From a virus, in the IMG/VR virus record IMGVR_UViG_3300005563_000030, positions 61,102-125,101 of that record: a stretch of 64,000 nucleotides of DNA. One strand, given 5' to 3'. The position numbers and the translations under genes were made by a program. How positions within the stretch are numbered: position 1 is the first letter of the stretch; each line of letters opens with the position of its first letter. The notes beneath the pieces are model-generated. The model saw nothing but the letters and a program-made list of their open reading frames with translations. It was not told where the DNA came from and made no database searches. This document shows positions 1 through 64,000 of this stretch, in pieces.

Positions 1-823
1 AACGAGTTTCATTTAAGTAGACAATATCTCCAACGTTGGTAGCAGTAGCAGGATCGAGACTCCAAATAGTGCCAGTAACGTTATTAGCAGATATAAAATA
101 TACTCTTCCGCCATCTTCAAAGGAATAGGCAGGTTCAGGTAAGTTATTAATTGTCTTACTTTCAAGTAAGTCGAGGTCTTCTGATTGACATTCGTAAGTG
201 TCAGCTATCCAGATGTAGTTAATACAATTAGATACAAGATTACAGAAGGCATCACCATATTGGTCTCTTATTTTATCAAGTAATGCTTGAATATTTAATG
301 TAGGTACAGCTACTAACAATCCACCTTGATTCTCCATAGTCACAGAAACAATACCATCTGAACCACCAATAAGTTGTTCTTCAAGATAGTCTGGTGTATC
401 TGTTGCATCTACTTTTAAGAGATAGTTCTCGTTATAAGCTTTAGCATAAACTCCATTAGCTCTTATTTCCAATTGGTTAAGAGGATCAGGAGAAACTTTT
501 AAATCAGCTTTTATTGTGTGATTGGCAGTACCACTAGCTTGCATATCAATACTAGGAGTATCTACAGGAGTGATAGGAACGTTAGCACTATTACCAAGAA
601 AATCATCAATAGCCTCAAAGATCTGCTCGGCAGTAGATCCATTTGGCATTCCTAGATTTTCTAGTTTTGAAGGTTCTGTTGTTGGAAGTGGATGATAAGT
701 GACGCACTTTGAATTAACTTCATAATCACAAGGATTACCCTCTCCACATTGTTCGCAGAAGGGCTGCTGTGATTCGCAGTTGCATCTTAAATAATCATTA
801 CCACATACTCCGCAATTAGGCAT
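1..823 (-). CDS. Putative virion structural protein with Cys-rich N-terminus (runs off window start)
   Basis: ATG at 823-821 reads MPNCGVCGNDYLRCNCESQQPFCEQC...; shares an ITPVDTPSIDMQASG..HTIKADLKVS-type segment with the neighbouring 837-1559 protein; structural module context. Confidence 0.6.
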   Translation of the reverse strand, partial: MPNCGVCGNDYLRCNCESQQPFCEQCGEGNPCDYEVNSKCVTYHPLPTTEPSKLENLGMPNGSTAEQIFEAIDDFLGNSANVPITPVDTPSIDMQASGTANHTIKADLKVSPDPLNQLEIRANGVYAKAYNENYLLKVDATDTPDYLEEQLIGGSDGIVSVTMENQGGLLVAVPTLNIQALLDKIRDQYGDAFCNLVSNCINYIWIADTYECQSEDLDLLESKTINNLPEPAYSFEDGGRVYFISANNVTGTIWSLDPATATNVGDIVYLNETR

Positions 824-836
824 ATTCTAAATTTTA

Positions 837-1559
837 TTATGATGTTGTAATAGTACGAGTAGTACCGTTAAGTCTGATTTTCAGACCTGTTGCAAGGCCA
901 ATATCTGTTCTATACCAGTATTGACCATCTAATGGAGTAGTAGGATCAGAAGTTACATTTCCTAAGAATCCTGATACTGGAGAGAAGAGAGCAGCGACGT
1001 TCACTGTATTACTTCCTACAAGACCAATTGTTTTGGCATTATAGTCAACTGTGAGAACCATTGGAGAAGCGAAAAGACCATCAGATTGAATTGAAAGTCT
1101 ATTACCAGATCCAGCAGAAATCTTTACATCAGCTTGAAGTGTATGACTAAGTGAACCAGAAGCTGTTAGGTTAACTGATTGTGTATCTGTCACAGTGATT
1201 GGAGTAGTAACCTCTCCTGCAACTGTGTCTATATCTGATGATAATTGACAAAGTTGTGTGTCTACTGCTTCAGCAAACTCCTTCATGGAGTTGATTGTAT
1301 AGTCAGCTCTTAAGCAAGGAAGATTAAAGTTAGCTGCTTTTATTTGACCAATATAAGGATCTACAGCTTCAGCGAACTGATTAAGAGTAGCTCCGTTTGT
1401 AAGAGCTAAGTTAGTAAGGTTAGTTACCTCATTATTATCTTTGTGGTAGATAGAGCAGTCCCAATCAAGCTGAATAGGACATCCTGTATTTGTATTACAA
1501 GGGTCACAGATTGAAACTGACTGATAAACTGGTTGAGAACCGCATCCGCATTCTGCCAT
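837..1559 (-). CDS. Putative virion structural/tail-associated protein
   Basis: 240 aa ORF, Cys-rich N-terminus, Thr/Ser/Gly-rich C-terminus, in late gene block. Confidence 0.55.
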   Translation of the reverse strand: MAECGCGSQPVYQSVSICDPCNTNTGCPIQLDWDCSIYHKDNNEVTNLTNLALTNGATLNQFAEAVDPYIGQIKAANFNLPCLRADYTINSMKEFAEAVDTQLCQLSSDIDTVAGEVTTPITVTDTQSVNLTASGSLSHTLQADVKISAGSGNRLSIQSDGLFASPMVLTVDYNAKTIGLVGSNTVNVAALFSPVSGFLGNVTSDPTTPLDGQYWYRTDIGLATGLKIRLNGTTRTITTS

Positions 1560-1577
1560 TGTTATAAATTTTTATTG

Positions 1578-2036
1578 TTATATTCCTAGTTCTGTCTTAA
1601 TCGCACATATCTCATTCTTGAATAATGTAAGGATAGATATAAGCGAGTAGGTGTTTGTACCTTGCTGACATGGAGCAGCGGAAGGAGCCAAACATCCTAA
1701 ATCAATTGTTATTAATTCGTTAGCTACATTAAGACTATTTAATTGTGTCTGAAGTGCTGTTACTGTTGCACTCAATGCACAGATCTTATCAGCATGAGCT
1801 TGAAGTATTGTCTTTACTGTTTTTGTAGTTGGTAAAGTACCACAAGTTAATGTTTGTGTAGCCATGTCTGTAGCTTGATTAAGATTATCTATTGCTATAG
1901 CAATCTTATCAAATACATCATTTATATCAGCGTCACATGCTGGTTGCTCATCTACTGATAAGAACTTTAAGTCTTTACCAGTAAACGGTATACAAGAAGA
2001 AGGTAAGATATTACCACATGAATATTTTCCAGGCAT
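1578..2036 (-). CDS. Putative structural protein (Cys-rich, coiled-coil)
   Basis: 152 aa ORF, heptad segment ICALSATVTALQTQLNSL, structural context. Confidence 0.5.
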   Translation of the reverse strand: MPGKYSCGNILPSSCIPFTGKDLKFLSVDEQPACDADINDVFDKIAIAIDNLNQATDMATQTLTCGTLPTTKTVKTILQAHADKICALSATVTALQTQLNSLNVANELITIDLGCLAPSAAPCQQGTNTYSLISILTLFKNEICAIKTELGI

Positions 2037-2187
2037 GATTATTTTTGTTTTTTATAAAGAATCTTACAGATTTTCTTTATATTATTTTGATCGTTTATAA
2101 ACTTCGCTTTCAAGAATTCTTCAGCTTTAAACCTACAATCATCTATCTCATACAAGTACTTACCTCGTATTCTTTCAGCGAAAGTGA

Positions 2188-2520
2188 TTAGTTGTTGTTG
2201 CATAAGTTTAGTGCTGTAATTACGGTTATAAAGCTTTCGATTTCTTCTAGTTCTTTTTCAAAGTAGCAAGGTTTACTTGCATAGTTCTTGGCAGAAAGGA
2301 GATAGCTTACGTAGCTATTTATTTGTCTTGTTGTTATATTAGGTATTTGTGTGTAGAGCCCTTGAGTTCTAATGCAATTTACTTTATCTAACCACAAGTC
2401 AACCTGCTCCATTGTATACGGACATTCTGAATTTACTTGTATACTTAAAGTAGTCTGTATTGTTGGAGTTACTGTTCTAGCTAACCTAGTACTACTTCTT
2501 CCACATGTTGAGCATCCCAT
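2188..2520 (-). CDS. Hypothetical protein
   Basis: 110 aa ORF coupled to upstream gene. Confidence 0.6.
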   Translation of the reverse strand: MGCSTCGRSSTRLARTVTPTIQTTLSIQVNSECPYTMEQVDLWLDKVNCIRTQGLYTQIPNITTRQINSYVSYLLSAKNYASKPCYFEKELEEIESFITVITALNLCNNN

Positions 2521-3071
2521 TATTTACAATTTTTATTGCAAATGCCTTCTTTTAATTCATTGATTAGCCTTTGCGCGGTTTGATAGAAGGAGTTAGCTTT
2601 CTTCTCATCTTTCTCTACCACAGCTTGAGCCCCAGTGATACAAGTATGTATTTCTACTAAGCTATACGATTTTATTCTATCTTCTTTGGTACTACAATCA
2701 GTGCTTTCTAATTGTAAGTAAAGATCATTTAGCTCCTTCTCTATCAGAGTGGTTCTAAAGTATTTCTTTACTATATAAGCATTTTCGTATGGACAGATTT
2801 TGTACTTGAAAGTATAAACACCATCTGGAAGATCAACTAGATATTCTTTATTCAGAATTTCTGTAAGTCCAATAGTATTAGAATTAAATGTATTTACTTT
2901 TCTAGCTACAACATTTACCAAGAAGTACTTATTGTAACCGGGAAGGGTAACTTCAAGAAGAGGCTTTTCAGGCTCTCTAAAATAATCAGATGAATCAATA
3001 AAGACAAGAGTTTTTGGATTCCCCGTAGGGATTATTTCAAAATCCAATATATGTTGTCTAAATCCCTTCAT
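2520..3071 (-). CDS. Putative structural protein
   Basis: 183 aa ORF with LPDGVYTFKY motif, seen in crAss-like/Bacteroidota phage virion proteins (from recall). Confidence 0.5.
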   Translation of the reverse strand: MKGFRQHILDFEIIPTGNPKTLVFIDSSDYFREPEKPLLEVTLPGYNKYFLVNVVARKVNTFNSNTIGLTEILNKEYLVDLPDGVYTFKYKICPYENAYIVKKYFRTTLIEKELNDLYLQLESTDCSTKEDRIKSYSLVEIHTCITGAQAVVEKDEKKANSFYQTAQRLINELKEGICNKNCK

Positions 3072-3075
3072 AAAA

Positions 3076-3113
3076 AGTTAATGGCAGGCAGGTATTAGCA
3101 CCCACCTGCCATT
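3076..3113 (-). terminator. Intrinsic terminator-like hairpin
   Basis: AATGGCAGG...CCTGCCATT inverted repeat downstream of 3136-5022. Confidence 0.55.
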
Positions 3114-3135
3114 TTATTAAAGATGAATAATGGTA

Positions 3136-5022
3136 TTAGTCTAAGTCTATCTCTACATCATTACCAACACTTTCAGCGTAAGTAACAAGAGCTTGTTGTA
3201 AAGCTCCACCAGAACCTTCTGGTACGTAGATAGCCCAATGATAAGAGTCAGTGTAAGTTTGTGACCATCCACCTACCTTATAAGAGAAGTCAAACTCAAT
3301 AGTAAACTGATCGTAGTAAGTTTGAGGGTTAGTTTGAAGAGCATAACCTTCAGCTTCACGTACAGCAGGATCTACTGATCTTTCTTCTAAGAAGTAGGAT
3401 AGAGATTTCTTTTCTTCATCACGAACACGAGCACCAACACCTTGAGGATATTTAACACTCTGTATTTCGCTTACTGGCCATCTATTCTCACAAGGACTAG
3501 CGTTGTAGTCAGCGTTGTATTCAGAAACTTGTAAGTGAATAGTATCAGCTTCATAAGGGAAATAGTCATAAGTACAATCTCCAGTGATACGATTTACAAA
3601 TGCTGTTTCGATTAACACACCAGCTTGGATATTTGTAGCAGGAGTTACTGCTGCTTCAACCCATTGAGCATTTCCAAAAGAAGGAATTGGTGCATAAACC
3701 AGTTCATCTACAGCACAATCTACAGCAGCAGGAGCAGAAAGGATTGTAGTAGTGTATTGGTGAATACAATCTACTGGACCATCAGCTTCTTGTGTAATTG
3801 TAAGATCAGGATAGTAAGCCTGTAATTCGGCAAGACGAGAAGTACCACAAACTGTATCTTGTAGAGTGATATGATATGTTTTAGGGAAAGCAAACAGATC
3901 ACCTACGTCAGACCATGCAGTAGTAGTTGGAGTAGTTAATACACAACGACCTTTAGCAGCACCTAAGAATTGAATACTATCATTAGCACCTATTGCAGCT
4001 TGGTTAGCAGTATTAGATATTAAGATGTAAGTTGATAAACCATTAGGAGCATCACGTAATACACGAGTTGTACTTTCACCAGCAGCAGAGATACCGTAGG
4101 CAGTGCTCACAGCGGTTAAGGCAGTACCATCACCTGCGTCAGCACGTACCAGTACGTAAATATAACCAGCAGCATTAGAAGTGTAACCAGCAGGACAAGT
4201 ACCGCAATCATTGATTACGAACAATCCGGCATTAGTGAAGTTAGCAGGAGCACCACCAGTTTTGATAATCTGATAAGTACTGATGATACCATCACGAGAA
4301 ATACGTGTTACACTTTGTCCAACATACTGTACTTGTACAGCAGCCAGAGAAGCATCGTCACCGTTGTCAGCGATAGCTAAGTTGTAAACGTTGTAAGTAG
4401 TAGCACCAGAAGTGTCCAGAGCTGAACTTAACACCTTACGAGCACGGAATAGTTGACCACCACCAGCGCTCCATTTAGGATCGTTGTTGATCTTCTCAAC
4501 CAGAATGTCAGCCAGAACTGAAGGATCTACGTCTGCACAAGAATCTCCACCACACTCATCGCAGCAACCTGTGTCGATACGATATTGACGGATGAAACCT
4601 TGATTGTTATAAAGTTTGTCAATTGGGTTACCTGTTGCTTTAACATACACTGTACGAACTTCACCGCAACGAGCAGATAAAGTTTTAGTTGTGTCAATAC
4701 CATCGAAACCTACAGCTACAACTTGGTTCTGACCACGAGAAGCTGATTTACGACGGATTTTCTTCAACAGTTTACCTTTAACCAACTTAGAAAGTTGATT
4801 AGTTTGTGGGATTCCAGCCATTAAAGGCAAGTGACTTACATCGGGCATCCCTTGACCGATGTAGAGTGCTTTGTTATTCGCATAAGTGGGAGCTGAAGTA
4901 GCTGCGTAGGTATTTCCATCGAAAATACCAACTTGGCCTACTGCGAGATCCACGGTTGTACCTGATGCGAGTAAGACAGGAGTGTTTGTTACAAACACGC
5001 GTCTAAACGATTGATTCTGCAT
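3136..5022 (-). CDS. Large virion protein (auxiliary capsid/decoration-like)
   Basis: 628 aa, A/T/G-rich, highly biased codons, three genes downstream of the MCP as in crAss-like gene order. Confidence 0.6.
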   Translation of the reverse strand: MQNQSFRRVFVTNTPVLLASGTTVDLAVGQVGIFDGNTYAATSAPTYANNKALYIGQGMPDVSHLPLMAGIPQTNQLSKLVKGKLLKKIRRKSASRGQNQVVAVGFDGIDTTKTLSARCGEVRTVYVKATGNPIDKLYNNQGFIRQYRIDTGCCDECGGDSCADVDPSVLADILVEKINNDPKWSAGGGQLFRARKVLSSALDTSGATTYNVYNLAIADNGDDASLAAVQVQYVGQSVTRISRDGIISTYQIIKTGGAPANFTNAGLFVINDCGTCPAGYTSNAAGYIYVLVRADAGDGTALTAVSTAYGISAAGESTTRVLRDAPNGLSTYILISNTANQAAIGANDSIQFLGAAKGRCVLTTPTTTAWSDVGDLFAFPKTYHITLQDTVCGTSRLAELQAYYPDLTITQEADGPVDCIHQYTTTILSAPAAVDCAVDELVYAPIPSFGNAQWVEAAVTPATNIQAGVLIETAFVNRITGDCTYDYFPYEADTIHLQVSEYNADYNASPCENRWPVSEIQSVKYPQGVGARVRDEEKKSLSYFLEERSVDPAVREAEGYALQTNPQTYYDQFTIEFDFSYKVGGWSQTYTDSYHWAIYVPEGSGGALQQALVTYAESVGNDVEIDLD

Positions 5023-5045
5023 CTGTTGTTATTGTTTTAAAATTA

Positions 5046-5720
5046 TTATTTTTTTTCTGCTAATATACGATCTTGAGCGAGTTGAAATCCTTCAGGATTT
5101 TCATATCTTCTTATAACTTCTCTTACGCAACGGTTTAAGATTTCATCAACATAAGTATCTGAAAGATCAGGATTCTTATTAGAAGAAGGTGTACCATCGA
5201 GTTTGATATATCCTTCGATGTCAATATCACCTACTGCTCTATAGTAAGATGCGAATACCTTATCTATATTAAAATCTTTTTTGTATACAAAGAGCTTATT
5301 ATCAGACAAATCTACGATAGTTTCTTCAAAGTCTAAAGAGGGCTGAGTATTAGTGCTCTCTAATAGCATATTTTCATTCTTAGGCTTAAATGGAATATTC
5401 CTAATTATGATACTTGGGCAATTAGTGCTAGAGCAGTAAGAATAAGAACTTATATAGTTGAAGAAATTATCAGGTAGGGCGAAAACATCAAACTCTACGT
5501 CGCTATATAAACGTTCTAATTCTTTACGTTTAATTTGTACCTCTTGAAGATCTTGGACATTATCTGAAGATTGATATTTTTCTATCTTTTCTTTAAGCCA
5601 CGCATCCTTCTGTTCACGATATAGAAGTACAAATTCACCTTTGTTAATATCAACGTCGGTGTTTGTATCATTCTTATTTACCTTGAGCTGAAAAGATTTG
5701 AAAGCTTCAATAGATGTCAT
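5046..5720 (-). CDS. Putative head-tail connector (ring) protein
   Basis: 224 aa; FALPDNFFNYI and PDLSDTYVDEILNRCV resemble crAss-like ring proteins; conserved position. Confidence 0.55.
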   Translation of the reverse strand: MTSIEAFKSFQLKVNKNDTNTDVDINKGEFVLLYREQKDAWLKEKIEKYQSSDNVQDLQEVQIKRKELERLYSDVEFDVFALPDNFFNYISSYSYCSSTNCPSIIIRNIPFKPKNENMLLESTNTQPSLDFEETIVDLSDNKLFVYKKDFNIDKVFASYYRAVGDIDIEGYIKLDGTPSSNKNPDLSDTYVDEILNRCVREVIRRYENPEGFQLAQDRILAEKK

Positions 5721-5731
5721 TCTTTATTATT

Positions 5732-6619
5732 TTATCCGAACATACGCTTCTCTTCCAGTTCTTCCTTAATAGAAGCGAATTCGTTGGCATTTTCTGGAGA
5801 ACTTAAGAACTTGATTACGTCCTTCATATTCTTACCATAAGTAGCATTACCACGTTGGTAATAGTTATCTCTAATACGGATTACGTGTTTAGCTACAGCT
5901 TCATCAATGATTAATTTGTATTGCAGTTCTTCAATTGTCTTAGAAGTCGCTTCATTGAATCTACGTAGAATAGTACCTTCCTTATCATTAGTAAGACTTT
6001 CTCTGAGTATATTATAAATGGCGTCAGCACTCATTGAGTCTTTCACCTTGGTACCATGGACATATTTACCAATTACTACCAGTTTATTTTTATTCTCAGC
6101 CATGTTGTACAATGCTGCAATAGCCTTGTCACGTTCCTTACTCTTAATCGCTTTTGAGCCTTCTTCTGTTTCAGATCTGTGAACATAGAACTTAGTATTA
6201 GCAAGATCAGGATTATTACGTGCATCCAGTTCAGGAGCAGCATAATCGTTAGCTAATAAAACGTAGTACTTTATACGATCTGTAGCAAGGTCAAAATTAA
6301 GACCAAGTTTATCTATAATCTTTATGTAGTATGTGTCCCAGTACTTGGAAGTAGCAGAAAGGTCTAAGTTTGTCAGACGTTCCAACTCTTGTCTAAGTTC
6401 AAGAATTTCTTCTTTACGTTCAGCACGTAATACTGGATCATTAATACGATTTACTGAGAGAGCATTTTCATCAAGACCTGTAACCCATCTACCATCAGGG
6501 GTACGACCGGGTTGCATGATTTCAAATGTAGTAGGAAATTTACTCCTATTATATTTATCCAATCCTATTGATTGGGCGCTTTGGTCAGGAGTTTGTTTCA
6601 CTTCAATTAATGTACTCAT
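5732..6619 (-). CDS. Conserved crAss-like protein downstream of MCP
   Basis: 295 aa, GRWVTGLDE..YW motif, position directly after capsid gene. Confidence 0.55.
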   Translation of the reverse strand: MSTLIEVKQTPDQSAQSIGLDKYNRSKFPTTFEIMQPGRTPDGRWVTGLDENALSVNRINDPVLRAERKEEILELRQELERLTNLDLSATSKYWDTYYIKIIDKLGLNFDLATDRIKYYVLLANDYAAPELDARNNPDLANTKFYVHRSETEEGSKAIKSKERDKAIAALYNMAENKNKLVVIGKYVHGTKVKDSMSADAIYNILRESLTNDKEGTILRRFNEATSKTIEELQYKLIIDEAVAKHVIRIRDNYYQRGNATYGKNMKDVIKFLSSPENANEFASIKEELEEKRMFG

Positions 6620-6705
6620 TATTTGTTTGGTTTTGAGGCATTACGCCAATAAGTTAAAAGAGAGTTGTTAGGCACAACTCTCAAAGCCAGTAATTATAAT
6701 CAAGA

Positions 6706-8334
6706 TTAAGACAACGTTCTTTTCTTCTCGATGATTACAGAACGAGTAGCGTCCTTCAGCCAGATAGAACTCATGTTCTTCATCCAGATGGCATAACCAT
6801 CACGTTGAGAGCTAGAGTAGATTGGACCTTTAGTACCCAGCGGAGAGTGTGTACCCAGTTCGTAACCCCAGATAGTATCTGAGTAACCTTCTGTTTTAAT
6901 CATCACCAAGTTAGAAGCGCTGTTAAAGCCATCTTCTACACGGTAATCAACTTCACGGATTTTACCAGCAGCGTTTGAAGTACCACCATCAGTAATATCT
7001 AAGATCATCAGAGTGTAAGACTCGATTGGGAATTCACCAATCAAACCGTCTTGAACACGATTGTAGTGGTTATCAAGAGCAGGGTTATACTCGAAAACAA
7101 CTTCACCAGCTACAGGGAAACGCTTAGATGTGAATCTGAATCCATAGCCCAGATTCATAGAGTTACCATATAAGTAACCTTTAACATCACCAGCAGTAAC
7201 CAAGAACGGATTTTGGTGTTTGAAGTCGTCAGCCAGTAATTTGCTGATCTCAATCATGGCACCAGTACCAACCATGATTTTAGTTCTACGTTGTTCAAAT
7301 GGAACACCTGAATTGTAGAATAAGTTAGAAAGAGTTTCTTCGATGAGAGCCAGTGTAAGGTTTGTGTATTGTACACGGTTACCATTTCTCATTTGCTCAT
7401 ATAAACCAGTGTTTACACGAACAGAACGATTACCAGAACCAGTTACGATACCACCTTTGTTCCACATCAAGTCTTTTTCTTCCATCATTTTCATCTCAGC
7501 CCACAACATAGCTTCAACACGGTTCATCCATTTAGTAGAACCTGGAATACGATTACCATATTGGTCTTTGTTGAAGAATACAAGAGTAGAGTTGTTTCTA
7601 CGAAGGTCAGAGTATTGGTTCAGATAACCATAACGTGGATCACCACCGTCAACCTTCAGCATGTCAGCGTAAGCAGTAATCCAGTGGTAAACTGAACGTC
7701 CGCCTCCAAGTTGCATTTCGAGGTCCAAAGAACCTTGACGCAGCCAGATGCTAGATTTTTGAGTGTCGTTCTCACCGTTTACGTTAGTGATCTTACAGAA
7801 CTCTGTACCGGGTTGTAAGAAACGTTTAGGGAAAGACTTAGTCTTGTTAGAAGTAGGTATTGTTACTGTGTATACCCAACCGTCACTTTCTTCATAAATT
7901 TCGTCTTCTGTAACGTAGAGGGTAACACCATCACGATAGTCGTAGGTAATAATGTCTGTATTAGTGAAACAGTTCTCACTAAGTTTGATCTTGAACTTCT
8001 GTCCGTCGATACCGGGACGTTCTACGTCACCAGTCATATCCTCTACTACATAGGGCATACCTAAGTCGTAAGGAATGCTATAACGGAATTTACCTTCAGC
8101 ACCATTTACATAGGTTACAGAGTTGTTCATCTCAGTAAGAGAGATCAACGGAGTGTTCATCAGTTTACGCTGATTCCACAGATAGATCATACCCTTGTAA
8201 GTAGTGAAAGAATCTTTCTTGTACAGGCTATAAAGACTGTTCAAGTCGGTAAACTTGTTCACATCAAACTTAGTCTGGCCCACAACTACGGAGTTGTTAA
8301 AACCTGTCAGACTTGGTGTTTGAATCTTTGGCAT
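6706..8334 (-). CDS. Major capsid protein (crAss-like)
   Basis: 542 aa; PGIDGQKFKIKL, DGWVYTV, LMWNKG, GLYEQM motifs; strongest codon bias; portal-scaffold-MCP order. Confidence 0.85.
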   Translation of the reverse strand: MPKIQTPSLTGFNNSVVVGQTKFDVNKFTDLNSLYSLYKKDSFTTYKGMIYLWNQRKLMNTPLISLTEMNNSVTYVNGAEGKFRYSIPYDLGMPYVVEDMTGDVERPGIDGQKFKIKLSENCFTNTDIITYDYRDGVTLYVTEDEIYEESDGWVYTVTIPTSNKTKSFPKRFLQPGTEFCKITNVNGENDTQKSSIWLRQGSLDLEMQLGGGRSVYHWITAYADMLKVDGGDPRYGYLNQYSDLRRNNSTLVFFNKDQYGNRIPGSTKWMNRVEAMLWAEMKMMEEKDLMWNKGGIVTGSGNRSVRVNTGLYEQMRNGNRVQYTNLTLALIEETLSNLFYNSGVPFEQRRTKIMVGTGAMIEISKLLADDFKHQNPFLVTAGDVKGYLYGNSMNLGYGFRFTSKRFPVAGEVVFEYNPALDNHYNRVQDGLIGEFPIESYTLMILDITDGGTSNAAGKIREVDYRVEDGFNSASNLVMIKTEGYSDTIWGYELGTHSPLGTKGPIYSSSQRDGYAIWMKNMSSIWLKDATRSVIIEKKRTLS

Positions 8335-8357
8335 TGTTTAAATTTTAATTTTTAGGT

Positions 8358-9641
8358 TTAAATATTTCTCTTTGGAACGCCAAAGTCAAAACCTGTGACC
8401 TTGTCATTCTTTCTTATTTGTTCGTAAGATGAACCTTTTTTGTTGCTTACTGCGCCATTACCTTTAATGAAATTGTAAGCGTTTGCTGTAGCTTTATTTT
8501 TTTCTCTAGTTGCTACACGTTCGTTGTATTTAGCTTTGTCATTTACAAACATTACTAACTCAATATAGTCAGCAGGATTAGTTTGCATCTTAGCAAAGTT
8601 TACGTAGAACTTATTTACTAGATTACCATTTGGTAATTTCTGATCGTAACGTAAAAGTTGATCTTCTACCATTTTCTTTTCAGTAGGAGTAAGATCTTTA
8701 CGTTCCTTAATAGCAGAGCGAATGTTTGTTTCAAATGCTTGTTCTGCTTCTTTTTGACGTTGAACGTGATCTTCACGCTCTTTACTTAAACGACTTACTT
8801 CTTTTTGATAGTAAGCATTAAAGTGATCTTTTACTTCTTTAGCTTCGTCTTCAAGTTCATTTGAAAGAACTAAGTTAGAAATGAATTTATCAGCCTTCTC
8901 AGGTTTCCATCCCATTACTTCTGTGTAATAGTGTTTGATAATTCCTTTCTGACCGTCGATATTATCAATATCAATTGAATTCAATTGTTTCTGTTCTTTG
9001 AAGAGGTCGATTACTTCGTCTGGATTTCCACCATTCTTAGCAAACTCAATGATAGCTTTACCATAAGGTCCAGTACTATCTACCATCTCCTCGAACATAC
9101 TTTGTAGACGACGAGTATCTTGTTCAAGAACTAATTTAGCGTAGGTTTCTTCATCCAATTCGAGCTCTTCGCGACCTTCAAAGTCTTCCCAAGCTCCTTG
9201 CTGGATTAGGTAATCCATAGTGTTTTTTAGAACTGAGAGAACTCCTGTTTTTTCTTCCTGAGCCTGCTCTTGTTTTTCAGCACGCTTAGATTTTTTAGGC
9301 TTGTCTTCATCTTCAACTTCTTCATCCTCATCTACCTCAGCTTCTTCGTTCTCGTTGTAGTCATCAAATTCTTCAATATCTGTATCGGCAAATTCATCTT
9401 CAATGACATCTTCTTGTCTAGCTTTAGGTTGTTTAGGTACAGCCTCTTTCTTTTTCTTTTGAACTGGTACTTCTTCTTCAAATTCTTCATCATCTTCTAC
9501 TTCAGATTGAGCCTGTTTAGAAGGTTGACGCTTACTTCCAAGAAGTGTCTCAGCGTTTACTGTTTTATCTGGAGTTTCGTCAAACAATTGATCTAACGCG
9601 TCTTCCGAGATGTCAACAATTCTTGTTTCTAGTCCATCCAT
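8358..9641 (-). CDS. Putative scaffolding protein (acidic, coiled-coil)
   Basis: 427 aa, very acidic N-terminus, between portal and MCP. Confidence 0.6.
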   Translation of the reverse strand: MDGLETRIVDISEDALDQLFDETPDKTVNAETLLGSKRQPSKQAQSEVEDDEEFEEEVPVQKKKKEAVPKQPKARQEDVIEDEFADTDIEEFDDYNENEEAEVDEDEEVEDEDKPKKSKRAEKQEQAQEEKTGVLSVLKNTMDYLIQQGAWEDFEGREELELDEETYAKLVLEQDTRRLQSMFEEMVDSTGPYGKAIIEFAKNGGNPDEVIDLFKEQKQLNSIDIDNIDGQKGIIKHYYTEVMGWKPEKADKFISNLVLSNELEDEAKEVKDHFNAYYQKEVSRLSKEREDHVQRQKEAEQAFETNIRSAIKERKDLTPTEKKMVEDQLLRYDQKLPNGNLVNKFYVNFAKMQTNPADYIELVMFVNDKAKYNERVATREKNKATANAYNFIKGNGAVSNKKGSSYEQIRKNDKVTGFDFGVPKRNI

Positions 9642-9738
9642 TGTATTAATTGGTTTTATAAATTACAGAATGCAAACTTAGATAATTATTTATGATTACA
9701 CAAATCACGACACCATACTCACTAATACATAGCATTTC

Positions 9739-12423
9739 TTACTTTTTCTTCTTCGCAGGTGTCTTCTTATCGTATTTGTTTTTGTTTATTTTGGCTACTT
9801 TTACTTTTTCATTCTCTATTTTTTCACGTACAGCTAGCTCTTGTTGCTTCAAATTTAACTCACGAAGTTTGGTTTGATTGTCAAGAATTGCCTTCTCTCT
9901 TTCAAATTGTTGCTTCTCTCTTTGAAGCTGAACTTGAGATTGTTGAGCATCTACTTGTACTGAAAGTTTATCATATTCTAATAAGTCAGGTATTCCATCA
10001 CCATCCTCGTCAGCGTTGTTATCTTTCTGACGAGAGAAGCTATTGATGTAAGCAATCTGAACTTTGTTTTCTCTATCAAGCTGTTTCTGTTCAGCCTCGA
10101 ATTCCATTTTAGCTTGCTCGATTTGTTTCTCTGTATCAATCTTCTGCTGTTCCATTTGCATTTGTTGTTGATACTTCTCTTCATTCTTAGCCATTGCTGT
10201 TTCAAGTTGAATCCTAATTTCAGCAGGACTATTAGAAGTGATAACAGTAGCAAGGTCTAATGGAGTGGCTCCTACATTATTATTAGTCATGAATAATTGA
10301 CGTAACATTTCAAGTTGACGAACATCTTCTTGAGAGTTTGATACATAAACATGCAGGTCTGCTAATAATAGGTCAATTCCATTCATCTTTATCCAAGCTC
10401 TGCTCATATCACTTTTAGCATAAGTGATGGTGATGTCTTGTTCTTTAGATTGAACGTATTGAGCTATATCCAGATTCATCTTAAGAGTACGTTTCTTATA
10501 CTCAGCAAATCTAGTGAAGTAAGATTCTGTTTGAGCAAAAGACTGTGTTACAGCTTGCTGAGTACCTGTTGCTGTTTCAGAAGCAGCTACATTACCTAAC
10601 CTTTGCGGAGTAATACCTACTTGAGATAACGCACGTTGCTCAAAGAACTCCATTAATTTAGCTCTTGACATCATACGTGCAGACTCATCTAAGTCTACTT
10701 CTCTAGGCATTGTATTGGAGATGTTAGCTCCTTTAAGATTCTGGGGAGAAGTGTCAACAAAGGTCATACCAAGACTCTTGGCTACTAATAAGAACTTCTC
10801 ATAACTATTCTCTCCACCCCAATCTTTCATACCAGTAAGCATGTTCACATCCATAATAAGGAATCTACCTACTTCACGTTGCATGATCTGATAGAGCTGG
10901 TTAGCAGCTACATTAAAGCCAATCTGCCATGGTTTCATCAAGTCCACTAAGGACATTGATTGAGCGTTACGATTATTAAATATCTGACCGCAAACTGGAA
11001 GTTTACAGTAGTAAGGATTATTATCTCCTTTAAACTGAAATGGAAGTGGAGCTACATCAAAGAATAAGTCATCTTCCATCTGAGTTCCATGCTTACATAT
11101 CTTTTTACCTTTCCATGTTTCATTTACCCATGTCCAGCAAACAGTATTTACAGCATTGTCATTATCGTAAAATGAAGAACTAACTTCTTTAAATCCTTCT
11201 GGTAAAACAAATGTTTCATCTACAAGCCCCTTAGTCATCATTCCAGTTTCAGGGTCAACGTAGCATATTTGTCCCACCATTCTTTGGGATTTCCAATAAG
11301 CCTCTACTACTTTTAAATAACCTCTAGTGTTTAAGTAGAAAGGATTATGTTCTGACATTTCTGTTAAGAAGGTGTCATCAAGAGTTGGAATTGGAGCAGC
11401 AGGATTAAATCCAAAAGCATCGGTCATTATCTTACCATCAGGATAGTTTTGATATGGAACAATTGATCCATAAGGAATTCCATATCCATCGCGTCCTACT
11501 TCTTTACCAATAACATCACGTTCTTTCTCAAGTTTCTTGAGTTGTTTCTTTGTAAGAAGATGTCCGTAGCGATCAACAATATCTGAGGTAGTAAGGAAAA
11601 GAATACGTCCAACATAGTCTCCATTTTCAACTTCTGGAATTTCAGGAGACTTGTGGAAGAAAGTATTAACTGGGTTCCAAGTTTCTTGGTTATACCCATT
11701 TGAAGTAAGGTAGTAGTGTCTGAAGCATCTATCAGCGACAAGCATATCCTCAAACTCCACTCTCTCCTTTTCAGGAATATTAAAGCGATGTCTGTCAAGC
11801 TCAATTTGGTGTTCACCCCAAATCTCAGCAGCATCTTGCCACTTATACTTCATATATTTCTCAATCTCTGGTGGAGTGAGAGCTTGACGTTGTTGTTGAA
11901 CTTCTTGTTGGTATTGTTGTGCTTCTTCAGGAGATTGAAAGTCTTGCTTGTTAGGGTCATATCCCATTTCTGATAAGCGAAGATCTATCTCCTTTTGAAT
12001 ATCTTGTGCGACATACTCAGTAAGTAATCGCGATTTTTCACGTATATAGTTATTTGAGGTATTTTCATCAAACCCTTTGACACGGAAATTATCTGGACGC
12101 TTTTGAAATTCACCTGATAAGGTGTTGATTACCTGCGAGATAATATCATAATGACGTAAATAGTTTGGAATCTCAAACTCCCTTGATAATTGGTGTACCA
12201 TATCAGCATACTCATCTTGTTCAAGATAGTGTCTGAATATGAATCTACCTTTTATCATCTCATAGTTCTCTATTAAATAGAGATTATGAAGATATTGAAA
12301 GCTTCCTATGTTCTCTAAAGCATTTAGAGTGTCTTCCTTCCACGCATCTGTTTTCTTCGACAGAGGAATCATCTGTTGCGGAAGGCTTACATTAGGGTTT
12401 ATATTAGCAAATGAACTTACCAT
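9739..12423 (-). CDS. Portal protein
   Basis: 894 aa; LRHYDIISQVINTLSGEF, SLVDLMKPWQ, GITPQRLG motifs and Q-rich coiled-coil tail typical of crAss-like portals. Confidence 0.85.
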   Translation of the reverse strand: MVSSFANINPNVSLPQQMIPLSKKTDAWKEDTLNALENIGSFQYLHNLYLIENYEMIKGRFIFRHYLEQDEYADMVHQLSREFEIPNYLRHYDIISQVINTLSGEFQKRPDNFRVKGFDENTSNNYIREKSRLLTEYVAQDIQKEIDLRLSEMGYDPNKQDFQSPEEAQQYQQEVQQQRQALTPPEIEKYMKYKWQDAAEIWGEHQIELDRHRFNIPEKERVEFEDMLVADRCFRHYYLTSNGYNQETWNPVNTFFHKSPEIPEVENGDYVGRILFLTTSDIVDRYGHLLTKKQLKKLEKERDVIGKEVGRDGYGIPYGSIVPYQNYPDGKIMTDAFGFNPAAPIPTLDDTFLTEMSEHNPFYLNTRGYLKVVEAYWKSQRMVGQICYVDPETGMMTKGLVDETFVLPEGFKEVSSSFYDNDNAVNTVCWTWVNETWKGKKICKHGTQMEDDLFFDVAPLPFQFKGDNNPYYCKLPVCGQIFNNRNAQSMSLVDLMKPWQIGFNVAANQLYQIMQREVGRFLIMDVNMLTGMKDWGGENSYEKFLLVAKSLGMTFVDTSPQNLKGANISNTMPREVDLDESARMMSRAKLMEFFEQRALSQVGITPQRLGNVAASETATGTQQAVTQSFAQTESYFTRFAEYKKRTLKMNLDIAQYVQSKEQDITITYAKSDMSRAWIKMNGIDLLLADLHVYVSNSQEDVRQLEMLRQLFMTNNNVGATPLDLATVITSNSPAEIRIQLETAMAKNEEKYQQQMQMEQQKIDTEKQIEQAKMEFEAEQKQLDRENKVQIAYINSFSRQKDNNADEDGDGIPDLLEYDKLSVQVDAQQSQVQLQREKQQFEREKAILDNQTKLRELNLKQQELAVREKIENEKVKVAKINKNKYDKKTPAKKKK

Positions 12424-12498
12424 ATTTAGTATTAAACCAGCAAATATAAGAAATAATTACATCTTATTTTTTTATGTAATCAAAATAATACATTACTA

Positions 12499-14586
12499 TT
12501 ACATTCTTGTTCCTAATGTGCGCATAGCATGTTGACTAGCTGCAAAAGGACTAGTTGATTTAGCAAATCCTGACATTGTCATAGCAAACGGAGAACTTAA
12601 GATTGGATTCTTTCTTTGATTGTCAGGTTTCTCAGGTTCTTTAATATTTATTATCGGATAATATTTATCAAGATGTCTAGCATAAGCCAGAGCGTGGCGG
12701 AAAGCCACAATGCGGTCGTAGTTACCTTCTTCAGGGTTGTATTTTATAATTTCTTGAAGTAATACAGGATCAAGAATACGAGTTACACCTAATTTATATA
12801 TAGGTTCTCTTGTATCAGGGTGTGTACCCACTTGAATCTGTTCTTTACAATACTCAATCATTAGCGACATACAGTAGTTAATGTTTGGTAGTGTTGGAGA
12901 TAATCCATATATTTTACCACCTTGGTTAGCTCTGGTGTTTGGATTAATCTCTTTTGCAATGTTAAATCCTTGACCTAACATGTGTCCTTTATTCTTACGC
13001 TCAAAGTATTGAATAAATGTACCCGCAGCGTTCTCTGGAAAGCAGACGGCATTATAATATTCTAGTAGCATTTCTACTTGTTCATGCCAATCATTCATTG
13101 AGTTTGGACGTGAAGCTAGCGCAGCAACAGGCATGTCTTGATAGGTTTCTCCAGCCACATCTGTCATACGTTTCCATAGAACAACTGTACCTAAAGAGTC
13201 TGACCAGTCGGAAATGTCATTGTTGTAAGGGTCAGCTCCCGCAATATACAAACCTCGTGGTGCATTTGAGATAGGCTCTTCCCATATAACCACTGGACAA
13301 TCTTTTCCGAGATTCCCTTTGGTTGGAAATTCACTGATGGGTCTGTCATGAGATACTGCATAACTAGTTCTAACTTTTCCAGCCGAATCTCTGAAGAATC
13401 TAACATATCTACCTGTAATATTATTTGCGTTTAAATAATCTAAGTGACTTCTAGCTGCTTCTATTGGGAATGGATTAATTGCATTAGATAAGAAACATTC
13501 TGCTGGAGTAAGTGGATAATACATTATCAACTTTTGGTACTCCACTTTATCAGGGTCTTTAGATTTCTCTTCGCGTTCTTTTAGAATGAGAGCCTTAGCT
13601 TTCTCCTTATCAGAAACCATCATAGGGATCTGATCTAAGTTAGGAGTAGCCCAGTCTATCTTCCCTTCTTTTCTGAGATAATCACCAAGTGTAGTGAGAT
13701 ATTTACAGTCAATACGATATAATCCTGACATGAAAATAGCTGTCTCTCGTCCTGTCTCAGGATCAGTTACAGCTAATAAGTTGTTTGCACTAGGATTAAA
13801 GAAGAAACGTTCAGCATCAGCTCCTTTATCAAAGCTACCACCGGTTCCGAAAAGAAGAGGTACACATCTCCATCCGAACTTGGACTTAAATGCTGGTTTA
13901 GCAGCTTCAAATGATTGAGCAAAAGCAAATTTACCAACTTCATCGGTAGCATAGGCTTTCGCAGTAACACCCGCTGGACCTTCTGTTTTGTTACCTTCTG
14001 ATACGTTACGAACAATTAAGTAAGACCAAACATGGTCATCACCACCTTTAGCTTTGAACCCTAAGCGGGTCATGTTCTTCTTAGTATCTTTATCTAGCTT
14101 TGGAATTTGTAATCCTTTCCAAAGATTCTTAATACCAAAATCAATCTTATCACGGATAAGTTGTAAGTCATCATCATTACCACCCACCACTACATTCTGT
14201 GTGTGTTCAAAGAGTTCAGCATGATAGCCCATATAAGAAGCCATAATCTCACTCTTTCCAAACTGACGCACTCCAATGTGCATATATCCTTTCTTCTCAA
14301 CACGACATTGTTCAAGATATTGACCTACTTCCCACTCATTATCTCTACAGGAAGCGAGCATTTTCTTTCTCTGTATATTACCATACTCATCCTCAACGTC
14401 ATCACGAATATTCCAATGGTTTAAATGCCAATAGAGCCACCCCGATATATCTACATTATCGAGAGTGACTCCACCCATACACTTGTCTATTTCCCATTGA
14501 ACTAGTTCTTCAAATTCAGGAGTACCTTCTACCGGAAGACTTTCCATCCTTGAAAAGAAGTCATTAATAGAATTAATCTTCAGCAT
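12499..14586 (-). CDS. terL: Terminase large subunit
   Basis: 695 aa; Walker A-like RQFGKS, Walker B DEVGK, GTGG, nuclease YIAGADPY and NYDRIVA motifs. Confidence 0.9.
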   Translation of the reverse strand: MLKINSINDFFSRMESLPVEGTPEFEELVQWEIDKCMGGVTLDNVDISGWLYWHLNHWNIRDDVEDEYGNIQRKKMLASCRDNEWEVGQYLEQCRVEKKGYMHIGVRQFGKSEIMASYMGYHAELFEHTQNVVVGGNDDDLQLIRDKIDFGIKNLWKGLQIPKLDKDTKKNMTRLGFKAKGGDDHVWSYLIVRNVSEGNKTEGPAGVTAKAYATDEVGKFAFAQSFEAAKPAFKSKFGWRCVPLLFGTGGSFDKGADAERFFFNPSANNLLAVTDPETGRETAIFMSGLYRIDCKYLTTLGDYLRKEGKIDWATPNLDQIPMMVSDKEKAKALILKEREEKSKDPDKVEYQKLIMYYPLTPAECFLSNAINPFPIEAARSHLDYLNANNITGRYVRFFRDSAGKVRTSYAVSHDRPISEFPTKGNLGKDCPVVIWEEPISNAPRGLYIAGADPYNNDISDWSDSLGTVVLWKRMTDVAGETYQDMPVAALASRPNSMNDWHEQVEMLLEYYNAVCFPENAAGTFIQYFERKNKGHMLGQGFNIAKEINPNTRANQGGKIYGLSPTLPNINYCMSLMIEYCKEQIQVGTHPDTREPIYKLGVTRILDPVLLQEIIKYNPEEGNYDRIVAFRHALAYARHLDKYYPIINIKEPEKPDNQRKNPILSSPFAMTMSGFAKSTSPFAASQHAMRTLGTRM

Positions 14587-14899
14587 TATTTCTCATTCTA
14601 TGAGGCACATCTCCACCACCACGTACTTCTTTTATGGCAGCAGCTTCTTTCTCACGAAGTTTTTCTACTACCTCGCACATAGCAAGGTATTCCTTCATGG
14701 TTTCACGTAGTGATTTTTGAATAGCCTCTTTAGTTTGTACTACAGCGTAATAAGCTCCACCATTTTTAGTTTTCATTAATTCCTTACGATCCTCTACTTC
14801 ATTGTAGGGGTTATCTAGTAAGTATTGTTTCCAGCGAGCTAATTGTTCTTCTGCAAGTTCTAGCTCTGCTGATATGTATAAGTTTTTCTTAACAGCCAT
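14573..14899 (-). CDS. Possible terminase small subunit
   Basis: 108 aa helical protein ending ...EVRGGG, overlapping terL start. Confidence 0.4.
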   Translation of the reverse strand: MAVKKNLYISAELELAEEQLARWKQYLLDNPYNEVEDRKELMKTKNGGAYYAVVQTKEAIQKSLRETMKEYLAMCEVVEKLREKEAAAIKEVRGGGDVPHRMRNNAED

Positions 14900-15215
14900 A
14901 TGGTTTTACTTCAGTTACGCGATAATATTTAGTATTAAATTTCCTTACTTTGACTATTTTTCCATTATAGTAGTAGTCTTCTACCCAGTTTTTATTTTTC
15001 ACAAAAAGTGGATCTGGTTGTTTTGGGAAGATTTGATAGTCTGTATTGATTTCATCTTTTTCAATTTCCATATCTTCTATATCTGAATAGAAGGAAGGAT
15101 CTTCAAGACGCATATCGTATTCGATAGCAAACTTCCCAATAGCCATCATAAACCCAGCATAGATAAAGTCATTATCCGTATAACTAGGTTTACACATTTC
15201 ATGTATCTCTTCCAT
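14889..15215 (-). CDS. Hypothetical protein
   Basis: 108 aa ORF. Confidence 0.55.
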   Translation of the reverse strand: MEEIHEMCKPSYTDNDFIYAGFMMAIGKFAIEYDMRLEDPSFYSDIEDMEIEKDEINTDYQIFPKQPDPLFVKNKNWVEDYYYNGKIVKVRKFNTKYYRVTEVKPYGC

Positions 15216-15228
15216 TGGTTTTTATTTG

Positions 15229-15300
15229 AGCACATAGGAAGAATCGAACTTCCGCATAACTGTTTTGCAGACAGCGACCTTACCACTTGGCTATACGTGC
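15229..15300 (-). tRNA. tRNA-Cys(GCA)
   Basis: GCACGTA/TATGTGC acceptor, loop CT-GCA-AA, GTTCGATTC T-loop, U73. Confidence 0.9.
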
Positions 15301-15659
15301 TTATTTACGAATAGCTTTTTCTTAATAACATAATCGAATATCTTCTCATTTATAAATCCTGATAAGAAGGCTCTAGCTTCTCCATCATTTACATCCTTAT
15401 CTTCTAATATGTAATCTACTAAATGAGAAATTTCATGAGTTATTATATTTACATTTAAACTCTCTTCTGAAAAGAAGACATAGTAGGTATGAAAATTATT
15501 TGGATTTATAGCCATTCCATGAAGATCATGGTCATCTTCTATATTAAATTCCCATTTCTCTCGCTTACTATATGAGTTTATCTTCTTACGAATGTCTTTG
15601 TCTATTATGACAATACACTTAAGTTGATAAACTTCTATCGGAATCACTAGTCTGAGCAT
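15291..15659 (-). CDS. Small HExxH metallopeptidase-like protein
   Basis: 122 aa with ITHEISH...EARAF. Confidence 0.55.
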   Translation of the reverse strand: MLRLVIPIEVYQLKCIVIIDKDIRKKINSYSKREKWEFNIEDDHDLHGMAINPNNFHTYYVFFSEESLNVNIITHEISHLVDYILEDKDVNDGEARAFLSGFINEKIFDYVIKKKLFVNKHV

Positions 15660-15826
15660 CTTCTGATAAGTCTAAGATCATGAATTTATAACTTTCCAAA
15701 GGATACTTTGATTCTTCTTTAGGTTCACCAAATATAGCCTTTCTTGATTCAGGACTCATAAGTTCATAGAATAACCCCATAATTGCAGCCTGATCGTATA
15801 TCTCTTCTTCCATGTAATTAGTTAAG

Positions 15827-15900
15827 TTGCGGGAGCGGGGATCGAACCCGCGTCATTTAGCTTATGAGACTAAGCTGGAACCTCTCCAGTCCACCCCGCA
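15827..15900 (-). tRNA. tRNA-Met(CAT), initiator-like acceptor stem
   Basis: TGCGGGG/TCCCGCA acceptor, loop CT-CAT-AA, GTTCGATCC T-loop; lacks the three G-C anticodon-stem pairs of canonical fMet. Confidence 0.85.
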
Positions 15901-16432
15901 ATTTTTAATCTTCTAAATATTCTCTCCAAGTCTTCGGTTTGTATCTATCTATTGCTTCATCATTACGTTTCTTGAACTCCTCAGCAGAAATAATACCTAG
16001 CCGAAATCCCCATTCAACATTAGTGAGATACATATCTCTCATTAACATCTTCTCTTTGTTCTTTATGTGTGCTTGGGTCATCATAAAGAGTATATCGTAC
16101 TCCACTTTCTTTTCCAATTTCTTCTTGTAACATCATTTCTAAGAACCTCATTGCGTCATTGTACCTCGCAGTGAGTTGTTCAATAATATAATTCTCAGAC
16201 ATACCTAAAGCTCTCCAATTATCAATTTCGTCTTGTAGGTAGTGGTTAACAATATTATTCATCTTCCTTAATATTATCTACTAACTCGTTCTCTAATTCA
16301 TCGCGATATTTCTCAAACTTCCTCAAAAGCTCTGTATCACTCCAGCCGTAACATCCTGTTTGTGGGCGAAGAATATGTACCATATGTTGCGCAATGGTAT
16401 ACTGAGGAAACAATTCCACGATCTCTGCAAAG

Positions 16433-16888
16433 TTATGGAATATCTGTGACTTTGTCTGAATCTGTTTGTTGCTCATTTTCTTGGTTTTTAAATGCGAACC
16501 ATTTAGGTTCCAGTGTTATATTGTTTTTTGTGTTGTACTCTTTTACGTTTGGTTTTGCACATCCGCATTCTGTTCCCGGATTGCAACATGATAATCCACA
16601 ATCTGATGATAATGATGATGTTTTTCTATTAATTGAACATCCACACATAACGCAATGCTCATCAATTCTGTTTGTTATATACCCATCACTAACTGCATTC
16701 GAGCTGCTGAACGGGCACGTCGAGCATATCAGTCTTCTCCTCACTATCTCCTGTTGTTCTTCCTCTGGTAACATCCCCAACTCGTTCTTCACTTGTGTTA
16801 TTGTCGCTTCCAAGATTGCTGGTGCGTTGCTCACTATTGTCGGCAGCAACGTCACGTACTCTACTAATCCTTTTAGTGTAATTTTCAT
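16433..16888 (-). CDS. Cys-rich (zinc-binding) hypothetical protein
   Basis: RRLICSTCP...HCVMCGC...KW motif. Confidence 0.65.
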   Translation of the reverse strand: MKITLKGLVEYVTLLPTIVSNAPAILEATITQVKNELGMLPEEEQQEIVRRRLICSTCPFSSSNAVSDGYITNRIDEHCVMCGCSINRKTSSLSSDCGLSCCNPGTECGCAKPNVKEYNTKNNITLEPKWFAFKNQENEQQTDSDKVTDIP

Positions 16889-17222
16889 AGAACTGTTTAG
16901 CTAATATATTTCTTTGTTTAAGAGCTTTTCTTAGCTTATCATAGTTTAATTCCAGAAGCAATTCAGTTGTTGATTGCTTATATCTGGTAGATTTTCGGAT
17001 ATTCCTTATCTTTCTAATAAGAGTAATAATCATCTGGTCTACTTTACGCTTAGAAACTGTTATAGTTCCAATATGCTTAATAGAAACAGATGTATAGTCC
17101 ATAGATGATAGAGCAGCTCTCACGCCAACCTTCCAGAAAAAAGCATTTACATCTTCTACAAGGTCAGGATCAAGGTTATTCTCTCTAGCTACCAACTTAG
17201 AAACTATATGAATATCCTTCAT
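16689..17222 (-). CDS. Possible HU/IHF-like DNA-binding protein
   Basis: Basic protein with VSIKHIGTITV strand motif; position upstream of terminase as in crAss-like phages. Confidence 0.4.
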   Translation of the reverse strand: MKDIHIVSKLVARENNLDPDLVEDVNAFFWKVGVRAALSSMDYTSVSIKHIGTITVSKRKVDQMIITLIRKIRNIRKSTRYKQSTTELLLELNYDKLRKALKQRNILAKQFYENYTKRISRVRDVAADNSEQRTSNLGSDNNTSEERVGDVTRGRTTGDSEEKTDMLDVPVQQLECS

Positions 17223-17563
17223 TAATTATTATCAATTTTAATAAGAACTCCCATAGTTGGAGTAAGCCCAAAGTCTAACTCTTTTCTAAGTGAGTATTCT
17301 TTACTGTCTACATTTCTAATCAGCATTCCAAATTTCTTCAACTTAGATAGAGTATTTTTAAGACTATCATCAGACTTTAGTATACCTGCATTTAGTATAA
17401 GGTCTTTAGTTTTTCTATTGATCTTATAAACCATAAAATATGCAAGTACTGTTAACTCTGTGTCTGAGAGCTTAACATTCATAAGTAAACAGAAGATATT
17501 AATTAATACCTTAGCTTGTTCTACTTTACTATTGGTTTTCTTTTTTATCTTTACTAGTTGCAT
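17222..17563 (-). CDS. Hypothetical protein (possible winged-helix DNA binder)
   Basis: Likely ATG start at 17563 just after promoter 17572-17603; LSDTELTVL...NTLSKLKKFGML. Confidence 0.55.
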   Translation of the reverse strand: MQLVKIKKKTNSKVEQAKVLINIFCLLMNVKLSDTELTVLAYFMVYKINRKTKDLILNAGILKSDDSLKNTLSKLKKFGMLIRNVDSKEYSLRKELDFGLTPTMGVLIKIDNN

Positions 17564-17571
17564 ATTCAGTA

Positions 17572-17603
17572 CAAATATAGAGATATTATTGCAATTTACC
17601 AAA
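17572..17603 (-). promoter_or_regulatory. Bacteroidota primary-sigma promoter
   Basis: TTTG-N20-TATATTTG. Confidence 0.75.
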
Positions 17604-17774
17604 TTTATTTTATCTCCATCCCTTCTTCTCCAGAACTTTCTATTAGCTGCTCTCGCGAACAACGAATAGTAGGTGAGTCACTGAGCGTTACACTTCTGCT
17701 GCTCCGCGAAGTACGAAGCTACGAAAAATTTCTGACATTTTCATCAATTTCGTAAACTATTTTTTAAAATAAAT

Positions 17775-17797
17775 AAAAAAGCCCCAATTAAGGGGCT
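17775..17797 (-). terminator. Intrinsic terminator closing the tRNA array
   Basis: AGCCCC-TTAATT-GGGGCTTTTTT immediately after tRNA-Trp. Confidence 0.8.
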
Positions 17798-17801
17798 ATT
17801 G

Positions 17802-17873
17802 CACGGGATGATGGTCTCGAACCACCGACACAGGTTTTGGAGACTAGCATTTTACCAACTAAACTAATCCCGT
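17802..17873 (-). tRNA. tRNA-Trp(CCA)
   Basis: ACGGGAT/ATCCCGT acceptor, loop CT-CCA-AA, GTTCGAGAC. Confidence 0.88.
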
Positions 17874-17874
17874 A

Positions 17875-17970
17875 GGTAGCCTGCGTAATAAGATACTTTT
17901 CGCGTAGTCCCAGGTTTACGCTTGAAGGGTCAGGTAAATCCCACATATCTCCTATACTATTCTCAGGCTC
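17875..17970 (-). ncRNA. Unclassified structured RNA inside tRNA operon
   Basis: AGCCTG/CAGGCT closing stem, AGATAT/GTATCT, GTGG/CTAC, TTTAC/GTAAA; ends ...CAGGCT-ACC. Confidence 0.45.
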
Positions 17971-18041
17971 TGGGTGAAGTGCAGGATCGAACTGCTTCTC
18001 CAGCTTCACATGCTAGCGCTTTTCCAGTAAGCTATCTTCAC
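17971..18041 (-). tRNA. tRNA-His(GTG)
   Basis: CTAGC-AT-GTG-AA-GCTGG anticodon arm, GTTCGATCC, ends CTTCACCCA; acceptor/T junction slightly irregular. Confidence 0.85.
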
Positions 18042-18043
18042 AG

Positions 18044-18114
18044 ATGCTCGTGATCGAATCGGACGACCTTCTCCGAGGTCAAAACTCGGTGTGATACCAA
18101 TATACCAACGAGCA
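18044..18114 (-). tRNA. tRNA-Gln(TTG)
   Basis: TGCTCGT/ACGAGCA acceptor, CCGAG-TT-TTG-AC-CTCGG, variant T-loop GTCCGATTC. Confidence 0.85.
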
Positions 18115-18122
18115 TTATATAG

Positions 18123-18195
18123 TGGGGTTCTCTGGTTACGATCCAGATCCTCCAGTTTTTCAGACTGGTGCTTCTACCAAGTTAGCTTGAACTCC
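18123..18195 (-). tRNA. tRNA-Phe(GAA)
   Basis: CCAGT-CT-GAA-AA-ACTGG, variant T-loop GATCGTAAC. Confidence 0.88.
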
Positions 18196-18200
18196 AAATG

Positions 18201-18274
18201 AGCCTGTGGTCGGAGTTGAACCGACAACCTTTCCCTTACAAGGGGACTGCTCCGCCAATTGAGCTACAGCAGGC
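18201..18274 (-). tRNA. tRNA-Thr(TGT)
   Basis: Loop CT-TGT-AA, GTTCAACTC; one bulged base in acceptor stem. Confidence 0.88.
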
Positions 18275-18280
18275 ATTGTG

Positions 18281-18375
18281 CTAATGGGGTACGACTTGAA
18301 CGACAAGCGGAGGTTAATCCCTGATTCCGCGCCGGATAGACAATCCGGTATGTCTGCCAATTTCACCACCCATTA
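18281..18375 (-). tRNA. Atypical tRNA with Asp anticodon (GTC) and long variable arm
   Basis: TAATGGG/CCCATTA-G acceptor, Leu-like D-arm TGGTGAAATTGGCAGACA, CCGGA-TT-GTC-TA-TCCGG, about 26-nt variable arm, GTTCAAGTC T-loop. Confidence 0.7.
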
Positions 18376-18380
18376 GTGTG

Positions 18381-18452
18381 CGGGAACGGAAGGGGTCGAA
18401 CCTTCAACCTACCGGTTAACAGCCGGTTGCTCTACCATTGAGCTACATTCCC
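18381..18452 (-). tRNA. tRNA-Asn(GTT)
   Basis: ACCGG-CT-GTT-AA-CCGGT, canonical D and T arms. Confidence 0.93.
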
Positions 18453-18504
18453 TGGTCGGCTCCGATTTTTTATACAGAACGTTGCCGAAGTAAACTGTTG
18501 ATCG

Positions 18505-18580
18505 CCGACTATCACGGATTTGAACCGAGGATCTCCTCTTAGACAGAGAGGCAGGGACGACCAGACTCCCCTAATAGTCG
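18505..18580 (-). tRNA. tRNA-Asp(GTC)
   Basis: CGACTAT/ATAGTCG-G acceptor, CCTCT-CT-GTC-TA-AGAGG, GTTCAAATC. Confidence 0.88.
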
Positions 18581-18621
18581 AGGTGAAGGTTCCTTCCTGG
18601 AGTATACCTACAACTATGCAG

Positions 18622-18696
18622 TCAGGGTAGCTGGATTTGAACCAGCGAACACGTGCTTCCAAGGCACGCCCATATAGCCATCTGTGGAACACCCTG
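18622..18696 (-). tRNA. tRNA-Pro(TGG)
   Basis: CAGGGTG/TACCCTG-A acceptor, CGTGC-CT-TGG-AA-GCACG. Confidence 0.88.
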
Positions 18697-18701
18697 ATAA
18701 T

Positions 18702-18727
18702 AAAAAACCCCCGGTGAAAACCGAGGG
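18702..18727 (-). terminator. Attenuator terminator of tRNA operon A
   Basis: CCCTCGG-TTTTCA-CCGGGGG-TTTTTT, 5 nt upstream of tRNA-Pro. Confidence 0.85.
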
Positions 18728-18757
18728 AAACTTTCAATTATGACAAATTTTCTTGAA

Positions 18758-18844
18758 TTACTTATTTTGGCATAATGTTCCCTCATCGAGATCTTGTTGA
18801 TCCGGTGTGAAATTATTAAACGTATTATGCCAATTGTTAATCAT
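18758..18844 (-). CDS. Attenuator leader peptide A (MINNWHNTFNNFTPDQQDLDEGTLCQNK)
   Basis: 28-aa ORF between promoter and terminator; codons 3-18 encode only N,W,H,T,F,P,D,Q, the amino acids of the downstream tRNAs. Confidence 0.85.
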   Translation of the reverse strand: MINNWHNTFNNFTPDQQDLDEGTLCQNK

Positions 18845-18848
18845 AAAA

Positions 18849-18880
18849 CAAAGATAAGTAAAATATTTGAAACTACCAAA
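18849..18880 (-). promoter_or_regulatory. Promoter of tRNA operon A
   Basis: TTTG-N20-TATCTTTG, 4 nt before leader ATG. Confidence 0.8.
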
Positions 18881-18895
18881 TATTCTTAAAAGAAG

Positions 18896-18979
18896 TCGAT
18901 GCAGAGAGATTTGAACTCCCATAGCCGAATGGCGACAGTTTTACAGACTGCTGATTTCAACCCACTTACCATTACATCG
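18896..18979 (-). tRNA. tRNA-Tyr(GTA), C1-G72
   Basis: CGATGTA/TGCATCG-A acceptor, loop CT-GTA-AA, long variable arm GCCATTCGGC. Confidence 0.85.
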
Positions 18980-19048
18980 AGATAGCTGTCTATTCCAGCT
19001 TGTCAAACCCTTTTTATTTCATACTACGTCGCCGAGATACACGACCTG

Positions 19049-19137
19049 CGGAAAGAAGAGGAACCGACCCCCACCCGATTTAACGAGACCTAGTTTTCAA
19101 GACTAGTCGGCGCTCCAATGCACCTGCTTTTCTTTCC
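19049..19137 (-). tRNA. tRNA-Ser(TGA)
   Basis: GGAAAGA/TCTTTCC-G acceptor, loop CT-TGA-AA, long variable arm, variant T-loop GGTCGGTTC. Confidence 0.82.
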
Positions 19138-19141
19138 AGAG

Positions 19142-19227
19142 CGGAGAACAGTGGCCCTGATCCACATACGTTCGATGACGTACCACCTCTTTAGCAGAGA
19201 GGGCATACCCTAGTATGTCTATTCTCC
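19142..19227 (-). tRNA. tRNA-Ser(GCT)
   Basis: GGAGAAT/GTTCTCC-G acceptor, CCTCT-CT-GCT-AA-AGAGG, long variable arm, highly variant T-loop GATCAGGGC. Confidence 0.78.
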
Positions 19228-19232
19228 AAATG

Positions 19233-19306
19233 TACTCCTAGTCAGATTTGAACTGACACTTGACAGATTTTAAGTCTGTTGACTCTCCCTGTTGGTCTAT
19301 AGGAGC
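19233..19306 (-). tRNA. tRNA-Leu(TAA), short variable loop
   Basis: ACAGA-CT-TAA-AA-TCTGT, GTTCAAATC, A73. Confidence 0.88.
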
Positions 19307-19382
19307 TGGTAGCTACGGTGAGATTTGAACTCACACTAAATAGTTTCTAAGACTATTGCCTCTCCCATTGGGCTACGTAGCC
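19307..19382 (-). tRNA. tRNA-Leu(TAG), short variable loop, encoded CCA
   Basis: ATAGT-CT-TAG-AA-ACTAT, GTTCAAATC, ends ACCA. Confidence 0.9.
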
Positions 19383-19389
19383 ATAAAAT

Positions 19390-19420
19390 AAAAAACCCCC
19401 ACTTATGAATAAGCAGGGGG
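19390..19420 (-). terminator. Attenuator terminator of tRNA operon B
   Basis: CCCCCTGCTTA-TTCA-TAAGTGGGGG-TTTTTT just upstream of tRNA-Leu(TAG). Confidence 0.85.
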
Positions 19421-19446
19421 TAAACTAAAAACGGAAAAAAGTATCT

Positions 19447-19530
19447 TTATATTCCGACAATAAGCCCCCCTGCCACAGGATAACTGAGACTAGATAAATA
19501 GGAGAGTAAATATTGCTTCACGAATTTCAT
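19447..19530 (-). CDS. Attenuator leader peptide B (MKFVKQYLLSYLSSLSYPVAGGLIVGI)
   Basis: 27-aa ORF; codons 7-17 encode only Y,L,S, the amino acids of the downstream tRNAs. Confidence 0.85.
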   Translation of the reverse strand: MKFVKQYLLSYLSSLSYPVAGGLIVGI

Positions 19531-19534
19531 AACA

Positions 19535-19566
19535 CGAAGATAGGAAAACTTTTTCAATTTTCCAAA
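19535..19566 (-). promoter_or_regulatory. Promoter of tRNA operon B
   Basis: TTTG-N20-TATCTTCG, 4 nt before leader ATG. Confidence 0.75.
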
Positions 19567-19700
19567 TTTTCATTTATTGAATAAGTACGATCACATAAAT
19601 CGCAGTAATAAACTGGTCCTAGATTTTCTCCGAACACTCCAATCTCATCTATAATTATGAATTGTTCATTACATTCAGGACATCTGTTTTCTGATTTCAT
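19554..19700 (-). CDS. Small zinc-ribbon protein (48 aa)
   Basis: MKSENRCPEC...YYCDLCDRTY; two CxxC motifs; ATG right after tRNA-Ala. Confidence 0.6.
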   Translation of the reverse strand: MKSENRCPECNEQFIIIDEIGVFGENLGPVYYCDLCDRTYSINENLEN

Positions 19701-19702
19701 AG

Positions 19703-19772
19703 TGGACACAGTGGGAATCGAACCCAAAAGTTCTCCTTGCAAGGGAGACTGCCTACCGTTGGCATCTGGCCC
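19703..19772 (-). tRNA. tRNA-Ala(TGC)
   Basis: TCTCC-CT-TGC-AA-GGAGA, G3.U70, GTTCGATTC. Confidence 0.85.
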
Positions 19773-19777
19773 AGAAG

Positions 19778-19850
19778 TAGGAAGTCTGAGAATCGAACTC
19801 AGGAGTCCACTTTGTAAGAGTGGCATATTAAACCTCTGTATGAACTTCCT
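19778..19850 (-). tRNA. tRNA-Val(TAC)
   Basis: AGGAAGT/ACTTCCT-A acceptor, CCACT-CT-TAC-AA-AGTGG. Confidence 0.87.
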
Positions 19851-19853
19851 ATG

Positions 19854-19926
19854 TCGCTGAGGGAAGAGTCGAACTTCCAGTCTTACACGTATCAGGCGTC
19901 TGCGTTAACCATTACGCTACTCAGCG
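19854..19926 (-). tRNA. tRNA-Ile(GAT)
   Basis: CGCTGAG/CTCAGCG-A acceptor, loop CT-GAT-AC. Confidence 0.87.
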
Positions 19927-19928
19927 GG

Positions 19929-20000
19929 TTGGCTCTAAGGGGGTTGAACCCTTATCCTTCTCGTTATGAGCGAGCTGCTCCACCTTTGAGCTAAGAGCCG
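19929..20000 (-). tRNA. tRNA with CAT anticodon, probably Ile2 (lysidine) rather than Met
   Basis: CTCG-CT-CAT-AA-CGAG; sits next to Ile(GAT); the operon leader has an ATA codon and no internal ATG. Confidence 0.75.
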
Positions 20001-20005
20001 ATATG

Positions 20006-20077
20006 TACTCTCGAAGGGTTTCGATCCCTCTTCTACACCTTGAAAGGGTGTCATCCTAGCCACTAGACGACGAGAGC
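20006..20077 (-). tRNA. tRNA-Glu(TTC)
   Basis: ACACC-CT-TTC-AA-GGTGT, Glu-type D-arm TCGTCTAGTGGCTAGGA, T-loop GATCGAAAC. Confidence 0.88.
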
Positions 20078-20126
20078 TGGTGTACAGACTATCACTGACC
20101 TTGGTAACTGACTTTCACAGATTTTG

Positions 20127-20197
20127 TGCGCTACTGGGGAGTCGAACCCCACCCCTCTGATTGGAAGTCAGATAGACTACCGAAATCCTTGTAACGC
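20127..20197 (-). tRNA. tRNA-Gly(TCC)
   Basis: GCG start, TCTGA-CT-TCC-AA-TCAGA, GTTCGACTC. Confidence 0.87.
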
Positions 20198-20204
20198 ATA
20201 TAAG

Positions 20205-20277
20205 AAGAGCTGGAGGGATTCAAACCCCCGACGTTCTGTTTAGAAAACAGACATTCTGTTCCCTGAATTACAGCTCT
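20205..20277 (-). tRNA. tRNA-Arg(TCT)
   Basis: AGAGCTG/CAGCTCT acceptor, TCTGT-TT-TCT-AA-ACAGA. Confidence 0.85.
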
Positions 20278-20278
20278 G

Positions 20279-20352
20279 AGGACTAGGAGCGAGTCGAACG
20301 CTCATGTTCCCGCTTCGTAGGCGGGAGCTCTATCCAGTTAAGCTACCAGTCC
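20279..20352 (-). tRNA. tRNA-Arg(ACG)
   Basis: CCCGC-CT-ACG-AA-GCGGG, canonical D and T arms. Confidence 0.92.
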
Positions 20353-20361
20353 TTATTTATG

Positions 20362-20432
20362 TACCCCCGCACGGTAACGATCCGTGTTCTACTGGTTAAA
20401 AGCCAGTAGCTTCACCTTAAAGCTTCGAGGGT
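20362..20432 (-). tRNA. tRNA-Lys(TTT)
   Basis: ACTGG-CT-TTT-AA-CCAGT, variant T-loop GATCGTTAC. Confidence 0.87.
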
Positions 20433-20434
20433 AT

Positions 20435-20474
20435 AAAAACCAAAACCCCCAAGCTTCTTTAAGGCTCAGGGGTT
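20435..20474 (-). terminator. Attenuator terminator of tRNA operon C
   Basis: AACCCCTGAGC-CTTAAAGAA-GCTTGGGGGTT-TTGGTTTTT immediately upstream of tRNA-Lys. Confidence 0.8.
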
Positions 20475-20503
20475 CGATGTTATGACACACATTAATTAAG
20501 TCA

Positions 20504-20581
20504 TTAGCAAATAGAACCACCTGAGCCACATTTGACAATGCGCTCTGCTCCTCTACCCGCTATAATGACTAATAAACTCAT
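20504..20581 (-). CDS. Attenuator leader peptide C (MSLLVIIAGRGAERIVKCGSGGSIC)
   Basis: 25-aa ORF; codons 5-17 encode only V,I,A,G,R,E,K, the amino acids of the downstream tRNAs. Confidence 0.85.
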   Translation of the reverse strand: MSLLVIIAGRGAERIVKCGSGGSIC

Positions 20582-20598
20582 TTCTTTAAATTATAATA

Positions 20599-20630
20599 CA
20601 AATATACGAAAACTTTTTTACAATTCCAAA
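20599..20630 (-). promoter_or_regulatory. Promoter of tRNA operon C
   Basis: TTTG-N20-TATATTTG, 17 nt before leader ATG. Confidence 0.8.
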
Positions 20631-21016
20631 TCTTCTTCATCACCTTCTATACTTTCGTCTTCAGGAATGTCATCTTCATAATCCAAAGGTGTGCAATCCA
20701 TAATCTGTACACCCATTTGTTCCATATACAATTCCATGAAATCTGAGAAACCTGCTTTTACTATTAAAGAACTCTCAGCCTTTCTGAAATGAATTGTGAC
20801 ATGATCCTTTTCTTTAGCTCTATTAAAGTGATGAATATCTTTTAAATCAAATACTACAGGACCATATTCATGCACAATATCCATCATAATCATGCTATCT
20901 TCTGGACCTTCATCTCCATTAATGAGACGGTTTAATTCTGCTTCTTCCCGGTTAGCTTGACTATTACGAGGAGCAAGCTCCGACCATCTCGCTAACATTT
21001 TTACAATTGTACTCAT
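20618..21016 (-). CDS. Hypothetical acidic protein
   Basis: 132 aa ORF. Confidence 0.65.
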   Translation of the reverse strand: MSTIVKMLARWSELAPRNSQANREEAELNRLINGDEGPEDSMIMMDIVHEYGPVVFDLKDIHHFNRAKEKDHVTIHFRKAESSLIVKAGFSDFMELYMEQMGVQIMDCTPLDYEDDIPEDESIEGDEEDLEL

Positions 21017-21276
21017 TTTTCTAAGTTTAATATTTTTGAAAGATCACCATCTGTTTTCTCTATAATCTCAATTAATGTATTAATATTTGATGAAGAAATA
21101 GGCTCTTTCTTTCCATTAAAGTAATCGAGGTAATCCTCTCTAGTAAACGCACACCATTTATGGGTGTATATATTATAGTGGAATAACCACTTATAAAGGT
21201 TTGTATTATTCATATTTTGCTTATTCATATGATATTCAAGTAGTTCTAAAGACTTTCTATAAATATTGTAATTCAT
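21013..21276 (-). CDS. Hypothetical protein
   Basis: WLFHYNIYTHKWCAFTR-containing ORF; start placed after promoter 21280-21311. Confidence 0.55.
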   Translation of the reverse strand: MNYNIYRKSLELLEYHMNKQNMNNTNLYKWLFHYNIYTHKWCAFTREDYLDYFNGKKEPISSSNINTLIEIIEKTDGDLSKILNLEK

Positions 21277-21279
21277 ATA

Positions 21280-21311
21280 CAAATGTACACAGAATAGTTG
21301 AAAACTCCAAA
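21280..21311 (-). promoter_or_regulatory. Bacteroidota-type promoter
   Basis: TTTG-N20-TACATTTG. Confidence 0.7.
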
Positions 21312-21511
21312 TAAAAAAGGAAGTATTTCTACTTCCTACTGTACTATTAATAAATACATATCTTTTACACACTGTTCAGTGAGGGTGAATGGGTGGCAAT
21401 CCCCCACTCTAGTAAGTCTAAATAGCTTTCTCTCTTTGTCATAATCCTGTATTAGATAGTGTGTGTAATTGTCATCAATTACTACATCATTAATTCCTGC
21501 CTTTAGTTCAT

Positions 21512-21979
21512 TCATACTCCCACTAGTTTACAAATCGTTCTAAATGTGTTAATATCAGGACATTTTCCACAGAATAGTCGTTCTCCATCTAGGTTATAAA
21601 TAAATAATTGCTTATCGTATGGTCTATATGAAAGATCATAGTGTCCAGATACTACGAGCATATCATCCAGAAAGTACTCTCCATCTCTTTTTACTACTCT
21701 AGGATGTTCTCTATAGAACCCATTTTTTAAATACTTTGTCCATCCTTCAGCAACTATTTGCTCTTCTGATAAGAAAGGACAGCGTATTTCAGCACATCTA
21801 TCCCAAATAGCTAATGAAAGCACATCATCTATATTACAGTTCCATCCATCTCTAGCTTCTGCGTCAGGATAGAGGATAGTAATAGGTGTATATGTATCTT
21901 CATATCCTAGATTCCAGTTGATTTCTCCTTCCCATCCTACTCTTATTTCTTCTTTTGTAGGGTAATGATACTCAGCCAC
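21512..21979 (-). CDS. Hypothetical protein
   Basis: 155 aa ORF ending FCGKCPDINTFRTICKLVGV. Confidence 0.6.
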   Translation of the reverse strand: MAEYHYPTKEEIRVGWEGEINWNLGYEDTYTPITILYPDAEARDGWNCNIDDVLSLAIWDRCAEIRCPFLSEEQIVAEGWTKYLKNGFYREHPRVVKRDGEYFLDDMLVVSGHYDLSYRPYDKQLFIYNLDGERLFCGKCPDINTFRTICKLVGV

Positions 21980-23130
21980 TGCTTAAAATTTTTTCATTAT
22001 TAATTACCAAAAGGAATACAAAATCTAAACTTACCTATTTCTGTATTATTAATATAGAAGGGTTTAGATGCTATTTCATCCATTCTGGATAGAAGAGGGG
22101 TAGTGTTGAAGTGCGTTTGCCTGTACAGGCGCCACTTCACCTCGTCGAAATACAGCCCCTTTATTGATTTGCTATAGTAGGCGCGATCTCTCTCCAGCCA
22201 CTGTTTTAACACCTTATAGGGCTCTCTACGAATGGTTATGTGAGTCTCAGGTGCATTGTCAATTTCATCATATCTACTCGCCCAGTCGTTCACGCTCTCT
22301 GCGCTATTCTTCTCTCCTGTCATAACTTTCTAGTTCGTTTTTACATTTTAATACAACATCCTTTATGCTCTGGAATGTTACGTCCTTTAATTCCATTAGC
22401 TCAAATATTGCTACTTTATAAGAAGGATGCGAGTATTGCATCTCCATGTAAATCTTTAGCTTAGGCGCTTGTTCTGGTGTCTCCTTCATTCTTATATGGG
22501 ATTGAATAGAACCACTTTTCAGCTTCAGCGTTTTGCTCAAACTCACCAGCAGTTCCGGTGATTAATAAGTTGTTTTTAAACTCTGGACTTATAGCTGGAA
22601 AACACATAGCCATTATTGCTGCTAAGAGCCTCTTTTCCGTATCTGATAATATTATTTCCTCCATATCTCTTATATAATTTACCTGTTATTGATTTTCTTA
22701 GTTTTAAGAACCTAAGTGCTTTTTTCACATAAATCCTTTCATATCCAAGTTCTCTCTCCATAGCTTCATCTAGTAATTCATATCCACCTACTCCTGTGTA
22801 GAGTCTTATTTTACGTTGTGGTGGTTCCTTCTGAAACATCTCTTCCAGTGCCTGTCTCATCCATTCCAAGCTTATATTCTCCATCTGTTTTTTCATCTAG
22901 TTGTCTTAATAATTCCCAAAGTTCATTCATCGGAATACCGCTAGGCTCTCCTTCTATATGCTCTATTTCCACTATATAAGGAACTCTCATATCTGGTGGT
23001 ATTTCCCACCCCCATCTTTCAACCTCATCTTTATTAATATATAATGTATGTGTAATAGAATCTGAATTCCTAATTCTTTCTCCTATTTCATTACATCTAC
23101 AAGGTGTGTAGTCACAATACGAACAGTGTG

Positions 23131-23466
23131 TCATGGTAACGGTTTTCCTACTTTTAAATTAATATAAGCTTCATAGAGCATTTCTTCTGTCATGCTATTT
23201 AATCTTACTTGATTCCATCTCCATTTCTCGTTAGGAAATCCGTCTAACTGACCATATCCTTTCTTATAAGCAACTTCACAGTCCTGATAAGAAGAAGGAC
23301 TTCTTGAACTTAACAAATGAATAAGATCGTCCTTGTCTAAATTTACTGTTAACATTTTTGGTGTGCGTTTAAACGCTTGAAACACTCCACCAGAAGTACG
23401 CTGGTCTATCTTATTCCAAGCATCAATTGTTCTGTTAATAAAATCCTCAGTTTCTTGGTTTGTCAT
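23131..23466 (-). CDS. Hypothetical protein (one of a run of small ORFs 22000-23466)
   Basis: 111 aa ORF in tightly packed cluster. Confidence 0.55.
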   Translation of the reverse strand: MTNQETEDFINRTIDAWNKIDQRTSGGVFQAFKRTPKMLTVNLDKDDLIHLLSSRSPSSYQDCEVAYKKGYGQLDGFPNEKWRWNQVRLNSMTEEMLYEAYINLKVGKPLP

Positions 23467-23816
23467 TTTTCTTTAACTTTGGCGCTTTTTCAAAAGCTTC
23501 ATTAAAAGCTAGCATTCCTCCTTTCGTACCATAAGACCTATAATCTCCTTGATCTATCCTATACGTATGAGGCGCTATTTTAACTACTCTCATATCAACA
23601 AACATTTGTTTTCTACTTTTCATTTTATCAATTTTAATAGTGAATCTAATTCTTCTAAATTATCTAATACTATTATAAGAAGTTTAATTCATTTACTAAA
23701 TCCATATTATCTCAATTTTATCATAACCCTTAGGAAGAACAATTCGCTTTAGCGCTTCTACAAAGAGCCAACTTCCAGTGCGGTATTTCATCCTTACATA
23801 AAGTGTTTTCATACAA

Positions 23817-23848
23817 CAAATTTACAATATTTCCTAGAATTTATCAAA
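23817..23848 (-). promoter_or_regulatory. Bacteroidota-type promoter
   Basis: TTTG-N20-TAAATTTG. Confidence 0.65.
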
Positions 23849-24358
23849 TTTATTTTCTTCTAAATATTTAATAGCTTCTTGCATAAGTATTATATTATCT
23901 TTAAATTTACCGAGCCCTCCATTACAATCTGTACATAGTAAGCCTCTTACTTTACCAGTAGTATGACAATGATCTACATCTAATAGCTGTCTTGTTACTT
24001 GTAAATAATGAGTACCACATATTTTACAACACTCATTCTGTTCTTTTAAGAGATTATCATAACCTTCTAAAGTAAGTCCGTACTTTCTAAGTGTGTGTTT
24101 TCTGCTTATAATTTTTCTAGCTTCAAGGTTTTTCTTAGACCAGTTATTACTTCTTTCTCTCATACGAGTTATTCTCTGAGAATTTCCCGAATAACCTCTT
24201 ACTTTTCGTCTTGCATCCTTCGCTTTATTGTCACACCTCTTACAAGTAGATCTATAAAAATAACTTCTTGTACCATCCTTTAATATATTAAAACTTCTCA
24301 CCATTTTATCAAGCTCTTTCTCTTCACCACATTTGGCGCATAATTTTTTTTCGCACAT
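23834..24358 (-). CDS. Endonuclease VII-family (HNH-type) nuclease, likely free-standing homing endonuclease
   Basis: CKIC...VDHCHTTGKVRGLLCTDCNGGLG motif plus N-terminal CxxC zinc finger. Confidence 0.85.
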   Translation of the reverse strand: MCEKKLCAKCGEEKELDKMVRSFNILKDGTRSYFYRSTCKRCDNKAKDARRKVRGYSGNSQRITRMRERSNNWSKKNLEARKIISRKHTLRKYGLTLEGYDNLLKEQNECCKICGTHYLQVTRQLLDVDHCHTTGKVRGLLCTDCNGGLGKFKDNIILMQEAIKYLEENKFDKF

Positions 24359-24529
24359 TTTTATTTTTTTGTTTTTTAAAAATACTACTAATTTTTTATA
24401 TTTCCAAGCCGGGGAGGTAATTTTTTTCATTTTTTTTATATATACCCCCTCTTAGGCCCAGTAACAACCACTCCCCGCCTTAAATCTAGCGGTGCGATAG
24501 GGCCCCGTAGACTTAAAAAACTCTACTTT

Positions 24530-24883
24530 ATGAAATTACAATTCACAATTGAGAACATCACTGAATCAAATGGTGGAAAGACATTAGTTTTAAAGCTTAC
24601 TCAGAAGATTGCAATGTTTGGAATTGCAGATGCTAAAAAGCAGACATTCTATCTGGGTGGTGTTAACATTGCTGCCAAGGATAAGATTGCAGTTGGACAG
24701 GTTGTTGAGGAAGACCTCACGAGGTTTTGGATTGTTGAGCGTGAGACTATGCTAATTGAAGAGAATGGTAAAGGCACCTTCATGACTCTTGAAGAAGCTG
24801 AGAAGTCTGGTAAGAAAGGCATTGTCATGAAAATGAAATGGCTGCATGATAAAATGATGTACCCTGAAAAGCCTGCTGCATAA
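24530..24883 (+). CDS. Hypothetical protein, first gene after strand switch
   Basis: 117 aa ORF followed by terminator-like hairpin. Confidence 0.7.
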   Translation: MKLQFTIENITESNGGKTLVLKLTQKIAMFGIADAKKQTFYLGGVNIAAKDKIAVGQVVEEDLTRFWIVERETMLIEENGKGTFMTLEEAEKSGKKGIVMKMKWLHDKMMYPEKPAA

Positions 24884-25072
24884 GCAGCTTTTCTTTTAAT
24901 TCATATTGGACAGTTGCAGACTAGTGACTGTCCTTTTATTCTTAAAGTCGAGTCGCAGAGTACACATTCTATGTTGTAGTGAATGTGTGCGTCTGTATTA
25001 TTAATCAACAAATTGCTTGTTATGAACAAAGATATTATGCTTGAGAATGACTTATATGAGCATTCAGCAGAA

Positions 25073-25123
25073 TAATTAGAAATTATCTAATTTAGGTCGG
25101 CACCTAATTAGAAATTATCTAAT
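25073..25123. repeat. 19-bp direct repeat with internal dyad
   Basis: TAATTAGAAATTATCTAAT at 25073-25091 and 25105-25123. Confidence 0.8.
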
Positions 25124-26891
25124 ATAAACGCATTCAATTGGACGGTTTCTAACCAAATGGTTTATTTCGGGAGAAAAATGAGAGTGATAACACATGAAAG
25201 AAGTCCTATTCTTAGGCTAGTGAGATGTGTTATCCTCTTTATTCTTTACTATTCTTATAAGAAACAAACAGATTAATATGAAAGTATTAGCTATTTGGCT
25301 GACTATTATTGCAATTGTGTTCATATTTAGTTGGTTAATCATGAGAAAGGTGAAGAATGATGATGACGAATAAGTTTTTGTGGGTGTGGAGTGGTTGAGA
25401 CTGAGTAAAACACACTCTAATAGACATATTTCTACCTGTGTAGGAATAAGCACTAACAATAATTAATTCTATTGCATTTATGAAACATATTTGTTATAAA
25501 TCCAGAAAACAATTAGTCTCTATATACGGAGAGAGTATTGGTAATATATTACATAAAGTAATAGTTAATAGGAGAGAAAGAAATAGAATATCTGGTGTAG
25601 TAGAGAATTGGTTTAGTTTCAGTCTCTATCCTGAGTCAGGACATTTACTATTGGCTTCATTCTGTAAATAATTAGAGAGCTATTAATTTAGCTCTCTTTA
25701 AATACTATTAAATATATGTTTATACACACTAAAAGTGGAGAAGTTTACAAGACAGGTGAAATATTTATTAATATAGAAGATAATTCTATTTCATTTGAGG
25801 ATTATTATAGTGAAGTGGCTCCTCAGAAGAATATAGCGCTTGTAAACATCGAGAAAATCATTGATCACACAGTCTAAATTGTCTCCTATATGAAGAAATG
25901 GATTCCTATTTATGGGCTCTATAAGTATGTTCATTTAGAGCATTCTAATCTCAGAGGCCCATTTATTTCCTATCATTTACTCTGTTTTGCACTGTTAGTT
26001 GTAGCGATATTTGCAGGCATTCAGGTATGGGTGTATTATTTAACTCACCACTAATCTCTTCTATTATGGACTTTAACAGAATAGGTATTAATGACACACA
26101 TATATATGGTAGTTTGTTCATTAATACTCGAATGGTCATAGATATGAATAATATGATTGTTCATTCTATTGAATGTGAAGTTTATGATAATGAGGGGCAT
26201 AAGGTGGTATTTAATGGTACATACGAAGAGTGTTATAACTATATTCTCAATCTTAATAAAGGGGTTGAGAATGTGGTTAATGCTATAGCACGAGGCCCAG
26301 TAACGCCGTATGAATTCGGGTTTGAAGCTGGGCTTAATCAAAGTAACGATCCCAATCCTTGGCAGGTTGATACAATTGAATGGGATGATTGGAATATGGG
26401 ATATAAAGACGGATTACATGAACACGAAAGCGAGGACAATCCAAGAGAGGATTAAACAATTGCTAGAACGCAATAACATATCCTACTCTCGCCATACAGC
26501 AGATATTGGGGAGTATTATATGGTGATAGGATCAATAAGAGGCAGGGATTCACGGATTCCTGCTTCTATTGTACAAGAACTATTACATATGACTGTTCAT
26601 TCTGCTGTTAAGATTGGGGCTGTAATAGACCCAATTGACAAAACACGTGCTAATATAGCAATTTATTTCTAAATTATGTATTATGTACGAATTGACATTA
26701 GAGGAGATTAATTTCCTCAGATGGCTATTGGATAGAAACCAATCAGCTAGTAGTGAGTTAGATGTGGAAATTAAAGTTCTACTGTCTGATTATCAAGCAG
26801 AGCTGTTGGCTTCTATCCAGAACAAGTTAAAATGGTTATCATCTTATTAATCAAAAGCCACTAGGAATGGTGGATAAACTATTCAACTCTC

Positions 26892-27254
26892 ATGAATCTC
26901 GATACTATTTTACGGATTCTCTATGCTAATAACATGACAGAAGTTATTGTATTAGCTACAAAGATTGACAACAATGTTACTAGTCCAGAAGATAAAATGG
27001 CTGGTCAAACTGTTAGTGTTCGCGTTAATAAGGAGGATCTTGCTAAATTAGGTTTGAAACCAAAAGACCCTAATAGCAGAGAACATTGGTTCAATGTTGA
27101 ATTTCCTGTTCTTGCAGTTAATCAATACGCTCTGAAAGAGAAGTATTTGGTTGAAGTGTTGGGAAAGGCCAAGTGGGTAAGTGATGAAGAGATTGGATAT
27201 GGTGTTGCTGAACCTGTTGAAGAATACGCCGCTAATATTGCACCAATTAATTAA
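26892..27254 (+). CDS. Hypothetical protein
   Basis: 120 aa ORF. Confidence 0.6.
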   Translation: MNLDTILRILYANNMTEVIVLATKIDNNVTSPEDKMAGQTVSVRVNKEDLAKLGLKPKDPNSREHWFNVEFPVLAVNQYALKEKYLVEVLGKAKWVSDEEIGYGVAEPVEEYAANIAPIN

Positions 27255-28865
27255 TATTCTTTTGATTAACCCAATATCCAGAAATGGTGAGGGTTAATCT
27301 CCCTATTATTATGGAAACACAAAAAGATATTATTAGTTATCTCAATAAGAATGGAATAATATATAATGAAGCTAGACACACTCAGCGTGCATTATTATTA
27401 TCTGTTGACACAATAAATCGTTCTAGGACTAAGAAATTATTAGACCTTGGCGTTACTGAATTCACGGCAGTATCAGACCGTGGAGTTATCAAGATTTGTA
27501 TAACATTTTAACAGAAATGCTATGTTAGACAATAAAGACGATAATATTGAAACTCGTTCAGTTTCTGAATTAGTAGGATATGAAAATCTACCAGAAGCCA
27601 ATTATGGTAGTTACAGTGACATATCGGACATTCAAGGACGTATTTGTGAGATTGATGATATGTTGAATGATTTACACATTCAGTATGATTATGAGTATAA
27701 TACTGAAATAGGTGAACAAATTCAAAAGTTAGAAGCTGAACGTAGGGAACTCGTTGCAAAGACATTAAGATAATAAAGAATTTTTCATATGGCAAGCAAT
27801 CGTTGAGTCCCGGTGTGTCTACATTGGGGCTATTTCTTTTAAGCTTGTTAAAACTAATTGCGGTGGCGAACTACTAGTATTCCTGTGTAAACCTGTCCAA
27901 CATAGAGAGTATTGATTAGATAGGCTGCCGCATTTTTTTCTTTTAATCCTCAAATGTACATTATGTACCTTATAACTCCCGATCAGAAAAACTTCTTACG
28001 CGTGTTCGACAGAGAAATAGCTGAAAGACTCGCGGATAATATTGGTGGTACGATAATGACTACCATTAAGCCTACTGAAATAACTGTCATTAGTTATAAT
28101 GGCGAGGATATTCATTTGGCTATTTTTAAGCGTGATGAAGGTGTTACCTATGCACATATGAATAAATTAGAGTACACCACTAACTTCGGAGAGACAATTG
28201 ATGGTAAATACTATCACTTCGGAGAAAAAGTCGTGCTAAGAGTGAACAAAACTGATTTTCCTGAAATTAAGCGTAAAAATAGTTAGTATGAAAGATTTAA
28301 TAATCAGCGCATTAGCTTGTGTATTTGTAATGTCTTTGGCTTTTATTATGGGACAAGCATGGACAAATCAGCAATGGAAAGAACGCATTTACCAATGGGA
28401 TTGTAATGATCTCAACAACTTCTATTCAAATAGTTCATGGAAATATCAGGAGGGACATAAATTAGATCTTCCTGAAGAAATATCTCAATTAGAAGTTTAC
28501 GATTGTGATAGTGTAGATCTCATGGCATCATTTATTGATGACGTTGGAGATATACGTTTTTTATATACTGGGAAGAAATATCCTAGTGATTCCTTACTTT
28601 TAACCCGTTAAGTTATGTATGTAGTATTCGACGATGGCACAGTCCATGAAACAGATGATTTGAAATTGGATCATAAAGAAAATATTGCTGCGTATACCGC
28701 AAAGCATGATAATGATCCAAGACAGGTGGATATTGGTAGAATTGAGTCGTTCTCAAATATCTACGTTGCACCTGTTCGCAAGATAGATCCTGATCTTGTG
28801 CATGGTTAAGTCTTTAAGTAATTCATAAAGTATATATTGTAGGGGAGCCATTTCTATGGTTCCCA

Positions 28866-28921
28866 TCTGTATGTGGACTATTGTTCACACTGATGATGGC
28901 GTAATTGAGCGCCGAAACAGA
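28866..28921 (+). ncRNA. Type III hammerhead ribozyme
   Basis: TCTGT-A | TGTGGAC-TATT-GTTCACA | CTGATGA-T | GGCG-TAATTGAG-CGCC | GAA-ACAGA: full core and three stems. Confidence 0.85.
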
Positions 28922-28939
28922 AATATTCAAACCATTAAG

Positions 28940-29326
28940 ATGAAAAAGCTATTGTTGCTTTTAACTATGTTTATCTCTTTAGTAGTTATTGCTAAACCAT
29001 TACCACAGAACAAGCATGTAGCATTCAAAACGCGGGAAGTACCAACGGTAGACGTGTGGTATGAAACAAGTGAACGTCGTGTTGATATAACAGTCAGACG
29101 CGCATTCGCATACACTACATGTGAGTATACAACAGTTCAGGTAAGGTTGTATACTAGTTTTAAGTATGGGTGGCCAAGACAAACTTATTGGACGTGGCTT
29201 TGGTGTTCATGTTCTGTCACTATTCCTGCTGGTTCAGACACAGGTTATTTCTCGTTCTATTTAAAGGATGGGGAACAAATTGATGTCAATCAGTACATGG
29301 TAGATCCATTACAGTATTGTTACTAA
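28940..29326 (+). CDS. Secreted hypothetical protein
   Basis: Signal peptide MKKLLLLLTMFISLVVIA; ATG at 28940. Confidence 0.65.
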   Translation: MKKLLLLLTMFISLVVIAKPLPQNKHVAFKTREVPTVDVWYETSERRVDITVRRAFAYTTCEYTTVQVRLYTSFKYGWPRQTYWTWLWCSCSVTIPAGSDTGYFSFYLKDGEQIDVNQYMVDPLQYCY

Positions 29327-29558
29327 CTTGGTAAGAGGTATGATATAGTTCTTAAAAAATCCATCAATCAATAATCAATGACAAGCAACGGTACATTAGC
29401 GGTTTCCTTGTATTTCTTGATAGCAGCCGTACTACTGGCTGTTGTGTTAAGAATTTCGAGGAAAAAATGAAAAACAACCTAATAGGCTACATTTTGATAG
29501 CTATTGCCATCGTAATTTATTCAATCCTGATTTGTAATTTCTAAACCCATTATAAACA

Positions 29559-30272
29559 ATGAGAAAGATTCTTTTAATCCTAGCCCTTATAGTATCTATT
29601 GCTTCTTGTAAGAAGAGCATGGATTCTACACCTAAAGATCATCAGCGAGCTGCATACTTTGTGGGAGCTATTGGATCTGGTGGTGATACTGTATTTACCC
29701 CCGGAATGTGGGCTCGTGTCGAAACTGTAGGCTTAGTTGTAGCTGAAGACAGCAAGTTGAGAGCTGAACTGATGTCCTATCAAAATATCGGTGGGATTGC
29801 TTATTACACAGTTAGAATGACTAATAAGCAACCATATCAAGTAATCTTGAGATGGGGATGGGATAACATTAATCCTACTAGCATTCAACCGAATGATAGT
29901 ACTGCTAATACAGATCAAAGTGATGTACTGAAACCAAGTCAGGTTAAAGTATATACTGTGATTGGATTACCTAAGATTGGTAGAATTAAGGTACAGGCTC
30001 AACATATTAATAATGATGGAGCTAACTCAAGTACCTTGATAGTAGAGATCACAGCGGCTGTATTACCTGTCACATATTTAGCTCATAAAGCTTCATATGA
30101 TGATGTATTACACATTGTAACATTATCATTTACAGTGGATGATCCAACTCAGGCGGACACATATGTCATTCAAAGACAAACAAACGGTCCACGTGAGGTG
30201 ATATATCAATTCACTTCTGATAAGAAAACTAAATCTTACAACATTCCCATTTTCACAGATGAAAACAATTAA
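29559..30272 (+). CDS. Lipoprotein, beta-rich
   Basis: MRKILLILALIVSIASC lipobox. Confidence 0.7.
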   Translation: MRKILLILALIVSIASCKKSMDSTPKDHQRAAYFVGAIGSGGDTVFTPGMWARVETVGLVVAEDSKLRAELMSYQNIGGIAYYTVRMTNKQPYQVILRWGWDNINPTSIQPNDSTANTDQSDVLKPSQVKVYTVIGLPKIGRIKVQAQHINNDGANSSTLIVEITAAVLPVTYLAHKASYDDVLHIVTLSFTVDDPTQADTYVIQRQTNGPREVIYQFTSDKKTKSYNIPIFTDENN

Positions 30273-30694
30273 AATTATTATTGCAGCTACATTGCTGTTG
30301 ATCGGTATGTCCTGTTTTATTTCTTGTACTGGTGCCCGTCACGGGTGTTACGCAACGAGACATTTCTCAGGATATTAACTAATGATGGATGCCACAATAA
30401 CGCTAAGACCAGTTCATGTGTACATATGGAGTGGCATCCATCTTTCTTTAATCTTAAAGTTATGCCTCAAATTCAAAAGTATTTGGTAACTTATACAAGT
30501 TCTAAGCCAAACGAGCCTGCTATCAAAACTTATGGTATTTTCGCCAAAAAGTATAATCAGGCTATCAGTGAAGTACGTGTTTATATTAATAAGCATGGCT
30601 TACACAATTCCACTACTCACACATTTAATCTTGAAGCAGCTCCTTCTAATAAGAAAGCTGATGTAGAGATTGAAGATATTTCGGAAGAGGAATA

Positions 30695-30833
30695 GTTTAT
30701 GTGCATACAGGAAACACTCAGAGAGGTTCCCTGTAGGTCTATGTATAGAGCAATAGCTGAGACACTTTACGGAGAGTGTCAAGGCTATTGTTCTTTATGT
30801 AGGTTTAGGTCTATACGACGCTGAAACATAAAC
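30695..30833 (+). ncRNA. Unclassified multi-stem structured RNA
   Basis: GTTTATGT/ACATAAAC closing stem enclosing two long hairpins with many G.U pairs. Confidence 0.55.
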
Positions 30834-30843
30834 CTGTTTAATT

Positions 30844-31086
30844 ATGAAGAGACTCTTGTTGATCTGCGGAGTCTTTTTGTTCTGCACTGCTATAGCGCAG
30901 GATAAAAAGCCGTTGCCTAGCAATCACTGTCTAGGTCTTACGAAAAAGGGTGATTCTTGTCGAACTGTACCCAAAGAAGGCAAGTATTGCAAATGGCATG
31001 ACCCAAATGCAATGCGATGTGCTAAACAGGGCTGTCATATGCTAGTGTCCCACAAAGGAGACTATTGCATATATCACTTAAAATGA
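30844..31086 (+). CDS. Small secreted Cys/His-rich protein
   Basis: Signal peptide plus two CxxxxxxxxC...YCxxH repeats. Confidence 0.55.
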   Translation: MKRLLLICGVFLFCTAIAQDKKPLPSNHCLGLTKKGDSCRTVPKEGKYCKWHDPNAMRCAKQGCHMLVSHKGDYCIYHLK

Positions 31087-31400
31087 GTAGCTATGAGTAT
31101 AGTTGTTGACGACCACTATGCTATATTTATTCATTGTGATACCACAAATATTCAAATACCCATCGTCACTAAAGTTAATTCTGCACTCCATAAGTTCCTT
31201 GAACAGATGGGGAAACAGTACCTCGTAGGCTCATTAGAAGACTGCGAGAGGTTAGCCAATGATATTATAGCTGATGAGAAAGGAGAGTAATCTCCTTTCT
31301 CTTTAATGTTAATAGAACTAAAAGCCTGACAAGTAGAGAAAGAAATTGCTTAGAGATAAGCAAGTATGTTCTATTTATTAACATTAAAAACAGTTCAGTT

Positions 31401-31976
31401 ATGATTAAAGTGTTAAGACACGGGAATGTTATTTCCGTACAGAATCCAATCACGGGCGAGTACAACGAAATGATTAATGTCACATTTGTTGAAGAAGGAA
31501 GAGCTGGTGCAGATAAGGGGATGTTTGAAACATCTGCTTTCTTATCAGCTTTGACTGGAGAACAGGTAGGGCTTAGTCAATTAAGAACGCACACACATCC
31601 TGTGCTTTCTACTAAGATAGGATTATTTCCTGTCGGTCAGGAATTCCCTGGTCATATCAATCGTGGTATGTACAGTACACCGCAGATTCGTCAGCAACTT
31701 GACAAAGATGCTCGACTTATTGATGGTAGACCTACGTACTTCAAGACATGGATTTCTGAAAGAGCTGAGGATGATGTAGACATGCGTATGGATAATAATA
31801 TATTTGTGCAAGCAAACTCAAATGCATTATTTACTGCGAATGTTGGAGCCGCCAATGTGAATGTGGTTAAAGCAAACCGGCCTGAGGGTGGAAATCCGAG
31901 CAATACGGATGTAGAAGGTGCTAATTATGGACCTGCTAACGTGCTCGGAGATGCATTACAGAAAGGTCAACAATAA
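31401..31976 (+). CDS. Hypothetical protein (possible OB-fold ssDNA binder)
   Basis: 191 aa, followed by terminator at about 31983-32021. Confidence 0.55.
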   Translation: MIKVLRHGNVISVQNPITGEYNEMINVTFVEEGRAGADKGMFETSAFLSALTGEQVGLSQLRTHTHPVLSTKIGLFPVGQEFPGHINRGMYSTPQIRQQLDKDARLIDGRPTYFKTWISERAEDDVDMRMDNNIFVQANSNALFTANVGAANVNVVKANRPEGGNPSNTDVEGANYGPANVLGDALQKGQQ

Positions 31977-32520
31977 CCCGCAGTAGAGGGAGAGTTTTTA
32001 AGTCCTCTCCCTCTACATTTTTAAACCAAAACCAATGATCTGGTACTATCTGATTGAAACACTATCAGAGGAGGAACTTCGTCGATGTTCGATAGAGCTT
32101 ATATATAATAAATATAACTCTTCAGCATGGATGCAAGCTTTGATAGAGGGATCTGCTATTATGAAACGTGAATCTTTTCCATTCAATCCCAATTAACTAC
32201 CTGATTCTATTTTTTTCGCACCTAATGTTTTCTAAAACATCCATTATGATAAGCAAAACAAACAGAGTAGCGTTATTCTCTGATATTGGAAAGACCAATA
32301 TGTTTGTTTCTTCTAAGCCTCTGCATACCCGTGAAAACTGTCCGCTATGGAAAGACCCGGCACCAAAGGAAGAAGAGCACATCTATCAAAAGATTGGCCC
32401 TAATAAAGCTATTACTTTTGATAAGCGAACCGTAGTTCATTTTCTCGCAAACGAAGAGGTTATTCCTTGCGTAATTGAAAACAATGTAGCGTTATAATCA
32501 TTTTAATCAATTTTAATTCT

Positions 32521-33000
32521 ATGGAACTAAAACGAAGCATTTGGCTTGCTTCTACTAAGAGTATTGGCTCATATAGAAAGTTTAAGTTACACCACATTCC
32601 GAAAGATGTGAAGTTGGAACTAGCTCGCTATTCAACATTTGATGGCATTCCAAGAGCTGTTTTAGAAGACAGGATATTGAAAACCATTAAGCAGTCTTTA
32701 CGAGTACGTGGAATTAATTGGTTAGCGAAGATGCGCACTAGTTTTCTTAAGTATGAGAGTAAACTCACTCAACAAATTCGTGCCTTGGAAGGAGAGGTAA
32801 TACGAACCAAGAACATTTTGAAGGACCACTGGCCTAGTCTGGAAGATCCTAATACAAGTGTTGAAAGTGTTATCAGATATTACAAGTTGCGCGAAGATTA
32901 CCTAAAAGCTAAGATAAAACTGGAAAGTTTTGTTGAACATCGTAAGAATATCAAAAAGCGTTTAGAAACCGATGCTGATGGTATCTTACTGGAAAAGTAA
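32521..33000 (+). CDS. Hypothetical coiled-coil protein
   Basis: 159 aa ORF. Confidence 0.6.
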   Translation: MELKRSIWLASTKSIGSYRKFKLHHIPKDVKLELARYSTFDGIPRAVLEDRILKTIKQSLRVRGINWLAKMRTSFLKYESKLTQQIRALEGEVIRTKNILKDHWPSLEDPNTSVESVIRYYKLREDYLKAKIKLESFVEHRKNIKKRLETDADGILLEK

Positions 33001-33254
33001 TACTAACCAGTTTAATCTATGTCATGCAGTTCCACACTCCACAAAAAATAATGCGAGTAGAAGTTCCGACATTCGCCAAGAAAGGCGATGAAATCGTATG
33101 TCCTGAAAAGATATTCACAAAAGAAGAATATCCCCATTTAAAAAATGATCTGGTAAAAATTACAGGTCAGAATGGTCAGAAGATATATGTTAATCGGAAA
33201 AAGATTAGCGCTATGGATGTGTAATTCTTTTTAAATTTTATTCAATTGTCAATT

Positions 33255-33860
33255 ATGAATCTGAATTCCTTTATTGGATCTAAGAGTCCTGTTATTCTCG
33301 TAGCAAATGATACCCTCGAAGGTAAACCACTGATTACGCCATTTAAAGATGCCCAAGGTAACCCCAAAACTGATAACAATGGTAACCCTATCGGTAGCAT
33401 CCGTTTGGAACAGAGCCAGAACACGCTCAATGGTGGCTTCCTGAATGCTAGTACTCGTGTTGCATTCCTTGGTGCTTCTATCAAGGTTCTTGAAAAAATT
33501 ATCAACGATAACAAGCTTAAAGCTGGTTCACAAGTACCCGGTAAAATTGTGATTGAAGAGGCTTTGGAACCATTCCATCCCAATCAAAAGCCCAAAATCA
33601 ATCCACAGTCTGGTATGATAATCCAGATTGAAGTTGATGGTAAGCTGCACGACATTTATATGCGTATGCGCTATACAGATAAAGAAACTGAAACTGATTC
33701 ATTACTGCGTACAGCAGGAGCTGTGCGAAACGTGTTAAACGCTAGTGTGGTCAACAAAGCAGTAAATGAGATTCAGAATAAACCCGTCCCTGAACAAGCT
33801 GGCATTCCTGGGAATGACAAACCTGCTGAAGCTCCAGCAATGGAGAAAGTAGGTGGTTAA
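33255..33860 (+). CDS. Hypothetical protein (crAss-like conserved, possible SSB-like)
   Basis: GSIRLEQ...PGKIVIEEALEPF...PKINP motif. Confidence 0.55.
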   Translation: MNLNSFIGSKSPVILVANDTLEGKPLITPFKDAQGNPKTDNNGNPIGSIRLEQSQNTLNGGFLNASTRVAFLGASIKVLEKIINDNKLKAGSQVPGKIVIEEALEPFHPNQKPKINPQSGMIIQIEVDGKLHDIYMRMRYTDKETETDSLLRTAGAVRNVLNASVVNKAVNEIQNKPVPEQAGIPGNDKPAEAPAMEKVGG

Positions 33861-34387
33861 TCCGCCTGATATAACAAATATTTATTAACAAGTTGTGGTG
33901 TATAAGCTGGTACTGAATGCTACCAGCTTATATTTTTCCATCAAATTTCAATGCAAATGTTATGTTAGTATTTGTAAGAAAAGATAAGAAGAAAGCTAGT
34001 AGATTTTACAGCTTTACACAAATAAGTAATTATCTCCGCGACGAGATATTAACTAAACAAGAGCAGGATGAATTAGCTAGACGAGCCTTAAAACTCCTAG
34101 ATGCTTCTCATCTGGAATTTGATTTGATTGAATATTACAAGAATATATTTAATCACTACTTAAATTGTGAAGCATGTTCAAATTCCTAGCAATGATATTA
34201 GTTACTACACTGGTAGCTTATGGTGTTGCTTATGCAATTGTTCTTATAACTATGGGGTTGTTGGGATGTATTGTGGGATTGATATTAGTGGCATTAGCAC
34301 TAGCCTTCTTCATATTCATAACGAACAAACTTAAACCTTAACCCTTTTTTTTAACAGAAATTGTTTTAATCTCAAACATTAATAAAC

Positions 34388-35380
34388 ATGAAAAAGTTAA
34401 TCCCTGTATTAATTATCCTCTTTATTTTAGGTCTTGGTGGCTATAAGTACTATTCTTTTAAGCATCCGCAACCCGTAGAAATGAACACCATAACTGTTCC
34501 TGCTACGGATGGTACTAAAGTGAATACTACAGCTCTTACCGGTGGCGATATTGCTAAAGCCAATGCTTCCAGCCTGAATATTCAGATGGACCCTGTCATG
34601 AATGGTACCTATAAAGGTGTCGTTGAAGTAGGTGCCAGTGGGTTCAACGCCTTCGTTGTAAATATTGACAAAGACAAGAATTGGGAACTCGTGTCAAAAG
34701 AATTTGGTTCTTCTCTCGCATGGGAAGGCTTTGCTAATACGTCTGATATTTACACACAGTTGAAAACATACATTGGCTCCATTGCAAATAAAGGTGTAGC
34801 TGGTCGTAATATCCAGTTTGTAGTGTCATCTGGTGCCCTGAAGGTAAAGAATATTGAAATGGTGATGAAAGCTATTGAAGAGAAGGGATTTGTGGTAAAT
34901 CGCGTTACAGCCGATCAGGAAGGTAAGTTTGCTGCTAAAGCATCTATTCCAAAAACCTATCGTAATAACTCGTTTAGTATGGATATGGGCTCTGGTAATA
35001 CCAAATTAAGCTGGTTTGAAAATGGAACCTTGCATTCTATTGAATGTTCTGGTGCCAAATATTACGCAGCAGTTCCACCCAAAACAGATCAAGAAGTATA
35101 TAATGAAATTGTTACAGCTTGCAACAAAATTCCTAGCGCTTTGCGGAGCAATTGCTTCATTATTGGAGGCGTGCCTTCTACTTTGGCAAAGGAGTCCCGT
35201 AGCGGGAACGATAGGTTTACTCCTCTCAATTCCCCTGATAATTATAGTGCTGGTGATGATGTTAAGAAAAGATGTGGAATAAACATCTATCGTGCTGTTT
35301 GTGAAACTACTAAGTGCCAAAACTATATCTTTGACTGGGATGCCAATTTTACTATTGGTTATCTCTTATCAATGAATTAA
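34388..35380 (+). CDS. Membrane-anchored ASKHA-fold protein (Ppx/GppA/NTPDase-like)
   Basis: N-terminal TM helix; VVEVGASG, EGKFA and MDMGSGNTKL phosphate-binding motifs. Confidence 0.65.
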   Translation: MKKLIPVLIILFILGLGGYKYYSFKHPQPVEMNTITVPATDGTKVNTTALTGGDIAKANASSLNIQMDPVMNGTYKGVVEVGASGFNAFVVNIDKDKNWELVSKEFGSSLAWEGFANTSDIYTQLKTYIGSIANKGVAGRNIQFVVSSGALKVKNIEMVMKAIEEKGFVVNRVTADQEGKFAAKASIPKTYRNNSFSMDMGSGNTKLSWFENGTLHSIECSGAKYYAAVPPKTDQEVYNEIVTACNKIPSALRSNCFIIGGVPSTLAKESRSGNDRFTPLNSPDNYSAGDDVKKRCGINIYRAVCETTKCQNYIFDWDANFTIGYLLSMN

Positions 35381-35737
35381 GCCCCGTTTTAACTCCAATA
35401 TACTCTTTACATATCCTCTATTTCTTATAAGTAGAGGATATGTTCATTTTTAAAACAATTGTATGTGGATATTGTTTTGGATATTAGGTGCCTTATGTAG
35501 TTATTTATGCTGGTCAAGATTTCTTATTTATCATGATGACTATACAGTAAGAACTCGTGCTAAATTAATATTGTGGTCAATAGCAACATCATGGGCATGT
35601 GCCGCAGGATTATTATTCACACTCTGTATTTTAGGCATAATGCACATTAGTGATTATATTATTGATGAAGTTGACTGGGATAAAGATGTCAGATGGTAAC
35701 CCCTTTTTAACCCCCTTTTTTACTATCAAATTGTTTT

Positions 35738-36604
35738 ATGGTTAATATTAAATCCGCAGATCTTACTAGCTCTGGTCAGAAAGCCATAGCTGGTATTGTA
35801 TTAGTGCTTGTTTTAGTGATCCTTTACTTTGTATTACCCCCATTAATTACTATTCTTACTAATCTGTGGATTGCCGCTATCATTGGTATTCCTTTAGGAT
35901 TCTTCATCTACAACTACCAGATTATCTGGAGTATATTTAAGAAACTATCATGGGAAATGACCAAGAAGATTATTAGCGCTGATCCTCTGTGGCATATGTA
36001 TCAATACTATTACTACATGCAGAACAAGCTTAAAGAGTTACAAGCTAGTATTGTAGAAGTAGGTGGTATATATACCAAAACAGAGCGTTCTATCGCTGAT
36101 ATGGCTAAACAGCTTAAAGATCTACAAGAAGAAGCTATCCAGCATGAGAAGAGAGGCTCATCTGCTTCTATTATCAAATTAGTAGGTGGTAAGGTAGGTC
36201 TTTTACAAAAGCAAATAGACAATTTCCTACCAAAGCTGGAATTTATCAAAACGCAGAAGAAAGCCTTAACAGAGCTTTATGATGCTTGGAGTGTTGATAC
36301 AGAGTTATTGAAAGATACTCTGGATAGCAAAGCCCAAGAATATGAGCTTATGAAGACGCTTAATAAAGCGAACACTTCTGCTATGGCTTTCTTACAAAAA
36401 GATTCTCCTGAACTCAGAGAATATAAACAATCTCTGATTGAAATTGAGAATCAAGTATCTGATTATACTGCTAATATGGAAAACTTCCAACGTGAGGTTG
36501 CTCCACAATTAAGTCGTATGGCAGTTACTTCTTCGATTAACGAAGCCGACGGTGCTGCTATTATTGAGCAGTACAAACAGAAAAGGTTAACAGAGAAATT
36601 ATAA
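35738..36604 (+). CDS. Membrane-anchored PspA/IM30-like coiled-coil protein
   Basis: Two TM helices, then ADP motif and about 200 aa of helical heptads. Confidence 0.5.
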   Translation: MVNIKSADLTSSGQKAIAGIVLVLVLVILYFVLPPLITILTNLWIAAIIGIPLGFFIYNYQIIWSIFKKLSWEMTKKIISADPLWHMYQYYYYMQNKLKELQASIVEVGGIYTKTERSIADMAKQLKDLQEEAIQHEKRGSSASIIKLVGGKVGLLQKQIDNFLPKLEFIKTQKKALTELYDAWSVDTELLKDTLDSKAQEYELMKTLNKANTSAMAFLQKDSPELREYKQSLIEIENQVSDYTANMENFQREVAPQLSRMAVTSSINEADGAAIIEQYKQKRLTEKL

Positions 36605-37299
36605 CTAATAAAAGCCTTATTTTTTGATAAGTAAGGCTTTTATTCTAAACTATTTTGTTATGGATGCTAGCGTACTTATGCAAATCCTCGATCAGTGGCA
36701 GAATCGTAAAATAGATTTTCCCACAGCTTCTTTAAAATTAATTAATGCTGGATGTAGTGCTGCGGAAGTTAAGGCTTTGATGGAGCAATACCCTCAAAAT
36801 CCAATCGAACAGCCCGCAGAACAGAAAGCCTAACCTTTTAAATTAAAATCATGGGGGAGTCAAACTTAGATCCCGAATATGTAAGATTTGTTGATGAGGG
36901 TAACAATGTTAATGACCTTGTACAAGCCGTTATAGATAGAGTACAATATTCGCAAGGTTTCTTAGCAAAATTACAAGACCTCATTGCCAAACACGAAGCA
37001 CCGTTTGACGATACGAATCATGTGCGGGAATTCAAGGGATCACCAGCAATTGAAGAAATTATAAATGAATAATTATGTTCCAGTACAAACTACGCATTGT
37101 CATAATTGCTGTACTATCCGCAAGTGGTAGTATTTTCTGCATGATTAACGAGCATTGGGGGCTTGGTATCTATTTACTAAGTTTTCTCTTGATTGCCGTA
37201 TATCATGAAGTTAGAATAATTCTTGTAAACGATATTCGTTATATCAATTACAGAATTGGAGAATAATCAGAGTTCCTATCTATAACAAAAGAGGGGTTT

Positions 37300-37374
37300 G
37301 GGCGGATAGTGTTAATTGGAAGCATACCGGCCTTTAGAGAACGGAGATATGTGGTTCGACTCCCATTCTGTCCT
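37300..37374 (+). pseudogene. Isolated tRNA-like gene with degenerate anticodon arm (nominal TTA)
   Basis: GGGCGGA/TCTGTCC acceptor, TAGTGTTAATTGGAAGCAT D-arm, GGTTCGACTCC T-arm; anticodon stem only 3 bp. Confidence 0.6.
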
Positions 37375-37602
37375 TACTTCTTTTTTTAAACAAAATTGTA
37401 TGTTGAACAGACATGGTGTAAAAGCTATCGTTGTTATAAACAATGAAGTTATTACCCGTGCTGATGTAGCTGAAGATCTTGCCGAATTAATAGGTGTCAA
37501 TAACACAGAGATTAGAATGGCTAACATCCACGAGATTAAAAGATACCTAAAAACTGAAGAAGATACATCTACTGATGCTGTCGAAGCTTAAAACCATTTT
37601 TT

Positions 37603-38376
37603 ATGCTTAATATTTTTTCTAAAAAGAAAGAAGTAGTAAAAGAGGTTGTACAGGAAGCTCCTGTAAAGCCTGCTAAACAACGTAGCTCAGTAGTCACTGC
37701 TGAGGTTATCAAAGAAATACATAACGCCTTTGATGTTGCTGGTGATGAAGCTCTAGCTACTTCTGATAAGATCCTTGATGAAAATCAGGTGTCTGCTGAA
37801 GATAGAGAAGAAGCTAAATTACTTGAAAAGCTTGGTTTTAAAAGAGTAGCCAAATTAAGCGAAGTAAATCGCGAGTTAGCTACTATTAACATTGCTACAA
37901 GGCGAGCTGAAATTGTAAGAAAGTTCAAAATTAAATACCCTCAATATAAGTTCATATTTGAGGATCAGGTAACAGCTATCTGCAAGAAGTATGGTCTTGT
38001 ATGTGGTGAGGTATGGCGCTACAAAGGCACGGTTCCAAGAAAGAATCTTCTGGAAATAGCTAACTTCAAAGTAAATCTTGAAGATCAGTATGTAGAAGAA
38101 CTTAACTGGCAATTCGATAGCCTACGTAGATTGAATAAATCTACCGAAAAAGTGCAAGATTATCGAATTCATCGTAAGGACGTACCATTCTACATTTGTG
38201 CTCCTACTTCTGAAATGGAAATGACCAGTAGAACAGTAAAGGATGGTGTATTCTTAAAAGAAAGAGAAGTGCCTGATCCTATTGTAATGCACTGGATGCC
38301 TGAAGGCTTTCTTATTGCTTCTAAATGGGGACTTGAAGGACAAGATCCCAAATTACTTAACGAAACAATGAACTAA
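37603..38376 (+). CDS. Hypothetical protein
   Basis: 257 aa; ICKKYGL, FYICAP, DPIV...GFLIASKWG motifs. Confidence 0.7.
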   Translation: MLNIFSKKKEVVKEVVQEAPVKPAKQRSSVVTAEVIKEIHNAFDVAGDEALATSDKILDENQVSAEDREEAKLLEKLGFKRVAKLSEVNRELATINIATRRAEIVRKFKIKYPQYKFIFEDQVTAICKKYGLVCGEVWRYKGTVPRKNLLEIANFKVNLEDQYVEELNWQFDSLRRLNKSTEKVQDYRIHRKDVPFYICAPTSEMEMTSRTVKDGVFLKEREVPDPIVMHWMPEGFLIASKWGLEGQDPKLLNETMN

Positions 38377-38377
38377 T

Positions 38378-38815
38378 ATGGGTTGGGCTTTATTATTCAT
38401 AGCCACAGTTGCTATTGCTCTATTTCTTTCTCGTAAGAGAGTTAAGCATTTGTCACTTAGTGATTATTTGGTACCGCCTGATGCAGACTTTGAAATTCAA
38501 TTACGGTTTGTTAAAGTGAACGGTAGATACGATCAATACGAAGTTCAATTCTGGAATCCCTTGAAAGGTGAATGGTGGACACTCCCTGACAGAGATGCTG
38601 CTATTCATCAGCCATGGGCCCTGGAAAGAAAAGGATCGTATGGTGCATACGATCTTTACACAATGCAAGTTCCTGAAGGTAGTATTGAATTCGTTAAAAT
38701 GCGTTATAAAACGCTTGGAAATGTACAGTCATATTTTGACGAGCTCAATAGACGTTTTAGAATATATCAGGAACGTCAGAGAGCTGAAGAACAGAAGCCT
38801 CGTATTATTTACTAA
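38378..38815 (+). CDS. Membrane-anchored hypothetical protein
   Basis: N-terminal hydrophobic helix. Confidence 0.6.
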   Translation: MGWALLFIATVAIALFLSRKRVKHLSLSDYLVPPDADFEIQLRFVKVNGRYDQYEVQFWNPLKGEWWTLPDRDAAIHQPWALERKGSYGAYDLYTMQVPEGSIEFVKMRYKTLGNVQSYFDELNRRFRIYQERQRAEEQKPRIIY

Positions 38816-39216
38816 TGCCCAAAATCTGTAAACATGAAGGATGTAGAAATCCTGTGTTTTCTGGTGAGTATTGTCGTAATCATCAGTATTACCGCACTAA
38901 GAGTAGCGATAAGAAATCAGCAAATCCTAAACGAAATAAGAGACCTAATGCGGTCTCGAAAAGAAAAGCAGAGCAAAACAAAGAGTACGGACATCTCCGA
39001 GTTATCTTCTTGGAGAACCGACCAATTTGTGAAGCCCGTCTCGATTTCATCTGTACAGGACCAGCTACCGAAGTTCATCACAAGCAAGGACGAGGGAAGC
39101 ACCTATTAGATGTAGATACATGGTTAGCAGTTTGTCCTAGCTGCCATCATTGGATTACTGAGCATAGTAAAGAAGCTATTGCTCTAGGACTAAGTACATC
39201 ACGGTTAAAAGAGTAA
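38815..39216 (+). CDS. HNH endonuclease
   Basis: CEA...EVHHKQGR...LAVCPSCHHWI. Confidence 0.75.
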   Translation: MPKICKHEGCRNPVFSGEYCRNHQYYRTKSSDKKSANPKRNKRPNAVSKRKAEQNKEYGHLRVIFLENRPICEARLDFICTGPATEVHHKQGRGKHLLDVDTWLAVCPSCHHWITEHSKEAIALGLSTSRLKE

Positions 39217-39534
39217 TAATGAAGATTATCAAAGAAAAGCAATATATCTATAGTCATAATGATGTAAAACACGTACGAATAATATTCACTGATAATACAG
39301 TTCGATGGGCAACTAATGTTGGAACGCTATATGATAAGCGCACAAGTAGTAGTTTTGAGGAAGAATATCAGGGAATATTTAAGAGTCCTTCAAAAACAGA
39401 ACTAGAACAGTTTAAAGAGAAAATTAAAGATCATCTTGAAGAGTGGTATAGTTCTAAAATTACTATGGGTACTTTTATTGAAAAAATAGAAAAACTAGTA
39501 AAATAACATTTTTTAAACACAAAATTGTTTTATC

Positions 39535-40146
39535 ATGCGTGGTTATCAATGTCACTTCTATCATCTTAACGTTCAAAACAAACTGGAAAAGAATAACAAT
39601 GATGCTTGCTGGGCAGGCATTAATGGTCCTTTGGGAAAAGGCTGGGGTTTTAATATAAAGATGGACAAAGAGAACGAAAAGTTTATCTTTGTTGATCGCT
39701 TTGTTGAGAAAGAAACCCAAGCCTACATTCCTCTTCTTATCAGAATTCTTAACAAGGTAACTCCAACCGAGCTTGTTGAGATTGATGGTAAACAGTATAT
39801 CAAGACTAAGCTATTAGGTACATATGACCAAAGCTTGATTATATTGAACTTTCTGCGTAATCTATGGTCTTGTCCTACTGTTTTTAATGGTACTCAAGCA
39901 AGGTTCAAGGATTATATTCCCACCTTCTTTGAGACATTAAAAACTGCAAGGAAGTACAAAGATCCTCTGAAACGCTTGTTATGGGCTAACAAAATAGCTT
40001 GTGAAAAAGCTGGTTGTGTCAGTATGGGTCACTCCAACATCCATTCCCATGACAAACTTCAAATAAGACCTATGGAAGAGCTGATCGCCTATAATGGGCA
40101 TAGCACTATGGAGTTCTTAACCGGCGGTATGGCAAAAGCCTGGTAG
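39535..40146 (+). CDS. Hypothetical protein
   Basis: 203 aa ORF. Confidence 0.65.
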   Translation: MRGYQCHFYHLNVQNKLEKNNNDACWAGINGPLGKGWGFNIKMDKENEKFIFVDRFVEKETQAYIPLLIRILNKVTPTELVEIDGKQYIKTKLLGTYDQSLIILNFLRNLWSCPTVFNGTQARFKDYIPTFFETLKTARKYKDPLKRLLWANKIACEKAGCVSMGHSNIHSHDKLQIRPMEELIAYNGHSTMEFLTGGMAKAW

Positions 40147-40828
40147 TATTTTTTTTCAAAATCTTCACAAAAATATTTGTATGTGTTTGACTTGTGCGTT
40201 TCAAAAGCAAACTAAAGAGGAAAAAGCAAAGTTACTTGGAGATTCATACGTTGTACTAAACACACCTGATAATAAAAGAATAAACCTCTCAACTGAACAA
40301 ATAGAAGAAATAATTGAGAATGCGTTATTTGTTTTATGTACAGGAGTAGATTGTACATGTGACATCTGGGCAATTCAATGGGAGAGGGATTATAGCCCTA
40401 AAACCATAAAGTACACAATACTACCAGATCAGAAAACCATTATTAGATACGCAGAGGAAGCATTAGAAGAAGAGCTTTCTATACTAGACACTACAGGTCA
40501 AGCATATCGTAAAACATTTCGTCCTCTTTGGTTAAAATTCCTTGAAAGTATAGGAGTAGACCCTTGTAGTTAATCCTTTAACACTAATCCGTATGCTTAC
40601 GCACATTTATTTAACGGGAGTCCTGATAAGTTTCCTGATTGTAGCTATCACCTTCTTATCAAAATTACGCAAGATACATAAAACCAATAAGGTTTTTCCT
40701 GTATCGGTAGGTGATCTATTTTTTGCAGCAGTATGTATTTCTGCTTCATGGTCTACCGTAATTGTGTTTTTGTTAATGTGCTTGAAAACAGACCTTGAAC
40801 ATAAAATTATCCGCAAATTCTAATTTGT

Positions 40829-41185
40829 ATGTTAACAACTTACAGTATAATCAAAAAAGAAGCTCAAACTCATGAGCAAGCTAAACAGAAAGTGAACAAA
40901 ATGTTTGACTTTCTGAAATCTGGATCGTATCTTGTCACGATGCAACACATCGACCCCAAAGCCGATGAGAAAACATATCGTGGCCTCTATTTTACTAAGG
41001 TACAGTCCTTAGCAGAAGAAACAGGTCATGGTAAGAAAGAGATGCACGCCATTATTAAAGAGCATTGCTTACAACCTGTGCTTGGTAAAAATAGCACTAG
41101 AAACCTCTCGCCTGAAGAATGGCTTGGTTTTGTTAAAGCTCTCGAATTGTGGGCTTATCAAACCTATCAGGTATTTTTGGATTAA
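40829..41185 (+). CDS. NinB/Orf-like recombination protein
   Basis: ETGHGKKEMH...STRNLSPEEW pattern. Confidence 0.45.
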   Translation: MLTTYSIIKKEAQTHEQAKQKVNKMFDFLKSGSYLVTMQHIDPKADEKTYRGLYFTKVQSLAEETGHGKKEMHAIIKEHCLQPVLGKNSTRNLSPEEWLGFVKALELWAYQTYQVFLD

Positions 41186-41207
41186 ATTCCACTTTATTGT
41201 ATTTTTG
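41176..41207 (+). promoter_or_regulatory. Bacteroidota-type promoter for the polymerase operon
   Basis: TTTG-N20-TATTTTTG 4 nt before ATG 41212. Confidence 0.65.
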
Positions 41208-41211
41208 CTAG

Positions 41212-43296
41212 ATGATAATAGGAAATTACGTATTAGTAGACATTGAGTGCTACCCCAACTATTTTGAATTGGGTATAAAAGACTATGTTTCCAAAGAGAC
41301 ACAGCACTATGAAATTAGTAAGTTTCTCGATCACCGAAAAGAAATGTATCGTTTCTTAACGGAGTATAAAGGATATATGGTTACTTTTAATGGAGTGTTT
41401 TATGATAATGTCGTCCTAGCTTATTTCGTAAAAGAATACAAAAGATTCATTAATCTAAGTCCTCTTGAGCTCTGTGCTAAACTCAAAGAGTTTTCCAACA
41501 GTGTGATTGAGGATGACCATGAAAAAACCAAATGGTACAAATGGTATAAACATCCTTGGATAAATATTGACCTGTTCCTTTACTGGGCTAAATCTCTTCG
41601 TATATCCAAGAAGATTAGCTTAAAATCATTAGGAATACAGCTCAATCATACGAGGGTACAGGAGCTTCCCTATCCACACAACTCTCTTCTTACAAGGCAG
41701 CAAATGGAACATGTTCTTGATTATAACTTGAGCAATGACCTTGTTATCCTTGATTCGCTCACTGATCGAATGAAAGAAGAGATAAAACTTCGTAAGTATA
41801 TTTACGAGGAATATGGTATACAGTGTTGGAGCATGGATGCACCAAAGATTTGTAGCGAGTACATGTTAGAAGTATTCTGTAAGAAAACTTATAACAATCA
41901 GTACCCTACCTATGAAGAATACAAACGTGAGGTTAAGAATAGCCGATATATACCCAAACCCAATTGGAAGCTCGGTGAGTTTCTTCCTCACGTTCAATTC
42001 AAAACAAAGTTTTTTCAAAACCTTTACGAGGAGATTAAGGCGTCTGGATCAGAATTTAGTAAGGAATTCTTGTACCAAAATCGAAATACTAAGGTGCATG
42101 TTAGTATGGGAATTGGGGGAATTCACATTATTAATGACAATGAATTTTATGAGTCCACAAAGGCACATAAGATTATAGATCAGGACGTTACTTCTCTATA
42201 TCCTACCTTACTTGAAAACTATCGCTTTATTCGTAAGGAACTAGAAATAGTACTTGATGAATACTTACAACTTAAACTCGATCGTGTAGAAGCGAAGAGA
42301 CTTGGTATAAAGATTAAGGACACATTCCTTAAGCTTATGCTAAACGGATTTACTGGTATCGTAGATCAGGATGTATCATGGCTTTACAGTCCAGAACAAA
42401 TGACAGCGTTACGAGTATTCGGTCAGTTAATTCAGCTACGCATATTAGAAGAGCTATCAGAAATAGGTATTCAGGTAATATCTAACAACACAGATGGTAC
42501 TACCAGTATTGTTCCTATAGATAAGATAGACGCTTATCATAGGATTAGTCAGGAAGTATCCAATGAGTTCAAAATAGGCTGGGAATTTACTAACATTAAC
42601 AAAATTGTATATACAAATGTTAATAATTACATCGCTTTCCCTGCTAGTACTTACATGCTGGACGGTCTTTGTAATATGGTGTCTGTCAAGGAAGATACCA
42701 AACCCAAGCGTAAAGGACTTTATAAGTACGGAAAAGACATACCGCTTGGGGACTCTGTTAATGAACAAGTCATCCCCAGAGCTATCGAGTTGTTTTGGAA
42801 AGATGGAATCCCTCTCAAAGAGTCTATCAGTAACCCCGAAAAATATGGATTTCACATATATGATTACTGTAGAAGTAATCGTATCTCCAAAGACTTCGAG
42901 GTCTTCTATAACTACAAGAGAGTCCAAAATCTAAATAGGTATTATTTTCAAACTAAGGGAAATTATCTCTTAAAACGAAAACGAAACCAAGTTTTGTATA
43001 GCGAAGCAGATAGATTACAACTAGAACAAGAACTTCAGTCTAAAAAGGGTGACCATGGTATGGGCTATGCTCCTGATTTTAAACCATATACTCAAGAAGA
43101 GCTTGATAAACTAGTTGATGATATTATCTTCAAAGGCGGTAAATTCCAACATATAAATGTTGGAGAAGGTGTATGCTTATTTAATGACTATGTAGAGAAA
43201 ACTTTTGAAGAGTACGATGTAAATTATACTCACTACATTGAGAAAGCGTATACTATTGTAACAGAAATTCTTAACAGACAATTAACTCTTTTCTAA
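41212..43296 (+). CDS. DNA polymerase, family B-like (crAss type)
   Basis: Exonuclease DIE, FNGxxYD, YNxxD; polymerase DVTSLYP, KLMLNGFTG, NTDG, NVNNY. Confidence 0.88.
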   Translation: MIIGNYVLVDIECYPNYFELGIKDYVSKETQHYEISKFLDHRKEMYRFLTEYKGYMVTFNGVFYDNVVLAYFVKEYKRFINLSPLELCAKLKEFSNSVIEDDHEKTKWYKWYKHPWINIDLFLYWAKSLRISKKISLKSLGIQLNHTRVQELPYPHNSLLTRQQMEHVLDYNLSNDLVILDSLTDRMKEEIKLRKYIYEEYGIQCWSMDAPKICSEYMLEVFCKKTYNNQYPTYEEYKREVKNSRYIPKPNWKLGEFLPHVQFKTKFFQNLYEEIKASGSEFSKEFLYQNRNTKVHVSMGIGGIHIINDNEFYESTKAHKIIDQDVTSLYPTLLENYRFIRKELEIVLDEYLQLKLDRVEAKRLGIKIKDTFLKLMLNGFTGIVDQDVSWLYSPEQMTALRVFGQLIQLRILEELSEIGIQVISNNTDGTTSIVPIDKIDAYHRISQEVSNEFKIGWEFTNINKIVYTNVNNYIAFPASTYMLDGLCNMVSVKEDTKPKRKGLYKYGKDIPLGDSVNEQVIPRAIELFWKDGIPLKESISNPEKYGFHIYDYCRSNRISKDFEVFYNYKRVQNLNRYYFQTKGNYLLKRKRNQVLYSEADRLQLEQELQSKKGDHGMGYAPDFKPYTQEELDKLVDDIIFKGGKFQHINVGEGVCLFNDYVEKTFEEYDVNYTHYIEKAYTIVTEILNRQLTLF

Positions 43297-43378
43297 TGTA
43301 TTTAACGTTTAGAGAACTTGGAGAGGTTGTCATCATTGTATTCTGCGTAGGCTTTGTACTTGGTGGTGCCTTCATAAA

Positions 43379-44542
43379 GTGGATCAAAGAAGAGTGATAA
43401 ATAGAGAGAAAGAGAAAATACAGAGTGAAGCATATGAAGCCCTTGAGAAGAATAACTTCAAGGGTATTGTTATTCTTCCTACTGGTACCGGTAAAACCCT
43501 TGTTTTAATAAATTGTTTAAAGCGGCTGTACGAGCCGGGAATGCGAATTCTATACACATGCGATTCTCAGGATTTAAGAGATTCTGGTTTCGATGAAGAG
43601 CTTGTTAAATGGGATGCTAAACAGTATTGTGACATCATTGAGAAATGTTGTTATAAAACAGCTTATAAGAAGAAGGATGAAGAATATGACATTCTTCTAG
43701 CGGATGAAGGAGATTTTGCACTTACACCACAATATTCAAAATTATTTTTGAATAATAAGTTTAAGTATATTATCTTTGTAAGCGCTACTCTTGATAAGAA
43801 GAAGCAACCATTAGCTGATAAAATCTTACCTGTTGTATATCAGAAAGAGGTGAAGGAAATAGAAGATAGAAAGGTAATAAACAAAGCCAACTTCATCTTC
43901 GTTCCCTATACTCTTTCTAATAAGGAAAATGCAAGATATTTGAACTTCAGTGAGAGATTTAAGGAATTACTCAATGCTAAACCTAGTCCATTTCTTGATC
44001 TTAAACAGACCAAGGCTTGGATGGATAAACGACAAAGAGACCTTGACTTTCTTACATTTCAAAGATTACATTTTCTTGAAAGTTTGGATTCTTCTGTGTA
44101 TATTTGCAGAAAGCTGTTTGAATACATACATAAACAAGACCCGAAAGCACGGGTGGTCGCGTTCTGTGGACAAACATCTCAAGCAGATAAGATATGTAGA
44201 TATTCATATCACGAGAAGAATGCTAATGAAAATAACCTGAAAAGGTTTGATGACGGTGAGATTAATTATCTATCTGTATGTGGTAAAATAGACAGGGGTA
44301 AGAACCTAAAAGGTGTAAATAGAATAGTGTTAGAAAACTACAATAGGAGTGAAACCAAACTCGTTCAAAGAACGGGTAGAGGTCGAAGACTTAAGGTAGA
44401 TGAACTACTGGACATATACATCTTAGTTCCTCATTACAAGAGGGAGAATGGTAAAAGCTATCCTACTATTATGTACGATTGGATATTAGAAGCTGGTAAG
44501 AAGCTAGGTATAGAAGACGCAAAAACAATTTATCTAAAATAG
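43379..44542 (+). CDS. Superfamily 2 helicase
   Basis: PTGTGKT, DEGD, SAT, QRTGRGRR motifs. Confidence 0.85.
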   Translation: MDQRRVINREKEKIQSEAYEALEKNNFKGIVILPTGTGKTLVLINCLKRLYEPGMRILYTCDSQDLRDSGFDEELVKWDAKQYCDIIEKCCYKTAYKKKDEEYDILLADEGDFALTPQYSKLFLNNKFKYIIFVSATLDKKKQPLADKILPVVYQKEVKEIEDRKVINKANFIFVPYTLSNKENARYLNFSERFKELLNAKPSPFLDLKQTKAWMDKRQRDLDFLTFQRLHFLESLDSSVYICRKLFEYIHKQDPKARVVAFCGQTSQADKICRYSYHEKNANENNLKRFDDGEINYLSVCGKIDRGKNLKGVNRIVLENYNRSETKLVQRTGRGRRLKVDELLDIYILVPHYKRENGKSYPTIMYDWILEAGKKLGIEDAKTIYLK

Positions 44543-44552
44543 GAGGGTATTA

Positions 44553-45239
44553 ATGCAAAGTATCGAAATTCAGTTTAACAAGAAGATTATAGAAAAGATA
44601 AAGTCTTACAACTTCCAAGTTGACCAATTAGGCTCTATACTTTTCATATTGTTTGCACTTTATGAAAATAAGATAGAACTACTTGATGAATTTGATGATT
44701 CTAATAAGCAAAAGCGTGCATTGTTCCTCTATAAAGAGTTACAACTTCGCGAGCTTGTTAAACAATCTGATAATAAGACTTTGTTTATTCTAACACAGAA
44801 GGGAACGGAATTGATTGAATCTATTAAAAACAGTACTGGCGAAGCAACAACAGAAAAAATAGCTGTACTAGGAGTAGAACAGCTTAAAGACGAGATTCAG
44901 AAAGATGAGGTGGATGGATGGATTGATGAATGGCTCGATATATTTCCTAGAGGAATACGTACTGGTGGTAAGCTTATTAGAAGTGATAGAGAAGGATGTC
45001 TCAATAAAATGAGAAAGTTCCTTGTCGATTACAAGTATGATAAGGACACCATTATGAAAGCGACAAGAGCTTATATTGACGCCAAAGCACAGGAAGGATA
45101 TATGTACACCAGATGTGCAGTATACTTCATCTATCGTATAGAGCCATCAAAAGAAAGAATCTCCGATTTAGCTGATTGGTGCGGTCAAGTAAAAGACGAA
45201 GGAACAGCCCCAACAGCATCATTTGAAATACTAGTTTAA
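44553..45239 (+). CDS. Conserved protein preceding DnaB (possible initiator/loader)
   Basis: 228 aa, coupled to helicase gene. Confidence 0.5.
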   Translation: MQSIEIQFNKKIIEKIKSYNFQVDQLGSILFILFALYENKIELLDEFDDSNKQKRALFLYKELQLRELVKQSDNKTLFILTQKGTELIESIKNSTGEATTEKIAVLGVEQLKDEIQKDEVDGWIDEWLDIFPRGIRTGGKLIRSDREGCLNKMRKFLVDYKYDKDTIMKATRAYIDAKAQEGYMYTRCAVYFIYRIEPSKERISDLADWCGQVKDEGTAPTASFEILV

Positions 45240-46345
45240 TGAGTCTTTATCTAAGAGCGTTTAATAATATTAAACACAAAGCAGAGAATAAGAAAGCAGG
45301 AAGATTTGATGGAATACCATTTCCATATCCCAGATTTTCCCAATTCATTCCCAGCATAGATAAGGAACAAGTAATTGGTGTAACTTCTTATAGTGGTGCT
45401 GGAAAGAGTAAATTCTCTCGTCATACGTTTATAACCCATCCCTACGAATTCTCTCTACAGAATAACTATCCTGTTGAGATAGATTATTATTGTTTAGAGG
45501 ATAGTGCAGAACGTACTTTCAAGTATATTCTGTGTAACTACCTATACATGAAATGTGGTGAAAGAGTATCTGTTTATGACCTTGACTCAAAGTATAGGGA
45601 ACTCGCTCCCAATATAATGAAACACATTATAGATGGAGAAAAATATTTAGCAGATTTTTGCAATAAGGTCAGAATCAAAGACACTTTCACTAGAGCTTCG
45701 GATATAAGAAGAGATATTCTTACCAGAGCTAATAAAACAGGAACACTCTTAGTAAATGACAAAAAGGATATTGTTGGATATGAGCCTAAAGCCAATGTAC
45801 ATTGGATCGCTCTATTTGATAACCTGAATAACATTGAAAAAGAGCCAGAACATCGCGATCAGAAACAGTCAATGGACCACTTTGTCCAGAGTGATTGCAG
45901 ATTGCTTTATTCTAAAATCTTAAAGATGACTCCTGTAATAGTTCATCAGCAAGCATTAGAAGCTGAAAAACAACAGTTTACTAATACTGGTGGATTAATT
46001 CTGGATAAGAATAAGCCTTCATTAGCAAATTTAGGCGGCACCAAAGAGGTAACTAGATCTTACCATATGGTGATGTCTTTATTTGATCCAAGCAGATTTA
46101 AAGTCCTTTCTTATAAGGGCTATGATATAGGAAAGTTAAAAAACAACTTTAGAGAACTAGAAATTCTCAAATCAAACGACGGCGGTGGCGACGGAACAAT
46201 TGTAGCTCCATTATATTTTGATGGTGCTGCTGAAATATTCCGTGAGCTTCCAAACTCTGACAAACAAAAAGACGAACTAGATCGTTTTTACAAGTGGCAT
46301 GAGCAAGAAAAGCTCAAGCAACAAAACAGACATTTACTATTCTAA
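45239..46345 (+). CDS. DnaB-like replicative helicase
   Basis: SGAGKS Walker A, LE, DNL, VIVHQQ, EILKS motifs. Confidence 0.8.
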   Translation: MSLYLRAFNNIKHKAENKKAGRFDGIPFPYPRFSQFIPSIDKEQVIGVTSYSGAGKSKFSRHTFITHPYEFSLQNNYPVEIDYYCLEDSAERTFKYILCNYLYMKCGERVSVYDLDSKYRELAPNIMKHIIDGEKYLADFCNKVRIKDTFTRASDIRRDILTRANKTGTLLVNDKKDIVGYEPKANVHWIALFDNLNNIEKEPEHRDQKQSMDHFVQSDCRLLYSKILKMTPVIVHQQALEAEKQQFTNTGGLILDKNKPSLANLGGTKEVTRSYHMVMSLFDPSRFKVLSYKGYDIGKLKNNFRELEILKSNDGGGDGTIVAPLYFDGAAEIFRELPNSDKQKDELDRFYKWHEQEKLKQQNRHLLF

Positions 46346-46354
46346 AAAGAAGTC

Positions 46355-46846
46355 ATGCAAAAGAAAACGAATAAGCTATATTTTGCTTACGGTTCAAATA
46401 TGAATCAGGAACGTCTTGAAGGTCGCGTAGGTCCGGTAATAAAAATCGGAAAACACGTTCTCAGACGTTGGAAGCTCGCGTTCAATTGCGGGTATGCTAA
46501 CAATAGATTCGCTAACATTATTATGGGTGCAGAAGGCGCTGTAGAATATGTAGAGGGCGTCCTATATGAACTGACACCCAGACAAATGCGAATGTTAGAT
46601 AACTTTGAAGGCTACCCACTGTACTATCAAAAGATGGTATTCCCTCTGAATGAAAGTGCAATAGGTAATAGCAAAGAAGTTATGTACGCTTATGTTTGCT
46701 TCAACCCGAATTACGTACCCAATCCAAAAGTAAAGCCTACGGAAGAGTACATAAATCACATATTAAAAGGTGTTGCGGATAACGAATTGACAACAACCTT
46801 GTGGCAACTCAGACGTATGCGTTATAAAGGTGAAATTCAATTTTAA
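46355..46846 (+). CDS. Gamma-glutamylcyclotransferase (AIG2-like)
   Basis: YFAYGSNM...VEGVLY...LDNFEG...Y. Confidence 0.88.
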   Translation: MQKKTNKLYFAYGSNMNQERLEGRVGPVIKIGKHVLRRWKLAFNCGYANNRFANIIMGAEGAVEYVEGVLYELTPRQMRMLDNFEGYPLYYQKMVFPLNESAIGNSKEVMYAYVCFNPNYVPNPKVKPTEEYINHILKGVADNELTTTLWQLRRMRYKGEIQF

Positions 46847-46920
46847 CCGCTTTTTTTCGACAATTTTGTTGTTTGTTTGCAGAATACTTCGTATCTTTGT
46901 AGTAACAAAACAATCAAAAT

Positions 46921-47622
46921 TTGAGTAAAGTAGCAATGATTATGGGCGAGTCTGGATCTGGTAAGAGTTCCGGAGTTCGCACACTTCCCCCTAAGGAAAC
47001 ATTCGTGTTTAACACTTTAGGTAAGGATCTTCCATTTAGAGGTAGTGGTAAGTTGTATACAATTTGGAATAAGGAAACTAATCCAAATGGTAATATGCTT
47101 AAAACTAGTAACTCTCAAGTGGTTATGCAATGGCTTGATTATATTGATAAGAAAATGCCGCAGATCAAGTATGTTGTCATTGACGATAACACTCACCAAT
47201 CCTCATTGGAATATATGAGACGTTTGGGTGAGAAGACGTTTGACAAGTTCAACGATATTGCGGACAATATGATTAACATTGCGCAAAAAGCAGCATCGTT
47301 ACGTGATGATCTTACCGTATTTATTTTACATCACGTTACGGAAACAGGTGATGGCATCTTGGAAGAAAAGAAGCTGAAGGCCCAGACTGTGGGTAAACTA
47401 GTGAACAATTTGTTAGGTTCTTATGAAGCTTTCTTTACTGTAATTTTACTGGCAACTAAGGTGAAAGGAGAAAATGGCGAACCAGAGTATTATTATCTTA
47501 CTCGCGACGCTAATAGTACCATCAAAACACCAATGGGAATGTTCGATGAATCGAAAGTTCCAAACGATCTACTTCTTTTAAGCAGTACAATACGTGCTTA
47601 TTACGAAGCAGAAGTTCAGTAA
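46921..47622 (+). CDS. Sak4-like/AAA_24 ATPase
   Basis: GESGSGKS, VVIDD, ILHH, KTPMGMF. Confidence 0.8.
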   Translation: MSKVAMIMGESGSGKSSGVRTLPPKETFVFNTLGKDLPFRGSGKLYTIWNKETNPNGNMLKTSNSQVVMQWLDYIDKKMPQIKYVVIDDNTHQSSLEYMRRLGEKTFDKFNDIADNMINIAQKAASLRDDLTVFILHHVTETGDGILEEKKLKAQTVGKLVNNLLGSYEAFFTVILLATKVKGENGEPEYYYLTRDANSTIKTPMGMFDESKVPNDLLLLSSTIRAYYEAEVQ

Positions 47623-47665
47623 AAATTAATAGTATAGAAACTCATAAAAACTTATAATTTACACT

Positions 47666-48256
47666 ATGTCAGAAAACACAGTTATTAATTTCGGCCAAGT
47701 GCCAACCGCAACATCTAGCTCTTATTTGGAACCCGGTATGTATCGTTTGAAAGTCGATCCCGCTGGTACCAAGGTAGTAAAGAACCCAGGTAAGACAACT
47801 TACTTGGCAGTTAAATTCGTAGCCGACAACGGTGGTAATTTAACTGAAAAGTTCTTCATCACTGCCAAATCTCTGCCTCGTCTTCAGTATTTGCATGAAG
47901 CATGGTTCAATAAAAAATTGGACAAGCAGTTTGCAACTTATGATGATGTAGCAGATTACTTTCAGAAAGCTCTTACAATTAAACCTGAGGTATCTCGTCC
48001 AATGATTACTGGTGGTAAAGTCACAGCAGATGGTAAATTCTATGCTGGTCTTCCCTACACTGGTTTCGTAGTGGCAGATGAAGGTCAGTTTGAAGAAGGT
48101 CCGTTTGATCCGACAAGCGCTCGTTATAAAAACGTTGTTACACTGGAGAAGCCAAATCCTGCTGTAGCAAACACTAATGCAGCTCTTTTACCCGGAACTG
48201 ATGATAGTCCAAACACTGGCTATCGTCCATTAAACGATAACGAGAATCCTTGGTAA
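47666..48256 (+). CDS. Putative single-stranded DNA-binding protein
   Basis: Follows Sak4-like gene; LEPGMY start, acidic tail ending PW. Confidence 0.5.
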   Translation: MSENTVINFGQVPTATSSSYLEPGMYRLKVDPAGTKVVKNPGKTTYLAVKFVADNGGNLTEKFFITAKSLPRLQYLHEAWFNKKLDKQFATYDDVADYFQKALTIKPEVSRPMITGGKVTADGKFYAGLPYTGFVVADEGQFEEGPFDPTSARYKNVVTLEKPNPAVANTNAALLPGTDDSPNTGYRPLNDNENPW

Positions 48257-48284
48257 TTCTAGTTTTATTTTAGTTTTTAGGTAC

Positions 48285-48314
48285 AGCCTCTGGTTTCTAC
48301 TAGAGGCTTTTTTT
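48285..48314 (+). terminator. Intrinsic terminator
   Basis: AGCCTCTGG-TTTCTA-CTAGAGGCT-TTTTTT. Confidence 0.75.
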
Positions 48315-49330
48315 AACTCTATTTTTGTTTTATGAAAAGTAAACTAACGGATCGAGGATTAAAGAATTATATTCTTGATATAGCTCTTCCTGAACTTTTC
48401 ACTTTGGATGATATAATCGAAAAAATGCGAAAGCATCAACATAATTATATCTATTCTTATAAGTATAGGTTAAGAACTGTCCTCACAGAAATGGTACAGA
48501 AAAAGCTTCTCACTGAGGAAATAGGTTCAACAAAGAAAGTCGATGGAAGTATTACAGACATCTATTATAAAAAAGTATGGAAAGATGACAACAATTAAAT
48601 CTTTTGTCGAAAGACTAGCCAAGATAGGAATAGAAGTAGAATTGAGTGCGAACTATCCTTGGATATACCTAGAAAAAGTAAATGGACACAATATTCATGA
48701 AAGATTCTACAGTAATTATGGATTCACTGTCTTTTTCTCTCCAGTAAGAGTAGGACAGGTAGAAAGAATAACAGATATTTCAAAAGTATTTAACAAAATT
48801 AGGGAAGTTATTACATTTGATGGGGAACTTCCAGAACTCCTAGAAGACGATTACGAATGATAACAGCAGAACAAATAGTTAGGAAATGGTCTTTAGATGA
48901 CGGCGACATCTTGAAAGAAGGTGCAGAGGCCGCAGCAAGAGAGTACGCAAGAATCAAAGTAAAAGAAGTAGTAAGAGCTATGACAAAAGCTCAGTTAGGA
49001 GAGCATATAAATGATGATCTTGCTTACTTAGAAGAATTTGTAAATTATGTATTAGATAAAGATTATCCATTAGATGAAAACATTGTCTGATAACGAAGCA
49101 TTTGTAGCACCAGCTAAACGATGGGCTGAACTTCACCTTGAAGTTGCAGCTTACGTAGATAAAAAACCATTATATATGGCTTCTACTGAGCAGATAGAAT
49201 TTGTGTTAAAGAAGTTTGCTCAAGCGCATGTACAAAAAGCGCTTAAAGAAGCTTCAGTATATGGCTGCCTAAGAGAAGACACTTTTGGACCAGAAGACAT
49301 CTTAAATTGTTATCCACTAGAAGATATTAA

Positions 49331-50344
49331 ATGATCGACTTTGGCTCAGTCATACCAACACACGACATTACCACTGAATTCATCTTATCTAAACTAGATG
49401 AAAGTCATATATTTTCATATTACTTCGGGTATTTTGAGCTTAACAAATTATATCCTTCTAAATTAAGAGCTGATAAACATCCCTCTACCTCTTTCTTCAT
49501 CAGTACCAAAACTGGTTCTATTCTATATAAGGACTTTGCAAACAATAAAGTATACAACTGCTTTAATTTCGTTGCAGCACTATTTAATACTTCCTTTATA
49601 GAAGCTATGAATATTATTGCTAGAGACTTTGGTCTAAGCAATATTAATACAGCAAAACCAGAAGCTATTGATGTCCTCAAGAATGTCGATTTCGACAAAC
49701 AAATTAAAGCTCAAACAATTATTCAAGTAATTCCCAGTGTGTGGGAATCGCATCACATTCAATATTGGAAAGAATATCACCTAGACATTCAGAAACTCAA
49801 AGCTAACAACGTCTATCCTGTCAAGAAGTTATTTGTGAATAAGAGAGAGTTTGTAATAGATCCTCTCTGTTTTGCATATCTTGTAAGAAGCGATGATGAT
49901 GGCTATCATGAGTATCTGAAAATATATCAACCGTTAAGAACAACAACCACTGGAAAGTGGATAAACAATGTTCCCATTACGGTGCCATTCGGCTTATATG
50001 AACTTAAACCTAGCAACCACATTGTTGTAGGTAAAGCTAAGAAAGACGAAATGGTATTACAACATTTTTTCACATCTACAATTGGAACTCAAAATGAGAG
50101 TGAGGCTGCTCTATCTGATGTATTGGTTTCTCGATTTCATAACGAATTTCCTCGACGAACGATCATCTGGGATGCCGATAGTGCAGGAGTTGAGAGCTGT
50201 AAAAAATTCAATGATCGTGGTTTTGGCTACTTTAACACTCCTGCTTATCTGGTTGATAGAGGAATAAAAGATGTGTCCGATTACGTAAAAGCATTCGGGA
50301 TGAAAGCTCTCGAAAGATTACTAAAATCAAAAGGTATAATATGA
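49331..50344 (+). CDS. DNA primase (DnaG/TOPRIM)
   Basis: SKLRADKHPS, KDF, KKD, WDADSAG, KDVSD motifs. Confidence 0.82.
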   Translation: MIDFGSVIPTHDITTEFILSKLDESHIFSYYFGYFELNKLYPSKLRADKHPSTSFFISTKTGSILYKDFANNKVYNCFNFVAALFNTSFIEAMNIIARDFGLSNINTAKPEAIDVLKNVDFDKQIKAQTIIQVIPSVWESHHIQYWKEYHLDIQKLKANNVYPVKKLFVNKREFVIDPLCFAYLVRSDDDGYHEYLKIYQPLRTTTTGKWINNVPITVPFGLYELKPSNHIVVGKAKKDEMVLQHFFTSTIGTQNESEAALSDVLVSRFHNEFPRRTIIWDADSAGVESCKKFNDRGFGYFNTPAYLVDRGIKDVSDYVKAFGMKALERLLKSKGII

Positions 50345-50585
50345 GTGAAAGACAATCAACTGAAGGTAAGCCAATGTTTGTAGAATCTCTCATGACAAAA
50401 GATGAGTGGAATAGAAATATGAAAGCTTATCCTCAGACATGTACCAGAAAATGGGACGATACTAATCTCCACAAAACAAATGATGTTAAATGGAGATTTG
50501 GTATGGGATCTACTCTCTCTGGTGCTGAAATAGGTAATATAAACAAGAATCTTGATTATTTACTCAAAAAAGTTAAAGAAAAAGC

Positions 50586-50825
50586 ATGAAAAAACTAATT
50601 CTCATTTTTTTACTAGCTCTTGCCTTTTCTTGCAAGCGACCATACCCAAGCGATCCTATTAAACCAACAGGAACTATTGTTGCTATATCAAAAATAGAAA
50701 GCAGTGTCTATATTCTTGTTGAGTTCAGGGGAGAAACACTTCGTGAAGGTGGAGATCCTGTCTATCAACTTTGGGTGCTTGGTTCAGACACTTGTAAAGT
50801 AGGCCAAGTAGTGAATCTAAAATAA
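50586..50825 (+). CDS. Small lipoprotein
   Basis: MKKLILIFLLALAFSC lipobox. Confidence 0.6.
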   Translation: MKKLILIFLLALAFSCKRPYPSDPIKPTGTIVAISKIESSVYILVEFRGETLREGGDPVYQLWVLGSDTCKVGQVVNLK

Positions 50826-51019
50826 GCTCATATGGAAGGAAAAACTATATCTGAAGTAATTAGTGGAATAGTACGATTTTCAGGTAAATCTTTAATCCTA
50901 AGAATGACTGATAATACCATGTATATTTTAGAATCTTATGTACCAAGTCATAGTGATCTTGGAGGATTAGAAATACGTGAAATAAAAGAAATTCCCAAGA
51001 GCTTCAAAAAGATTTAACT

Positions 51020-51817
51020 ATGCTACGAAACAAACAGGAAGAAAAACAAAAGGCTCTCAGAAGATTACGCATAAGACAGGACGAATTGGACTGGAAGGGT
51101 GTGGAATATGTTCCTGTTGAAAAACCATTCTTTATGGGATGGGATGTTTATGTTGATCTATCTGAGAGTGGTAAGAGAAGGAGAGACGCTCCTGACCTTA
51201 TGCAAGTACTTCACTTAATAGAAGCTACTAAGAAGAGATTTACAAAGTGTGTGAAGTATATTCGTTACTTACGCAAGAATGGGTATTCTTATGAAGTAAC
51301 TGAAAATAGTGTTTTTGATTACAGAACATGGACTGCTCACAAACAACATGAATATCTTCCATACTATCATCAAACCTTAAGAACATTATACATCACTGAG
51401 AGTGAATTTGAGCATGTCAAAGGACCAATCAGAAAGTACTTCTACCGAACCAATAGATATTGGTGGCGTACATATGATGACAAAGTATACAAAGTAGATG
51501 AAAGTGTATTTCCTACATACGAACTTGTATACAAAGTAGAAAAAGCCTATGCTAATGCAAGAGGTATTCCAAAAGGAGAAGAGTGGGGTGAATATGAACG
51601 CATTCGAGATATTCTTTATAATAGTAACTATTATTCTAGTAGACATGGATATAATAGAGGCTATGAAGGATATTCTGCTTATCTATCTAATATACGAATT
51701 CGTAAGCGTTGGAAACAGCTTTTGACAAAGCTCAAACAAACTGACTTCTCTTATGAAGCAGAAGAATATGAATCTCGGTATTTAAAAGACAAGAAATTCA
51801 AAATGGATTTCTCATAA
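51020..51817 (+). CDS. Hypothetical basic/aromatic protein
   Basis: 265 aa ORF. Confidence 0.65.
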   Translation: MLRNKQEEKQKALRRLRIRQDELDWKGVEYVPVEKPFFMGWDVYVDLSESGKRRRDAPDLMQVLHLIEATKKRFTKCVKYIRYLRKNGYSYEVTENSVFDYRTWTAHKQHEYLPYYHQTLRTLYITESEFEHVKGPIRKYFYRTNRYWWRTYDDKVYKVDESVFPTYELVYKVEKAYANARGIPKGEEWGEYERIRDILYNSNYYSSRHGYNRGYEGYSAYLSNIRIRKRWKQLLTKLKQTDFSYEAEEYESRYLKDKKFKMDFS

Positions 51818-52286
51818 AAATTCAATTATGAAATTTGCTGACCAATTAAGAAACTCTGTAAAAGCATATCATGAGGGCATAGATGAAGATGCAATAGCTT
51901 CTATTAAAGAAAACTGCGCAGAATCAGCTAAGAAAGGAGAAAGTTATGACTACACTAAACTCCCGCTGACTGAAGCTACGATAAAAACTCTTGAAACTAG
52001 AGAAGGCTTAAAAGTAACGAAGGTTACAACAAGTTACTTCTCTTATAGAATAGAATGGTAATAAATCAAATCAAATATGGCATCTGAAAAAGCTAAGTTA
52101 AAGAAAGCGTACATTAAAGGATTAATCGCCGCTGGCGACAAGCGTAGCTACAATGAAATTCAGGCTGATCTTGAATTAATGTTGTGGAAAGAACGTTGGG
52201 AGAGTATTTTTAGTGCTGAACCAGTAATCGCACCTGAAAATCCCGCTGCTCTGGAAGCTGAAGTTGTTGAAGAACCAAAATAACCT

Positions 52287-52997
52287 ATGATCGAGAAACT
52301 TAAATCGTGCTTTGAAGAAGGATGGTGGCAGAAATTGTCACCATTTTTTGTTAATGGAGGTTTTGACAATATAGCTCGGACCCTTAATGCTCAGAAGAAT
52401 ACTGGGCTTGAAGTAACTCCCGGATTTGATAAAGTTTTTAGAGCATTCAAAGAATGTCCTTATGACAAACTCAAAGTGGTAATGATGGGACAAGACCCAT
52501 ATTATCAAAAAGGAGTGGCTGATGGTCTTGCGTTCAGTGCTAAGAACCACGTGTTTGATCCACCTGCTTCTTTTAAGCTTATGTCTAATGCTATCGAACG
52601 AGAAGTTTACGATGGCTTTGCGATAGGCTATAACGAAGAATATGCGTATGCTGATCTTACTCGATGGGCTAATCAAGGAGTGTTGTTAATAAATTGTGCT
52701 CTCACTACAATAGTAGGAAAGACACAACAACACATGGATTTATGGGCTCCTTTCATGCGTCATTTGTTTAATACCCTCAGAAACGACAATACAGGCATTA
52801 TTTACATTCTCTTAGGAAAGGACGCTAAACAATGGAAAGTGTTAATTAACCCTGTCCGTAACCACCTCTTTACAGTAACCCATCCTGCTTCTGTAGCTTA
52901 TACAGGAAGGAATGTATGGGATTCTGAAGGAGTTTTTTTAAACACAAATAAGCTTTTGGAACAAATGAATGGTCCTGAAGCAAAAATTCTTTGGTAA
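52287..52997 (+). CDS. ung: Uracil-DNA glycosylase family 1
   Basis: VVMMGQDPY, ADGLAFS, WANQGVLLIN, HPAS. Confidence 0.92.
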   Translation: MIEKLKSCFEEGWWQKLSPFFVNGGFDNIARTLNAQKNTGLEVTPGFDKVFRAFKECPYDKLKVVMMGQDPYYQKGVADGLAFSAKNHVFDPPASFKLMSNAIEREVYDGFAIGYNEEYAYADLTRWANQGVLLINCALTTIVGKTQQHMDLWAPFMRHLFNTLRNDNTGIIYILLGKDAKQWKVLINPVRNHLFTVTHPASVAYTGRNVWDSEGVFLNTNKLLEQMNGPEAKILW

Positions 52998-53629
52998 TGA
53001 AAAGGAAAATTTATGTTGTAGGTGGCTCTAATGAGTATGCCAACTGGATGCAAGGTGAAATCGTCCATAATATGGAAGATGCTGATCTTGTATTATTTAC
53101 TGGTGGAGAAGATGTAACACCTTTATTATATGGTGACCCTAAGCATCCTTTCACAGGTAACAACTATGACCGCGATCTACGCGAAACAGAAAAGTTTAAG
53201 AAAGCCCAAGAACTAGGTAAACACGTTATTGGTATCTGCCGTGGTAGTCAGTTTACCTGTGCTATGAGTGGTGGTCGATTAGTTCAACATCAGGAAAACC
53301 CACATCTCTATCATCAAATTCGTACATCTGACGGTAAGCAGATAACCATTAGCTCAACTCACCACCAAGCAATGTTCCCTTATGACATGAACAAGGAAGA
53401 TTATAAAATCCTTGCATGGACAAAGGATATGCTACGCTATCATCAGGATGGAAATGGTCAGGAAATGATTAACAACCGTGATCTTGGTGAAGTAGAAATC
53501 TGCTATTTCCCTAAGACCAAAGTGTTAGGTATTCAGGGTCATCCTGAGTTCATGGACAAAAAACGTTATCCTGATACCTTTGATTATTTGACAAACCTGT
53601 TAGATAATCATATGGAAGACAAGCTTTAA
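52997..53629 (+). CDS. Class I glutamine amidotransferase (peptidase C26/PuuD-like)
   Basis: FTGGEDV, GICRGSQ, STHHQ, GIQGHPE. Confidence 0.9.
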   Translation: MKRKIYVVGGSNEYANWMQGEIVHNMEDADLVLFTGGEDVTPLLYGDPKHPFTGNNYDRDLRETEKFKKAQELGKHVIGICRGSQFTCAMSGGRLVQHQENPHLYHQIRTSDGKQITISSTHHQAMFPYDMNKEDYKILAWTKDMLRYHQDGNGQEMINNRDLGEVEICYFPKTKVLGIQGHPEFMDKKRYPDTFDYLTNLLDNHMEDKL

Positions 53630-54526
53630 AAACCATTATTATGCTTGAAAGAATAATAAGAATCCTTGTTGTGATATTCGCAACATGGGGATTCATGGGT
53701 TTTTTAAATCTTGGTCTTGAAGGTCAATATTTCTACAGCATCACATTACCTACTGGTGGATTTATTGGCTGTTGTATTCTCTTTAGTGTTATAATTGCTA
53801 ATGACGCTAGGAAAAATGAAGAAAAAAAGTCTGTGGATTATCCACAAGTTCCTAAAGGTGAAGACCAAATTGGGGGAAGAGATAATAACCCATCAAACTA
53901 AAAGTACATCTGATATTGGCTTTTACTGGAGAGGGGTTATATCTGAAGATGTTATTAAAGAAATCTTAAGTAACAAACAATTCCAAAAATGGAAGCGTGG
54001 TGAACAAACAGAATTCATCAAACATTTTTCTATTCAGGAAAGGAAAGATATTTTAAAACATAATAATAAAAAGAAAAATGGCTAATTTAAAACAATACCG
54101 CCATAAAAGATCAGCAATAATTGCTGTATACGACTCTCGTAATTTCTATCAGCATTCAACAAATCCTGATATGAAGATTCCTGTTGTAGTAGTAGAAGGT
54201 TCTACTGAATGGGAAGAGATTGTGCCACCAAAACCTGTTATTGACTTTTATGGTACTGAACTTGATGCTAAATTATTGCATTATAAAGTTCTATTACTTA
54301 AAGACAATACTACTATGGTATCTAACGGTTTAGGTAATGGGCCTGAAGAATCTAAAGTTCTTACAGCTTTTAAAGATTACGATGAAGCCTGCGAGTTTCA
54401 AAGAATATACGTATTCTTGAAGAAGCAGAAAGAGCTTCTAACTACTGCTGGTGGTAACGCATCACAATACCTGAAAAACCTACTGAAAACTCTGTAATTA
54501 ATTTAAAACTATCTTAATTTTTAGAT

Positions 54527-54922
54527 ATGGAAAAACAATTTGAAGGCAAATTATACGCCGTGTATGGAACTCTTCGTAAAGGTCTTGGTAATTACAAACG
54601 TTATCTTGATAACGATGATTGTAAATACTTAGGTACTCAGAAATTGAGAATACCTTATAAAATGGTAAGCTTGGGTGGATTCCCCGGTCTTGTCTGGACA
54701 AATCCCTATCACTCACAAATCACCATTGAAGTATTCAATGTTACTAGTCCTGATATTGAGAAGCAACTCGATATGCTCGAAGGTTATCCAGACTTCTATG
54801 AGAAAACCACAATTAATACCCAGTGGGGTGAAGCAACTATTTACTACCTTCACTCTGAGCGGTATGCAAATTATCCTGTTGTCGAAAGTGGCGATTGGGT
54901 AAACCGAGTAAAACAAGTTTAA
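54527..54922 (+). CDS. Gamma-glutamylcyclotransferase (GGCT/YtfP-like)
   Basis: AVYGTLRKG, FPGL, LDMLEGYP. Confidence 0.88.
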   Translation: MEKQFEGKLYAVYGTLRKGLGNYKRYLDNDDCKYLGTQKLRIPYKMVSLGGFPGLVWTNPYHSQITIEVFNVTSPDIEKQLDMLEGYPDFYEKTTINTQWGEATIYYLHSERYANYPVVESGDWVNRVKQV

Positions 54923-54932
54923 ATAACAAACA

Positions 54933-55742
54933 ATGAAAAAGAAGTTAATTTCAAAACCGACTATTGGCGCAGATATTGAAGTGTTCTTAAAAAACAAAAG
55001 AACTAATAAGGTAGTATCTGCTGAAGGAATCATCAAAGGTAGCAAACACGACCCATTTAAGTTCATGGACGGTAATCCATATTTTGCTACATCTCTTGAT
55101 AATGTAATGGCTGAATTCTGCATTGAGCCAGCCACTACTAAGAAGAAATTCCGTGCCGGTATTGAGGTTGCTTTGAATTACATTACAGACAGCATTCCAA
55201 AAGAACTAAGCATCTATGCTTTCCCTTCTGCTAAGATTGATGGAAAGTACCTGCAAACTGCAAATGCTCAATTGTTTGGATGTGATCCGGATTATAATGC
55301 ATGGCTGGACGGTGTTATGAATGCTGCTCCTGCTGCTAACGGATCTGTAATTCGTAGTTGTGGTGGTCATATCCACGTAGGATATAACAAACCTGATGAA
55401 GAAATAAGCATGAAATTAATTAAAGCCATGGACATCTTCATTGGTCTGCCTTCTGTTCTACAAGAACCAGATAATGACCGCAAAAAGCTTTATGGTAAAG
55501 CTGGTGCATTTCGTTTCAAAAACTATGGCGTAGAATATCGCACTGTTTCCAATTATTATGTAAATTCTGCGGAACTCAGCCACTGGGCCTTTGATAATAC
55601 ATTAGCCGCTATCAACTTTGTTAATGACCAAAATCAGATAAGCAAAGATGAAGCTAATGGTATTCAAATGGCTATTAACACCGCTGACAAGAAGTTAGCG
55701 AAAACAATGTGTAAATACTTCGGCGTTCAATTAGCCGCATAA
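54933..55742 (+). CDS. phiEco32-like COOH-NH2 ligase type 2
   Basis: IGADIEVF, DNVMAEF, FGCDPD, RSCGGHIHVG, RKKLYGKAG, GVEYRT. Confidence 0.88.
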   Translation: MKKKLISKPTIGADIEVFLKNKRTNKVVSAEGIIKGSKHDPFKFMDGNPYFATSLDNVMAEFCIEPATTKKKFRAGIEVALNYITDSIPKELSIYAFPSAKIDGKYLQTANAQLFGCDPDYNAWLDGVMNAAPAANGSVIRSCGGHIHVGYNKPDEEISMKLIKAMDIFIGLPSVLQEPDNDRKKLYGKAGAFRFKNYGVEYRTVSNYYVNSAELSHWAFDNTLAAINFVNDQNQISKDEANGIQMAINTADKKLAKTMCKYFGVQLAA

Positions 55743-56117
55743 CCTAATTTTCAACCTATTAACTAGATTTTATGTCAGTATCATCAACAAAAAAGAAGAA
55801 AGCCAAGATAATGAAGTTCCCAACTGATTGTTGCGCCTTGTGTCAGCTTTCTATCCAGAACTCTCACACCAAAGAAGAAATTAAACAAGCCTTAAAAATC
55901 CTACGCGATCAGTCTACTATGCAGGACTGGTGGGGAACAGGTAAACAGTATGGTCAGAAAGCTATATTCGTTATTACTACTCCCAATGAAGCAGAACTGG
56001 CTGATAACCTGAAAGCTGTAGGTTTCCGTCCTACTTTCAACTTTGAAAGACGCAAAGGTTATCCTGGCGGTCAGTTAACAATGTGGTGCATTAATCTGTA
56101 AAATTCAACTAACAACA

Positions 56118-57083
56118 ATGGGTATTACAATTCTGGTAGGAAAAGATGGTCGTCCATCAATGAAGAAAGTATTCGCTTTTATGAAAGGCAACGATAACAA
56201 GCTTGTCATAAGACGTAAGATTCTTAAAAGCGGTAAACAATGGTTACGCAGCTACGAGGGAAATAATTCTGATAAATTTGTAAAACGTCCAATCAATGAG
56301 TTATCTTTGGCAGATAAAAAGGTTATACGGTGGGGAAACCGAATTGAGGCTGAAACAAATAAGGGTACGATCGTCTACAATAAGTCTGAAGCTATTGAAC
56401 GAGCTACCAACAAAAAACTCTCTCGTGAAATCTTCGCCAAAGAAAAAGTCAGAACTCCAAAAGCTGTAACACCAGAAAACATTACAGATGCAGACTACCC
56501 AGTTATCGCTCGCCCTAGCACGCATGCAAAGGGCAAGAACTTTATCATCCTTAAAACCAAAGAAGAATTTCAACAGCATTACGCGGCGAATGAGAAGAAT
56601 GGATGGTATTATTCTGCTTTTGTCAACAAGACAAGAGAGTTCCGAGTGCATTGTGCTCACGGGAAAATACTTGGCGTCATGGAAAAGGCTAAAGGAAAAG
56701 ATAAAATCGCTTGGAACCGAGCCGTTACTGGAGAACCTTTTATCCGAGTGGAACAGGAAAAATATCCATTCTCTGTCTGCTTCCAAGCACTCAAAGCTGT
56801 TAAAGCAATTGGCCTCGATTTTAGCGGAGTGGACGTAATGGAGATCATCGAGAATGGTAAGCCTCAGGGTTATGTTCTCGAAGTTAACACCAGTCCAACC
56901 CTTAATAGTTCTGAGTATATCTCTGAACAATATGCAAAGTATTTTGATTGGCTTGGTCGTTCTGATAAGAGACGCGATCATTGGGACTTTACGAAGTTCG
57001 AGAAAGCTGAATCTTTTGCATGGAAACAGTTCCAACTATTAGAAATACAAAATCCCGGTAAAAATGTGCCTAACCAAGGTTAA
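56118..57083 (+). CDS. ATP-grasp peptide ligase (RimK-like)
   Basis: IRWG, NK, PVIARP, EFRVH, GLDFSGVDV, LEVNTSP. Confidence 0.85.
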   Translation: MGITILVGKDGRPSMKKVFAFMKGNDNKLVIRRKILKSGKQWLRSYEGNNSDKFVKRPINELSLADKKVIRWGNRIEAETNKGTIVYNKSEAIERATNKKLSREIFAKEKVRTPKAVTPENITDADYPVIARPSTHAKGKNFIILKTKEEFQQHYAANEKNGWYYSAFVNKTREFRVHCAHGKILGVMEKAKGKDKIAWNRAVTGEPFIRVEQEKYPFSVCFQALKAVKAIGLDFSGVDVMEIIENGKPQGYVLEVNTSPTLNSSEYISEQYAKYFDWLGRSDKRRDHWDFTKFEKAESFAWKQFQLLEIQNPGKNVPNQG

Positions 57084-57468
57084 TGCCAAGGTTGCAGATA
57101 GAAGTATTTACGTGCTCAAGAGCTCCTATGGTGGAGCTTTTGGGCGCGTATTCATAAGTTCTCTGCAAGCCTTCTGTTATCTAAATGGTAACACTTATAA
57201 GAAGAAGTGGTATGATAAATTCGTTGCTTATTTCAGAAAAAATTTGGAGTGGCAAGTGTTTCATGCCCATGATATAGAAACATCAAAGAGTTATGTCAAA
57301 CAATTTAGTCAGCTTAGTTCAGAAGTTCAATTTGGTATTTTCGTAATACCGCAAGGTACAAAATATTACGAAGGTAATAACGATGACCTTGGCTCTTTTG
57401 CTATAAGGTATTACGGTCCGTTACACCTTGGAAACAAACATTTAATTTTAAATCAATAATTGTCAATT

Positions 57469-59973
57469 ATGTGTGGAATATTCGGTTTCAGTGCTAATCC
57501 CGCCATCATGAATAGAACGATGGCTAAGTTAGTTTTAAATAAGATAAAAATTCTTGGTATGTATAACATTGACAGGGGTAAACACTCTTGCGGTTTATAC
57601 ATTAATGACCAAATCATCAAAGGCGTTGATGACTTAAAAATCTTCTCTGATTTTATTGCAAAGAAATGGCTGCCTGATGCTACCAAGAGTGGAAATTACA
57701 CTATCATGGGCCATACTAGAGCTGCTACCGTTGGTTCTCACACTGCTGCAAATGCTCACCCGTTCCTAGTAGATGATCGCTTTGTACTTGCCCACAATGG
57801 TGGTATAAAGAATATCTGGGAGCTATGCGATAAACACGGCGTTGATTATACCAACATCGACGTAGACAGCCATGCACTTGCCCACCTTATATATAAGAAA
57901 GGATTTAAAGTTCTTGAGGAATATAAAGGTTTTGCTGCACTGCTTATGGCTTATCGTGATAATCCTAATATTCTGCACTTCTATCGTGGTTCTTCTAAAA
58001 GATACCAGATGGCTCAAGCAATTGAAGAAGAAAGACCCCTATATTATTTACAAGCGAATGAAGGTGTCTATCTTAGCTCAATTGAAAAGAGCTTAATGGC
58101 TATTTCTGACGAAGAAGCCGATGAGATTCAGATTGTACCTGCTAGTACAGTGTTTACAATCGAAAACGGTCAAGTAAACGAAGATTGTGTTTATATTGAT
58201 CGTGGTGTATCAAACTATGGTATTTATCAAAATACAACTACTTGCGACCCAAAGCGGGTAGGGGTCATAAAAGCTACGAATTCTACCCCAGCGACTGGGA
58301 TAGGTGGAACGATTGGGACTAGCCTTTCTGACTCCAGAAATAACCTCGAAAAAATTGTTCCTGTTATCTGGCATGAAGGCTTACCTAGCCGTATTTCTCG
58401 CTGGAAGTTCAATGAAGGTATAATCTATCATCTAGGGCGTTTCTGGATCGTTGATAATCAAAATATTCGTCCTGCTAATGGCGCTTATTATGCTAACAAT
58501 AAAGGTCGTATAACACCTGACCGTAAACCCAACCGGTTCTTCCTTGACGGAGTTATGATGAAAAACCAGAAGGCTTATGAAATGGCTAAAGTAGATCCTA
58601 ATATAGCCAATCCTAACTGGAACTATATGATGTTCATGAGTAAATATTCTGAATATCCTATATGTGCGACACGTATGGACATTAATAATAAATGTAAAGA
58701 CGTGCCACCTCATTCTAAATATCGTTGGTATGAGAATGAAGCTCAAGTAGGTAATAAGTCCTTCACCCCAATGTTCTCTGATCGCCATTATGCTATTAAG
58801 GAAGGTCTTTTAGATAAGATTATAGCCTCGAAAACAATAGAGAAAGAAGTTCTGATTAATCAGGAATCTCTCGCTGCCGAACGTAAGGCTGTTGAAGACC
58901 TAAAAGCTAAATCTTCTTTAGTAGTTGTTCATGGCCCAAAGTCAGACCTGAAAGAAGAAGGGGAGGCTCGTTTGAACGTTGGTTCTGTTGTTGATGATGT
59001 TTTGGTTAACACCGTTAAACTCTCTGAGTTTATCAAAAAGAACAACTTCAACAACGAACTGCCATTCAAAGATGAGAAAATAAAAATCTTCAAAGGAGAT
59101 GATCTGGATGTAACAACCTTTCACATGAAGTTTGAAAGTGTAGATCAGGCTCTTGAGACATTCACTCGTGAAGAGCAACGTGCTATTCGTTACTTCATAG
59201 CTGATGTAATGACCAGTGATGGCGTATGCAAAGTGTATAACGTGTATGAAGACACAGTGGACATGCAATTCAAAATGTTCTTACAGCTTTGTATAGATAA
59301 TGATGCAACTGTTGTGGATAATTGGAATCAGGATGAGTTCAATGATATTCCACACTATTTAGTCACCGCCAAAAACAATGTAGATGGTTCTTATATTGAT
59401 TATGTTGATAACGAAGAAGTTGAAGATCAATCTTCCTCTTGCTGCTATGTTCCCCCTAAACCTGAAAAGAAGGTAATGGGTGTTCAGCAGGGATGGTTTG
59501 TTATGGACACTGATGAGGCTGAATTGTTAAATGCAGCTAAAGCTAGTGACGATGAAGAACCACCTTTTATTGATCTTGTTTACGAAAGAGAAAAACGTAA
59601 GTTCACAGAGTATATGGGTATTCAAGTATTGGAAGATAATACCGACTCTCAGGAGGTAGATGAGGAAGAACATGGCTTTCGTCTCCAAGAAACGTTCAAG
59701 CCTGTTGCAGACATCTCAAACACTTTTGATGACGATGAAGAAGAGAAGTCAATTGCTTTTGAAGAAACTGTGGATTCACTCTTAAAAGCAAGGGATGAGG
59801 CTGATGCGTTCCAAGCTTTAGTAAATGATGATTTCAGTCAGGAAATCGCTTATACTTTGTATCGCGGTATTGATCCAATTCTACAGGAATTGCAGAATGT
59901 TGCCGAAAAGTACAAAGAAAAGAAGTCAGAAGATTACATTAAACGTAACATTAAAGAAAGAGTTAACTCATGA
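57469..59973 (+). CDS. Class II (Ntn) glutamine amidotransferase with long acidic C-terminal extension
   Basis: MCGIFG, RGKHSCG, GHTRAAT, NAHPF, AHNG, VDS. Confidence 0.85.
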   Translation: MCGIFGFSANPAIMNRTMAKLVLNKIKILGMYNIDRGKHSCGLYINDQIIKGVDDLKIFSDFIAKKWLPDATKSGNYTIMGHTRAATVGSHTAANAHPFLVDDRFVLAHNGGIKNIWELCDKHGVDYTNIDVDSHALAHLIYKKGFKVLEEYKGFAALLMAYRDNPNILHFYRGSSKRYQMAQAIEEERPLYYLQANEGVYLSSIEKSLMAISDEEADEIQIVPASTVFTIENGQVNEDCVYIDRGVSNYGIYQNTTTCDPKRVGVIKATNSTPATGIGGTIGTSLSDSRNNLEKIVPVIWHEGLPSRISRWKFNEGIIYHLGRFWIVDNQNIRPANGAYYANNKGRITPDRKPNRFFLDGVMMKNQKAYEMAKVDPNIANPNWNYMMFMSKYSEYPICATRMDINNKCKDVPPHSKYRWYENEAQVGNKSFTPMFSDRHYAIKEGLLDKIIASKTIEKEVLINQESLAAERKAVEDLKAKSSLVVVHGPKSDLKEEGEARLNVGSVVDDVLVNTVKLSEFIKKNNFNNELPFKDEKIKIFKGDDLDVTTFHMKFESVDQALETFTREEQRAIRYFIADVMTSDGVCKVYNVYEDTVDMQFKMFLQLCIDNDATVVDNWNQDEFNDIPHYLVTAKNNVDGSYIDYVDNEEVEDQSSSCCYVPPKPEKKVMGVQQGWFVMDTDEAELLNAAKASDDEEPPFIDLVYEREKRKFTEYMGIQVLEDNTDSQEVDEEEHGFRLQETFKPVADISNTFDDDEEEKSIAFEETVDSLLKARDEADAFQALVNDDFSQEIAYTLYRGIDPILQELQNVAEKYKEKKSEDYIKRNIKERVNS

Positions 59974-61484
59974 TCCGCTTTAAAGATAACCCAAATTTAG
60001 AGGACAGAAAAGTGAAAACTGTCCGGGGCTTGACAGAATATAGAAAGAATTGTCGCAACATTCGTGACAAATGGTATGTTAAGGATGAAGACTGTTTCCT
60101 GATAAACGGTAAATGGCATACATATACTTCTAAAGAGATCACGCTGGATCATGAAACAGGTAAGTATAAACCTATTAGTAAAGACCTAGTTTATGGAGTT
60201 GTTGGATTTAAAGAGTCCGACAGCTCTGCTATTCTTGGATATTTTACAGGGAATGTGTATAACAATCTCACTGTAACTATTCCTGAATATGGCAAGGTCA
60301 AAACTGTCAATGAATCTATTCTTCTCCAGAATGGATATATTGAAAGTATTAATAGCGGTGCGTGGCTTCTGAAGAAAAATCTGTCAGCTCGTGATCTTGA
60401 AAGGCTCGACAAGATTGATAGTCAGAAAGTGGCTACAAACAAAGGATATAATATTGAAGACAACAAAGAGGAATTCAAACAGAAAACCGAAGCCTTCAAT
60501 AAATATCCAGTGAAAATATCTGCCGCAGCAATGCGGTATGGTAAGATGCTGAGTGGTGTAACATTTGGCGCAGAAATTGAAACTACTAAAGGTATTGTTC
60601 CAGACCATATTCAAAACCGTACAGGTATTGTAGTATGCAGGGACGGTAGTATCAAAAATGCGGAATATGTCACCGTTCCTATGAACGGAGCCAAGGGTTT
60701 AGTTAATCTAAAATACCTGTCTAGCGAGTTGAGTAAACGAACCACGACAGGTATTGAGTGCAGTTTGCATTTCCATATTGGAAACCTGTCCAAAGACCGA
60801 CTGTTCATCGTGGCTCTGTATGCGCTTGCTTTGCGTATTCAGAATGAGATTTTTATGATGTTCCCATATTATAAAACTAAATGGGAAGGCATAAAACAAA
60901 AGGATTATAATCAGAAACTACGTAAACTCGGAATAGGCTTACTGAAACCCGGGATGAAGAAAGAGGAGTATCAGAAATATGTTGATGAAGCCTATTATCG
61001 AATCTTTACGTGGTTAAATGATGGTGTTCCGCCAGATGATAACTTCAATCGTGTGAACAATCATCACATGAAACAAAACAAGTGGGACAGAAAACAAAGA
61101 TATTTCTGGCTGAATTTCATGAATATGTTCTTTTCAGAACGTAGAACCATGGAATTCCGCCTGCATCACTGTACCTTAAATGGTCAGAAGATGGTGAATT
61201 GGTTGTTTATTTGTAACGCTGTTTGTCAGTATGCAGCTAACCATAGCGATGAAATTCTTTCTAGCGATAAAGCCATCACTCTTGATACGGTGCTGGAACA
61301 CTATAAAGAAACCTTCAAAACGCCACATGGTAAATTCCTTTCTGACTATCTGAAGGCTTATGTCAAAGATAGAAAGGATTATTTTGCTGCTGACGTGAAA
61401 CGTGGTGATTATGTTAGTCAGAAAGAAATGGATGACGACAAACAGTATGTATTCACGTATGAGGGCGTAAGCTGGCTATTCTAA
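59970..61484 (+). CDS. Putative amidoligase (COOH-NH2 ligase fold)
   Basis: FGAEIET, DGS, EYVT, CSLHFH, RYFWLN, TMEFRLH. Confidence 0.85.
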   Translation: MIRFKDNPNLEDRKVKTVRGLTEYRKNCRNIRDKWYVKDEDCFLINGKWHTYTSKEITLDHETGKYKPISKDLVYGVVGFKESDSSAILGYFTGNVYNNLTVTIPEYGKVKTVNESILLQNGYIESINSGAWLLKKNLSARDLERLDKIDSQKVATNKGYNIEDNKEEFKQKTEAFNKYPVKISAAAMRYGKMLSGVTFGAEIETTKGIVPDHIQNRTGIVVCRDGSIKNAEYVTVPMNGAKGLVNLKYLSSELSKRTTTGIECSLHFHIGNLSKDRLFIVALYALALRIQNEIFMMFPYYKTKWEGIKQKDYNQKLRKLGIGLLKPGMKKEEYQKYVDEAYYRIFTWLNDGVPPDDNFNRVNNHHMKQNKWDRKQRYFWLNFMNMFFSERRTMEFRLHHCTLNGQKMVNWLFICNAVCQYAANHSDEILSSDKAITLDTVLEHYKETFKTPHGKFLSDYLKAYVKDRKDYFAADVKRGDYVSQKEMDDDKQYVFTYEGVSWLF

Positions 61485-61491
61485 TTTTTTA

Positions 61492-61523
61492 TTTGCAAAG
61501 GTAGGAAGTATTTCGTATCTTTG
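61492..61523 (+). promoter_or_regulatory. Bacteroidota-type promoter
   Basis: TTTG-N20-TATCTTTG 3 nt before ATG 61527. Confidence 0.7.
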
Positions 61524-61526
61524 CTT

Positions 61527-61910
61527 ATGGCAAAGAAAGAAAGAGTACCAAAAACAAGATGTTCTGGAACAATGACAGAATCTGCTTTTTGGAGCTGGAT
61601 AAGATCAGCTCTGAGAAGAAGGACAGTCTATTGGAAACCTGTTTCAGAAGTAAAGAAAGACGCACGTAGAGATTACAAAGGCGAAAACAAGCGCCAGAAG
61701 TATGAATATCAGTGTACTTCTTGTCAGAATTGGTTTCCAGATAAAGAGGTCGAAGTAGACCATAAGATTCCCGCTGGGAGTCTTAGAAGTTCTGATGATT
61801 TAAAAGGATTTGTAGAACGTCTTTTTTGCGAAAAAGATGGATTACGAGTTCTTTGCAAAAATTGTCACCAAGAAATTACAAATAATCAAGATGCAGAAAC
61901 CAGAGTATAA
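61527..61910 (+). CDS. HNH endonuclease
   Basis: CTSC...EVDHKIP...LCKNCH. Confidence 0.8.
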   Translation: MAKKERVPKTRCSGTMTESAFWSWIRSALRRRTVYWKPVSEVKKDARRDYKGENKRQKYEYQCTSCQNWFPDKEVEVDHKIPAGSLRSSDDLKGFVERLFCEKDGLRVLCKNCHQEITNNQDAETRV

Positions 61911-62991
61911 GCAAGCGGCTGGTATTTCTCAAAGTGCTATCAAGAGATTTCGATCTATGCCCTTAATTAAGTTTAAGGAGCAGTTCATTGATCGAATAAG
62001 CTCTAAGGAGTCTGTCTCTGAAAGTCTTACTTTCGGATCATTAACAGACACGCTAGCTTTTGAACCTGAGTTGGTTAATGACCTATTCTACATACCCCCT
62101 TATGATGTTGAGTTCCCCGGCGATAAGCTAAAAGCTGTTATGGATGCTTCTTATGAGAAGATAGCAGAAATAGTGAACAATAAGCGTCTTTTAAATAATC
62201 AAGGTATGCTCCCAGAAGAGATATACATACCTGATATTTATGAGATGGGTGAGTTCAAAAACACCTTTGTAGACGTCGCTAGAGAGCTTAAATACGGTGG
62301 TGGTAAATGGAGTGCAAACACCATTTATGATAACTGTGCAGGAGCCTATCGCTATTACAGTACGCTTGTAGAAGCTGCCGGTAGAGAAGTTGTTTCATTC
62401 GTGGATAGTGCAAATGCTAATCAGATGGTGAATAATCTGAAGACAAATCCAAGCACAATATCATACTTCGTACAACAACCGGGGGAAACCCTGATATTCC
62501 AACAGGAAATATACGAAGAATATGACTATGAAGGAATCAAAGTCCCACTAAAGTGTGCAGTAGACATCATTAGACTCGTTCATAAGGAGAAGACGGTGTA
62601 TATACCTGATCTTAAAACTACCTACGATGTTAGAGAGTTCAGAGATCAAGCAATTAAGTATGGATATTTAGACCAAGTATCTTTCTATCGTTATATGGTA
62701 GGAAAGTGGTTACAAACATTTAAAGGGGGTGCTTATAAAGACTATGTCATAGCAAACCTTTTTGATATTGTAATTGATCCTATTGTTAAAGTACCGTATA
62801 TCTTCGAGTTCGATGCTGAAGATTTGGACATTATCGAGCATGGTTCAAAGGTCAAAAACATCAAGGGTTGGAGAAATACATTAGACGAGATATGCTGGCA
62901 TATTAAGAATAATGTGTGGACTATACCTAAGGAGTTATTCGAGAACGGTAAAATTAAATTAAAATTCTTCCATGACCAAGAACGAGGTTAA
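61891..62991 (+). CDS. PD-(D/E)XK exonuclease (RecE/ExoVIII-like)
   Basis: SQS, FGS, KCAVD, DLKT, YxxQxxFY. Confidence 0.75.
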   Translation: MQKPEYKQAAGISQSAIKRFRSMPLIKFKEQFIDRISSKESVSESLTFGSLTDTLAFEPELVNDLFYIPPYDVEFPGDKLKAVMDASYEKIAEIVNNKRLLNNQGMLPEEIYIPDIYEMGEFKNTFVDVARELKYGGGKWSANTIYDNCAGAYRYYSTLVEAAGREVVSFVDSANANQMVNNLKTNPSTISYFVQQPGETLIFQQEIYEEYDYEGIKVPLKCAVDIIRLVHKEKTVYIPDLKTTYDVREFRDQAIKYGYLDQVSFYRYMVGKWLQTFKGGAYKDYVIANLFDIVIDPIVKVPYIFEFDAEDLDIIEHGSKVKNIKGWRNTLDEICWHIKNNVWTIPKELFENGKIKLKFFHDQERG

Positions 62992-63610
62992 CATTGAAGA
63001 ACTTTTAAGACAAGACTATAAGGTGCCAGAGAGTGTGTTTGACCGGAAACGGACTAAAACAACACACTTTCTGCTCCCTACAGTTTTTCCAAATAGTTCT
63101 TTAACTGGTTCGGAGTTTTTTGTGAATGCTTTTGTTGATGATAACGGCTTCAAACACACACTTGATAGGGTGTTATTCTGCTTGTTCAAAGTTGATGTCC
63201 GGAATCCTAAATGGGTATCATTATCTCAAAAGCTTAAAGCCAAAGGAGAGTTCTTATTAGATTATTTCTGTGGTATACAAGACGGAAGACATCTAATAAT
63301 GATGATATTCAAAATCCCGGACAAGCACCTTAACGAGTATATCCTGTTCTTAGAAGGAAAGTACTCTAAGTTTAGTGAAGATTACAAGAAGCTTTTCCCA
63401 AGAAAAGTGTATAATGAAAATGGCGCTACAATTGATAGTACAATATGGAGTGTCCTTTACAAAACACCGGAGCTGAAGGAGAAGCTAGAGTCATTCTTCA
63501 CTATTAATCCAAATGGAGCTAATCCTACAAGGTTTGATCCTGACGATGAGCTTTGGGGAATTCCTGAACCTAAATTTGAAGTTTATAGACATGCCGAAGG
63601 AAGTGTATAA
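62972..63610 (+). CDS. Conserved crAss-like hypothetical protein
   Basis: FLLP, GKYSKFS, ELW motifs. Confidence 0.6.
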   Translation: MTKNEVNIEELLRQDYKVPESVFDRKRTKTTHFLLPTVFPNSSLTGSEFFVNAFVDDNGFKHTLDRVLFCLFKVDVRNPKWVSLSQKLKAKGEFLLDYFCGIQDGRHLIMMIFKIPDKHLNEYILFLEGKYSKFSEDYKKLFPRKVYNENGATIDSTIWSVLYKTPELKEKLESFFTINPNGANPTRFDPDDELWGIPEPKFEVYRHAEGSV

Positions 63611-64000
63611 TGAAGATTTAATTGCTGAAAGAGTAGCTCAAGAAGCTGCTTTAGAGGATGCAACAGTAAAGCCAAAGACAGGGCTACGTTATGATGCAGA
63701 TAAAGTGCGTCATGATTTGCTTCCTCCCAACGCAATCAATGAACTTGCAAAAGTTCTTACCTTTGGAGCTAAGAAATATGCTCCAAACAACTGGATGAAG
63801 GGTATGGCGTGGAGTCGTATAATTGGTCCATTGAAACGTCACTTGAATGCTATTGAGCGAGGAGAAGATTATGATCCTGAAACAGGACTACTTCACTCAG
63901 CTCACGTCATGTGTAATGCTGCCTTTTTGACAGAGTATTACAAGATTTTCCCACAAGGAGATGACAGACCGACGTTTATGAATAAGAAGTTGCGTATTGG
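63591..64000 (+). CDS. dATP/dGTP diphosphohydrolase-like (DUF5664) protein, partial
   Basis: GLRYDADK..DLLP..VLTFGAKKYAPNNW..RH..DPETGLLHSAHVMCNAAFL; runs off window. Confidence 0.8.
   Translation, partial: MPKEVYNEDLIAERVAQEAALEDATVKPKTGLRYDADKVRHDLLPPNAINELAKVLTFGAKKYAPNNWMKGMAWSRIIGPLKRHLNAIERGEDYDPETGLLHSAHVMCNAAFLTEYYKIFPQGDDRPTFMNKKLRI

Follow-up and report, generated by a model that had tools for sequence, protein, structure and literature searches.

Leader-peptide attenuation is textbook biology for bacterial amino-acid biosynthesis. In enterobacteria it operates at trp, his, leu and phe, and multivalent leaders precede thr (Thr, Ile) and ilvGMEDA (Ile, Leu, Val). In E. coli the leader-peptide attenuator of pheST (pheM) controls phenylalanyl-tRNA synthetase. 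T-box riboswitches bind uncharged tRNA directly, without ribosome or ORF, and one tRNA is sensed per leader. To our knowledge, the regulation of phage tRNA genes has been little studied. A long cellular tRNA array, the trn operon of Anabaena sp. PCC 7120, is stress-induced and controlled at the promoter by the ribbon-helix-helix repressor TrcR on direct repeats, according to the accessible parts of its descriptions (PMC8421152; PMC10272220). Phage tRNAs offset tRNA-cleaving defences such as PARIS AriB, retron effectors and PrrC; in their accessible parts these accounts concern the tRNAs and not their regulation (PMC11464382; PMC11555353; PMC12409363).

The array analyzed here lies in a 64,000-nt stretch of viral DNA (the window). 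We consider it likely that a ribosome-mediated (leader-peptide) transcription attenuator stands before each of its tRNA blocks and gates it, with control codons that the tRNAs of the same block read. As in the enterobacterial amino-acid operons, a short ORF with control codons is followed by an intrinsic terminator, several amino acids are represented per leader, and a segment at the end of the ORF can pair with the 5' arm of the terminator. In contrast to these operons, the system would regulate tRNAs instead of biosynthetic enzymes. Its leaders would poll as many as 13 amino acids, a number reached by a single leader of a relative (L020), and up to eight in the window, mostly with one to four codons each; they represent each isoacceptor, do so without a long run of one codon, and many would belong to leaderless transcripts. 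As with pheST, a part of the translation apparatus would be set by stalling on cognate codons and feed back on decoding capacity; pheST, however, is cellular, polls one amino acid and has a protein-coding target, whereas the phage products are the tRNA species themselves. Like T-box riboswitches the gate would sense tRNA status via a terminator/antiterminator choice, yet through a ribosome and an ORF and with many tRNAs per leader. In 14500-21500 of the window, neither the T-box covariance model of Rfam nor, at E up to 0.1, any of its leader families (Thr_leader, His_leader, Trp_leader, Leu_leader and others) gave a match. The leader of one relative, L048, reached 25.2 bits with Thr_leader (cut-off 55). 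The accessory array would share with the Anabaena operon that it is silent by default and turned on when translation is impaired; the latter, in the accessible parts of its descriptions, is cellular, promoter-controlled and without per-block, per-codon sensing. Words starting with 'attenuat', 'leader' or 'terminator' have no occurrence in PMC8421152. A literature search found no description of leader-peptide attenuators controlling phage tRNA genes.

Three tRNA blocks and their leaders

The whole system is on the minus strand and holds 23 tRNA genes in three blocks of 9, 5 and 9. ARAGORN at default settings called 21. Rfam added a tRNA-Ala at 19703-19772, and ARAGORN with lowered threshold a tRNA-Ser(tga) at about 19050-19137, which appears in Rfam only as a sub-threshold tRNA-Sec-like match. 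The total equals that of a preceding sequence-only reading. Block A (19703..20432) comprises Lys(ttt), Arg(acg), Arg(tct), Gly(tcc), Glu(ttc), a CAT-anticodon tRNA, Ile(gat), Val(tac) and Ala(tgc), block B (18895..19382) Leu(tag), Leu(taa), Ser(gct), Ser(tga) and Tyr(gta). Block C (17801..18696) runs Pro, Asp, Asn, a tRNA-like gene with GTC anticodon (96 nt, long arm), Thr, Phe, Gln, His and, after an unassigned spacer of 98 nt, Trp. A consensus scan placed a final terminator of the array at 17780..17797. Each block is preceded, in this order, by a Bacteroidota-type promoter sequence, an ORF of 25-28 codons, and a hairpin with T-run directly before the first tRNA.

The promoter-like string TTTG-N20-TAnnTT(T/C)G, which the sequence-only reading had placed before every block, is present upstream of all three leaders; transcription start sites were inferred from this motif, and a search for RNA runs that contain the stretch found none. 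At site A (20599..20630, minus strand; TTTG, 20 nt, TAnnTTTG) 17 nt separate the end of the -7 box from the ATG. At sites B (19535..19566) and C (18849..18880), likewise on the minus strand, the distance is 4 nt. The transcript from site B would be leaderless or nearly so because of this short distance. Counting window and relatives, 12 of 23 leaders have 4-5 nt between -7 box and ATG.

Leader ORFs A (20504..20581), B (19447..19530) and C (18758..18844), all on the minus strand, have 25, 27 and 28 codons plus stop. Each carries an unbroken run of codons limited to the amino acids of its block. Control run A (20531..20569, codons 5-17) consists of 13 codons for V, I, A, G, R, E and K. Its Arg codons are one AGA and one CGC, matching the two Arg tRNAs of block A. 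Run B (19480..19512, codons 7-17) consists of 11 codons for Y, L and S, and both Leu and both Ser codon families are used. Run C (18791..18838, codons 3-18) has 16 codons for N, W, H, T, F, P, D and Q. Each amino acid of a block is represented in its own leader. Met occurs in these leaders only as the start codon; run A also contains an ATA codon, which the CAT-anticodon tRNA could read if it is of the Ile2 type. As a chance control, runs of the same composition were sought in the six-frame translation of the 64-kb window (127,996 residues). The Y/L/S run was the longest of its kind (11 versus 8 for the next best), as was the run of eight amino acids in leader C (16 versus 9). The run of seven amino acids in leader A came second, with 13 versus 15 inside a real protein. 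ORF lengths, run lengths, full representation and the run ends at codons 17, 17 and 18 thus all bear out what the earlier reading had claimed.

Co-variation of leaders and blocks in relatives

The decisive support comes from relatives. The comparison set consisted of 23 leader/block pairs from 14 loci. The pairs share descent, with about five groups of related leaders among them, and therefore the shuffle counts below overstate the number of independent events. Leader content follows block content, the very point that the sequence-only reading had proposed to test in related phages. Leaders matched with their own blocks gave a summed run score of 124.5; the shuffled mean was 45.6 and the maximum 80.2, so that none of 20,000 shuffles reached it. 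The own block ranked top for 14 of 23 leaders. Some tRNA calls in the set needed a lowered ARAGORN threshold; with default calls only, the run score was 99.7 against a shuffled maximum of 79.8. Of 148 block amino acids, 147 were found in the own leader, whereas 20,000 shuffles left a mean of 46.6 and a minimum of 24 missing. Similar leaders were sorted by eye into four groups; within these, presence of the tRNA went with a commoner residue in 19 cases, a rarer one in two and an equally common one in three. ORFs and codon/tRNA match are kept at homologous loci, with L048 as a mismatch and three weak cases: in L048 the leader has many L, R, P, S, Y, Q and H codons, yet only Pro (a low-threshold call), Val and Gly follow, and L096, L051 and L038 have short runs of 3, 5 and 6 codons that match their blocks weakly. 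The choice of reading frame was examined by a fixed rule (ATG ORF of at least 12 codons, stop nearest the hairpin). It recovered the chosen frame in 21 of 23 units, and in 14 of 23 the chosen ORF was the sole candidate. Among cultured phages, two share the design. TerL identity is 44.6% for Leptolyngbya phage Lbo-JY46 and 28.7% for Cellulophaga phage phi17:2.

These data bear on the question whether the short ORFs matter at all. They might be untranslated or irrelevant, the hairpins plain terminators or processing signals, and the match in composition due to chance or shared ancestry. Translation of the leaders is indeed inferred from sequence, the pairs are phylogenetically related, and L048 retains a leader without matching tRNAs. 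However, none of 20,000 shuffles equalled the observed value on any of three measures (the third, arm pairing, is given below), differences between related leaders track gain and loss of tRNAs in 19 cases against two, and the design persists at 28.7% TerL identity. In addition, a plain terminator would silence the block because it sits past the promoter and directly before the tRNAs. Such an explanation is hardly credible.

The correspondence extends from amino acids to codons. A cognate codon was present in the ORF for 170 of 171 block anticodons. All 255 run codons are readable by the block's tRNAs if U34 reads four-codon boxes, and 210 by strict wobble. Arg, Leu and Ser run codons came without exception (57/57) from a family with a tRNA in the block. 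In the nine cases of a block with one family only, the cognate family was used in eight and the absent family in none.

It may be asked whether real attenuators respond here to amino-acid starvation or general translational health, in which case tRNA synthesis would be coupled to host physiology without a tRNA homeostat. A stalled ribosome is blind to the difference between a missing and an uncharged tRNA, as is established for trp- and his-type attenuators, and the phage sensor cannot tell them apart either; furthermore, the window leaders poll many amino acids together (8, 3 and 8). Against this stand the codons, which track the isoacceptor: an absent Arg or Leu family is never used in the nine one-family blocks, and all anticodons but the one mentioned are represented. 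A signal of tRNA supply also fits the regulated genes better because additional tRNA gives no relief from amino-acid starvation. We regard starvation as an unlikely primary signal.

Some relatives also have a Glu-codon-rich ORF that leads directly into a lone tRNA-Glu gene, with no terminator between them.

Terminators, antiterminators and probable switch direction

Terminator hairpin A (20446..20472; -13.1 kcal/mol by folding) is followed by a T-rich tail at 20445-20437. Hairpins B (19396..19419) and C (18708..18727), each followed by a T-run, were identified by consensus scan and folding. All three are on the minus strand and, T-run included, end 11-13 nt upstream of the first tRNA. Starting 1-2 codons past the end of each run is a segment of 8-12 nt complementary to the 5' arm of the terminator. 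Both features had been described in the sequence-only reading and were recovered. These antiterminator 5' segments lie on the minus strand at 20516..20527 in leader A (codons 19-22, -14.7 kcal/mol with its own arm), 19466..19475 in B (codons 19-22, -16.8 kcal/mol) and 18779..18786 in C (codons 20-22, -9.6 kcal/mol, the weakest of the three). Each ranks first of 23 for its own arm, and in each of the three leaders the own terminator arm is the best partner of the post-run segment.

In the relatives the geometry is kept. A hairpin with T-run precedes the first tRNA in 23 of 23 units, with a gap of 6-16 nt in 22. The remaining gap, 91 nt in L003_A, arises because ARAGORN did not call the tRNA-Lys there, which was read by eye. 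The stop codon is located 18-43 nt upstream of the hairpin throughout, and the sequence that pairs best with the 5' arm starts at codons 16-26, directly past the run. In its antiterminator pairing each leader is specific for the terminator of its own unit. The own pairings total -279.9 kcal/mol; none of 20,000 shuffles reached this value, the shuffled mean being -186.0 (sd 10.3) and the minimum -234.2. For 10 of 23 terminator arms the own leader is the top-ranked partner, and z is below -2 in 15 of 23 units; own-arm pairing is weak in L093 (rank 17/23) and L002_C (rank 10/23). Alignments of window leaders A and B, L002 and L003 show changes in the 5' arm that are matched in both the 3' arm and the upstream segment.

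The leaders were then folded with the ribosome footprint masked. In leader A, placing the A site at codons 6, 7 and 9-14 abolished the terminator, which was retained from codon 15 on and also without ribosome. In this model leader A resembles a textbook attenuator. From trp leader geometry, a ribosome stalled on the last three or so codons should cover a segment this near to the run; leader A has its sole Lys codon at position 17, the last of the run. In leader B the antiterminator was the minimum-energy fold without ribosome and again with a ribosome at the stop codon. An 'off' state of leader B would accordingly have to be kinetic. In leader C no modelled ribosome position removed the terminator from the minimum-energy fold, the antiterminator being weak (-9.6 versus -12.6 kcal/mol for the terminator). 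The modelling suggests that leader B is leaky or on by default and that the antiterminator of leader C is weak.

Could the logic be inverted, i.e. does efficient translation of the leader promote read-through, for example by a ribosome melting the terminator, while stalling causes termination? This would amount to positive feedback or a check of translational competence. The re-formation of the leader B antiterminator with a ribosome at the stop codon is in line with it, and the last control codons are near enough to mask the segment. On the other hand, the stop codon 18-43 nt before the hairpin in all 23 units puts the hairpin beyond the reach of a terminating ribosome, a complementary segment inside the ORF past the run is the classical stall-to-read-through arrangement, and modelled leader A loses its terminator only on stalls within the run. 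We therefore consider inversion very unlikely and retain read-through upon stalling as the probable direction.

The sequence-only reading had proposed a layout of the trp/his/thr/ilv type with transcription only when a matching tRNA is cleaved or uncharged. Architecture, co-variation and specific pairing uphold the layout. With leader B leaky or default-on and leader C weak, 'only when' is too strong; probably the phage makes a block mainly when the matching codons are read slowly.

Proposed mechanism and possible role

With read-through upon stalling, the attenuator may work as follows. The Bacteroidota-type promoter would initiate transcription, the AUG of leaders B and C lying at or next to the predicted 5' end, and a ribosome would translate the leader. 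If the run is decoded fast, the ribosome would cover the G-rich segment, the terminator would form and transcription would stop 11-13 nt short of the first tRNA. Slow decoding of any codon in the run (tRNA scarce, cleaved or uncharged) would stall the ribosome upstream, the free segment would pair with the 5' arm of the terminator and RNA polymerase would enter the block. Fresh phage tRNAs would then speed decoding and the gate would shut, a negative feedback on tRNA supply for each block. The known device thus appears to be wired to tRNA genes, with the ribosome gauging, codon by codon, how much tRNA is available and the products replenishing the pool.

If true, this would constitute a new regulatory logic for tRNA genes. 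It would explain timing and dosing of tRNA arrays in large phages and their sorting into blocks, and would provide compact natural sensors that report how fast codons for as many as 13 amino acids together are decoded. It would also make the purpose of phage tRNAs (codon-usage supply, replacement of degraded host tRNAs or counter-defence) directly testable; experiments are possible since two cultured phages have the design.

Spare parts for destroyed host tRNAs, as in the accessible accounts of anti-defence phage tRNAs, are a plausible purpose of such a sensor. More speculatively, the gates may form a per-isoacceptor alarm, in which loss of any of 19 decoded amino-acid classes to an anticodon nuclease or other defence turns on the replacement block. 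Such an inducible counter-defence would be widespread in crAss-related phages of Bacteroidota and explain the sorting into blocks, with the Glu-ORF/tRNA-Glu unit as a second, translation-coupled gate. We hold this extension as tentative, a minority possibility. In the 81%-complete record no link between the circuit and anticodon nucleases emerged: an RtcB or Rnl2-type ligase was not found, only a CCA-adding-type enzyme.

Leader units and tRNA blocks of the window

With default settings ARAGORN called 21 tRNAs in the array, all on the minus strand. A tRNA-Ala was added by Rfam and a tRNA-Ser(tga) by a lowered ARAGORN threshold. This bore out the 23 tRNA genes in three blocks that had been counted by eye in a sequence-only reading: nine in block A (V, I, A, G, R, E, K), five in block B (Y, L, S) and nine in block C (N, W, H, T, F, P, D, Q). 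The same reading had described a promoter, an ORF, a spacer and a hairpin in this order before each block; the order was found in all three, as was every other detail that was checked. A TTTG-N20-TAnnTT(T/C)G string is located upstream of each block. The leader ORFs start with ATG and have 25, 27 and 28 codons, the spacer from ORF to hairpin measures 27-31 nt, and a G+C-rich hairpin with a T-run ends 11-13 nt upstream of the first tRNA.

Each leader contains the described unbroken run of codons solely for amino acids of its own block (13, 11 and 16 codons, ending at codons 17, 17 and 18, respectively). A count over all six frames of the window (127,996 residues) places the Y/L/S run and the eight-amino-acid run well ahead of every other run of their kind, and the seven-amino-acid run second. 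At the level of codons, a cognate codon is present in the own leader for 23 of 23 window anticodons. Leader A, which precedes two Arg tRNAs, has one AGA and one CGC codon, and leader B uses both Leu and both Ser codon families. An ATA codon in leader A could be read by the block's CAT-anticodon tRNA if that tRNA is of the Ile2 type.

Two other readings of these elements were rejected. As terminators of the preceding block the hairpins would be misplaced, since they are positioned after the next promoter and ORF. Genuine small proteins are not expected from the leader ORFs because their sequences drift and their composition tracks the tRNAs. Rfam returned no match to a curated leader family or to the T-box family.

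Leader content and block make-up in relatives

The dataset comprised 23 leader/block pairs from 14 non-redundant loci, the window's three included. ORFs were picked by eye; blocks were taken mechanically, from one leader to the next, using ARAGORN at default and 80% thresholds. A fixed rule (ATG ORF of at least 12 codons, stop nearest the hairpin) selected the same frame in 21 of 23. Block make-up varied widely, for example Pro-Gln-His alone, Pro-Gln-His-Arg-Leu-Tyr, the latter plus two Ser tRNAs, Ala-Gln-His-Leu-Pro-Tyr-Cys and a 14-tRNA block spanning 13 amino acids.

Leader content follows block make-up across the relatives, as the sequence-only reading had proposed to examine. The own leader contains 147 of 148 block amino acids; some tRNA calls rest on the lowered threshold, and the single miss is a doubtful call of this type. 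When pairings were shuffled, a mean of 46.6 block amino acids were missing, never fewer than 24. The summed run score for own blocks was 124.5 compared with a shuffled mean of 45.6 and a maximum of 80.2 (0 of 20,000 shuffles reached it, a figure which overstates independence because the 23 pairs are related by descent). With default ARAGORN calls only, the score was 99.7 versus a shuffled maximum of 79.8. The own block ranked first for 14 of the 23 leaders. Within four groups of similar leaders, presence of a tRNA went with more of its residue in 19 cases, with less in 2 and with no difference in 3. All 57 run codons for Arg, Leu or Ser were of a family for which the block has a tRNA; where a block had one codon family, the other was used in 0 of 9.

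Against this stand several loci. At locus L048 the leader, with many L, R, P, S, Y, Q and H codons, is followed only by Pro (low-threshold), Val and Gly tRNAs, and the own-block runs in L096, L051 and L038 are only 3, 5 and 6 codons long. L048 is the sole unit with a block that does not match its leader. The leader (L048:6220-6346) also gave a sub-threshold Rfam match to Thr_leader (25.2 bits, cut-off 55, E 0.061).

Six units from two cultured phages, three each from Lbo-JY46 and Cellulophaga phage phi17:2, were read by eye and kept out of the statistics. In Lbo-JY46 the leader of a Pro-Thr-Phe-Gln-His block contains all five amino acids, and that of a block starting Cys-Cys-Arg has six Cys codons. 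Its Leu-Leu unit is a partial mismatch: the leader carries a Tyr/Ser/Leu run, but no tRNA for Ser or Tyr is annotated in the block. In phi17:2 the leader of a Pro-Glu-Gln-His-Leu-Leu-Arg block has a run of 11 residues drawn from these six amino acids and no others. An Ala-Ile-Gly-Met-Asp-Thr-Val-Arg block has as its leader gp077, annotated as a 'hypothetical protein' of 39 codons. The third leader, upstream of Tyr, Ser, Asn, Trp and Phe tRNAs, contains these five amino acids as well as Cys and Thr.

The predicted terminator/antiterminator switch

A hairpin with a T-run lies directly before the first tRNA in 23 of 23 units, 18-43 nt behind the stop codon. The gap to the tRNA is 6-16 nt in 22; in unit A of locus L003 it is printed as 91 nt because the tRNA-Lys there, read by eye, was not called by ARAGORN. 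The best leader partner of the terminator's 5' arm starts at codons 16-26, immediately after the control run; compared with shuffled leaders, this pairing reached z < -2 in 15 of 23 units. As a control which keeps composition, each leader was paired with every other unit's arm. Own pairings summed to -279.9 kcal/mol versus a shuffled mean of -186.0 and a minimum of -234.2 (0 of 20,000 shuffles reached the own value). The own leader was the best of 23 for 10 arms; pairing with the own arm was poor in L093 (rank 17 of 23) and in unit C of L002 (rank 10). Leaders A and B of the window were aligned with those of L002 and L003 and inspected by eye: a base change in the 5' arm is matched in both the 3' arm and the upstream segment. 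This is what two mutually exclusive helices predict.

The proposed folding with a masked ribosome footprint, an equilibrium model of a kinetic process, gave a different picture for each leader. Without a ribosome the ORF of leader A is predicted to fold on itself and the terminator forms. The terminator is replaced when codon 6, codon 7 or any of codons 9-14 is in the A site and forms from codon 15 onward; in the model leader A behaves as a textbook attenuator. In leader B the antiterminator is the default minimum-energy fold, predicted to yield only while codons 16-27 are occupied. In leader C the terminator is kept in every modelled minimum-energy fold, and the antiterminator is weak.

The ATG lies 4-5 nt downstream of the -7 box in 12 of 23 leaders, including leaders B and C of the window. 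Where transcription starts relative to such promoters is known in Bacteroides. If the start is the same here, the mRNAs would be leaderless and ribosome loading would be tied to initiation. In five relatives the leader is located 8-20 nt downstream of a tRNA-Glu or tRNA-Met gene.

The mechanism would belong to the class of the trp, his, thr and ilv attenuators. The gate to a block would open when any codon that the block's own tRNAs read is decoded slowly, and the outcome would be negative feedback on tRNA supply, block by block. The comparative evidence strongly supports putative attenuators, and we consider ribosome-mediated attenuation with such per-block feedback quite probable. Published papers reportedly treat phage tRNAs as counter-defence. 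It is possible, at a fairly low probability, that tRNA destruction by host defences is the natural trigger.

Neither RtcB nor an Rnl2-type ligase turned up in the record, which is 81% complete. The CCA end is apparently not encoded in the tRNA genes (by eye on tRNA-Trp). Outside the window, a PolyA_pol-family ORF (G000:C1:1780-2196 of the whole record, 69.1 bits) probably encodes a CCA-adding enzyme.

Searches of openly accessible literature yielded no description of leader-peptide attenuators before tRNA genes. The nearest functional parallel found in print is the stress-induced tRNA array of Anabaena. There the repressor TrcR acts at the promoter, and the accessible parts of the reports do not mention an attenuator (PMC8421152, PMC10272220).

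Genome, likely host and features near the arrays

The window covers bases 61102-125101 of a 125-kb IMG/VR virus record with an estimated completeness of 81%. Its proteins include a portal, large terminase (TerL), major head protein and DNA polymerase. Hundreds of TerL relatives occur on contigs of about 115-133 kb; NCBI names two of these relatives as Chitinophaga proteins. The closest relatives (P0001, P0002) are 85-86% identical; distant ones (24-31%) are from Cellulophaga, Flavobacterium and Bacteroides phages, including crAss-like phages. Promoter type and TerL relatives point to Bacteroidota as the likely host. The nearest cultured relative by TerL is Leptolyngbya phage Lbo-JY46 as recorded (44.6% identity), and the cyanobacterial host named there clashes with the Bacteroidota reading. 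The record (L163, PP438436.1) has Bacteroidota-type promoter strings before its leaders despite this host; either the motif is the phage's own or the host entry calls for a recheck.

A blastn search of the array against 50,697 phage records gave no close relative, only single-tRNA matches covering at most 5% of the query. A single-protein TerL scan of IMG/VR returned one relative; alignment-based scans returned 80 loci each, and 160 were fetched. Most of these had no tRNAs within 10 kb upstream of TerL or were cut short, and arrays at this place were found in a minority. tRNA searches of the whole records of five relatives revealed a single tRNA in three of them and none in a fourth; G004 had six, dispersed, and the stretch with these six (L082) showed no leader units on reading. 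Contigs of four DNA runs matched the window stretch only in low-depth identical pieces and in other organisms' tRNAs; no RNA run was listed as containing it.

Several further features, all on the minus strand, were noted in the window. At 18280-18375 ARAGORN called a tRNA-like gene of 96 nt that has GTC (Asp) as its anticodon and a long variable arm; its fold z was -2.97, and Rfam gave no tRNA match at E up to 0.1. Similar genes are seen by eye at the same place in L002 and L003. In the 98-nt spacer between tRNA-His and tRNA-Trp (17874-17971) no tRNA was called, and its fold is not significant (z -0.38); the spacer is absent from L002 and L003, where the gaps are 1 and 4 nt. An ORF of 48 codons (19554-19700) begins immediately behind tRNA-Ala, ends within promoter B and contains two Cys-x-x-Cys pairs. 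Zinc-finger matches to it were sub-threshold only, and L003 has no counterpart at this place (gap 40 nt). Pfam searches with seven neighbouring ORFs gave nothing above curated cut-offs. A CAT-anticodon tRNA (15826-15900) and a tRNA-Cys (15228-15300), both called by ARAGORN directly behind a protein ORF, lie between array and terminase gene without a leader or terminator of their own; L002 and L003 carry both genes in the corresponding position.

Four relatives (L016:5460-5568, L020:2527-2634, L108:3835-3943, L113:606-711) have an ATG ORF behind a promoter-like site; the ORF has many Glu codons near its end and runs directly into a lone tRNA-Glu gene, with no terminator. This arrangement may represent a different, translation-coupled control of one tRNA. 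The next leader is 8-20 nt past the tRNA-Glu in L020, L108 and L113, and 635 nt in L016. Some tRNA blocks are interrupted by protein ORFs with no additional leader (L108:2526-2969 and 3224-3502; L113:1110-1618 and 2707-3220; L163:3562-4389); these include a homing endonuclease, so annotated, and Cys/His-rich ORFs. The tRNAs past the insertion are still represented in the upstream leader, suggesting that the operon reads through the inserted ORFs.

Follow-up and report, generated by a model that had tools for sequence, protein, structure and literature searches.

Enterobacterial leader attenuators, such as trpL, hisL, pheL and leuL and the multivalent thrL and ilvL, each respond to one to three amino acids, and classical leader peptides respond to tRNA charging. 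In Escherichia coli, the pheM leader controls pheST, encoding phenylalanyl-tRNA synthetase. T-box riboswitches bind uncharged tRNA directly and contain no ORF; we know of none that controls tRNA genes. To our knowledge, the regulation of phage tRNA genes is largely unknown and the reasons why phages carry them are debated, although work on phage T5 in the 1980s reportedly found small ORFs among its tRNA genes.

We analyzed a 64-kb section (hereafter the window) of a 125-kb uncultured virus record; the window encodes a terminase, a portal protein, a major head protein and a DNA polymerase. Three tRNA blocks in the window are each preceded by a short leader unit (A, B and C), and the features of these units and the tRNA cluster all lie on the minus strand. 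We consider it likely that unit A is a ribosome-mediated (leader-peptide) transcription attenuator controlling a phage tRNA block. This was the reading of a first-pass annotation, and the presence of a promoter, short ORF, 1:2 hairpin, antiterminator and terminator, together with two sister units and relatives that repeat the match between leader and tRNAs, argues for it.

The predicted anatomy of unit A resembles that of enterobacterial attenuators, with codons clustered in a short ORF, a 1:2 hairpin, alternative 2:3 (antiterminator) and 3:4 (terminator) pairings and, presumably, coupled translation. Unit A differs in that nine tRNA or tRNA-like genes would stand under its control rather than biosynthesis, transport or synthetase genes, and in that its run holds eight amino acids (12 in L019_2, a unit of a related phage) where enterobacterial leaders hold one to three. 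It is also phage-borne, probably leaderless, and served by a Bacteroidota-type promoter. Like pheM, it would be a leader-peptide attenuator that ties part of the translation machinery to the availability of charged tRNA; unlike unit A, pheM has one amino-acid input and a protein output, and the molecule it senses is not its product. As in T-boxes, tRNA status would be sensed through a choice between terminator and antiterminator. Unlike T-boxes, unit A has an ORF, and an Rfam search over 14500–21500 (E ≤ 1) returned tRNAs and weak chance matches only, with no leader family, and thus no homology in sequence or structure to the enterobacterial leaders, and no T-box. In a literature search whose coverage left out most subscription journals and the older T5 papers, no account of leader-peptide control of tRNA genes was found. 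The available portions of PMC4810235, PMC9723704 and PMC6847099 describe no such control, and the terms 'tRNA gene', 'tRNA operon' and 'Bacteroidetes' do not occur in PMC2965389. If the proposed reading holds, this would be the most multivalent attenuator described (8 inputs here, 12 in the relative), and classical attenuation would extend to leaderless mRNAs of Bacteroidota-type phages, whose hosts lack Shine-Dalgarno initiation.

Leader ORFs and tRNA blocks in the window

The unit A leader ORF (18758–18844) runs from an ATG at 18844 through 28 codons to a TAA at 18760–18758. Codons 3–18 (18838–18791), NNWHNTFNNFTPDQQD, consist solely of N, W, H, T, F, P, D and Q. The claim that they sample all eight amino acids of the operon and nothing else was confirmed against the ORF letters and the ARAGORN tRNA list (8/8 set amino acids, no others). 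The eight amino acids account for 0.334 of the residues in the window's long ORFs. Among 26,094 runs drawn from this eight-amino-acid set in six frames of the 64-kb window, the 16-residue run of unit A is the longest (runner-up, 9 residues) and the sole one to contain all eight together. Its local log-odds score was matched by 1 of 100,000 random peptides of equal length (Monte-Carlo). Across the entire ORF, 20/27 residues belong to the set of its own block, compared with 2/27 and 4/27 for the sets of the other two units, and under strict wobble counts, which we used for all codon–anticodon matching, the anticodons of block A read the codons of 20/20 in-set residues. Such composition suggests that the ORF is translated.

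By ARAGORN, the regulated block A (17801–18696) comprises tRNA-Pro, Asp, Asn, an odd 96-nt tRNA-like gene, Thr, Phe, Gln, His, a ~100-nt spacer and Trp, and a terminator found by the terminator scan (17775–17797) ends it. Rfam agrees on Pro, Asn, Thr, Phe, Gln, His and Trp; at E ≤ 1 it lists neither the Asp gene (18504–18580) nor the odd 96-nt gene, which ARAGORN labels 'Asp', leaving ARAGORN as the sole support for tRNA-Asp in the window. The tRNA cluster as a whole (15228–20432) contains 23 ARAGORN genes. Rfam adds one at 19703–19772 (read as Ala) and, weakly, one at 19050–19137 (read as Ser(tga)); ARAGORN calls both once its thresholds are lowered to 85%.

The two sister units repeat the arrangement. 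The unit B leader ORF (19447–19530) has the core YLLSYLSSLSY and is followed by a terminator (19390–19419; stem 19419–19396 plus a T-run) and by tRNA-Leu, Leu, Ser, Ser and Tyr. The unit C leader ORF (20504–20581) has the core VIIAGRGAERIVK and is followed by a terminator (20437–20472; stem 20472–20446 plus a T-rich tail) and by tRNA-Lys, Arg, Arg, Gly, Glu, Met, Ile, Val and Ala. In six frames of the window, the 11-residue run of unit B is the longest of 23,493 L/S/Y runs (runner-up, 8), and the 13-residue run of unit C is second of 28,251, the longest sitting inside a real protein at 14656. Both runs lie just upstream of the matching tRNA block. The longest run of each leader covers all non-Met amino acids of its own block (A 8/8, B 3/3, C 7/7), whereas against the sets of the other two units the longest runs reach 0–4 residues. 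Over the complete unit C ORF, 17/24 residues fall in its own set versus 0/24 and 5/24 in the other sets. The whole unit B ORF is less clean (12/26 in its own set versus 11/26 in set C), with V, A, G and I coming from its G-rich tail. Strict wobble is not kept to in these two units, where it accounts for 7/12 (B) and 10/17 (C) in-set residues.

Leader composition and tRNA content in related phages

The terminase of Leptolyngbya phage Lbo-JY46 shares 44.6% identity with that of the window, and the terminases of crAss-like, Cellulophaga and Flavobacterium phages share 24–31%. Searching with the terminase yielded 50 loci from viruses and 4 from metagenomes, many with short upstream flanks in which the absence of tRNA genes is uninformative. 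With default ARAGORN, tRNA blocks upstream of the terminase were found only in L001/L056, L017, L019/L020, L041, L038/L039, L043, L012 and L042. The units of L020, L038 and L056 are identical to those of L019, L039 and L001 and were counted once; L012, whose locus begins inside an ORF beside its tRNAs, yielded no unit, and no leader-plus-terminator unit was found at the Asp and Ile-Ile-Ala blocks of L041. The scored set comprised 21 units in 10 phages with terminases 29–64% identical to that of the window: the window itself, L001, L017, L019, L041, L039, L043, L042, Lbo-JY46 (L060) and Cellulophaga phage phi17:2 (L061). Two of these, Lbo-JY46 and phi17:2, are isolates, and both carry the design. 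Glu-rich ORFs in L017 and L019, which run directly into tRNA-Glu without a terminator, were left out of the 21 units.

In these sequences, leader composition tracks the tRNA content of the leader's own block, and the two vary together. Monte-Carlo comparison with random peptides gave p ≤ 0.005 in 19/21 units, most of them matched by 0–4 of 100,000 peptides. L001_A (core QNWHNNTFNFQPDT) covers the same eight amino acids as the window unit (8/8), while L041_2 (core FQHTRFWFTQPT) and JY46_3 (core TRQHTQFWFPT) each cover Pro, Thr, Phe, Gln, His, Arg and Trp (7/7). L017_2 (core RNNWFNNAAAFTTTDCG) covers its own nine (9/9). At the short end, L043_1 (core HPQPQH) precedes Pro, Gln and His only and contains just these (3/3), and unit 1 of phi17:2 (core QRLHLQELEQP) covers Pro, Glu, Gln, His, Leu and Arg (6/6). 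Gains in the block are mirrored in the leader: where Arg(acg) lies in the Pro block, R is added to the leader (L017_1, L019_1, L041_2 and JY46_3), and where Cys, Lys, Ile, Val and Met have joined, the leader has gained the same (L019_2, core NNWFNIIDTAFATRNCGKVGI, its own twelve, 12/12).

The two remaining units are JY46_1, matched by 2,722 of 100,000 random peptides (0.027), and L042_1, where the match between leader and tRNAs fails (98,064 of 100,000). The L042 leader resembles the L019_1 type, and behind it stand only a weak Pro, a Val and a Gly gene, a mismatch that may reflect decay. In L039, a Tyr-like gene after Ser was identified only by eye; if it is left out, L039_1 ranks 5 of 15.

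Nucleotide searches added little to this set. In the phage collection, megablast gave no match and blastn gave only scattered tRNA-sized matches. Used as a pattern against viral contigs, the start of leader A matched five times, once on the L001 contig; the matches in L002, L003, L004 and L006 lack a matching tRNA block and were dropped as chance. Contigs from four DNA runs either matched the window exactly (X2) or were fragments of the relatives, and they offered no usable variation in leader A.

Promoter, terminator and alternative pairings

Every element that the first-pass annotation had named was recovered on the minus strand at the position given for it, including the ATG 4 nt after the -7 box, the terminator ahead of the tRNAs, the antiterminator pairing that overlaps the terminator 5′ arm, and the 10-bp hairpin inside the ORF. 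The candidate promoter P_A consists of a -33-like TTTG (18877–18880), identified in the upstream alignment and by the pattern TTTG-N17-21-TAnnTTTG, which matches at 18880, and of a -7 box, TATCTTTG (18849–18856), that ends 4 nt upstream of the ATG. The TTTGGTA...TAnnTTTG motif also lies upstream of L001 units A and C, and the 4-nt gap between -7 box and ATG recurs in window unit B, in L001 units A and C, in L017_1 and in L042_1. As given in the available parts of PMC6847099 and PMC9723704, the Bacteroidota -33/-7 consensus is TTTG/TAnnTTTG, and the -7 element occupies −12 to −5, 4–5 nt from the start site. Because the 4-nt gap agrees with this published spacing, the first nucleotide of the unit A transcript is probably the A of the ATG, and the mRNA would be leaderless, much as the earlier description of a near-leaderless transcript had proposed. 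The promoter type suggests a Bacteroidota host. A sigma-70 promoter scan found 17 sites versus 19.6 in shuffled sequences, which is no excess; this is not the type of promoter that matters here.

The unit A intrinsic terminator (18702–18727; −12.6 kcal/mol), the top match of the terminator scan, has an 8-bp stem (18727–18708) with a 4-nt loop, followed by T6 (18707–18702). It lies 30 nt past the end of the ORF and 5 nt short of tRNA-Pro. A terminator hairpin with a U-run is present in 18/18 units, at a distance of 22–43 nt from the stop codon and immediately ahead of the first tRNA. Since the terminator abuts the first tRNA and leaves no room for a promoter, the tRNAs would be made only by read-through.

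This layout bears on another account, in which the ORF is untranslated and its composition coincidental, with promoter and terminator merely dividing transcription units. In favor of that account, few flavobacterial transcripts lack a leader (5.5% of the mRNAs of F. psychrophilum, according to the available part of PMC9723704). We nevertheless regard it as exceedingly improbable: the unit A run ranks first among 26,094, two further units in the window and 19/21 units in 10 phages (p ≤ 0.005) show the match, and the terminator stands between the sole promoter-like site and the tRNAs.

Attenuation would further depend on alternative pairings within the leader. Segment 1, TTGGCATAAT (18824–18833), forms the 5′ strand of the 1:2 hairpin in minimum-energy folds. 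Segment 2 (18767–18784), composed of GAGGGAAC and ATTATGCCAA, is predicted to pair either with segment 1 or with segment 3 (18723–18747), the 3′ strand of a two-part antiterminator that appears in folds masked for a ribosome whose A site is at codons 5–14. The last 5 nt of segment 3 are the beginning of the terminator 5′ arm. The 10-bp TTGGCATAAT/ATTATGCCAA hairpin is present in the minimum-energy fold. Folded as a whole, the leader reaches −38.8 kcal/mol (z = −3.6, matched by 0/200 shuffles) in a structure that holds both the 1:2 hairpin and the terminator.

Between GAGGGAAC (18784–18777) and GTTTCCCTC (18731–18723) there are 7 contiguous Watson-Crick pairs with flanking wobble (−12.0 kcal/mol). 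Shuffled ORFs averaged −6.7 kcal/mol in the same pairing, and 5/300 were as good (p = 0.017). In a cross-pairing control, the unit A ORF ranked 3 of 18 for its own arm (−12.0 versus a mean of −9.7 kcal/mol), and its antiterminator is the weakest among the window's three. In masked folds, the sequestering structure is a two-part helix (transcript nt 61–79 with nt 98–122) that extends the pairing first described and uses ATTATGCCAA a second time. Across the units, complementarity to the terminator 5′ arm in the 3′ portion of the ORF exceeds that of shuffled ORFs in 13/15 cases (p ≤ 0.033), the exceptions being L017_2 (0.07) and L041_1 (0.24). In the cross-pairing control, 8/18 arms pair best with the ORF of the same unit, where ~1 would be expected, and L001 unit A has an equivalent antiterminator pairing in different letters. 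In 15/15 folded units, segment 2 sits just beyond the regulatory run.

Ribosome position and the sensed signal

In the mechanism we propose, transcription would begin at or next to the AUG, and a ribosome would load at once on the leaderless mRNA and read the 16 codons for the eight amino acids of the downstream tRNAs. Where a charged tRNA is scarce, the codon would be read slowly and the ribosome would cover segment 1, leaving segment 2 to pair with segment 3; the 2:3 pairing would hide the terminator 5′ arm, and RNA polymerase would continue into the tRNA genes. With fast decoding, the ribosome would be on segment 2 as the terminator emerges, or the 1:2 hairpin would have re-paired behind it, and the terminator would form 5 nt ahead of tRNA-Pro. 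With no ribosome, the 1:2 hairpin would form and transcription would terminate too.

The ribosome was modeled as masking the transcript from −15 to +12 nt relative to the A site, an assumed footprint. In the full-length equilibrium fold of unit A, the terminator is favored at every ribosome position (P ≥ 0.90), and forcing the antiterminator with the ribosome at codon 8 costs 2.8 kcal/mol relative to the terminator state. The same masking test switches the fold of units B and C at equilibrium. For unit A, the antiterminator appears only in co-transcriptional snapshots: with the transcript cut before the terminator 3′ arm, the 5′ arm is sequestered at 0.7–0.8 with the A site at codons 2–12 and 14, at 0.5 at T13 and D15, at 0.4 at Q16 and at 0.2 at codons 17–21 (including Q17 and D18). 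Without a ribosome, sequestration is only 0.20. Sequestration falls once the ribosome is beyond the run in the co-transcriptional snapshots of 15/15 units. With the ribosome on the stop codon of unit A, the model again permits a 7-bp pairing (0.8), which we would discount on steric grounds only. As the terminator is favored at equilibrium, a switch in unit A would have to act by kinetic trapping, and we infer that switching would be kinetic rather than thermodynamic. The trp attenuator likewise has a terminator that exceeds its antiterminator in stability, which leaves the choice to kinetics.

The equilibrium preference of unit A could also be explained if the leader were translated and matched to the tRNAs and yet acted post-transcriptionally, with a stalled ribosome altering how the precursor is processed or how stable it is, and with the hairpin serving as a constitutive leaky terminator or processing signal. 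The Glu-rich ORFs of L017 and L019 lack a terminator, and a terminator-free mode may therefore exist. We hold this version to be very unlikely, given that segment 2 complements the terminator 5′ arm far above chance, that it lies just beyond the run in all 15 folded units, and that units B and C switch even at equilibrium.

For the attenuator as proposed, the snapshots bear on how many inputs would be effective. Gln is encoded in the unit A leader at codons 16 and 17 only, with no better-sited codon. Because these codons and D18 lie too near segment 2, they are predicted to be poor stall sites. Of the eight-input gate in the first-pass annotation, the eight amino acids in the run stand, while the low sequestration at the Gln stall sites (0.4 and 0.2) makes the Gln input doubtful, and the inputs may in practice be seven.

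The products of the circuit are the tRNAs under test, and attenuation would thus amount to negative feedback on tRNA supply. The earlier framing in terms of amino-acid limitation fits the attenuator anatomy; its choice of signal fits less well, since the output is tRNA and not enzymes, and the quantity sensed is thus more likely decoding capacity, that is, tRNA supply, than amino-acid supply. With its leader written in the amino acids of its block, the phage probably makes these tRNAs only when the corresponding codons are read slowly. The same hardware could instead report amino-acid starvation or the general translation state of the host, with no feedback on tRNA supply. A stalled ribosome cannot distinguish a missing tRNA from an uncharged one, and the codon choice of units B and C is not strictly tied to the anticodons of their blocks, both of which this alternative would accommodate. 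It has no obvious benefit, because extra tRNA does not relieve amino-acid starvation, and it does not sit easily with leaders that, in relatives, follow which tRNA genes each block contains or with the block anticodons reading 20/20 in-set codons of unit A under strict wobble. On balance we think it unlikely, and tRNA supply is probably the signal.

If tRNA supply is indeed what is sensed, the circuit would provide direct, demand-driven feedback in which a leader tests the codons that its own tRNAs read, and the design would offer compact sensors of codon-specific decoding speed. Cellulophaga phage phi17:2, an isolate with a cultured host (Cellulophaga baltica), has three units of this design and makes it testable at the bench. 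More tentatively, the three modules might together form a codon-resolved tRNA homeostat that tests 19 amino acids and switches on only the block whose codons are read slowly. It might double as a counter-defence alarm, with the cutting of host tRNA by an anticodon nuclease or another tRNA-depleting defence inducing the matching phage block; we offer this extended role as a possibility we would not bet on. The three blocks and a tRNA-Cys gene (15228–15300) together account for all 20 amino acids. A tRNA-Met gene lies within block C, and a second, initiator-like Met gene stands separately.

Variant arrangements in related phages

Two of the related-phage loci found via terminase, L017 and L019, carry short Glu-rich ORFs (from 5515 and 2584, respectively) that are preceded by a -7 box and read directly into tRNA-Glu. 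The terminator is absent between ORF and tRNA-Glu in both, and these ORFs may represent a different, terminator-free coupling of translation to a tRNA gene. A third such locus, L042, has at 6212-6453 a Pro/Gln/His/Arg/Leu/Ser/Tyr-type leader with both terminator and antiterminator intact, behind which lie only a weak tRNA-Pro together with tRNA-Val and tRNA-Gly. This arrangement looks like a unit after loss of its tRNAs.

In Cellulophaga phage phi17:2 (NC_021798.1), the sites concerned are annotated as gp077 and gp078 (locus positions 15258-15377 and 13335-13436). The leader of unit 2 is gp077, a 'hypothetical protein'; gp078 is overlapped by tRNA-Ser(tga) (ARAGORN, relaxed thresholds) and is therefore probably not a protein gene.

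Atypical genes and spacers in the tRNA cluster

In block A, the tRNA-like gene at window 18280-18375 (minus strand) is 96 nt in length and has a long variable arm; ARAGORN calls it 'Asp (gtc)', and it is absent from the Rfam tRNA matches at E ≤ 1. A conserved counterpart is present in the related locus L001 (6279-6375), but the anticodon stem-loops differ, with the loop TTTTCTC in L001 versus TTGTCTA in the window. In both genes, position 37 is a T, an uncommon residue there for a tRNA. Further along the block, tRNA-His and tRNA-Trp are separated by ~100 nt (17874-17971, minus strand), a gap without a tRNA or Rfam match; the same distance in L001 is 4 nt.

ARAGORN also reported a 'tRNA-???' (15826-15900, minus strand), which aligns with the L001 tRNA-Met (CAT; 9122-9196) and contains CTCATAA in its anticodon loop. 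This gene probably encodes a Met tRNA that, judging by its acceptor end, is initiator-like and has an enlarged D-loop.

Surroundings of unit B and genes elsewhere in the window

The tail of leader B, VAGGLIVGI (19447-19476, minus strand), consists of block C amino acids, probably as a by-product of the antiterminator strand being G-rich. Between tRNA-Ala and the unit B promoter lies a small, zinc-ribbon-like ORF with two CxxC pairs (about 19554-19700, minus strand). Elsewhere in the window, neighbouring genes at 57460-61484 (plus strand) encode glutamine amidotransferase-like and amidoligase-like proteins (PHROGs).

Follow-up and report, generated by a model that had tools for sequence, protein, structure and literature searches.

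What is the function of a small open reading frame, rich in tyrosine, leucine and serine codons, that lies directly ahead of a transcription terminator and a block of Leu, Ser and Tyr tRNA genes in a phage genome? The genome is a single contig of 125,101 bp, and the window analysed here is the 64,000-nucleotide stretch from 61102 to 125101. A major head protein, portal, large terminase and DNA polymerase are encoded in the window (PHROGs). The terminase is closest to that of Leptolyngbya phage Lbo-JY46 (45% identity), followed by those of the Cellulophaga phages phi4:1 and phi17:2 (31%); identity to crAss-like phages was 23-27%, below the Cellulophaga phages. The locus, termed unit B, is in our judgement quite probably a ribosome-mediated attenuator, in which slow decoding of the codons that the operon's own tRNAs read would let transcription proceed into the tRNA genes.

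Unit B is one of three units of the same build in the window, each consisting of a leader with a codon run and a tRNA block.

Unit with run VIIAGRGAERIVK: operon Lys, Arg(ACG), Arg(UCU), Gly, Glu, CAU, Ile, Val, Ala
Unit B, minus strand, run YLLSYLSSLSY: operon Leu(UAG), Leu(UAA), Ser(GCU), Ser(UGA), Tyr(GUA)
Unit with run NNWHNTFNNFTPDQQD: operon Pro, Asp, Asn, Asp, Thr, Phe, Gln, His, Trp

The Ala tRNA of the VIIAGRGAERIVK operon was detected only by Rfam or with a lowered ARAGORN threshold. In all three units every anticodon of the operon is sampled in its own run. The longest stretch readable by the own operon was 13 codons for VIIAGRGAERIVK, 11 for unit B and 16 for NNWHNTFNNFTPDQQD; against the other two operons the same leaders reached only 0-4. 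The features of unit B are as follows.

19535..19566, minus strand: promoter-like site, TTTG at 19566-19563, 20 nt, then TATCTTCG at 19542-19535
19447..19530, minus strand: leader ORF MKFVKQYLLSYLSSLSYPVAGGLIVGI, 27 codons, ATG at 19530, TAA at 19449-19447
19480..19512, minus strand: sensor run YLLSYLSSLSY, 11 codons, in frame, leader codons 7-17
19500..19506, minus strand: segment 1, CTCTCCT (codons CTC TCC), able to pair with the G-run of segment 2
19465..19475, minus strand: segment 2, TGGCAGGGGGG, with the core GCAGGGGG at 19473-19466; 5' half of the antiterminator, inside the ORF (codons 19-22)
19413..19420, minus strand: segment 3, CCCCCTGC, 5' arm of the terminator; partners are segment 2 or segment 4
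19390..19419, minus strand: intrinsic terminator, hairpin CCCCTGCTTATTCATAAGTGGGGG at 19419-19396 with 10 pairs (5 G-C), T-run at 19395-19390 (T6)
19307..19382, minus strand: tRNA-Leu(UAG), 76 nt, short variable loop
19232..19306, minus strand: tRNA-Leu(UAA), 75 nt, short variable loop
19141..19227, minus strand: tRNA-Ser(GCU), 87 nt, long variable arm
19048..19133, minus strand: tRNA-Ser(UGA), 86 nt, long variable arm, found only with ARAGORN at -ps85
18895..18979, minus strand: tRNA-Tyr(GUA), 85 nt, long variable arm, last gene of the unit

Behind tRNA-Tyr(GUA) the next promoter and leader follow. At 19048..19133, the site of Ser(UGA), neither default ARAGORN nor Rfam made a call. A sigma-70 scan called nothing at the promoter-like site 19535..19566. 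The ATG at 19530 lies 4 nt 3' of the TATCTTCG box, so the transcript is probably nearly leaderless. A 26-nt spacer separates the leader ORF from the hairpin. The hairpin, of the form CCCCC...GGGGG with a T-run, was called as a terminator at 19419-19396, and alone it has a folding energy of -13.0 to -14.3 kcal/mol. The first tRNA starts at 19382, only 7 nt past the T-run; thus, there is no room for another promoter in between. The attenuator anatomy which the original prediction had read from the letters, a leader with a segment complementary to the 5' arm of the terminator ahead of the tRNAs, was borne out: the antiterminator overlaps that arm, and the tRNAs follow 7 nt past the T-run.

The run itself was also recovered exactly as predicted: the eleven codons TAT TTA CTC TCC TAT TTA TCT AGT CTC AGT TAT are located at 19512-19480, in frame with the start codon. 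Tyr is represented three times and Leu-TTR, Leu-CTN, Ser-TCN and Ser-AGY twice each; hence, each of the five operon anticodons is sampled two times or more, in support of the isoacceptor-level sensing that the original prediction had claimed. With strict wobble only 2 consecutive codons of the run can be read by the operon tRNAs, and CTC, TCC and TCT are readable by the operon only via four-way reading by U34. Because of this shortfall the leader could partly report on host tRNAs. In a six-frame scan of the 125,101-bp genome the 11 codons were the longest run of {L,S,Y}, and three other runs reached 10 codons. Therefore, run length is weak as sole evidence. Judged at the level of sequence, the comparative data across phages presented below are the decisive support for the codon match. 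A chance ORF as an explanation of the leader was rejected.

Can the leader RNA adopt the alternative structures of an attenuator? The octamers GCAGGGGG (19473-19466) and CCCCCTGC (19420-19413) are perfect complements and are placed as the original prediction had it. The duplex of segments 2 and 3 has an energy of -20.4 kcal/mol (z -5.4), which was equalled by none of 300 shuffled sequences. In this duplex GCAGGGGG in codons 19-22 pairs with the terminator 5' arm CCCCCUGC, and this pairing and the terminator are mutually exclusive. When unit B was folded with the early or middle part of the run covered by a ribosome footprint, the antiterminator was obtained; with segment 2 covered the terminator was obtained. 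With the footprint on the early or middle run and the 3' arm not yet made, segment 2 and the 5' arm paired in all five B-type lineages folded. A ribosome covers about 12-13 nt 3' of its A site. With such a footprint stalls at the last three of the eleven codons would cover segment 2 and favour termination. The first eight codons of the run already cover all five tRNA species, and this would be far enough upstream for segment 2 to stay free.

The ribosome-free state differed between lineages. In the relatives L001, L003, L004 and L005 the predicted fold was the 1:2 helix plus the terminator, whereas the full-length fold of the window's unit B was the antiterminator (-37.2 kcal/mol). Accordingly, the 1:2 helix is part of the minimum free energy structure in 4 of the 5 B-type lineages and is absent from that of the window. 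Going by these folding models the basal state of unit B may be 'on', unlike that of the four relatives. In the first 70 nt of the window transcript a 1:2 helix CUCUCCU:GGGGGG was predicted, with an energy equal to that of shuffled sequences (z 0.39). The CTC TCC pair which forms segment 1 is kept in four of the five folded B-type leaders (window, L001, L003, L004). Both codons are rare in the long ORFs of the genome: CTC accounts for 7.7% of Leu codons and TCC for 4.6% of Ser codons.

Combined, these elements suggest the following operation. A host-type promoter would start a nearly leaderless transcript, and we infer that a ribosome translates the 27-codon leader, of which codons 7-17 are those read by the five downstream tRNAs. 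If any codon of the run is decoded slowly, the ribosome would wait there, cover segment 1 and free segment 2 (GCAGGGGG). Free segment 2 would capture the terminator 5' arm (CCCCCUGC) once it is made, no hairpin would form and the polymerase would enter the Leu, Leu, Ser, Ser and Tyr genes. If decoding is fast, the ribosome would pass across segment 2 and reach the stop codon, segments 3 and 4 would fold, and transcription would terminate 7 nt before the first tRNA. The predicted outcome is a negative feedback on the supply of five tRNA species with isoacceptor resolution. As for the physiological trigger, extra tRNA cannot cure a shortage of amino acids; therefore, the useful signal would be tRNA supply, and this reasoning does not single out tRNA damage.

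Next, the relationship between leaders and operons was examined in related phages. Relatives were collected via three routes: the 113-aa ORF adjoining the array, the terminase and two GenBank phages. The resulting set contains 32 units. They come from 14 phage contigs, two of which are the cultured Cellulophaga phage phi4:1 and the GenBank phage Lbo-JY46; identical copies were left out. A metagenome scan with the 113-aa family gave five loci. The sole long one, L008, is the same as L003 in unit B; the short contigs L007 and L009-L011 have no unit B and were left out. The terminase route gave 49 TerL loci, 27 of which had any plus-strand tRNA call. Eight contigs with an array and leaders were kept (L139, L142, L154, L159, L160, L177, L179, L181). 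Left out were L143 (same as L142), L157 and L158 (same contigs as L006 and L005), L135, in which the array is at the contig start without a leader region, and loci with 1-3 scattered tRNA calls. Several tRNAs with long arms had no Rfam call. With ARAGORN at a 70% threshold Ser(GCU) was found in L179, and Ser(UGA) and Ser(GCU) in L142; in L181 there was only a homologous sequence, spotted by eye. Other searches gave no relatives. Megablast of the tRNA region against GenBank phages returned nothing but a tRNA match of 56 nt, in 2 records. With the 132-aa ORF that lies upstream of the array as an anchor, 23 stretches matched the pattern and none was a relative. The 172 records from a distant blastn search with unit B were all isolated tRNA matches, and none covered 80% of the query. 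A promoter plus ATGA pattern matched at least 119 loci in viral contigs, and in none of the matches listed did a tRNA follow a short ORF at 200 nt or less.

The run shares the frame of a start codon in each of the 32 units, and a stop codon closes it ahead of the terminator. The terminator is likewise present in 32 of 32, and 5-14 nt separate the end of its hairpin from the first tRNA. A box TAnn[T/A]T[T/C]G with TTTG 15-27 nt upstream, which we take to be the Bacteroidota promoter type, precedes 24 of the 32 units, and in 13 of these 24 the distance from box to start codon is exactly 4 nt.

The codon match was then quantified. Leader codons 2-18 contained the amino acid of an operon tRNA in 195 of 204 cases, compared with 113 of 404 for amino acids without a tRNA in the operon. 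This corresponds to an odds ratio of 56 without phylogenetic correction; because the units are related by descent, p-values overstate their independence. Of the core residues 402 of 544 (74%) matched the own operon. In genomes with several units the match was 367 of 493 to the own operon versus 111 of 850 (13%) to other operons of the same genome, and in each of the 11 such genomes the true pairing of leaders and operons ranked first among all permutations. Many leaders had been picked because they matched; hence, the picking was repeated against wrong operons. With the own set, the best run among all upstream ORFs had 7-23 codons (n = 29); with other sets it had 1-9 (n = 50), and on the reverse strand 0-7 (n = 32). 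The resolution extends to isoacceptors. Split-box codon classes (TTR, CTN, TCN, AGY, TAY, AGR, CGN) were present in the core in 73 of 73 cases when the tRNA was in the operon, versus 25 of 151 when it was not, counted over the 32 units; at least 2 of the 25 mismatches concern tRNAs that ARAGORN had missed. Thus, the claim of isoacceptor resolution in the original prediction holds for the family as well as for unit B.

The set also contains natural rearrangements. Where tRNAs are placed in different operons the leader codons, on comparison of these sequences, follow them, down to the isoacceptors of Arg, Leu and Ser. In Lbo-JY46 the first operon holds the Asn, Asp and Cys genes, and N, D and C all occur in its leader, INSIDIRNIDIVCAEGVNKC.... 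Both N and D are absent from TRQHTQFWFPT, which precedes the Pro/Thr/Phe/Gln/His/Trp operon; a CGT codon in this leader corresponds to the Arg(ACG) gene of that operon. For Arg, the first operon contains Arg(UCU) alone, and AGA is the only Arg codon of its leader. A Lbo-JY46 leader retains TAT and AGT, each twice, and no Tyr or Ser(GCU) gene was found in the record; since both tRNA finders missed long-arm tRNAs elsewhere, the absence of these two genes is uncertain. In L177, L179 and L181 Cys is located at the end of the last operon and a Cys codon is in the run. In L142 Leu/Ser/Tyr are fused with Pro/Gln/His/Arg behind the single leader LSLHSSRPYQQLSLL. Phage phi4:1 has 23 tRNAs in three units, partitioned quite unlike those of the window, and again the leaders follow.

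phi4:1 leader QRLHLQELEQP: operon Pro/Glu/Gln/His/Leu/Leu/Arg
phi4:1 leader TKTGITVIDKTKGARA: operon Ala/Lys/Ile/Gly/Met/Asp/Thr/Val/Arg/Met
phi4:1 leader YNNSNWSFSY: operon Tyr/Ser/Ser/Asn/Trp/Phe/Cys

Among leaders of the B type the composition is kept and the order is not: YLLSYLSSLSY, SYLLSLSYLSL, YYSLSLSLS, SYSLYSLSL, YYSLSLLSSL, LSYSSLYYLS, LLSYYSSSLLL and LSYSSLYLL. An alignment of nine B-type leaders by MAFFT placed the terminator arms out of register; therefore, duplex energies of the individual sequences were compared with shuffles instead. Pairing of the 3' part of the leader with the terminator 5' arm was better than in shuffles (p ≤ 0.05) in 26 of 32 units, and the sequences of the 2:3 stem differ widely between units. 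It was non-significant in the remaining 6, three of which are of the B type (L003, p 0.15; L159, p 0.78; L181, p 0.07). Between the window and its relative L001 the 2:3 helix carries a compensatory change, G-C to A-U, by which GCAGGGGG/CCCCCTGC become GCAGGGGAG/CTCCCCTGC. In codons 1-21 of these two leaders 3 of 3 substitutions are synonymous, and codons 22-27 have three non-synonymous changes and one synonymous change.

Which other explanations might account for these data? The original prediction saw in unit B a sensor of tRNA damage, e.g. by an anticodon nuclease, that is aimed at class II tRNAs, such that the grouping of Leu, Ser and Tyr reflects their structural class. Nine of the 14 contigs do have Leu/Ser/Tyr behind a single leader (window, L001, L003, L004 without Tyr, L005, L154, L159, L179, L181), the Leu tRNAs of L003 (86 and 81 nt) have long arms, so that the three may have formed a class II block ancestrally, and sensing at the level of isoacceptors is what a nuclease-specific response would need. 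The class argument, however, failed for the window: both Leu tRNAs of unit B have variable loops of 4-5 nt, the class I shape, and long arms are confined to the two Ser tRNAs and Tyr. It failed for relatives as well, because phi4:1, L139 and L142 put Leu together with Pro/Gln/His/Arg, and phi4:1 puts Ser and Tyr together with Asn/Trp/Phe/Cys. Furthermore, the same device serves 17 class I tRNAs in the other two operons of the window; thus, it is not class-specific. Sequence cannot separate damage from dilution or from a mismatch in codon usage. We consider a damage sensor for class II tRNAs unlikely. It is also improbable, to a slightly greater degree, that the hairpins are constitutive, leaky terminators or RNA-processing signals behind ORFs without control, with a codon match that serves otherwise or a translation that only protects the RNA. 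The six units with non-significant 2:3 pairing would agree with this, as would the window's unit C, for which folding did not predict an antiterminator, and L005, which keeps a C-type leader and terminator without a tRNA behind. Yet the 2:3 pairing just past the run is kept in 26 of 32 units despite the differing stem sequences, and the position of the hairpin end 5-14 nt from the first tRNA in every unit means that the tRNAs are reachable by read-through only. It is not evident what a codon match that tracks the relocation of tRNAs would be for if decoding speed were not read out.

Two further identities of the leader were rejected on the evidence. One is an untranslated RNA that would bind tRNAs itself, in the manner of a T-box carrying many specifier triplets. 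Pairing of the operon anticodons with a row of complementary triplets is possible in principle; but Rfam, at the gathering threshold, gave no T-box match in 14500-21500, where all 21 matches were to the tRNA family, all 32 units have the run in a reading frame that opens with a start codon and ends before the terminator, the changes relative to L001 in codons 1-21 are all synonymous, and the start codon follows the -7-like box at 4 nt in 13 of 24 units. We regard direct tRNA binding as highly improbable. The other is that the small ORFs encode functional micro-proteins and resemble the tRNA sets by coincidence only. Their position is conserved and some are annotated as hypothetical proteins, e.g. 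gp075 of phi4:1; however, composition is kept and residue order is not, composition shifts with tRNA content, and the tails past the run vary freely. To this possibility we give practically no credence.

The classical precedents are the leaders of enterobacterial amino-acid operons, in which thr senses Thr and Ile, and ilvGMEDA and ilvBN sense Leu, Val and Ile. Like these, the phage units have a short, presumably translated leader ORF with mixed regulatory codons, alternative 2:3 and 3:4 pairings, a putative 1:2 pairing and an intrinsic terminator directly before the regulated genes, and stalling is predicted to favour the antiterminator. Unlike these, the phage units would regulate tRNAs and not biosynthetic enzymes, and they would sense the codons of the operon's own products, such that the loop controls tRNA supply. 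Further, the phage leaders sample 5-14 tRNA species, mostly one to three times each and without long tandem repeats, and they are phage-borne, with what is presumably a Bacteroidota-type promoter and a nearly leaderless start. In E. coli pheST, with its pheM leader, an attenuator acts on a synthetase, a cellular gene, and senses one amino acid. There, too, leader-peptide attenuation controls a gene of the translation apparatus by sensing the decoding of cognate codons; the phage units differ in that they would regulate tRNAs and respond to codons of several amino acids. The T-box riboswitch binds uncharged tRNA directly, without translation and with one specifier codon. It shares with the mechanism proposed for the phage units the reading of a specific tRNA state and the switching of a terminator/antiterminator pair, whereas the phage readout would proceed through the translating ribosome and is multivalent.

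Phage tRNA arrays, e.g. those of T5 and T4, compensate for codon usage or for loss of host tRNA. The phages studied here resemble them in their large phage-encoded tRNA set. We know of no decoding-based regulation described for arrays of the T5/T4 type, and a limited scan of the T5 tRNA region gave no codon-matched leader (blocks were set by gaps below 90 nt, and T5 blocks are short). To our knowledge leader-peptide attenuation is so far known for genes of amino-acid biosynthesis, transport or synthetases. Full-text searches, with subscription journals and older papers on the T5 region outside their coverage, found no published account of control of tRNA genes by a leader peptide or attenuator. 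What appears to be new, as read from these genomes, is the application of classical attenuation to tRNA genes with the codons of their own products as the sensor. A sensor written in these codons would be a direct homeostat of decoding capacity. The nearest published system is the trn operon of Anabaena PCC 7120, reportedly a silent tRNA array that is induced by translational stress (PMC8421152, PMC10272220) and is controlled at the promoter by the repressor TrcR (PMC10272220). Accessory tRNA genes are reported to be switched on in Anabaena when translation is impaired, as we infer for the phage units; control by a protein repressor at the promoter sets it apart from them. In the main texts of PMC8421152 and PMC10272220 the terms 'attenuat', 'leader peptide' and 'terminator' do not occur.

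A wider interpretation is that phages of Bacteroidota-type hosts themselves survey the tRNA pool: each operon would be kept closed by its attenuator and opened, with isoacceptor resolution, upon slow decoding of any cognate codon, and a phage with a complete minimal tRNA set would replace just the species that are missing. This we propose tentatively, as a possibility that we ourselves doubt somewhat. If it were true, the lack could arise from a codon mismatch, host shut-off or cleavage by a host anticodon nuclease, and in the latter case the device would be a sensor-coupled counter-defence. The attenuator reading as such would explain how large phage tRNA arrays are regulated and why they are divided into blocks with small 'hypothetical' ORFs in between, and would show how a phage could tell which tRNA species the infected cell lacks. 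For annotation a simple rule might be used, i.e. that a small ORF plus terminator ahead of a tRNA block is a leader and not a protein gene. Codon-specific, portable sensors of tRNA supply could become tools, and the cultured Cellulophaga phage phi4:1 with its three units is a ready test system. The tRNAs of the window phage taken together, it may be added, form a complete minimal decoding set.

The tRNA genes of the window, at 15228-20432 on the minus strand, look like a complete minimal decoding set. A minimal tRNA set can read the codons through four-way wobble at U34. Seven of the eight four-codon boxes were found to have U34, the eighth (Arg) having ACG, and in the two-codon boxes position 34 was either G or U. 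Two genes of the set have a CAU anticodon. Two members had an unusual form:

15826-15900, minus strand: 'tRNA-???' with a 2-nt anticodon in the ARAGORN output
18280-18375, minus strand: 96-nt tRNA, Asp by its anticodon (GTC), whose extra arm is long

Inspection by eye of the first gene gave a loop CTCATAA closed by the 5-bp stem TTAGT/GCTAA. By this anticodon stem-loop, read by eye, the gene was assigned as tRNA-Met(CAT); in relatives a tRNA-Met occupies the same place. The 96-nt Asp(GTC) tRNA adjoins an ordinary tRNA-Asp of 77 nt.

In the window (19232-19382) and in the related loci L001, L004 and L005 the Leu tRNAs are short, 73-76 nt across this group, and have a class I shape. In contrast, those of the related locus L003 are longer, with 86 and 81 nt. 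Matches to similar short Leu pairs were obtained in Bacillus and Lactobacillus phages. Upstream of the Leu/Leu/Ser/Ser/Tyr unit a small reading frame was noted:

19557-19700, minus strand: ORF of 47 amino acids, Zn-ribbon-like, with two CxxC pairs

It starts directly behind tRNA-Ala and ends within the -33 region of the promoter of this unit. A PHROGs search with the ORF gave no match, and L001, unlike the window, has no ORF at the corresponding place.

A -7-like box was present in 24 of the 32 units. In 13 of these the leader start codon is located exactly 4 nt past the box, a spacing that points to transcripts with little or no 5' leader; the remaining ones have an A-rich stretch of 6-27 nt between box and start codon. 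The arrangement of promoter, leader and tRNA genes was further inspected in four related phages:

L004 (phage Lbo-JY46, PP438436.1), 5391-5776: Leu/Ser leader region
L005, 4871-5050: orphan unit with a leader (run FWHQQTTQP...) of the Pro/Asp/Asn/Asp/Thr/Phe/Gln/His/Trp type
L139, 5500-5570: promoter-like site and Glu-codon-rich ORF (QEQEIEGEE)
L014 (Cellulophaga phage phi4:1, NC_021788.1), 1790-1909, 3906-3997, 4201-4282 and 4654-4727: annotated features, re-read

The Leu/Ser leader of Lbo-JY46 retains two TAT and two AGT codons. Tyr and Ser(GCU) genes were not found in the Lbo-JY46 record; both tRNAs are present in its relative L154. The promoters of Lbo-JY46 look Bacteroidota-type despite the cyanobacterial host named in the record. 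In L005 the leader is followed by a hairpin and a T-run and then by no tRNA; 3' of the unit lie another hairpin, a promoter and a CDS. Probably it is the relic of a lost operon. The Glu-rich ORF of L139 continues straight into a lone tRNA-Glu gene and a terminator would not fit in between; the locus may be organised in another way, or the ORF may be there by chance.

In phi4:1 the second tRNA operon has its leader inside the annotated gp075, and an unannotated tRNA-Ser(UGA) underlies the CDS gp076. According to their anticodon loops, one of the two tRNAs annotated as 'pseudo' is a long-armed Asn(GTT) and the other is Cys(GCA).

Follow-up and report, generated by a model that had tools for sequence, protein, structure and literature searches.

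Layout of unit C

The locus lies in a window of 64,000 nt (positions 61,102 to 125,101 of the viral record IMGVR_UViG_3300005563_000030), which is the whole stretch of DNA analysed here. Four sequencing runs are listed as containing this stretch; all four are of DNA, and one may be its source. Unit C occupies positions 20630-20435 on the minus strand and consists, in this order, of a predicted promoter, a leader ORF, an antiterminator arm and a putative terminator, after which a block of tRNA genes begins. Block C (19703-20432, minus strand) contains genes for Lys(ttt), Arg(acg), Arg(tct), Gly(tcc), Glu(ttc), a tRNA with the anticodon CAT, Ile(gat), Val(tac), and Ala(tgc). The first eight, from Lys to Val(tac), were called by ARAGORN, which placed tRNA-Lys(ttt) at 20432-20361 on the minus strand. 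Ala(tgc), at 19772-19703, was found only by Rfam (38.4 bits) and by a relaxed ARAGORN search. The CAT tRNA is probably Ile2: the codon ATA is present in 5/5 C-type leaders, and the related genome L008 has Ile(tat) directly before Ile(gat), at the place where another relative, L004, carries the CAT tRNA. The searches of the adjoining genes against Pfam and PHROGs gave nothing above the curated cut-offs and a single PHROG match of unassigned function.

The predicted promoter (20599-20630, minus strand) is composed of TTTG at 20630-20627, a 20-nt spacer and the -7 box TATATTTG at 20606-20599. The stop codon of the preceding gene (20620-20618) lies within this promoter, and the leader ATG is located 37 nt past the end of that gene and 17 nt downstream of the -7 box. 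The motif of TTTG and -7 box is presumably the Bacteroidota sigma-A consensus. The window contains 10 copies of it in the form TTTG-N19-21-TANNTTTG, where 1.37 would be expected, and none of the 100 shuffles reached 10 or more; the enriched set includes both the unit C site and the promoter of sister unit A. A scan of the sigma-70 type revealed no enrichment (17 promoters found vs 19.6 expected). A 17-nt motif common to units C and B was rejected as an element of its own, being part of the promoter and, with mismatches, not enriched (15 occurrences vs 11.35 expected).

The leader ORF (20504-20581, minus strand) runs from the ATG at 20581 to the TAA at 20506-20504, and its 25 codons read MSLLVIIAGRGAERIVKCGSGGSIC. 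Codons 5-17 (20531-20569, minus strand; V I I A G R G A E R I V K) are GTC ATT ATA GCG GGT AGA GGA GCA GAG CGC ATT GTC AAA, just as the first-pass annotation had listed them. These 13 consecutive codons correspond to the amino acids of the nine downstream tRNAs. Among the 17 codons ahead of the antiterminator arm, 13 are cognate to block C as compared with 3 to block B and none to block A. The earlier claim of at least one cognate control codon per tRNA stands for 8/9 tRNAs under standard wobble; it extends to 9/9 only if Val(UAC) reads GTC, which is not a standard match for it. More generally, the family-box codons in the leaders (GTC, GGT, CTC, TCC) exceed the set that a U34 tRNA reads under standard wobble.

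As a null, we used 17-codon windows taken from open frames of the phage itself that span 100 codons or more. Of 40,267 such windows, only 5 combined coverage of all nine tRNAs with 13 or more cognate codons. When the 125-kb genome was translated in six frames, only one run restricted to the residues K/R/G/E/I/V/A was longer than VIIAGRGAERIVK.

The predicted intrinsic terminator (20435-20475, minus strand) has its 5' arm, designated region 3, at 20475-20464, a loop at 20463-20455 and its 3' arm at 20454-20443. Its 12 bp and 9-nt loop give a predicted energy of -17.6 kcal/mol. The U-tract is indeed interrupted, as had been described: the tail reads T GG TTTTT to position 20435, and the last T lies 3 nt ahead of tRNA-Lys. 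A simple terminator scan passed over this hairpin, as it allowed loops of no more than 8 nt and the loop here has 9.

The putative antiterminator 5' arm, region 2 (20513-20527, minus strand), is situated within the ORF at codons 19-23. The 13-bp pairing of GGCTCAGGTGGTTC (20527-20514) with GAACCCCTGAGCC (20475-20463), which had been read from the letters, was reproduced by RNAduplex at -21.0 kcal/mol. The dinucleotide shuffles of the leader averaged -9.9 kcal/mol (z -5.1) and none of 300 was as low. When arms were swapped between units, the arm of unit C proved to be the best partner of its own terminator arm.

A protector (1:2) hairpin is predicted at 20491-20577 (minus strand), where the control-codon region pairs with the antiterminator arm and the sequence following it. 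It appears in the minimum free energy fold of leader C and of the nascent RNA (-30.9 kcal/mol). The probability that the arm is paired upstream was 0.66, whereas the shuffles averaged 0.51, a difference that is not significant for unit C (fraction 0.30). Across the 15 homologous units introduced below, this pairing exceeded the shuffled mean in 15/15, yet the fraction was at most 0.05 in only 4/15.

Sister units and related genomes

Two sister units of the same anatomy were found in the window, both on the minus strand. Unit B (19395-19568) has a promoter, an ORF at 19530-19447 (MKFVKQYLLSYLSSLSYPVAGGLIVGI), an arm at 19475-19465 and a terminator at 19421-19395, and precedes tRNAs Leu, Leu, Ser, Ser, and Tyr. 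Unit A (18708-18880) has a promoter, an ORF at 18844-18758 (MINNWHNTFNNFTPDQQDLDEGTLCQNK), an arm at 18786-18779 and a terminator at 18727-18708, and precedes tRNAs Pro, Asp, Asn, Asp-like, Thr, Phe, Gln, His, and Trp. Each leader matches its own block: 11 of 17 codons are cognate in leader B (vs 3 and 3 for the other blocks) and 16 of 18 in leader A (vs 1 and 1). With windows drawn from the phage's own open frames as for leader C, 0/40,267 (B) and 0/40,104 (A) reached full coverage together with the observed count. When the whole 125-kb genome is translated in six frames, no run of the respective amino-acid sets is longer than NNWHNTFNNFTPDQQD and YLLSYLSSLSY.

A megablast search of positions 19300-21100 against phage records returned only 56-nt matches to tRNA-Glu in two Xanthomonas phages. 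The relatives were obtained by scanning viral contigs for TerL; the single-sequence scan yielded one and the alignment-based scans the rest. All three units are kept in four related genomes (L003, L005, L004, and L008), so that with the window a set of 15 units, three from each, could be compared. A cultured relative, Leptolyngbya phage Lbo-JY46 (PP438436.1), carries the same three units.

A hairpin with a T run behind it is present in 15/15 units. All 15 also have an arm that is complementary to the 5' side of the terminator, always inside the ORF and starting 46-61 nt after the A of the ATG. The promoter box with its 20-nt spacer was found by script in 14/15 units and by eye in L003_B. The pairing between arm and terminator was stronger than 95% of shuffles in 13/15 units, and the within-genome swap test identified the unit's own leader as the best partner of its terminator arm in 13/15. 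The arm sequences vary between genomes in step with the terminator arm. In the A-type terminator, 4/8 pairs have changed on both sides and 97% of cells remain paired. Pairs were counted only for this terminator, since MAFFT alignments of the leaders lose the antiterminator register, and the antiterminator was therefore tested alignment-free by the duplex and swap calculations.

The agreement between codons and tRNAs extends over the whole set: of the 111 block tRNAs in the 15 units, 111 have a control codon under the loose U34 rule and 97 under strict wobble. It should be noted that the block lists were partly completed by homology or by reading loops by eye, as for Lys and Gln in L005 and for Val in L004, which ARAGORN called Cys(aca). 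The control codons follow tRNA genes between blocks. Block 1 of L004 and L008 holds the tRNAs for Asn, Asp, and Cys, and the N, D, and C codons are found in leader 1; in the same two genomes, Arg(ACG) belongs to block 3 and CGT occurs in leader 3. Meanwhile, some codons are present in leaders whose block does not have the tRNA. Block C of L003 is without Val and Ala tRNAs, and its leader still contains one V and one A; block 2 of L004 is without Tyr and Ser(gct), and its leader still contains TAT and AGT.

The leader peptide sequence is conserved only as amino-acid classes. Between the B units of the window and of L005 (W_B and L005_B), all three differences in the first 63 nt are synonymous. 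These observations bear on another possible reading of the 150-nt transcript, in which it is no translated leader and represents a small structured RNA or the remnant of a tRNA gene, processed along with the array. Its fold is very stable (-50.3 kcal/mol), ARAGORN at the 85% threshold calls a 'tRNA-Leu(caa)' at 20570-20498, and GGCTCAGG...CCTGAGCC resembles an acceptor stem. At its default threshold ARAGORN is silent over leader C, however, and Rfam gave no tRNA match in 20433-20640 at E up to 1; a tRNA or tRNA pseudogene at this place was rejected on these grounds. An element acting as RNA only would leave unexplained both the open frame, kept in 15/15 units with block-specific amino acids, and the purely synonymous changes between W_B and L005_B. 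We consider this explanation highly improbable.

The codon rule was also seen in eight further metagenome relatives with other block make-ups, in which coverage is not always full. The pipeline used for them examined 32 gaps of at least 110 nt before a tRNA and detected 13 terminator-like hairpins, of which 12 had an ORF containing an arm. In L039, 22/23 codons were cognate and 13/13 tRNAs were covered. The corresponding values were 18/22 codons with 11/11 tRNAs in L034 (12/15 with 9/10 in its second unit) and 18/23 codons with 9/9 tRNAs in L033 (10/14 with 6/7 in its second unit). Over 11 metagenome units, the own leader covers 79/84 tRNAs and the other leader of the same locus 6/62; this count leaves out the L024 unit preceding a lone tRNA-Thr at 18413, beyond TerL. 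The 45-codon ORF of the latter contains no Thr, and the unit was thus counted as a miss. Among the alternative ORFs, those at L024 6865 and L033 6304 scored 0/6 and 3/15, and the other two were in-frame variants. For L021, the pipeline settled on an arm far away and reported no ORF; inspection by eye revealed a leader MRMTNHTTNQPNPQDCGR... ahead of Pro, Asp, Asn, Thr, Gln, and His, with AGGGCTTG facing CAAGCCCT. Strict promoter boxes precede only part of the leaders in the metagenome relatives.

Ribosome position and the choice between hairpins

In a ribosome-mask model of unit C, the probability of the terminator is 0.90 without a ribosome. When the A site is placed on codons 7-14 it drops to 0.01-0.56, and from codon 15 up to the stop it returns to 0.90. 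This pattern persists over 3' footprints of +8 to +16 nt. No relief was predicted for V5, I6, I15, V16, and K17, so that, according to this model, unit C would sense Ile2, Ala, Gly, Arg(UCU), Glu, and Arg(ACG) and would be blind to Val, to Lys and largely to Ile(GAT). The emphasis placed earlier on tRNA-Lys(UUU), as a common target of defence nucleases and the first gene transcribed, finds no support in this model: AAA is the last control codon, only 3 nt before the antiterminator arm, and with AAA in the A site the probability of the terminator is 0.90.

Applied to all units, the equilibrium model predicts switching in only 9/15. In W_A, L003_B, L004_1, L004_3, L008_1, and L008_3 the probability of the terminator is at least 0.53 at any ribosome position, and for W_B the model predicts antitermination when no ribosome is present.

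The dominance of the terminator at equilibrium in 6/15 units is what might be expected of a plain terminator or insulator for upstream transcription, with fortuitous codons in the ORF and with tRNAs arising from leaky read-through or other promoters. The distance of only 37 nt from the end of the upstream gene to the leader ATG also speaks for such a role. Nevertheless, we hold it to be very unlikely: a promoter motif lies between the upstream gene and the leader in 15/15 units, the codon match has a null of at most 5/40,267 per unit and recurs in 15 units and in 12 more units from the further relatives, the codons track tRNAs that switch block, and the antiterminator arm co-varies with the terminator.

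The same 6/15 units, which fail to switch in the equilibrium model, would be accommodated by a translated decoding sensor that has no 2:3 / 3:4 switch and acts through Rho, RNA decay, the peptide itself or an sRNA in trans. To our knowledge, the termination and translation signals of Bacteroidota are poorly characterized, which leaves some room for this alternative. Attenuator-derived sRNAs exist, as described for rnTrpL (PMC7968998). We give the alternative little chance, as the complementarity between arm and terminator is significant, fixed in position and co-varying, and as the peptide is conserved only in its amino-acid classes.

The reading of unit C as an attenuator, put forward in the first-pass annotation, gains support from an anatomy of the trp/his type and from the recurrence of the codon match in two sister units, in 12 homologous units and in relatives with other block make-ups, as well as from codons that move together with the tRNAs. 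Unit C is very probably a ribosome-mediated (leader-peptide) transcription attenuator, the output of which would be a phage tRNA block and not an amino-acid operon.

Known leaders and the proposed circuit

Among the amino-acid operons of enterobacteria, multivalent leader-peptide attenuators are known in thrL (Thr, Ile), ilvL of ilvGMEDA (Leu, Val, Ile), and ivbL (Val, Leu). Unit C shares with them a promoter-proximal short ORF whose mixed control codons would report several charged tRNAs together, mutually exclusive protector, antiterminator and terminator hairpins (predicted here), and a terminator placed before the first structural gene. In those systems the output is biosynthetic enzymes, whereas here it is tRNA genes; their leaders repeat the codons of two or three amino acids, whereas the present ones hold an inventory of up to 9-13 tRNAs with one or two codons each. 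Unlike them, unit C is phage-borne, has a promoter of the Bacteroidota type and is one of three parallel units that partition the tRNA set.

The single-amino-acid leaders trpL, hisL, leuL, and pheL resemble unit C in the four-region logic and in a stop codon set so that a finishing ribosome masks region 2. They differ from it in having runs of one amino acid, the supply of which is sensed for a biosynthetic operon. None of the 28 matches listed at E up to 1 was to a curated Rfam amino-acid leader (Trp, His, Leu, Thr, Phe). The T-box riboswitch (RF00230) likewise uses an antiterminator and a terminator to couple tRNA status to read-through. It binds uncharged tRNA directly through a specifier codon and without translation, whereas the proposed sensor of unit C is a translating ribosome. 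A T-box at this locus was rejected, as RF00230 had no match in 14500-21500 at E up to 1.

In Anabaena PCC 7120, the abstracts of PMC8421152 and PMC10272220 describe the trn long tRNA operon as stress-induced and silent until translation is impaired, and the latter places it under the transcriptional repressor TrcR. The proposed circuit resembles it in that an accessory tRNA array would be silent and come on when translation is impaired. 'Attenuat' and 'leader peptide' have no occurrences in the main texts of the two papers. The Anabaena array is bacterial, whereas unit C is carried by a phage.

For unit C, we propose the following sequence of events. Transcription would start from the promoter at 20630-20599, and the 25-codon leader would be translated. 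If decoding through the middle of VIIAGRGAERIVK is fast, the ribosome would reach region 2 (20527-20513) and the stop codon. With region 2 masked, region 3 would be free to form the 3:4 terminator, and RNA polymerase would halt at 20442-20435, 3 nt before tRNA-Lys. If the charged tRNA for one control codon is scarce, the ribosome would stall on region 1; region 2 could then leave the protector hairpin and pair with region 3, the terminator would not form, and the nine tRNA genes would be transcribed. Since the products decode their own leader, the circuit would amount to negative feedback on decoding capacity.

On the evidence of the sequence, the phage probably makes the tRNAs of block C only when ribosomes slow at the matching codons, and we infer that the window carries three such circuits, one per tRNA block. 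We likewise infer from the DNA that the leader is translated and that the hairpin terminates transcription, as well as which way the switch works and what triggers it physiologically. The trigger could be host tRNA loss, cleavage by a defence nuclease, the codon demand of the phage or amino-acid shortage, causes between which the device itself cannot distinguish.

Phage tRNA genes are usually seen as constitutive cargo serving codon adaptation or escape from tRNA-cleaving defences. A literature search, with subscription journals and supplementary files outside its scope, found no published leader-peptide attenuation of tRNA genes. On balance, we lean towards the view that this family of phages, with genomes of ~115-126 kb and Bacteroidota-type promoters, operates all of its accessory tRNAs as a homeostat of decoding capacity. 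Inventory leaders would act block by block, a single shortage would open only the matching block, and the new tRNAs would close it again. Such a shortage might be caused by host shut-off, anticodon nucleases or phage codon demand.

If this holds, the leader codons would predict tRNA identity (for example, CAT as Ile2) and co-evolve with gene order. The content of a leader would indicate which tRNAs are sensed, and the same design might serve elsewhere as a codon-specific reporter of tRNA supply. Such leaders would also offer a route from sequence to the assignment of ambiguous tRNAs and to regulated tRNA blocks in metagenomes, and the cultured relative Lbo-JY46 provides a handle for testing. 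Classical attenuation would then extend to RNA genes and to viruses, where it would exert feedback control of decoding capacity.

A bounded tRNA region with three leaders

The record is 125,101 bases long, the window being its second half. The large terminase (TerL), encoded on the minus strand at 12499-14586, shares 44.6% identity with its counterpart in Leptolyngbya phage Lbo-JY46 and has more remote kinship to Cellulophaga phi17:2-like and crAss-like phages. ARAGORN placed 23 tRNA genes in 15228-20432, every one on the minus strand, and two additional genes came from Rfam (tRNA-Ala, 19772-19703) and from relaxed ARAGORN settings (Ser(tga), 19133-19048).

All features that the first-pass annotation had described for unit C, which precedes the Lys, Arg, Arg, Gly, Glu, CAT, Ile, Val and Ala tRNAs, are present in the sequence on the minus strand. 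Its predicted promoter consists of TTTG (20630-20627), a 20-nt spacer and TATATTTG (20606-20599). The leader ORF downstream (ATG at 20581, stop at 20506-20504) has 25 codons, MSLLVIIAGRGAERIVKCGSGGSIC, of which codons 5-17 are identical to those read at first pass. The antiterminator pairing of GGCTCAGGTGGTTC (20527-20514) with GAACCCCTGAGCC (20475-20463) was also borne out: its energy is -21.0 kcal/mol against a mean of -9.9 for dinucleotide shuffles of the leader, and 0 of 300 shuffles were as good. The 5' arm of the terminator is the same segment as the 3' partner of the antiterminator; this 12-bp hairpin (20475-20464 with 20454-20443, -17.6 kcal/mol) is followed by the tail T GG TTTTT, which ends at 20435, 3 nt short of tRNA-Lys. 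A tRNA-like RNA at 20570-20498 was rejected, being a relaxed ARAGORN call only, without Rfam support, and the Rfam search gave no match to a T-box or a curated leader family.

Units B and A, both downstream of C, are built in the same way. The leader of unit B (ATG at 19530, minus strand), MKFVKQYLLSYLSSLSYPVAGGLIVGI, precedes Leu, Leu, Ser, Ser and Tyr tRNAs, and that of unit A (ATG at 18844, minus strand), MINNWHNTFNNFTPDQQDLDEGTLCQNK, precedes Pro, Asp, Asn, an Asp-like class II tRNA, Thr, Phe, Gln, His and Trp. Directly after tRNA-Trp, a clean terminator (AGCCCC-TTAATT-GGGGCT then T5, 17780-17797, minus strand) closes the third block, so that the three units make up one bounded tRNA region. 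Outside these blocks, a tRNA with a CAT anticodon (15826-15900; anticodon uncertain in ARAGORN) and tRNA-Cys (15228-15300), both on the minus strand, lie among protein genes, and neither a leader nor a terminator was found ahead of either of them in the window; Met(cat) and Cys are arranged likewise near TerL in the related contigs L003 and L005.

Several smaller elements were seen within the region, all on the minus strand. The Asp-like tRNA (18280-18375, anticodon GTC in ARAGORN) is 96 nt long, adjoins a normal-sized tRNA-Asp (18504-18580) and may have a class II body or an insertion; in L003, an odd stretch resembling it separates Asn from Thr (~6280-6375). The gap of ~98 nt between tRNA-His and tRNA-Trp (17874-17971) gave no above-threshold tRNA or Rfam call; a weak SpF41 sRNA match there (E 0.39) overlaps tRNA-Trp. 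Between tRNA-Ala and promoter B lies an ORF of 48 codons (19554-19700) that contains two CxxC pairs; it has sub-threshold zinc-finger matches only and is absent at the corresponding place in L003 and L005.

Unit structure in related genomes

Scans guided by TerL recovered three related viral contigs that are distinct and bear tRNA arrays: L003, L005 (L007 being identical to it) and L008. Lbo-JY46 was added as a fourth relative. All four carry three units, which gives 15 units with the window. A hairpin with a T run is present in 15/15, as is a segment complementary to the terminator 5' arm, located inside the ORF just past the control codons and starting 46-61 nt from the A of the ATG. This arm is stronger than 95% of shuffles in 13/15, the exceptions being unit A of the window (0.06) and of L005 (0.21). 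The arm sequences vary between genomes in step with the terminator: GGCAGGGGG faces CCCCCTGC in unit B of the window, GGGAGCT faces AGCTCCC in unit 2 of L008 and CTGGGCT faces AGCCCAG in unit 3 of Lbo-JY46. When leaders were swapped within a genome, the own leader was the best partner of the terminator arm in 13 of the 15 units (not in units 1 and 2 of Lbo-JY46); across genomes within one unit type, it ranked first in 10/15. In the A-type terminator, four of the eight pairs have changes on both sides, and 97.4% of cells are paired.

The two-box promoter motif, which we take to be the Bacteroidota sigma-A consensus (-33 TTTG, -7 TAnnTTTG), occurs 10 times in the window versus 1.37 expected, a number reached by 0 of 100 shuffles, and lies on the coding strand in each half of the window. 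An ATG stands exactly 4 nt past the -7 box in 7/15 units, including those at 19530 and 18844 and units of L003, L005 and L008; this spacing suggests leaderless or nearly leaderless messages. The Leu/Ser/Tyr leader of L003 (4996-5122) has a 22-codon in-frame 5' extension starting 10 nt past the -7 box, and its translated length may be 42 codons, with the control run in the second half. In Lbo-JY46 (PP438436.1, 1788-6130), TTTG-N20-TAnnTTTG boxes, a motif typical of Bacteroidota, precede the leaders despite the cyanobacterial host record; either the motif is more widely used or the host record deserves re-examination. Block 1 of this phage contains an inserted homing endonuclease gene (3562-4389), which has a promoter-like box of its own, and an HNH-like ORF (2863-3255), adjoining a weakly scoring tRNA-Glu (4371-4444); it is thus split by mobile genes, yet has a single leader ahead.

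Leader codons and tRNA content

For the window leaders, cognate codons were counted from the start codon to the antiterminator arm. Leader C has 13/17 codons cognate to its own block, against 3 for block B and 0 for block A; leader B has 11/17, against 3 and 3 for the other two blocks, and leader A 16/18, against 1 and 1. When the entire genome was translated in six frames, leader A (16) and leader B (11) each held the longest run of their amino-acid set, and leader C (13) the second longest. Some 40,000 length-matched windows drawn from the phage's own open frames served as the null; 5 of them combined complete block coverage with the observed cognate count for C, and 0 did so for B or for A. 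These statistics and the co-variation of the arms exclude a plain terminator behind a chance ORF.

At first pass, every tRNA of block C was held to have a cognate control codon; under standard pairing this fails for Val(UAC), which GTC does not match, and it holds if U34 reads the whole family box. With the latter rule, 111/111 tRNAs of the 15 units have at least one control codon, and 97/111 with strict wobble; some block lists in this count were completed by homology or by our own reading (Lys and Gln in L005; Val in Lbo-JY46 in place of ARAGORN's Cys(aca)).

The codons also follow tRNAs that change places. In the window, L003 and L005, block A holds the Asn and Asp tRNAs and block C Arg(ACG), with N and D codons in leader A and CGC in leader C. 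In Lbo-JY46 and L008, it is block 1 that holds the tRNAs for Asn, Asp and Cys, and Arg(ACG) belongs to block 3; there, N, D and C codons occur in leader 1, with AGA as its only Arg codon, and leader 3 has CGT and a control run without N or D. Leader C of L003 keeps one V and one A codon, though its block lacks Val and Ala tRNAs, and leader 2 of Lbo-JY46 keeps TAT and AGT, though its block lacks Tyr and Ser(gct).

A metagenome scan added relatives with a different block make-up. The leader of L033, starting MKRNNWFNNAAAFTTTDCGKG, precedes Ala, Gly, Asp, Asn, Trp, Thr, Arg, Phe and Cys (18/23 codons cognate, 9/9 tRNAs covered); that of L034, starting MNKNLRPLSLHSYLQSEKG, precedes Pro, Gln, His, Arg, Leu, Leu, Ser, Ser, Tyr and Glu (12/15, 9/10); that of L039, starting MKRNWFNIIFTMFATRDCGKVGIY, precedes 13 tRNAs (22/23, 13/13). 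In 11 metagenome units, leaders cover 79/84 tRNAs of their own block versus 6/62 when the locus's other leader is used. By eye, L021 agrees with the rule; among these relatives, the L024 candidate ahead of a lone Thr does not fit it.

The predicted switch and its output

In the minimum free energy structure of leader C, a long hairpin (20577-20491) pairs the control codons (region 1) with the antiterminator arm in the ORF (region 2) and the following sequence, beside the terminator. A fast ribosome would mask region 2 and let the terminator form; one stalled on region 1 would leave region 2 free for the antiterminator, and the tRNA genes would be transcribed. A leader left untranslated would lead to termination.

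A ribosome footprint extending 15 nt upstream and 12 nt downstream of the first A-site base was masked, and the probability of the terminator stem was calculated over the ensemble. For unit C this probability is 0.90 without a ribosome, 0.01-0.56 when codons 7-14 (ATA, GCG, GGT, AGA, GGA, GCA, GAG, CGC) occupy the A site and 0.90 from codon 15 through the stop; the pattern is stable when the 3' footprint is varied from +8 to +16 nt and, within the model, is that of classical attenuation. In this crude equilibrium model, switching is seen in 9/15 units and six stay terminated; unit B of the window is antiterminated without a ribosome. The protector hairpin between regions 1 and 2 exceeds the shuffled mean in 15/15 units and is individually significant in only 4.

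The expected response to Lys stress did not appear in the model. In the run, Lys comes last, 3 nt ahead of region 2, and its codon gives no relief in the model; a ribosome awaiting Lys-tRNA would overlie part of the arm. Lys is the final control codon in the four other C-type leaders too; judging from these sequences, the placement is conserved. A link of unit C with defence nucleases is plausible, and the same response would be expected to amino-acid shortage or phage codon demand.

A full-text search, with supplements and subscription journals outside its scope, found no published case of tRNA genes controlled by a leader-peptide attenuator. The nearest printed parallel is the trn operon of Anabaena, which is induced by stress (PMC8421152, PMC10272220) and, according to the abstract of PMC10272220, controlled by the repressor TrcR; the words 'attenuat' and 'leader peptide' occur in neither main text. 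The attenuation mechanism itself is of a known kind. What appears to be new is the use of tRNA genes as its output, the multivalent leader written as an inventory and the occurrence of parallel units in a phage family.
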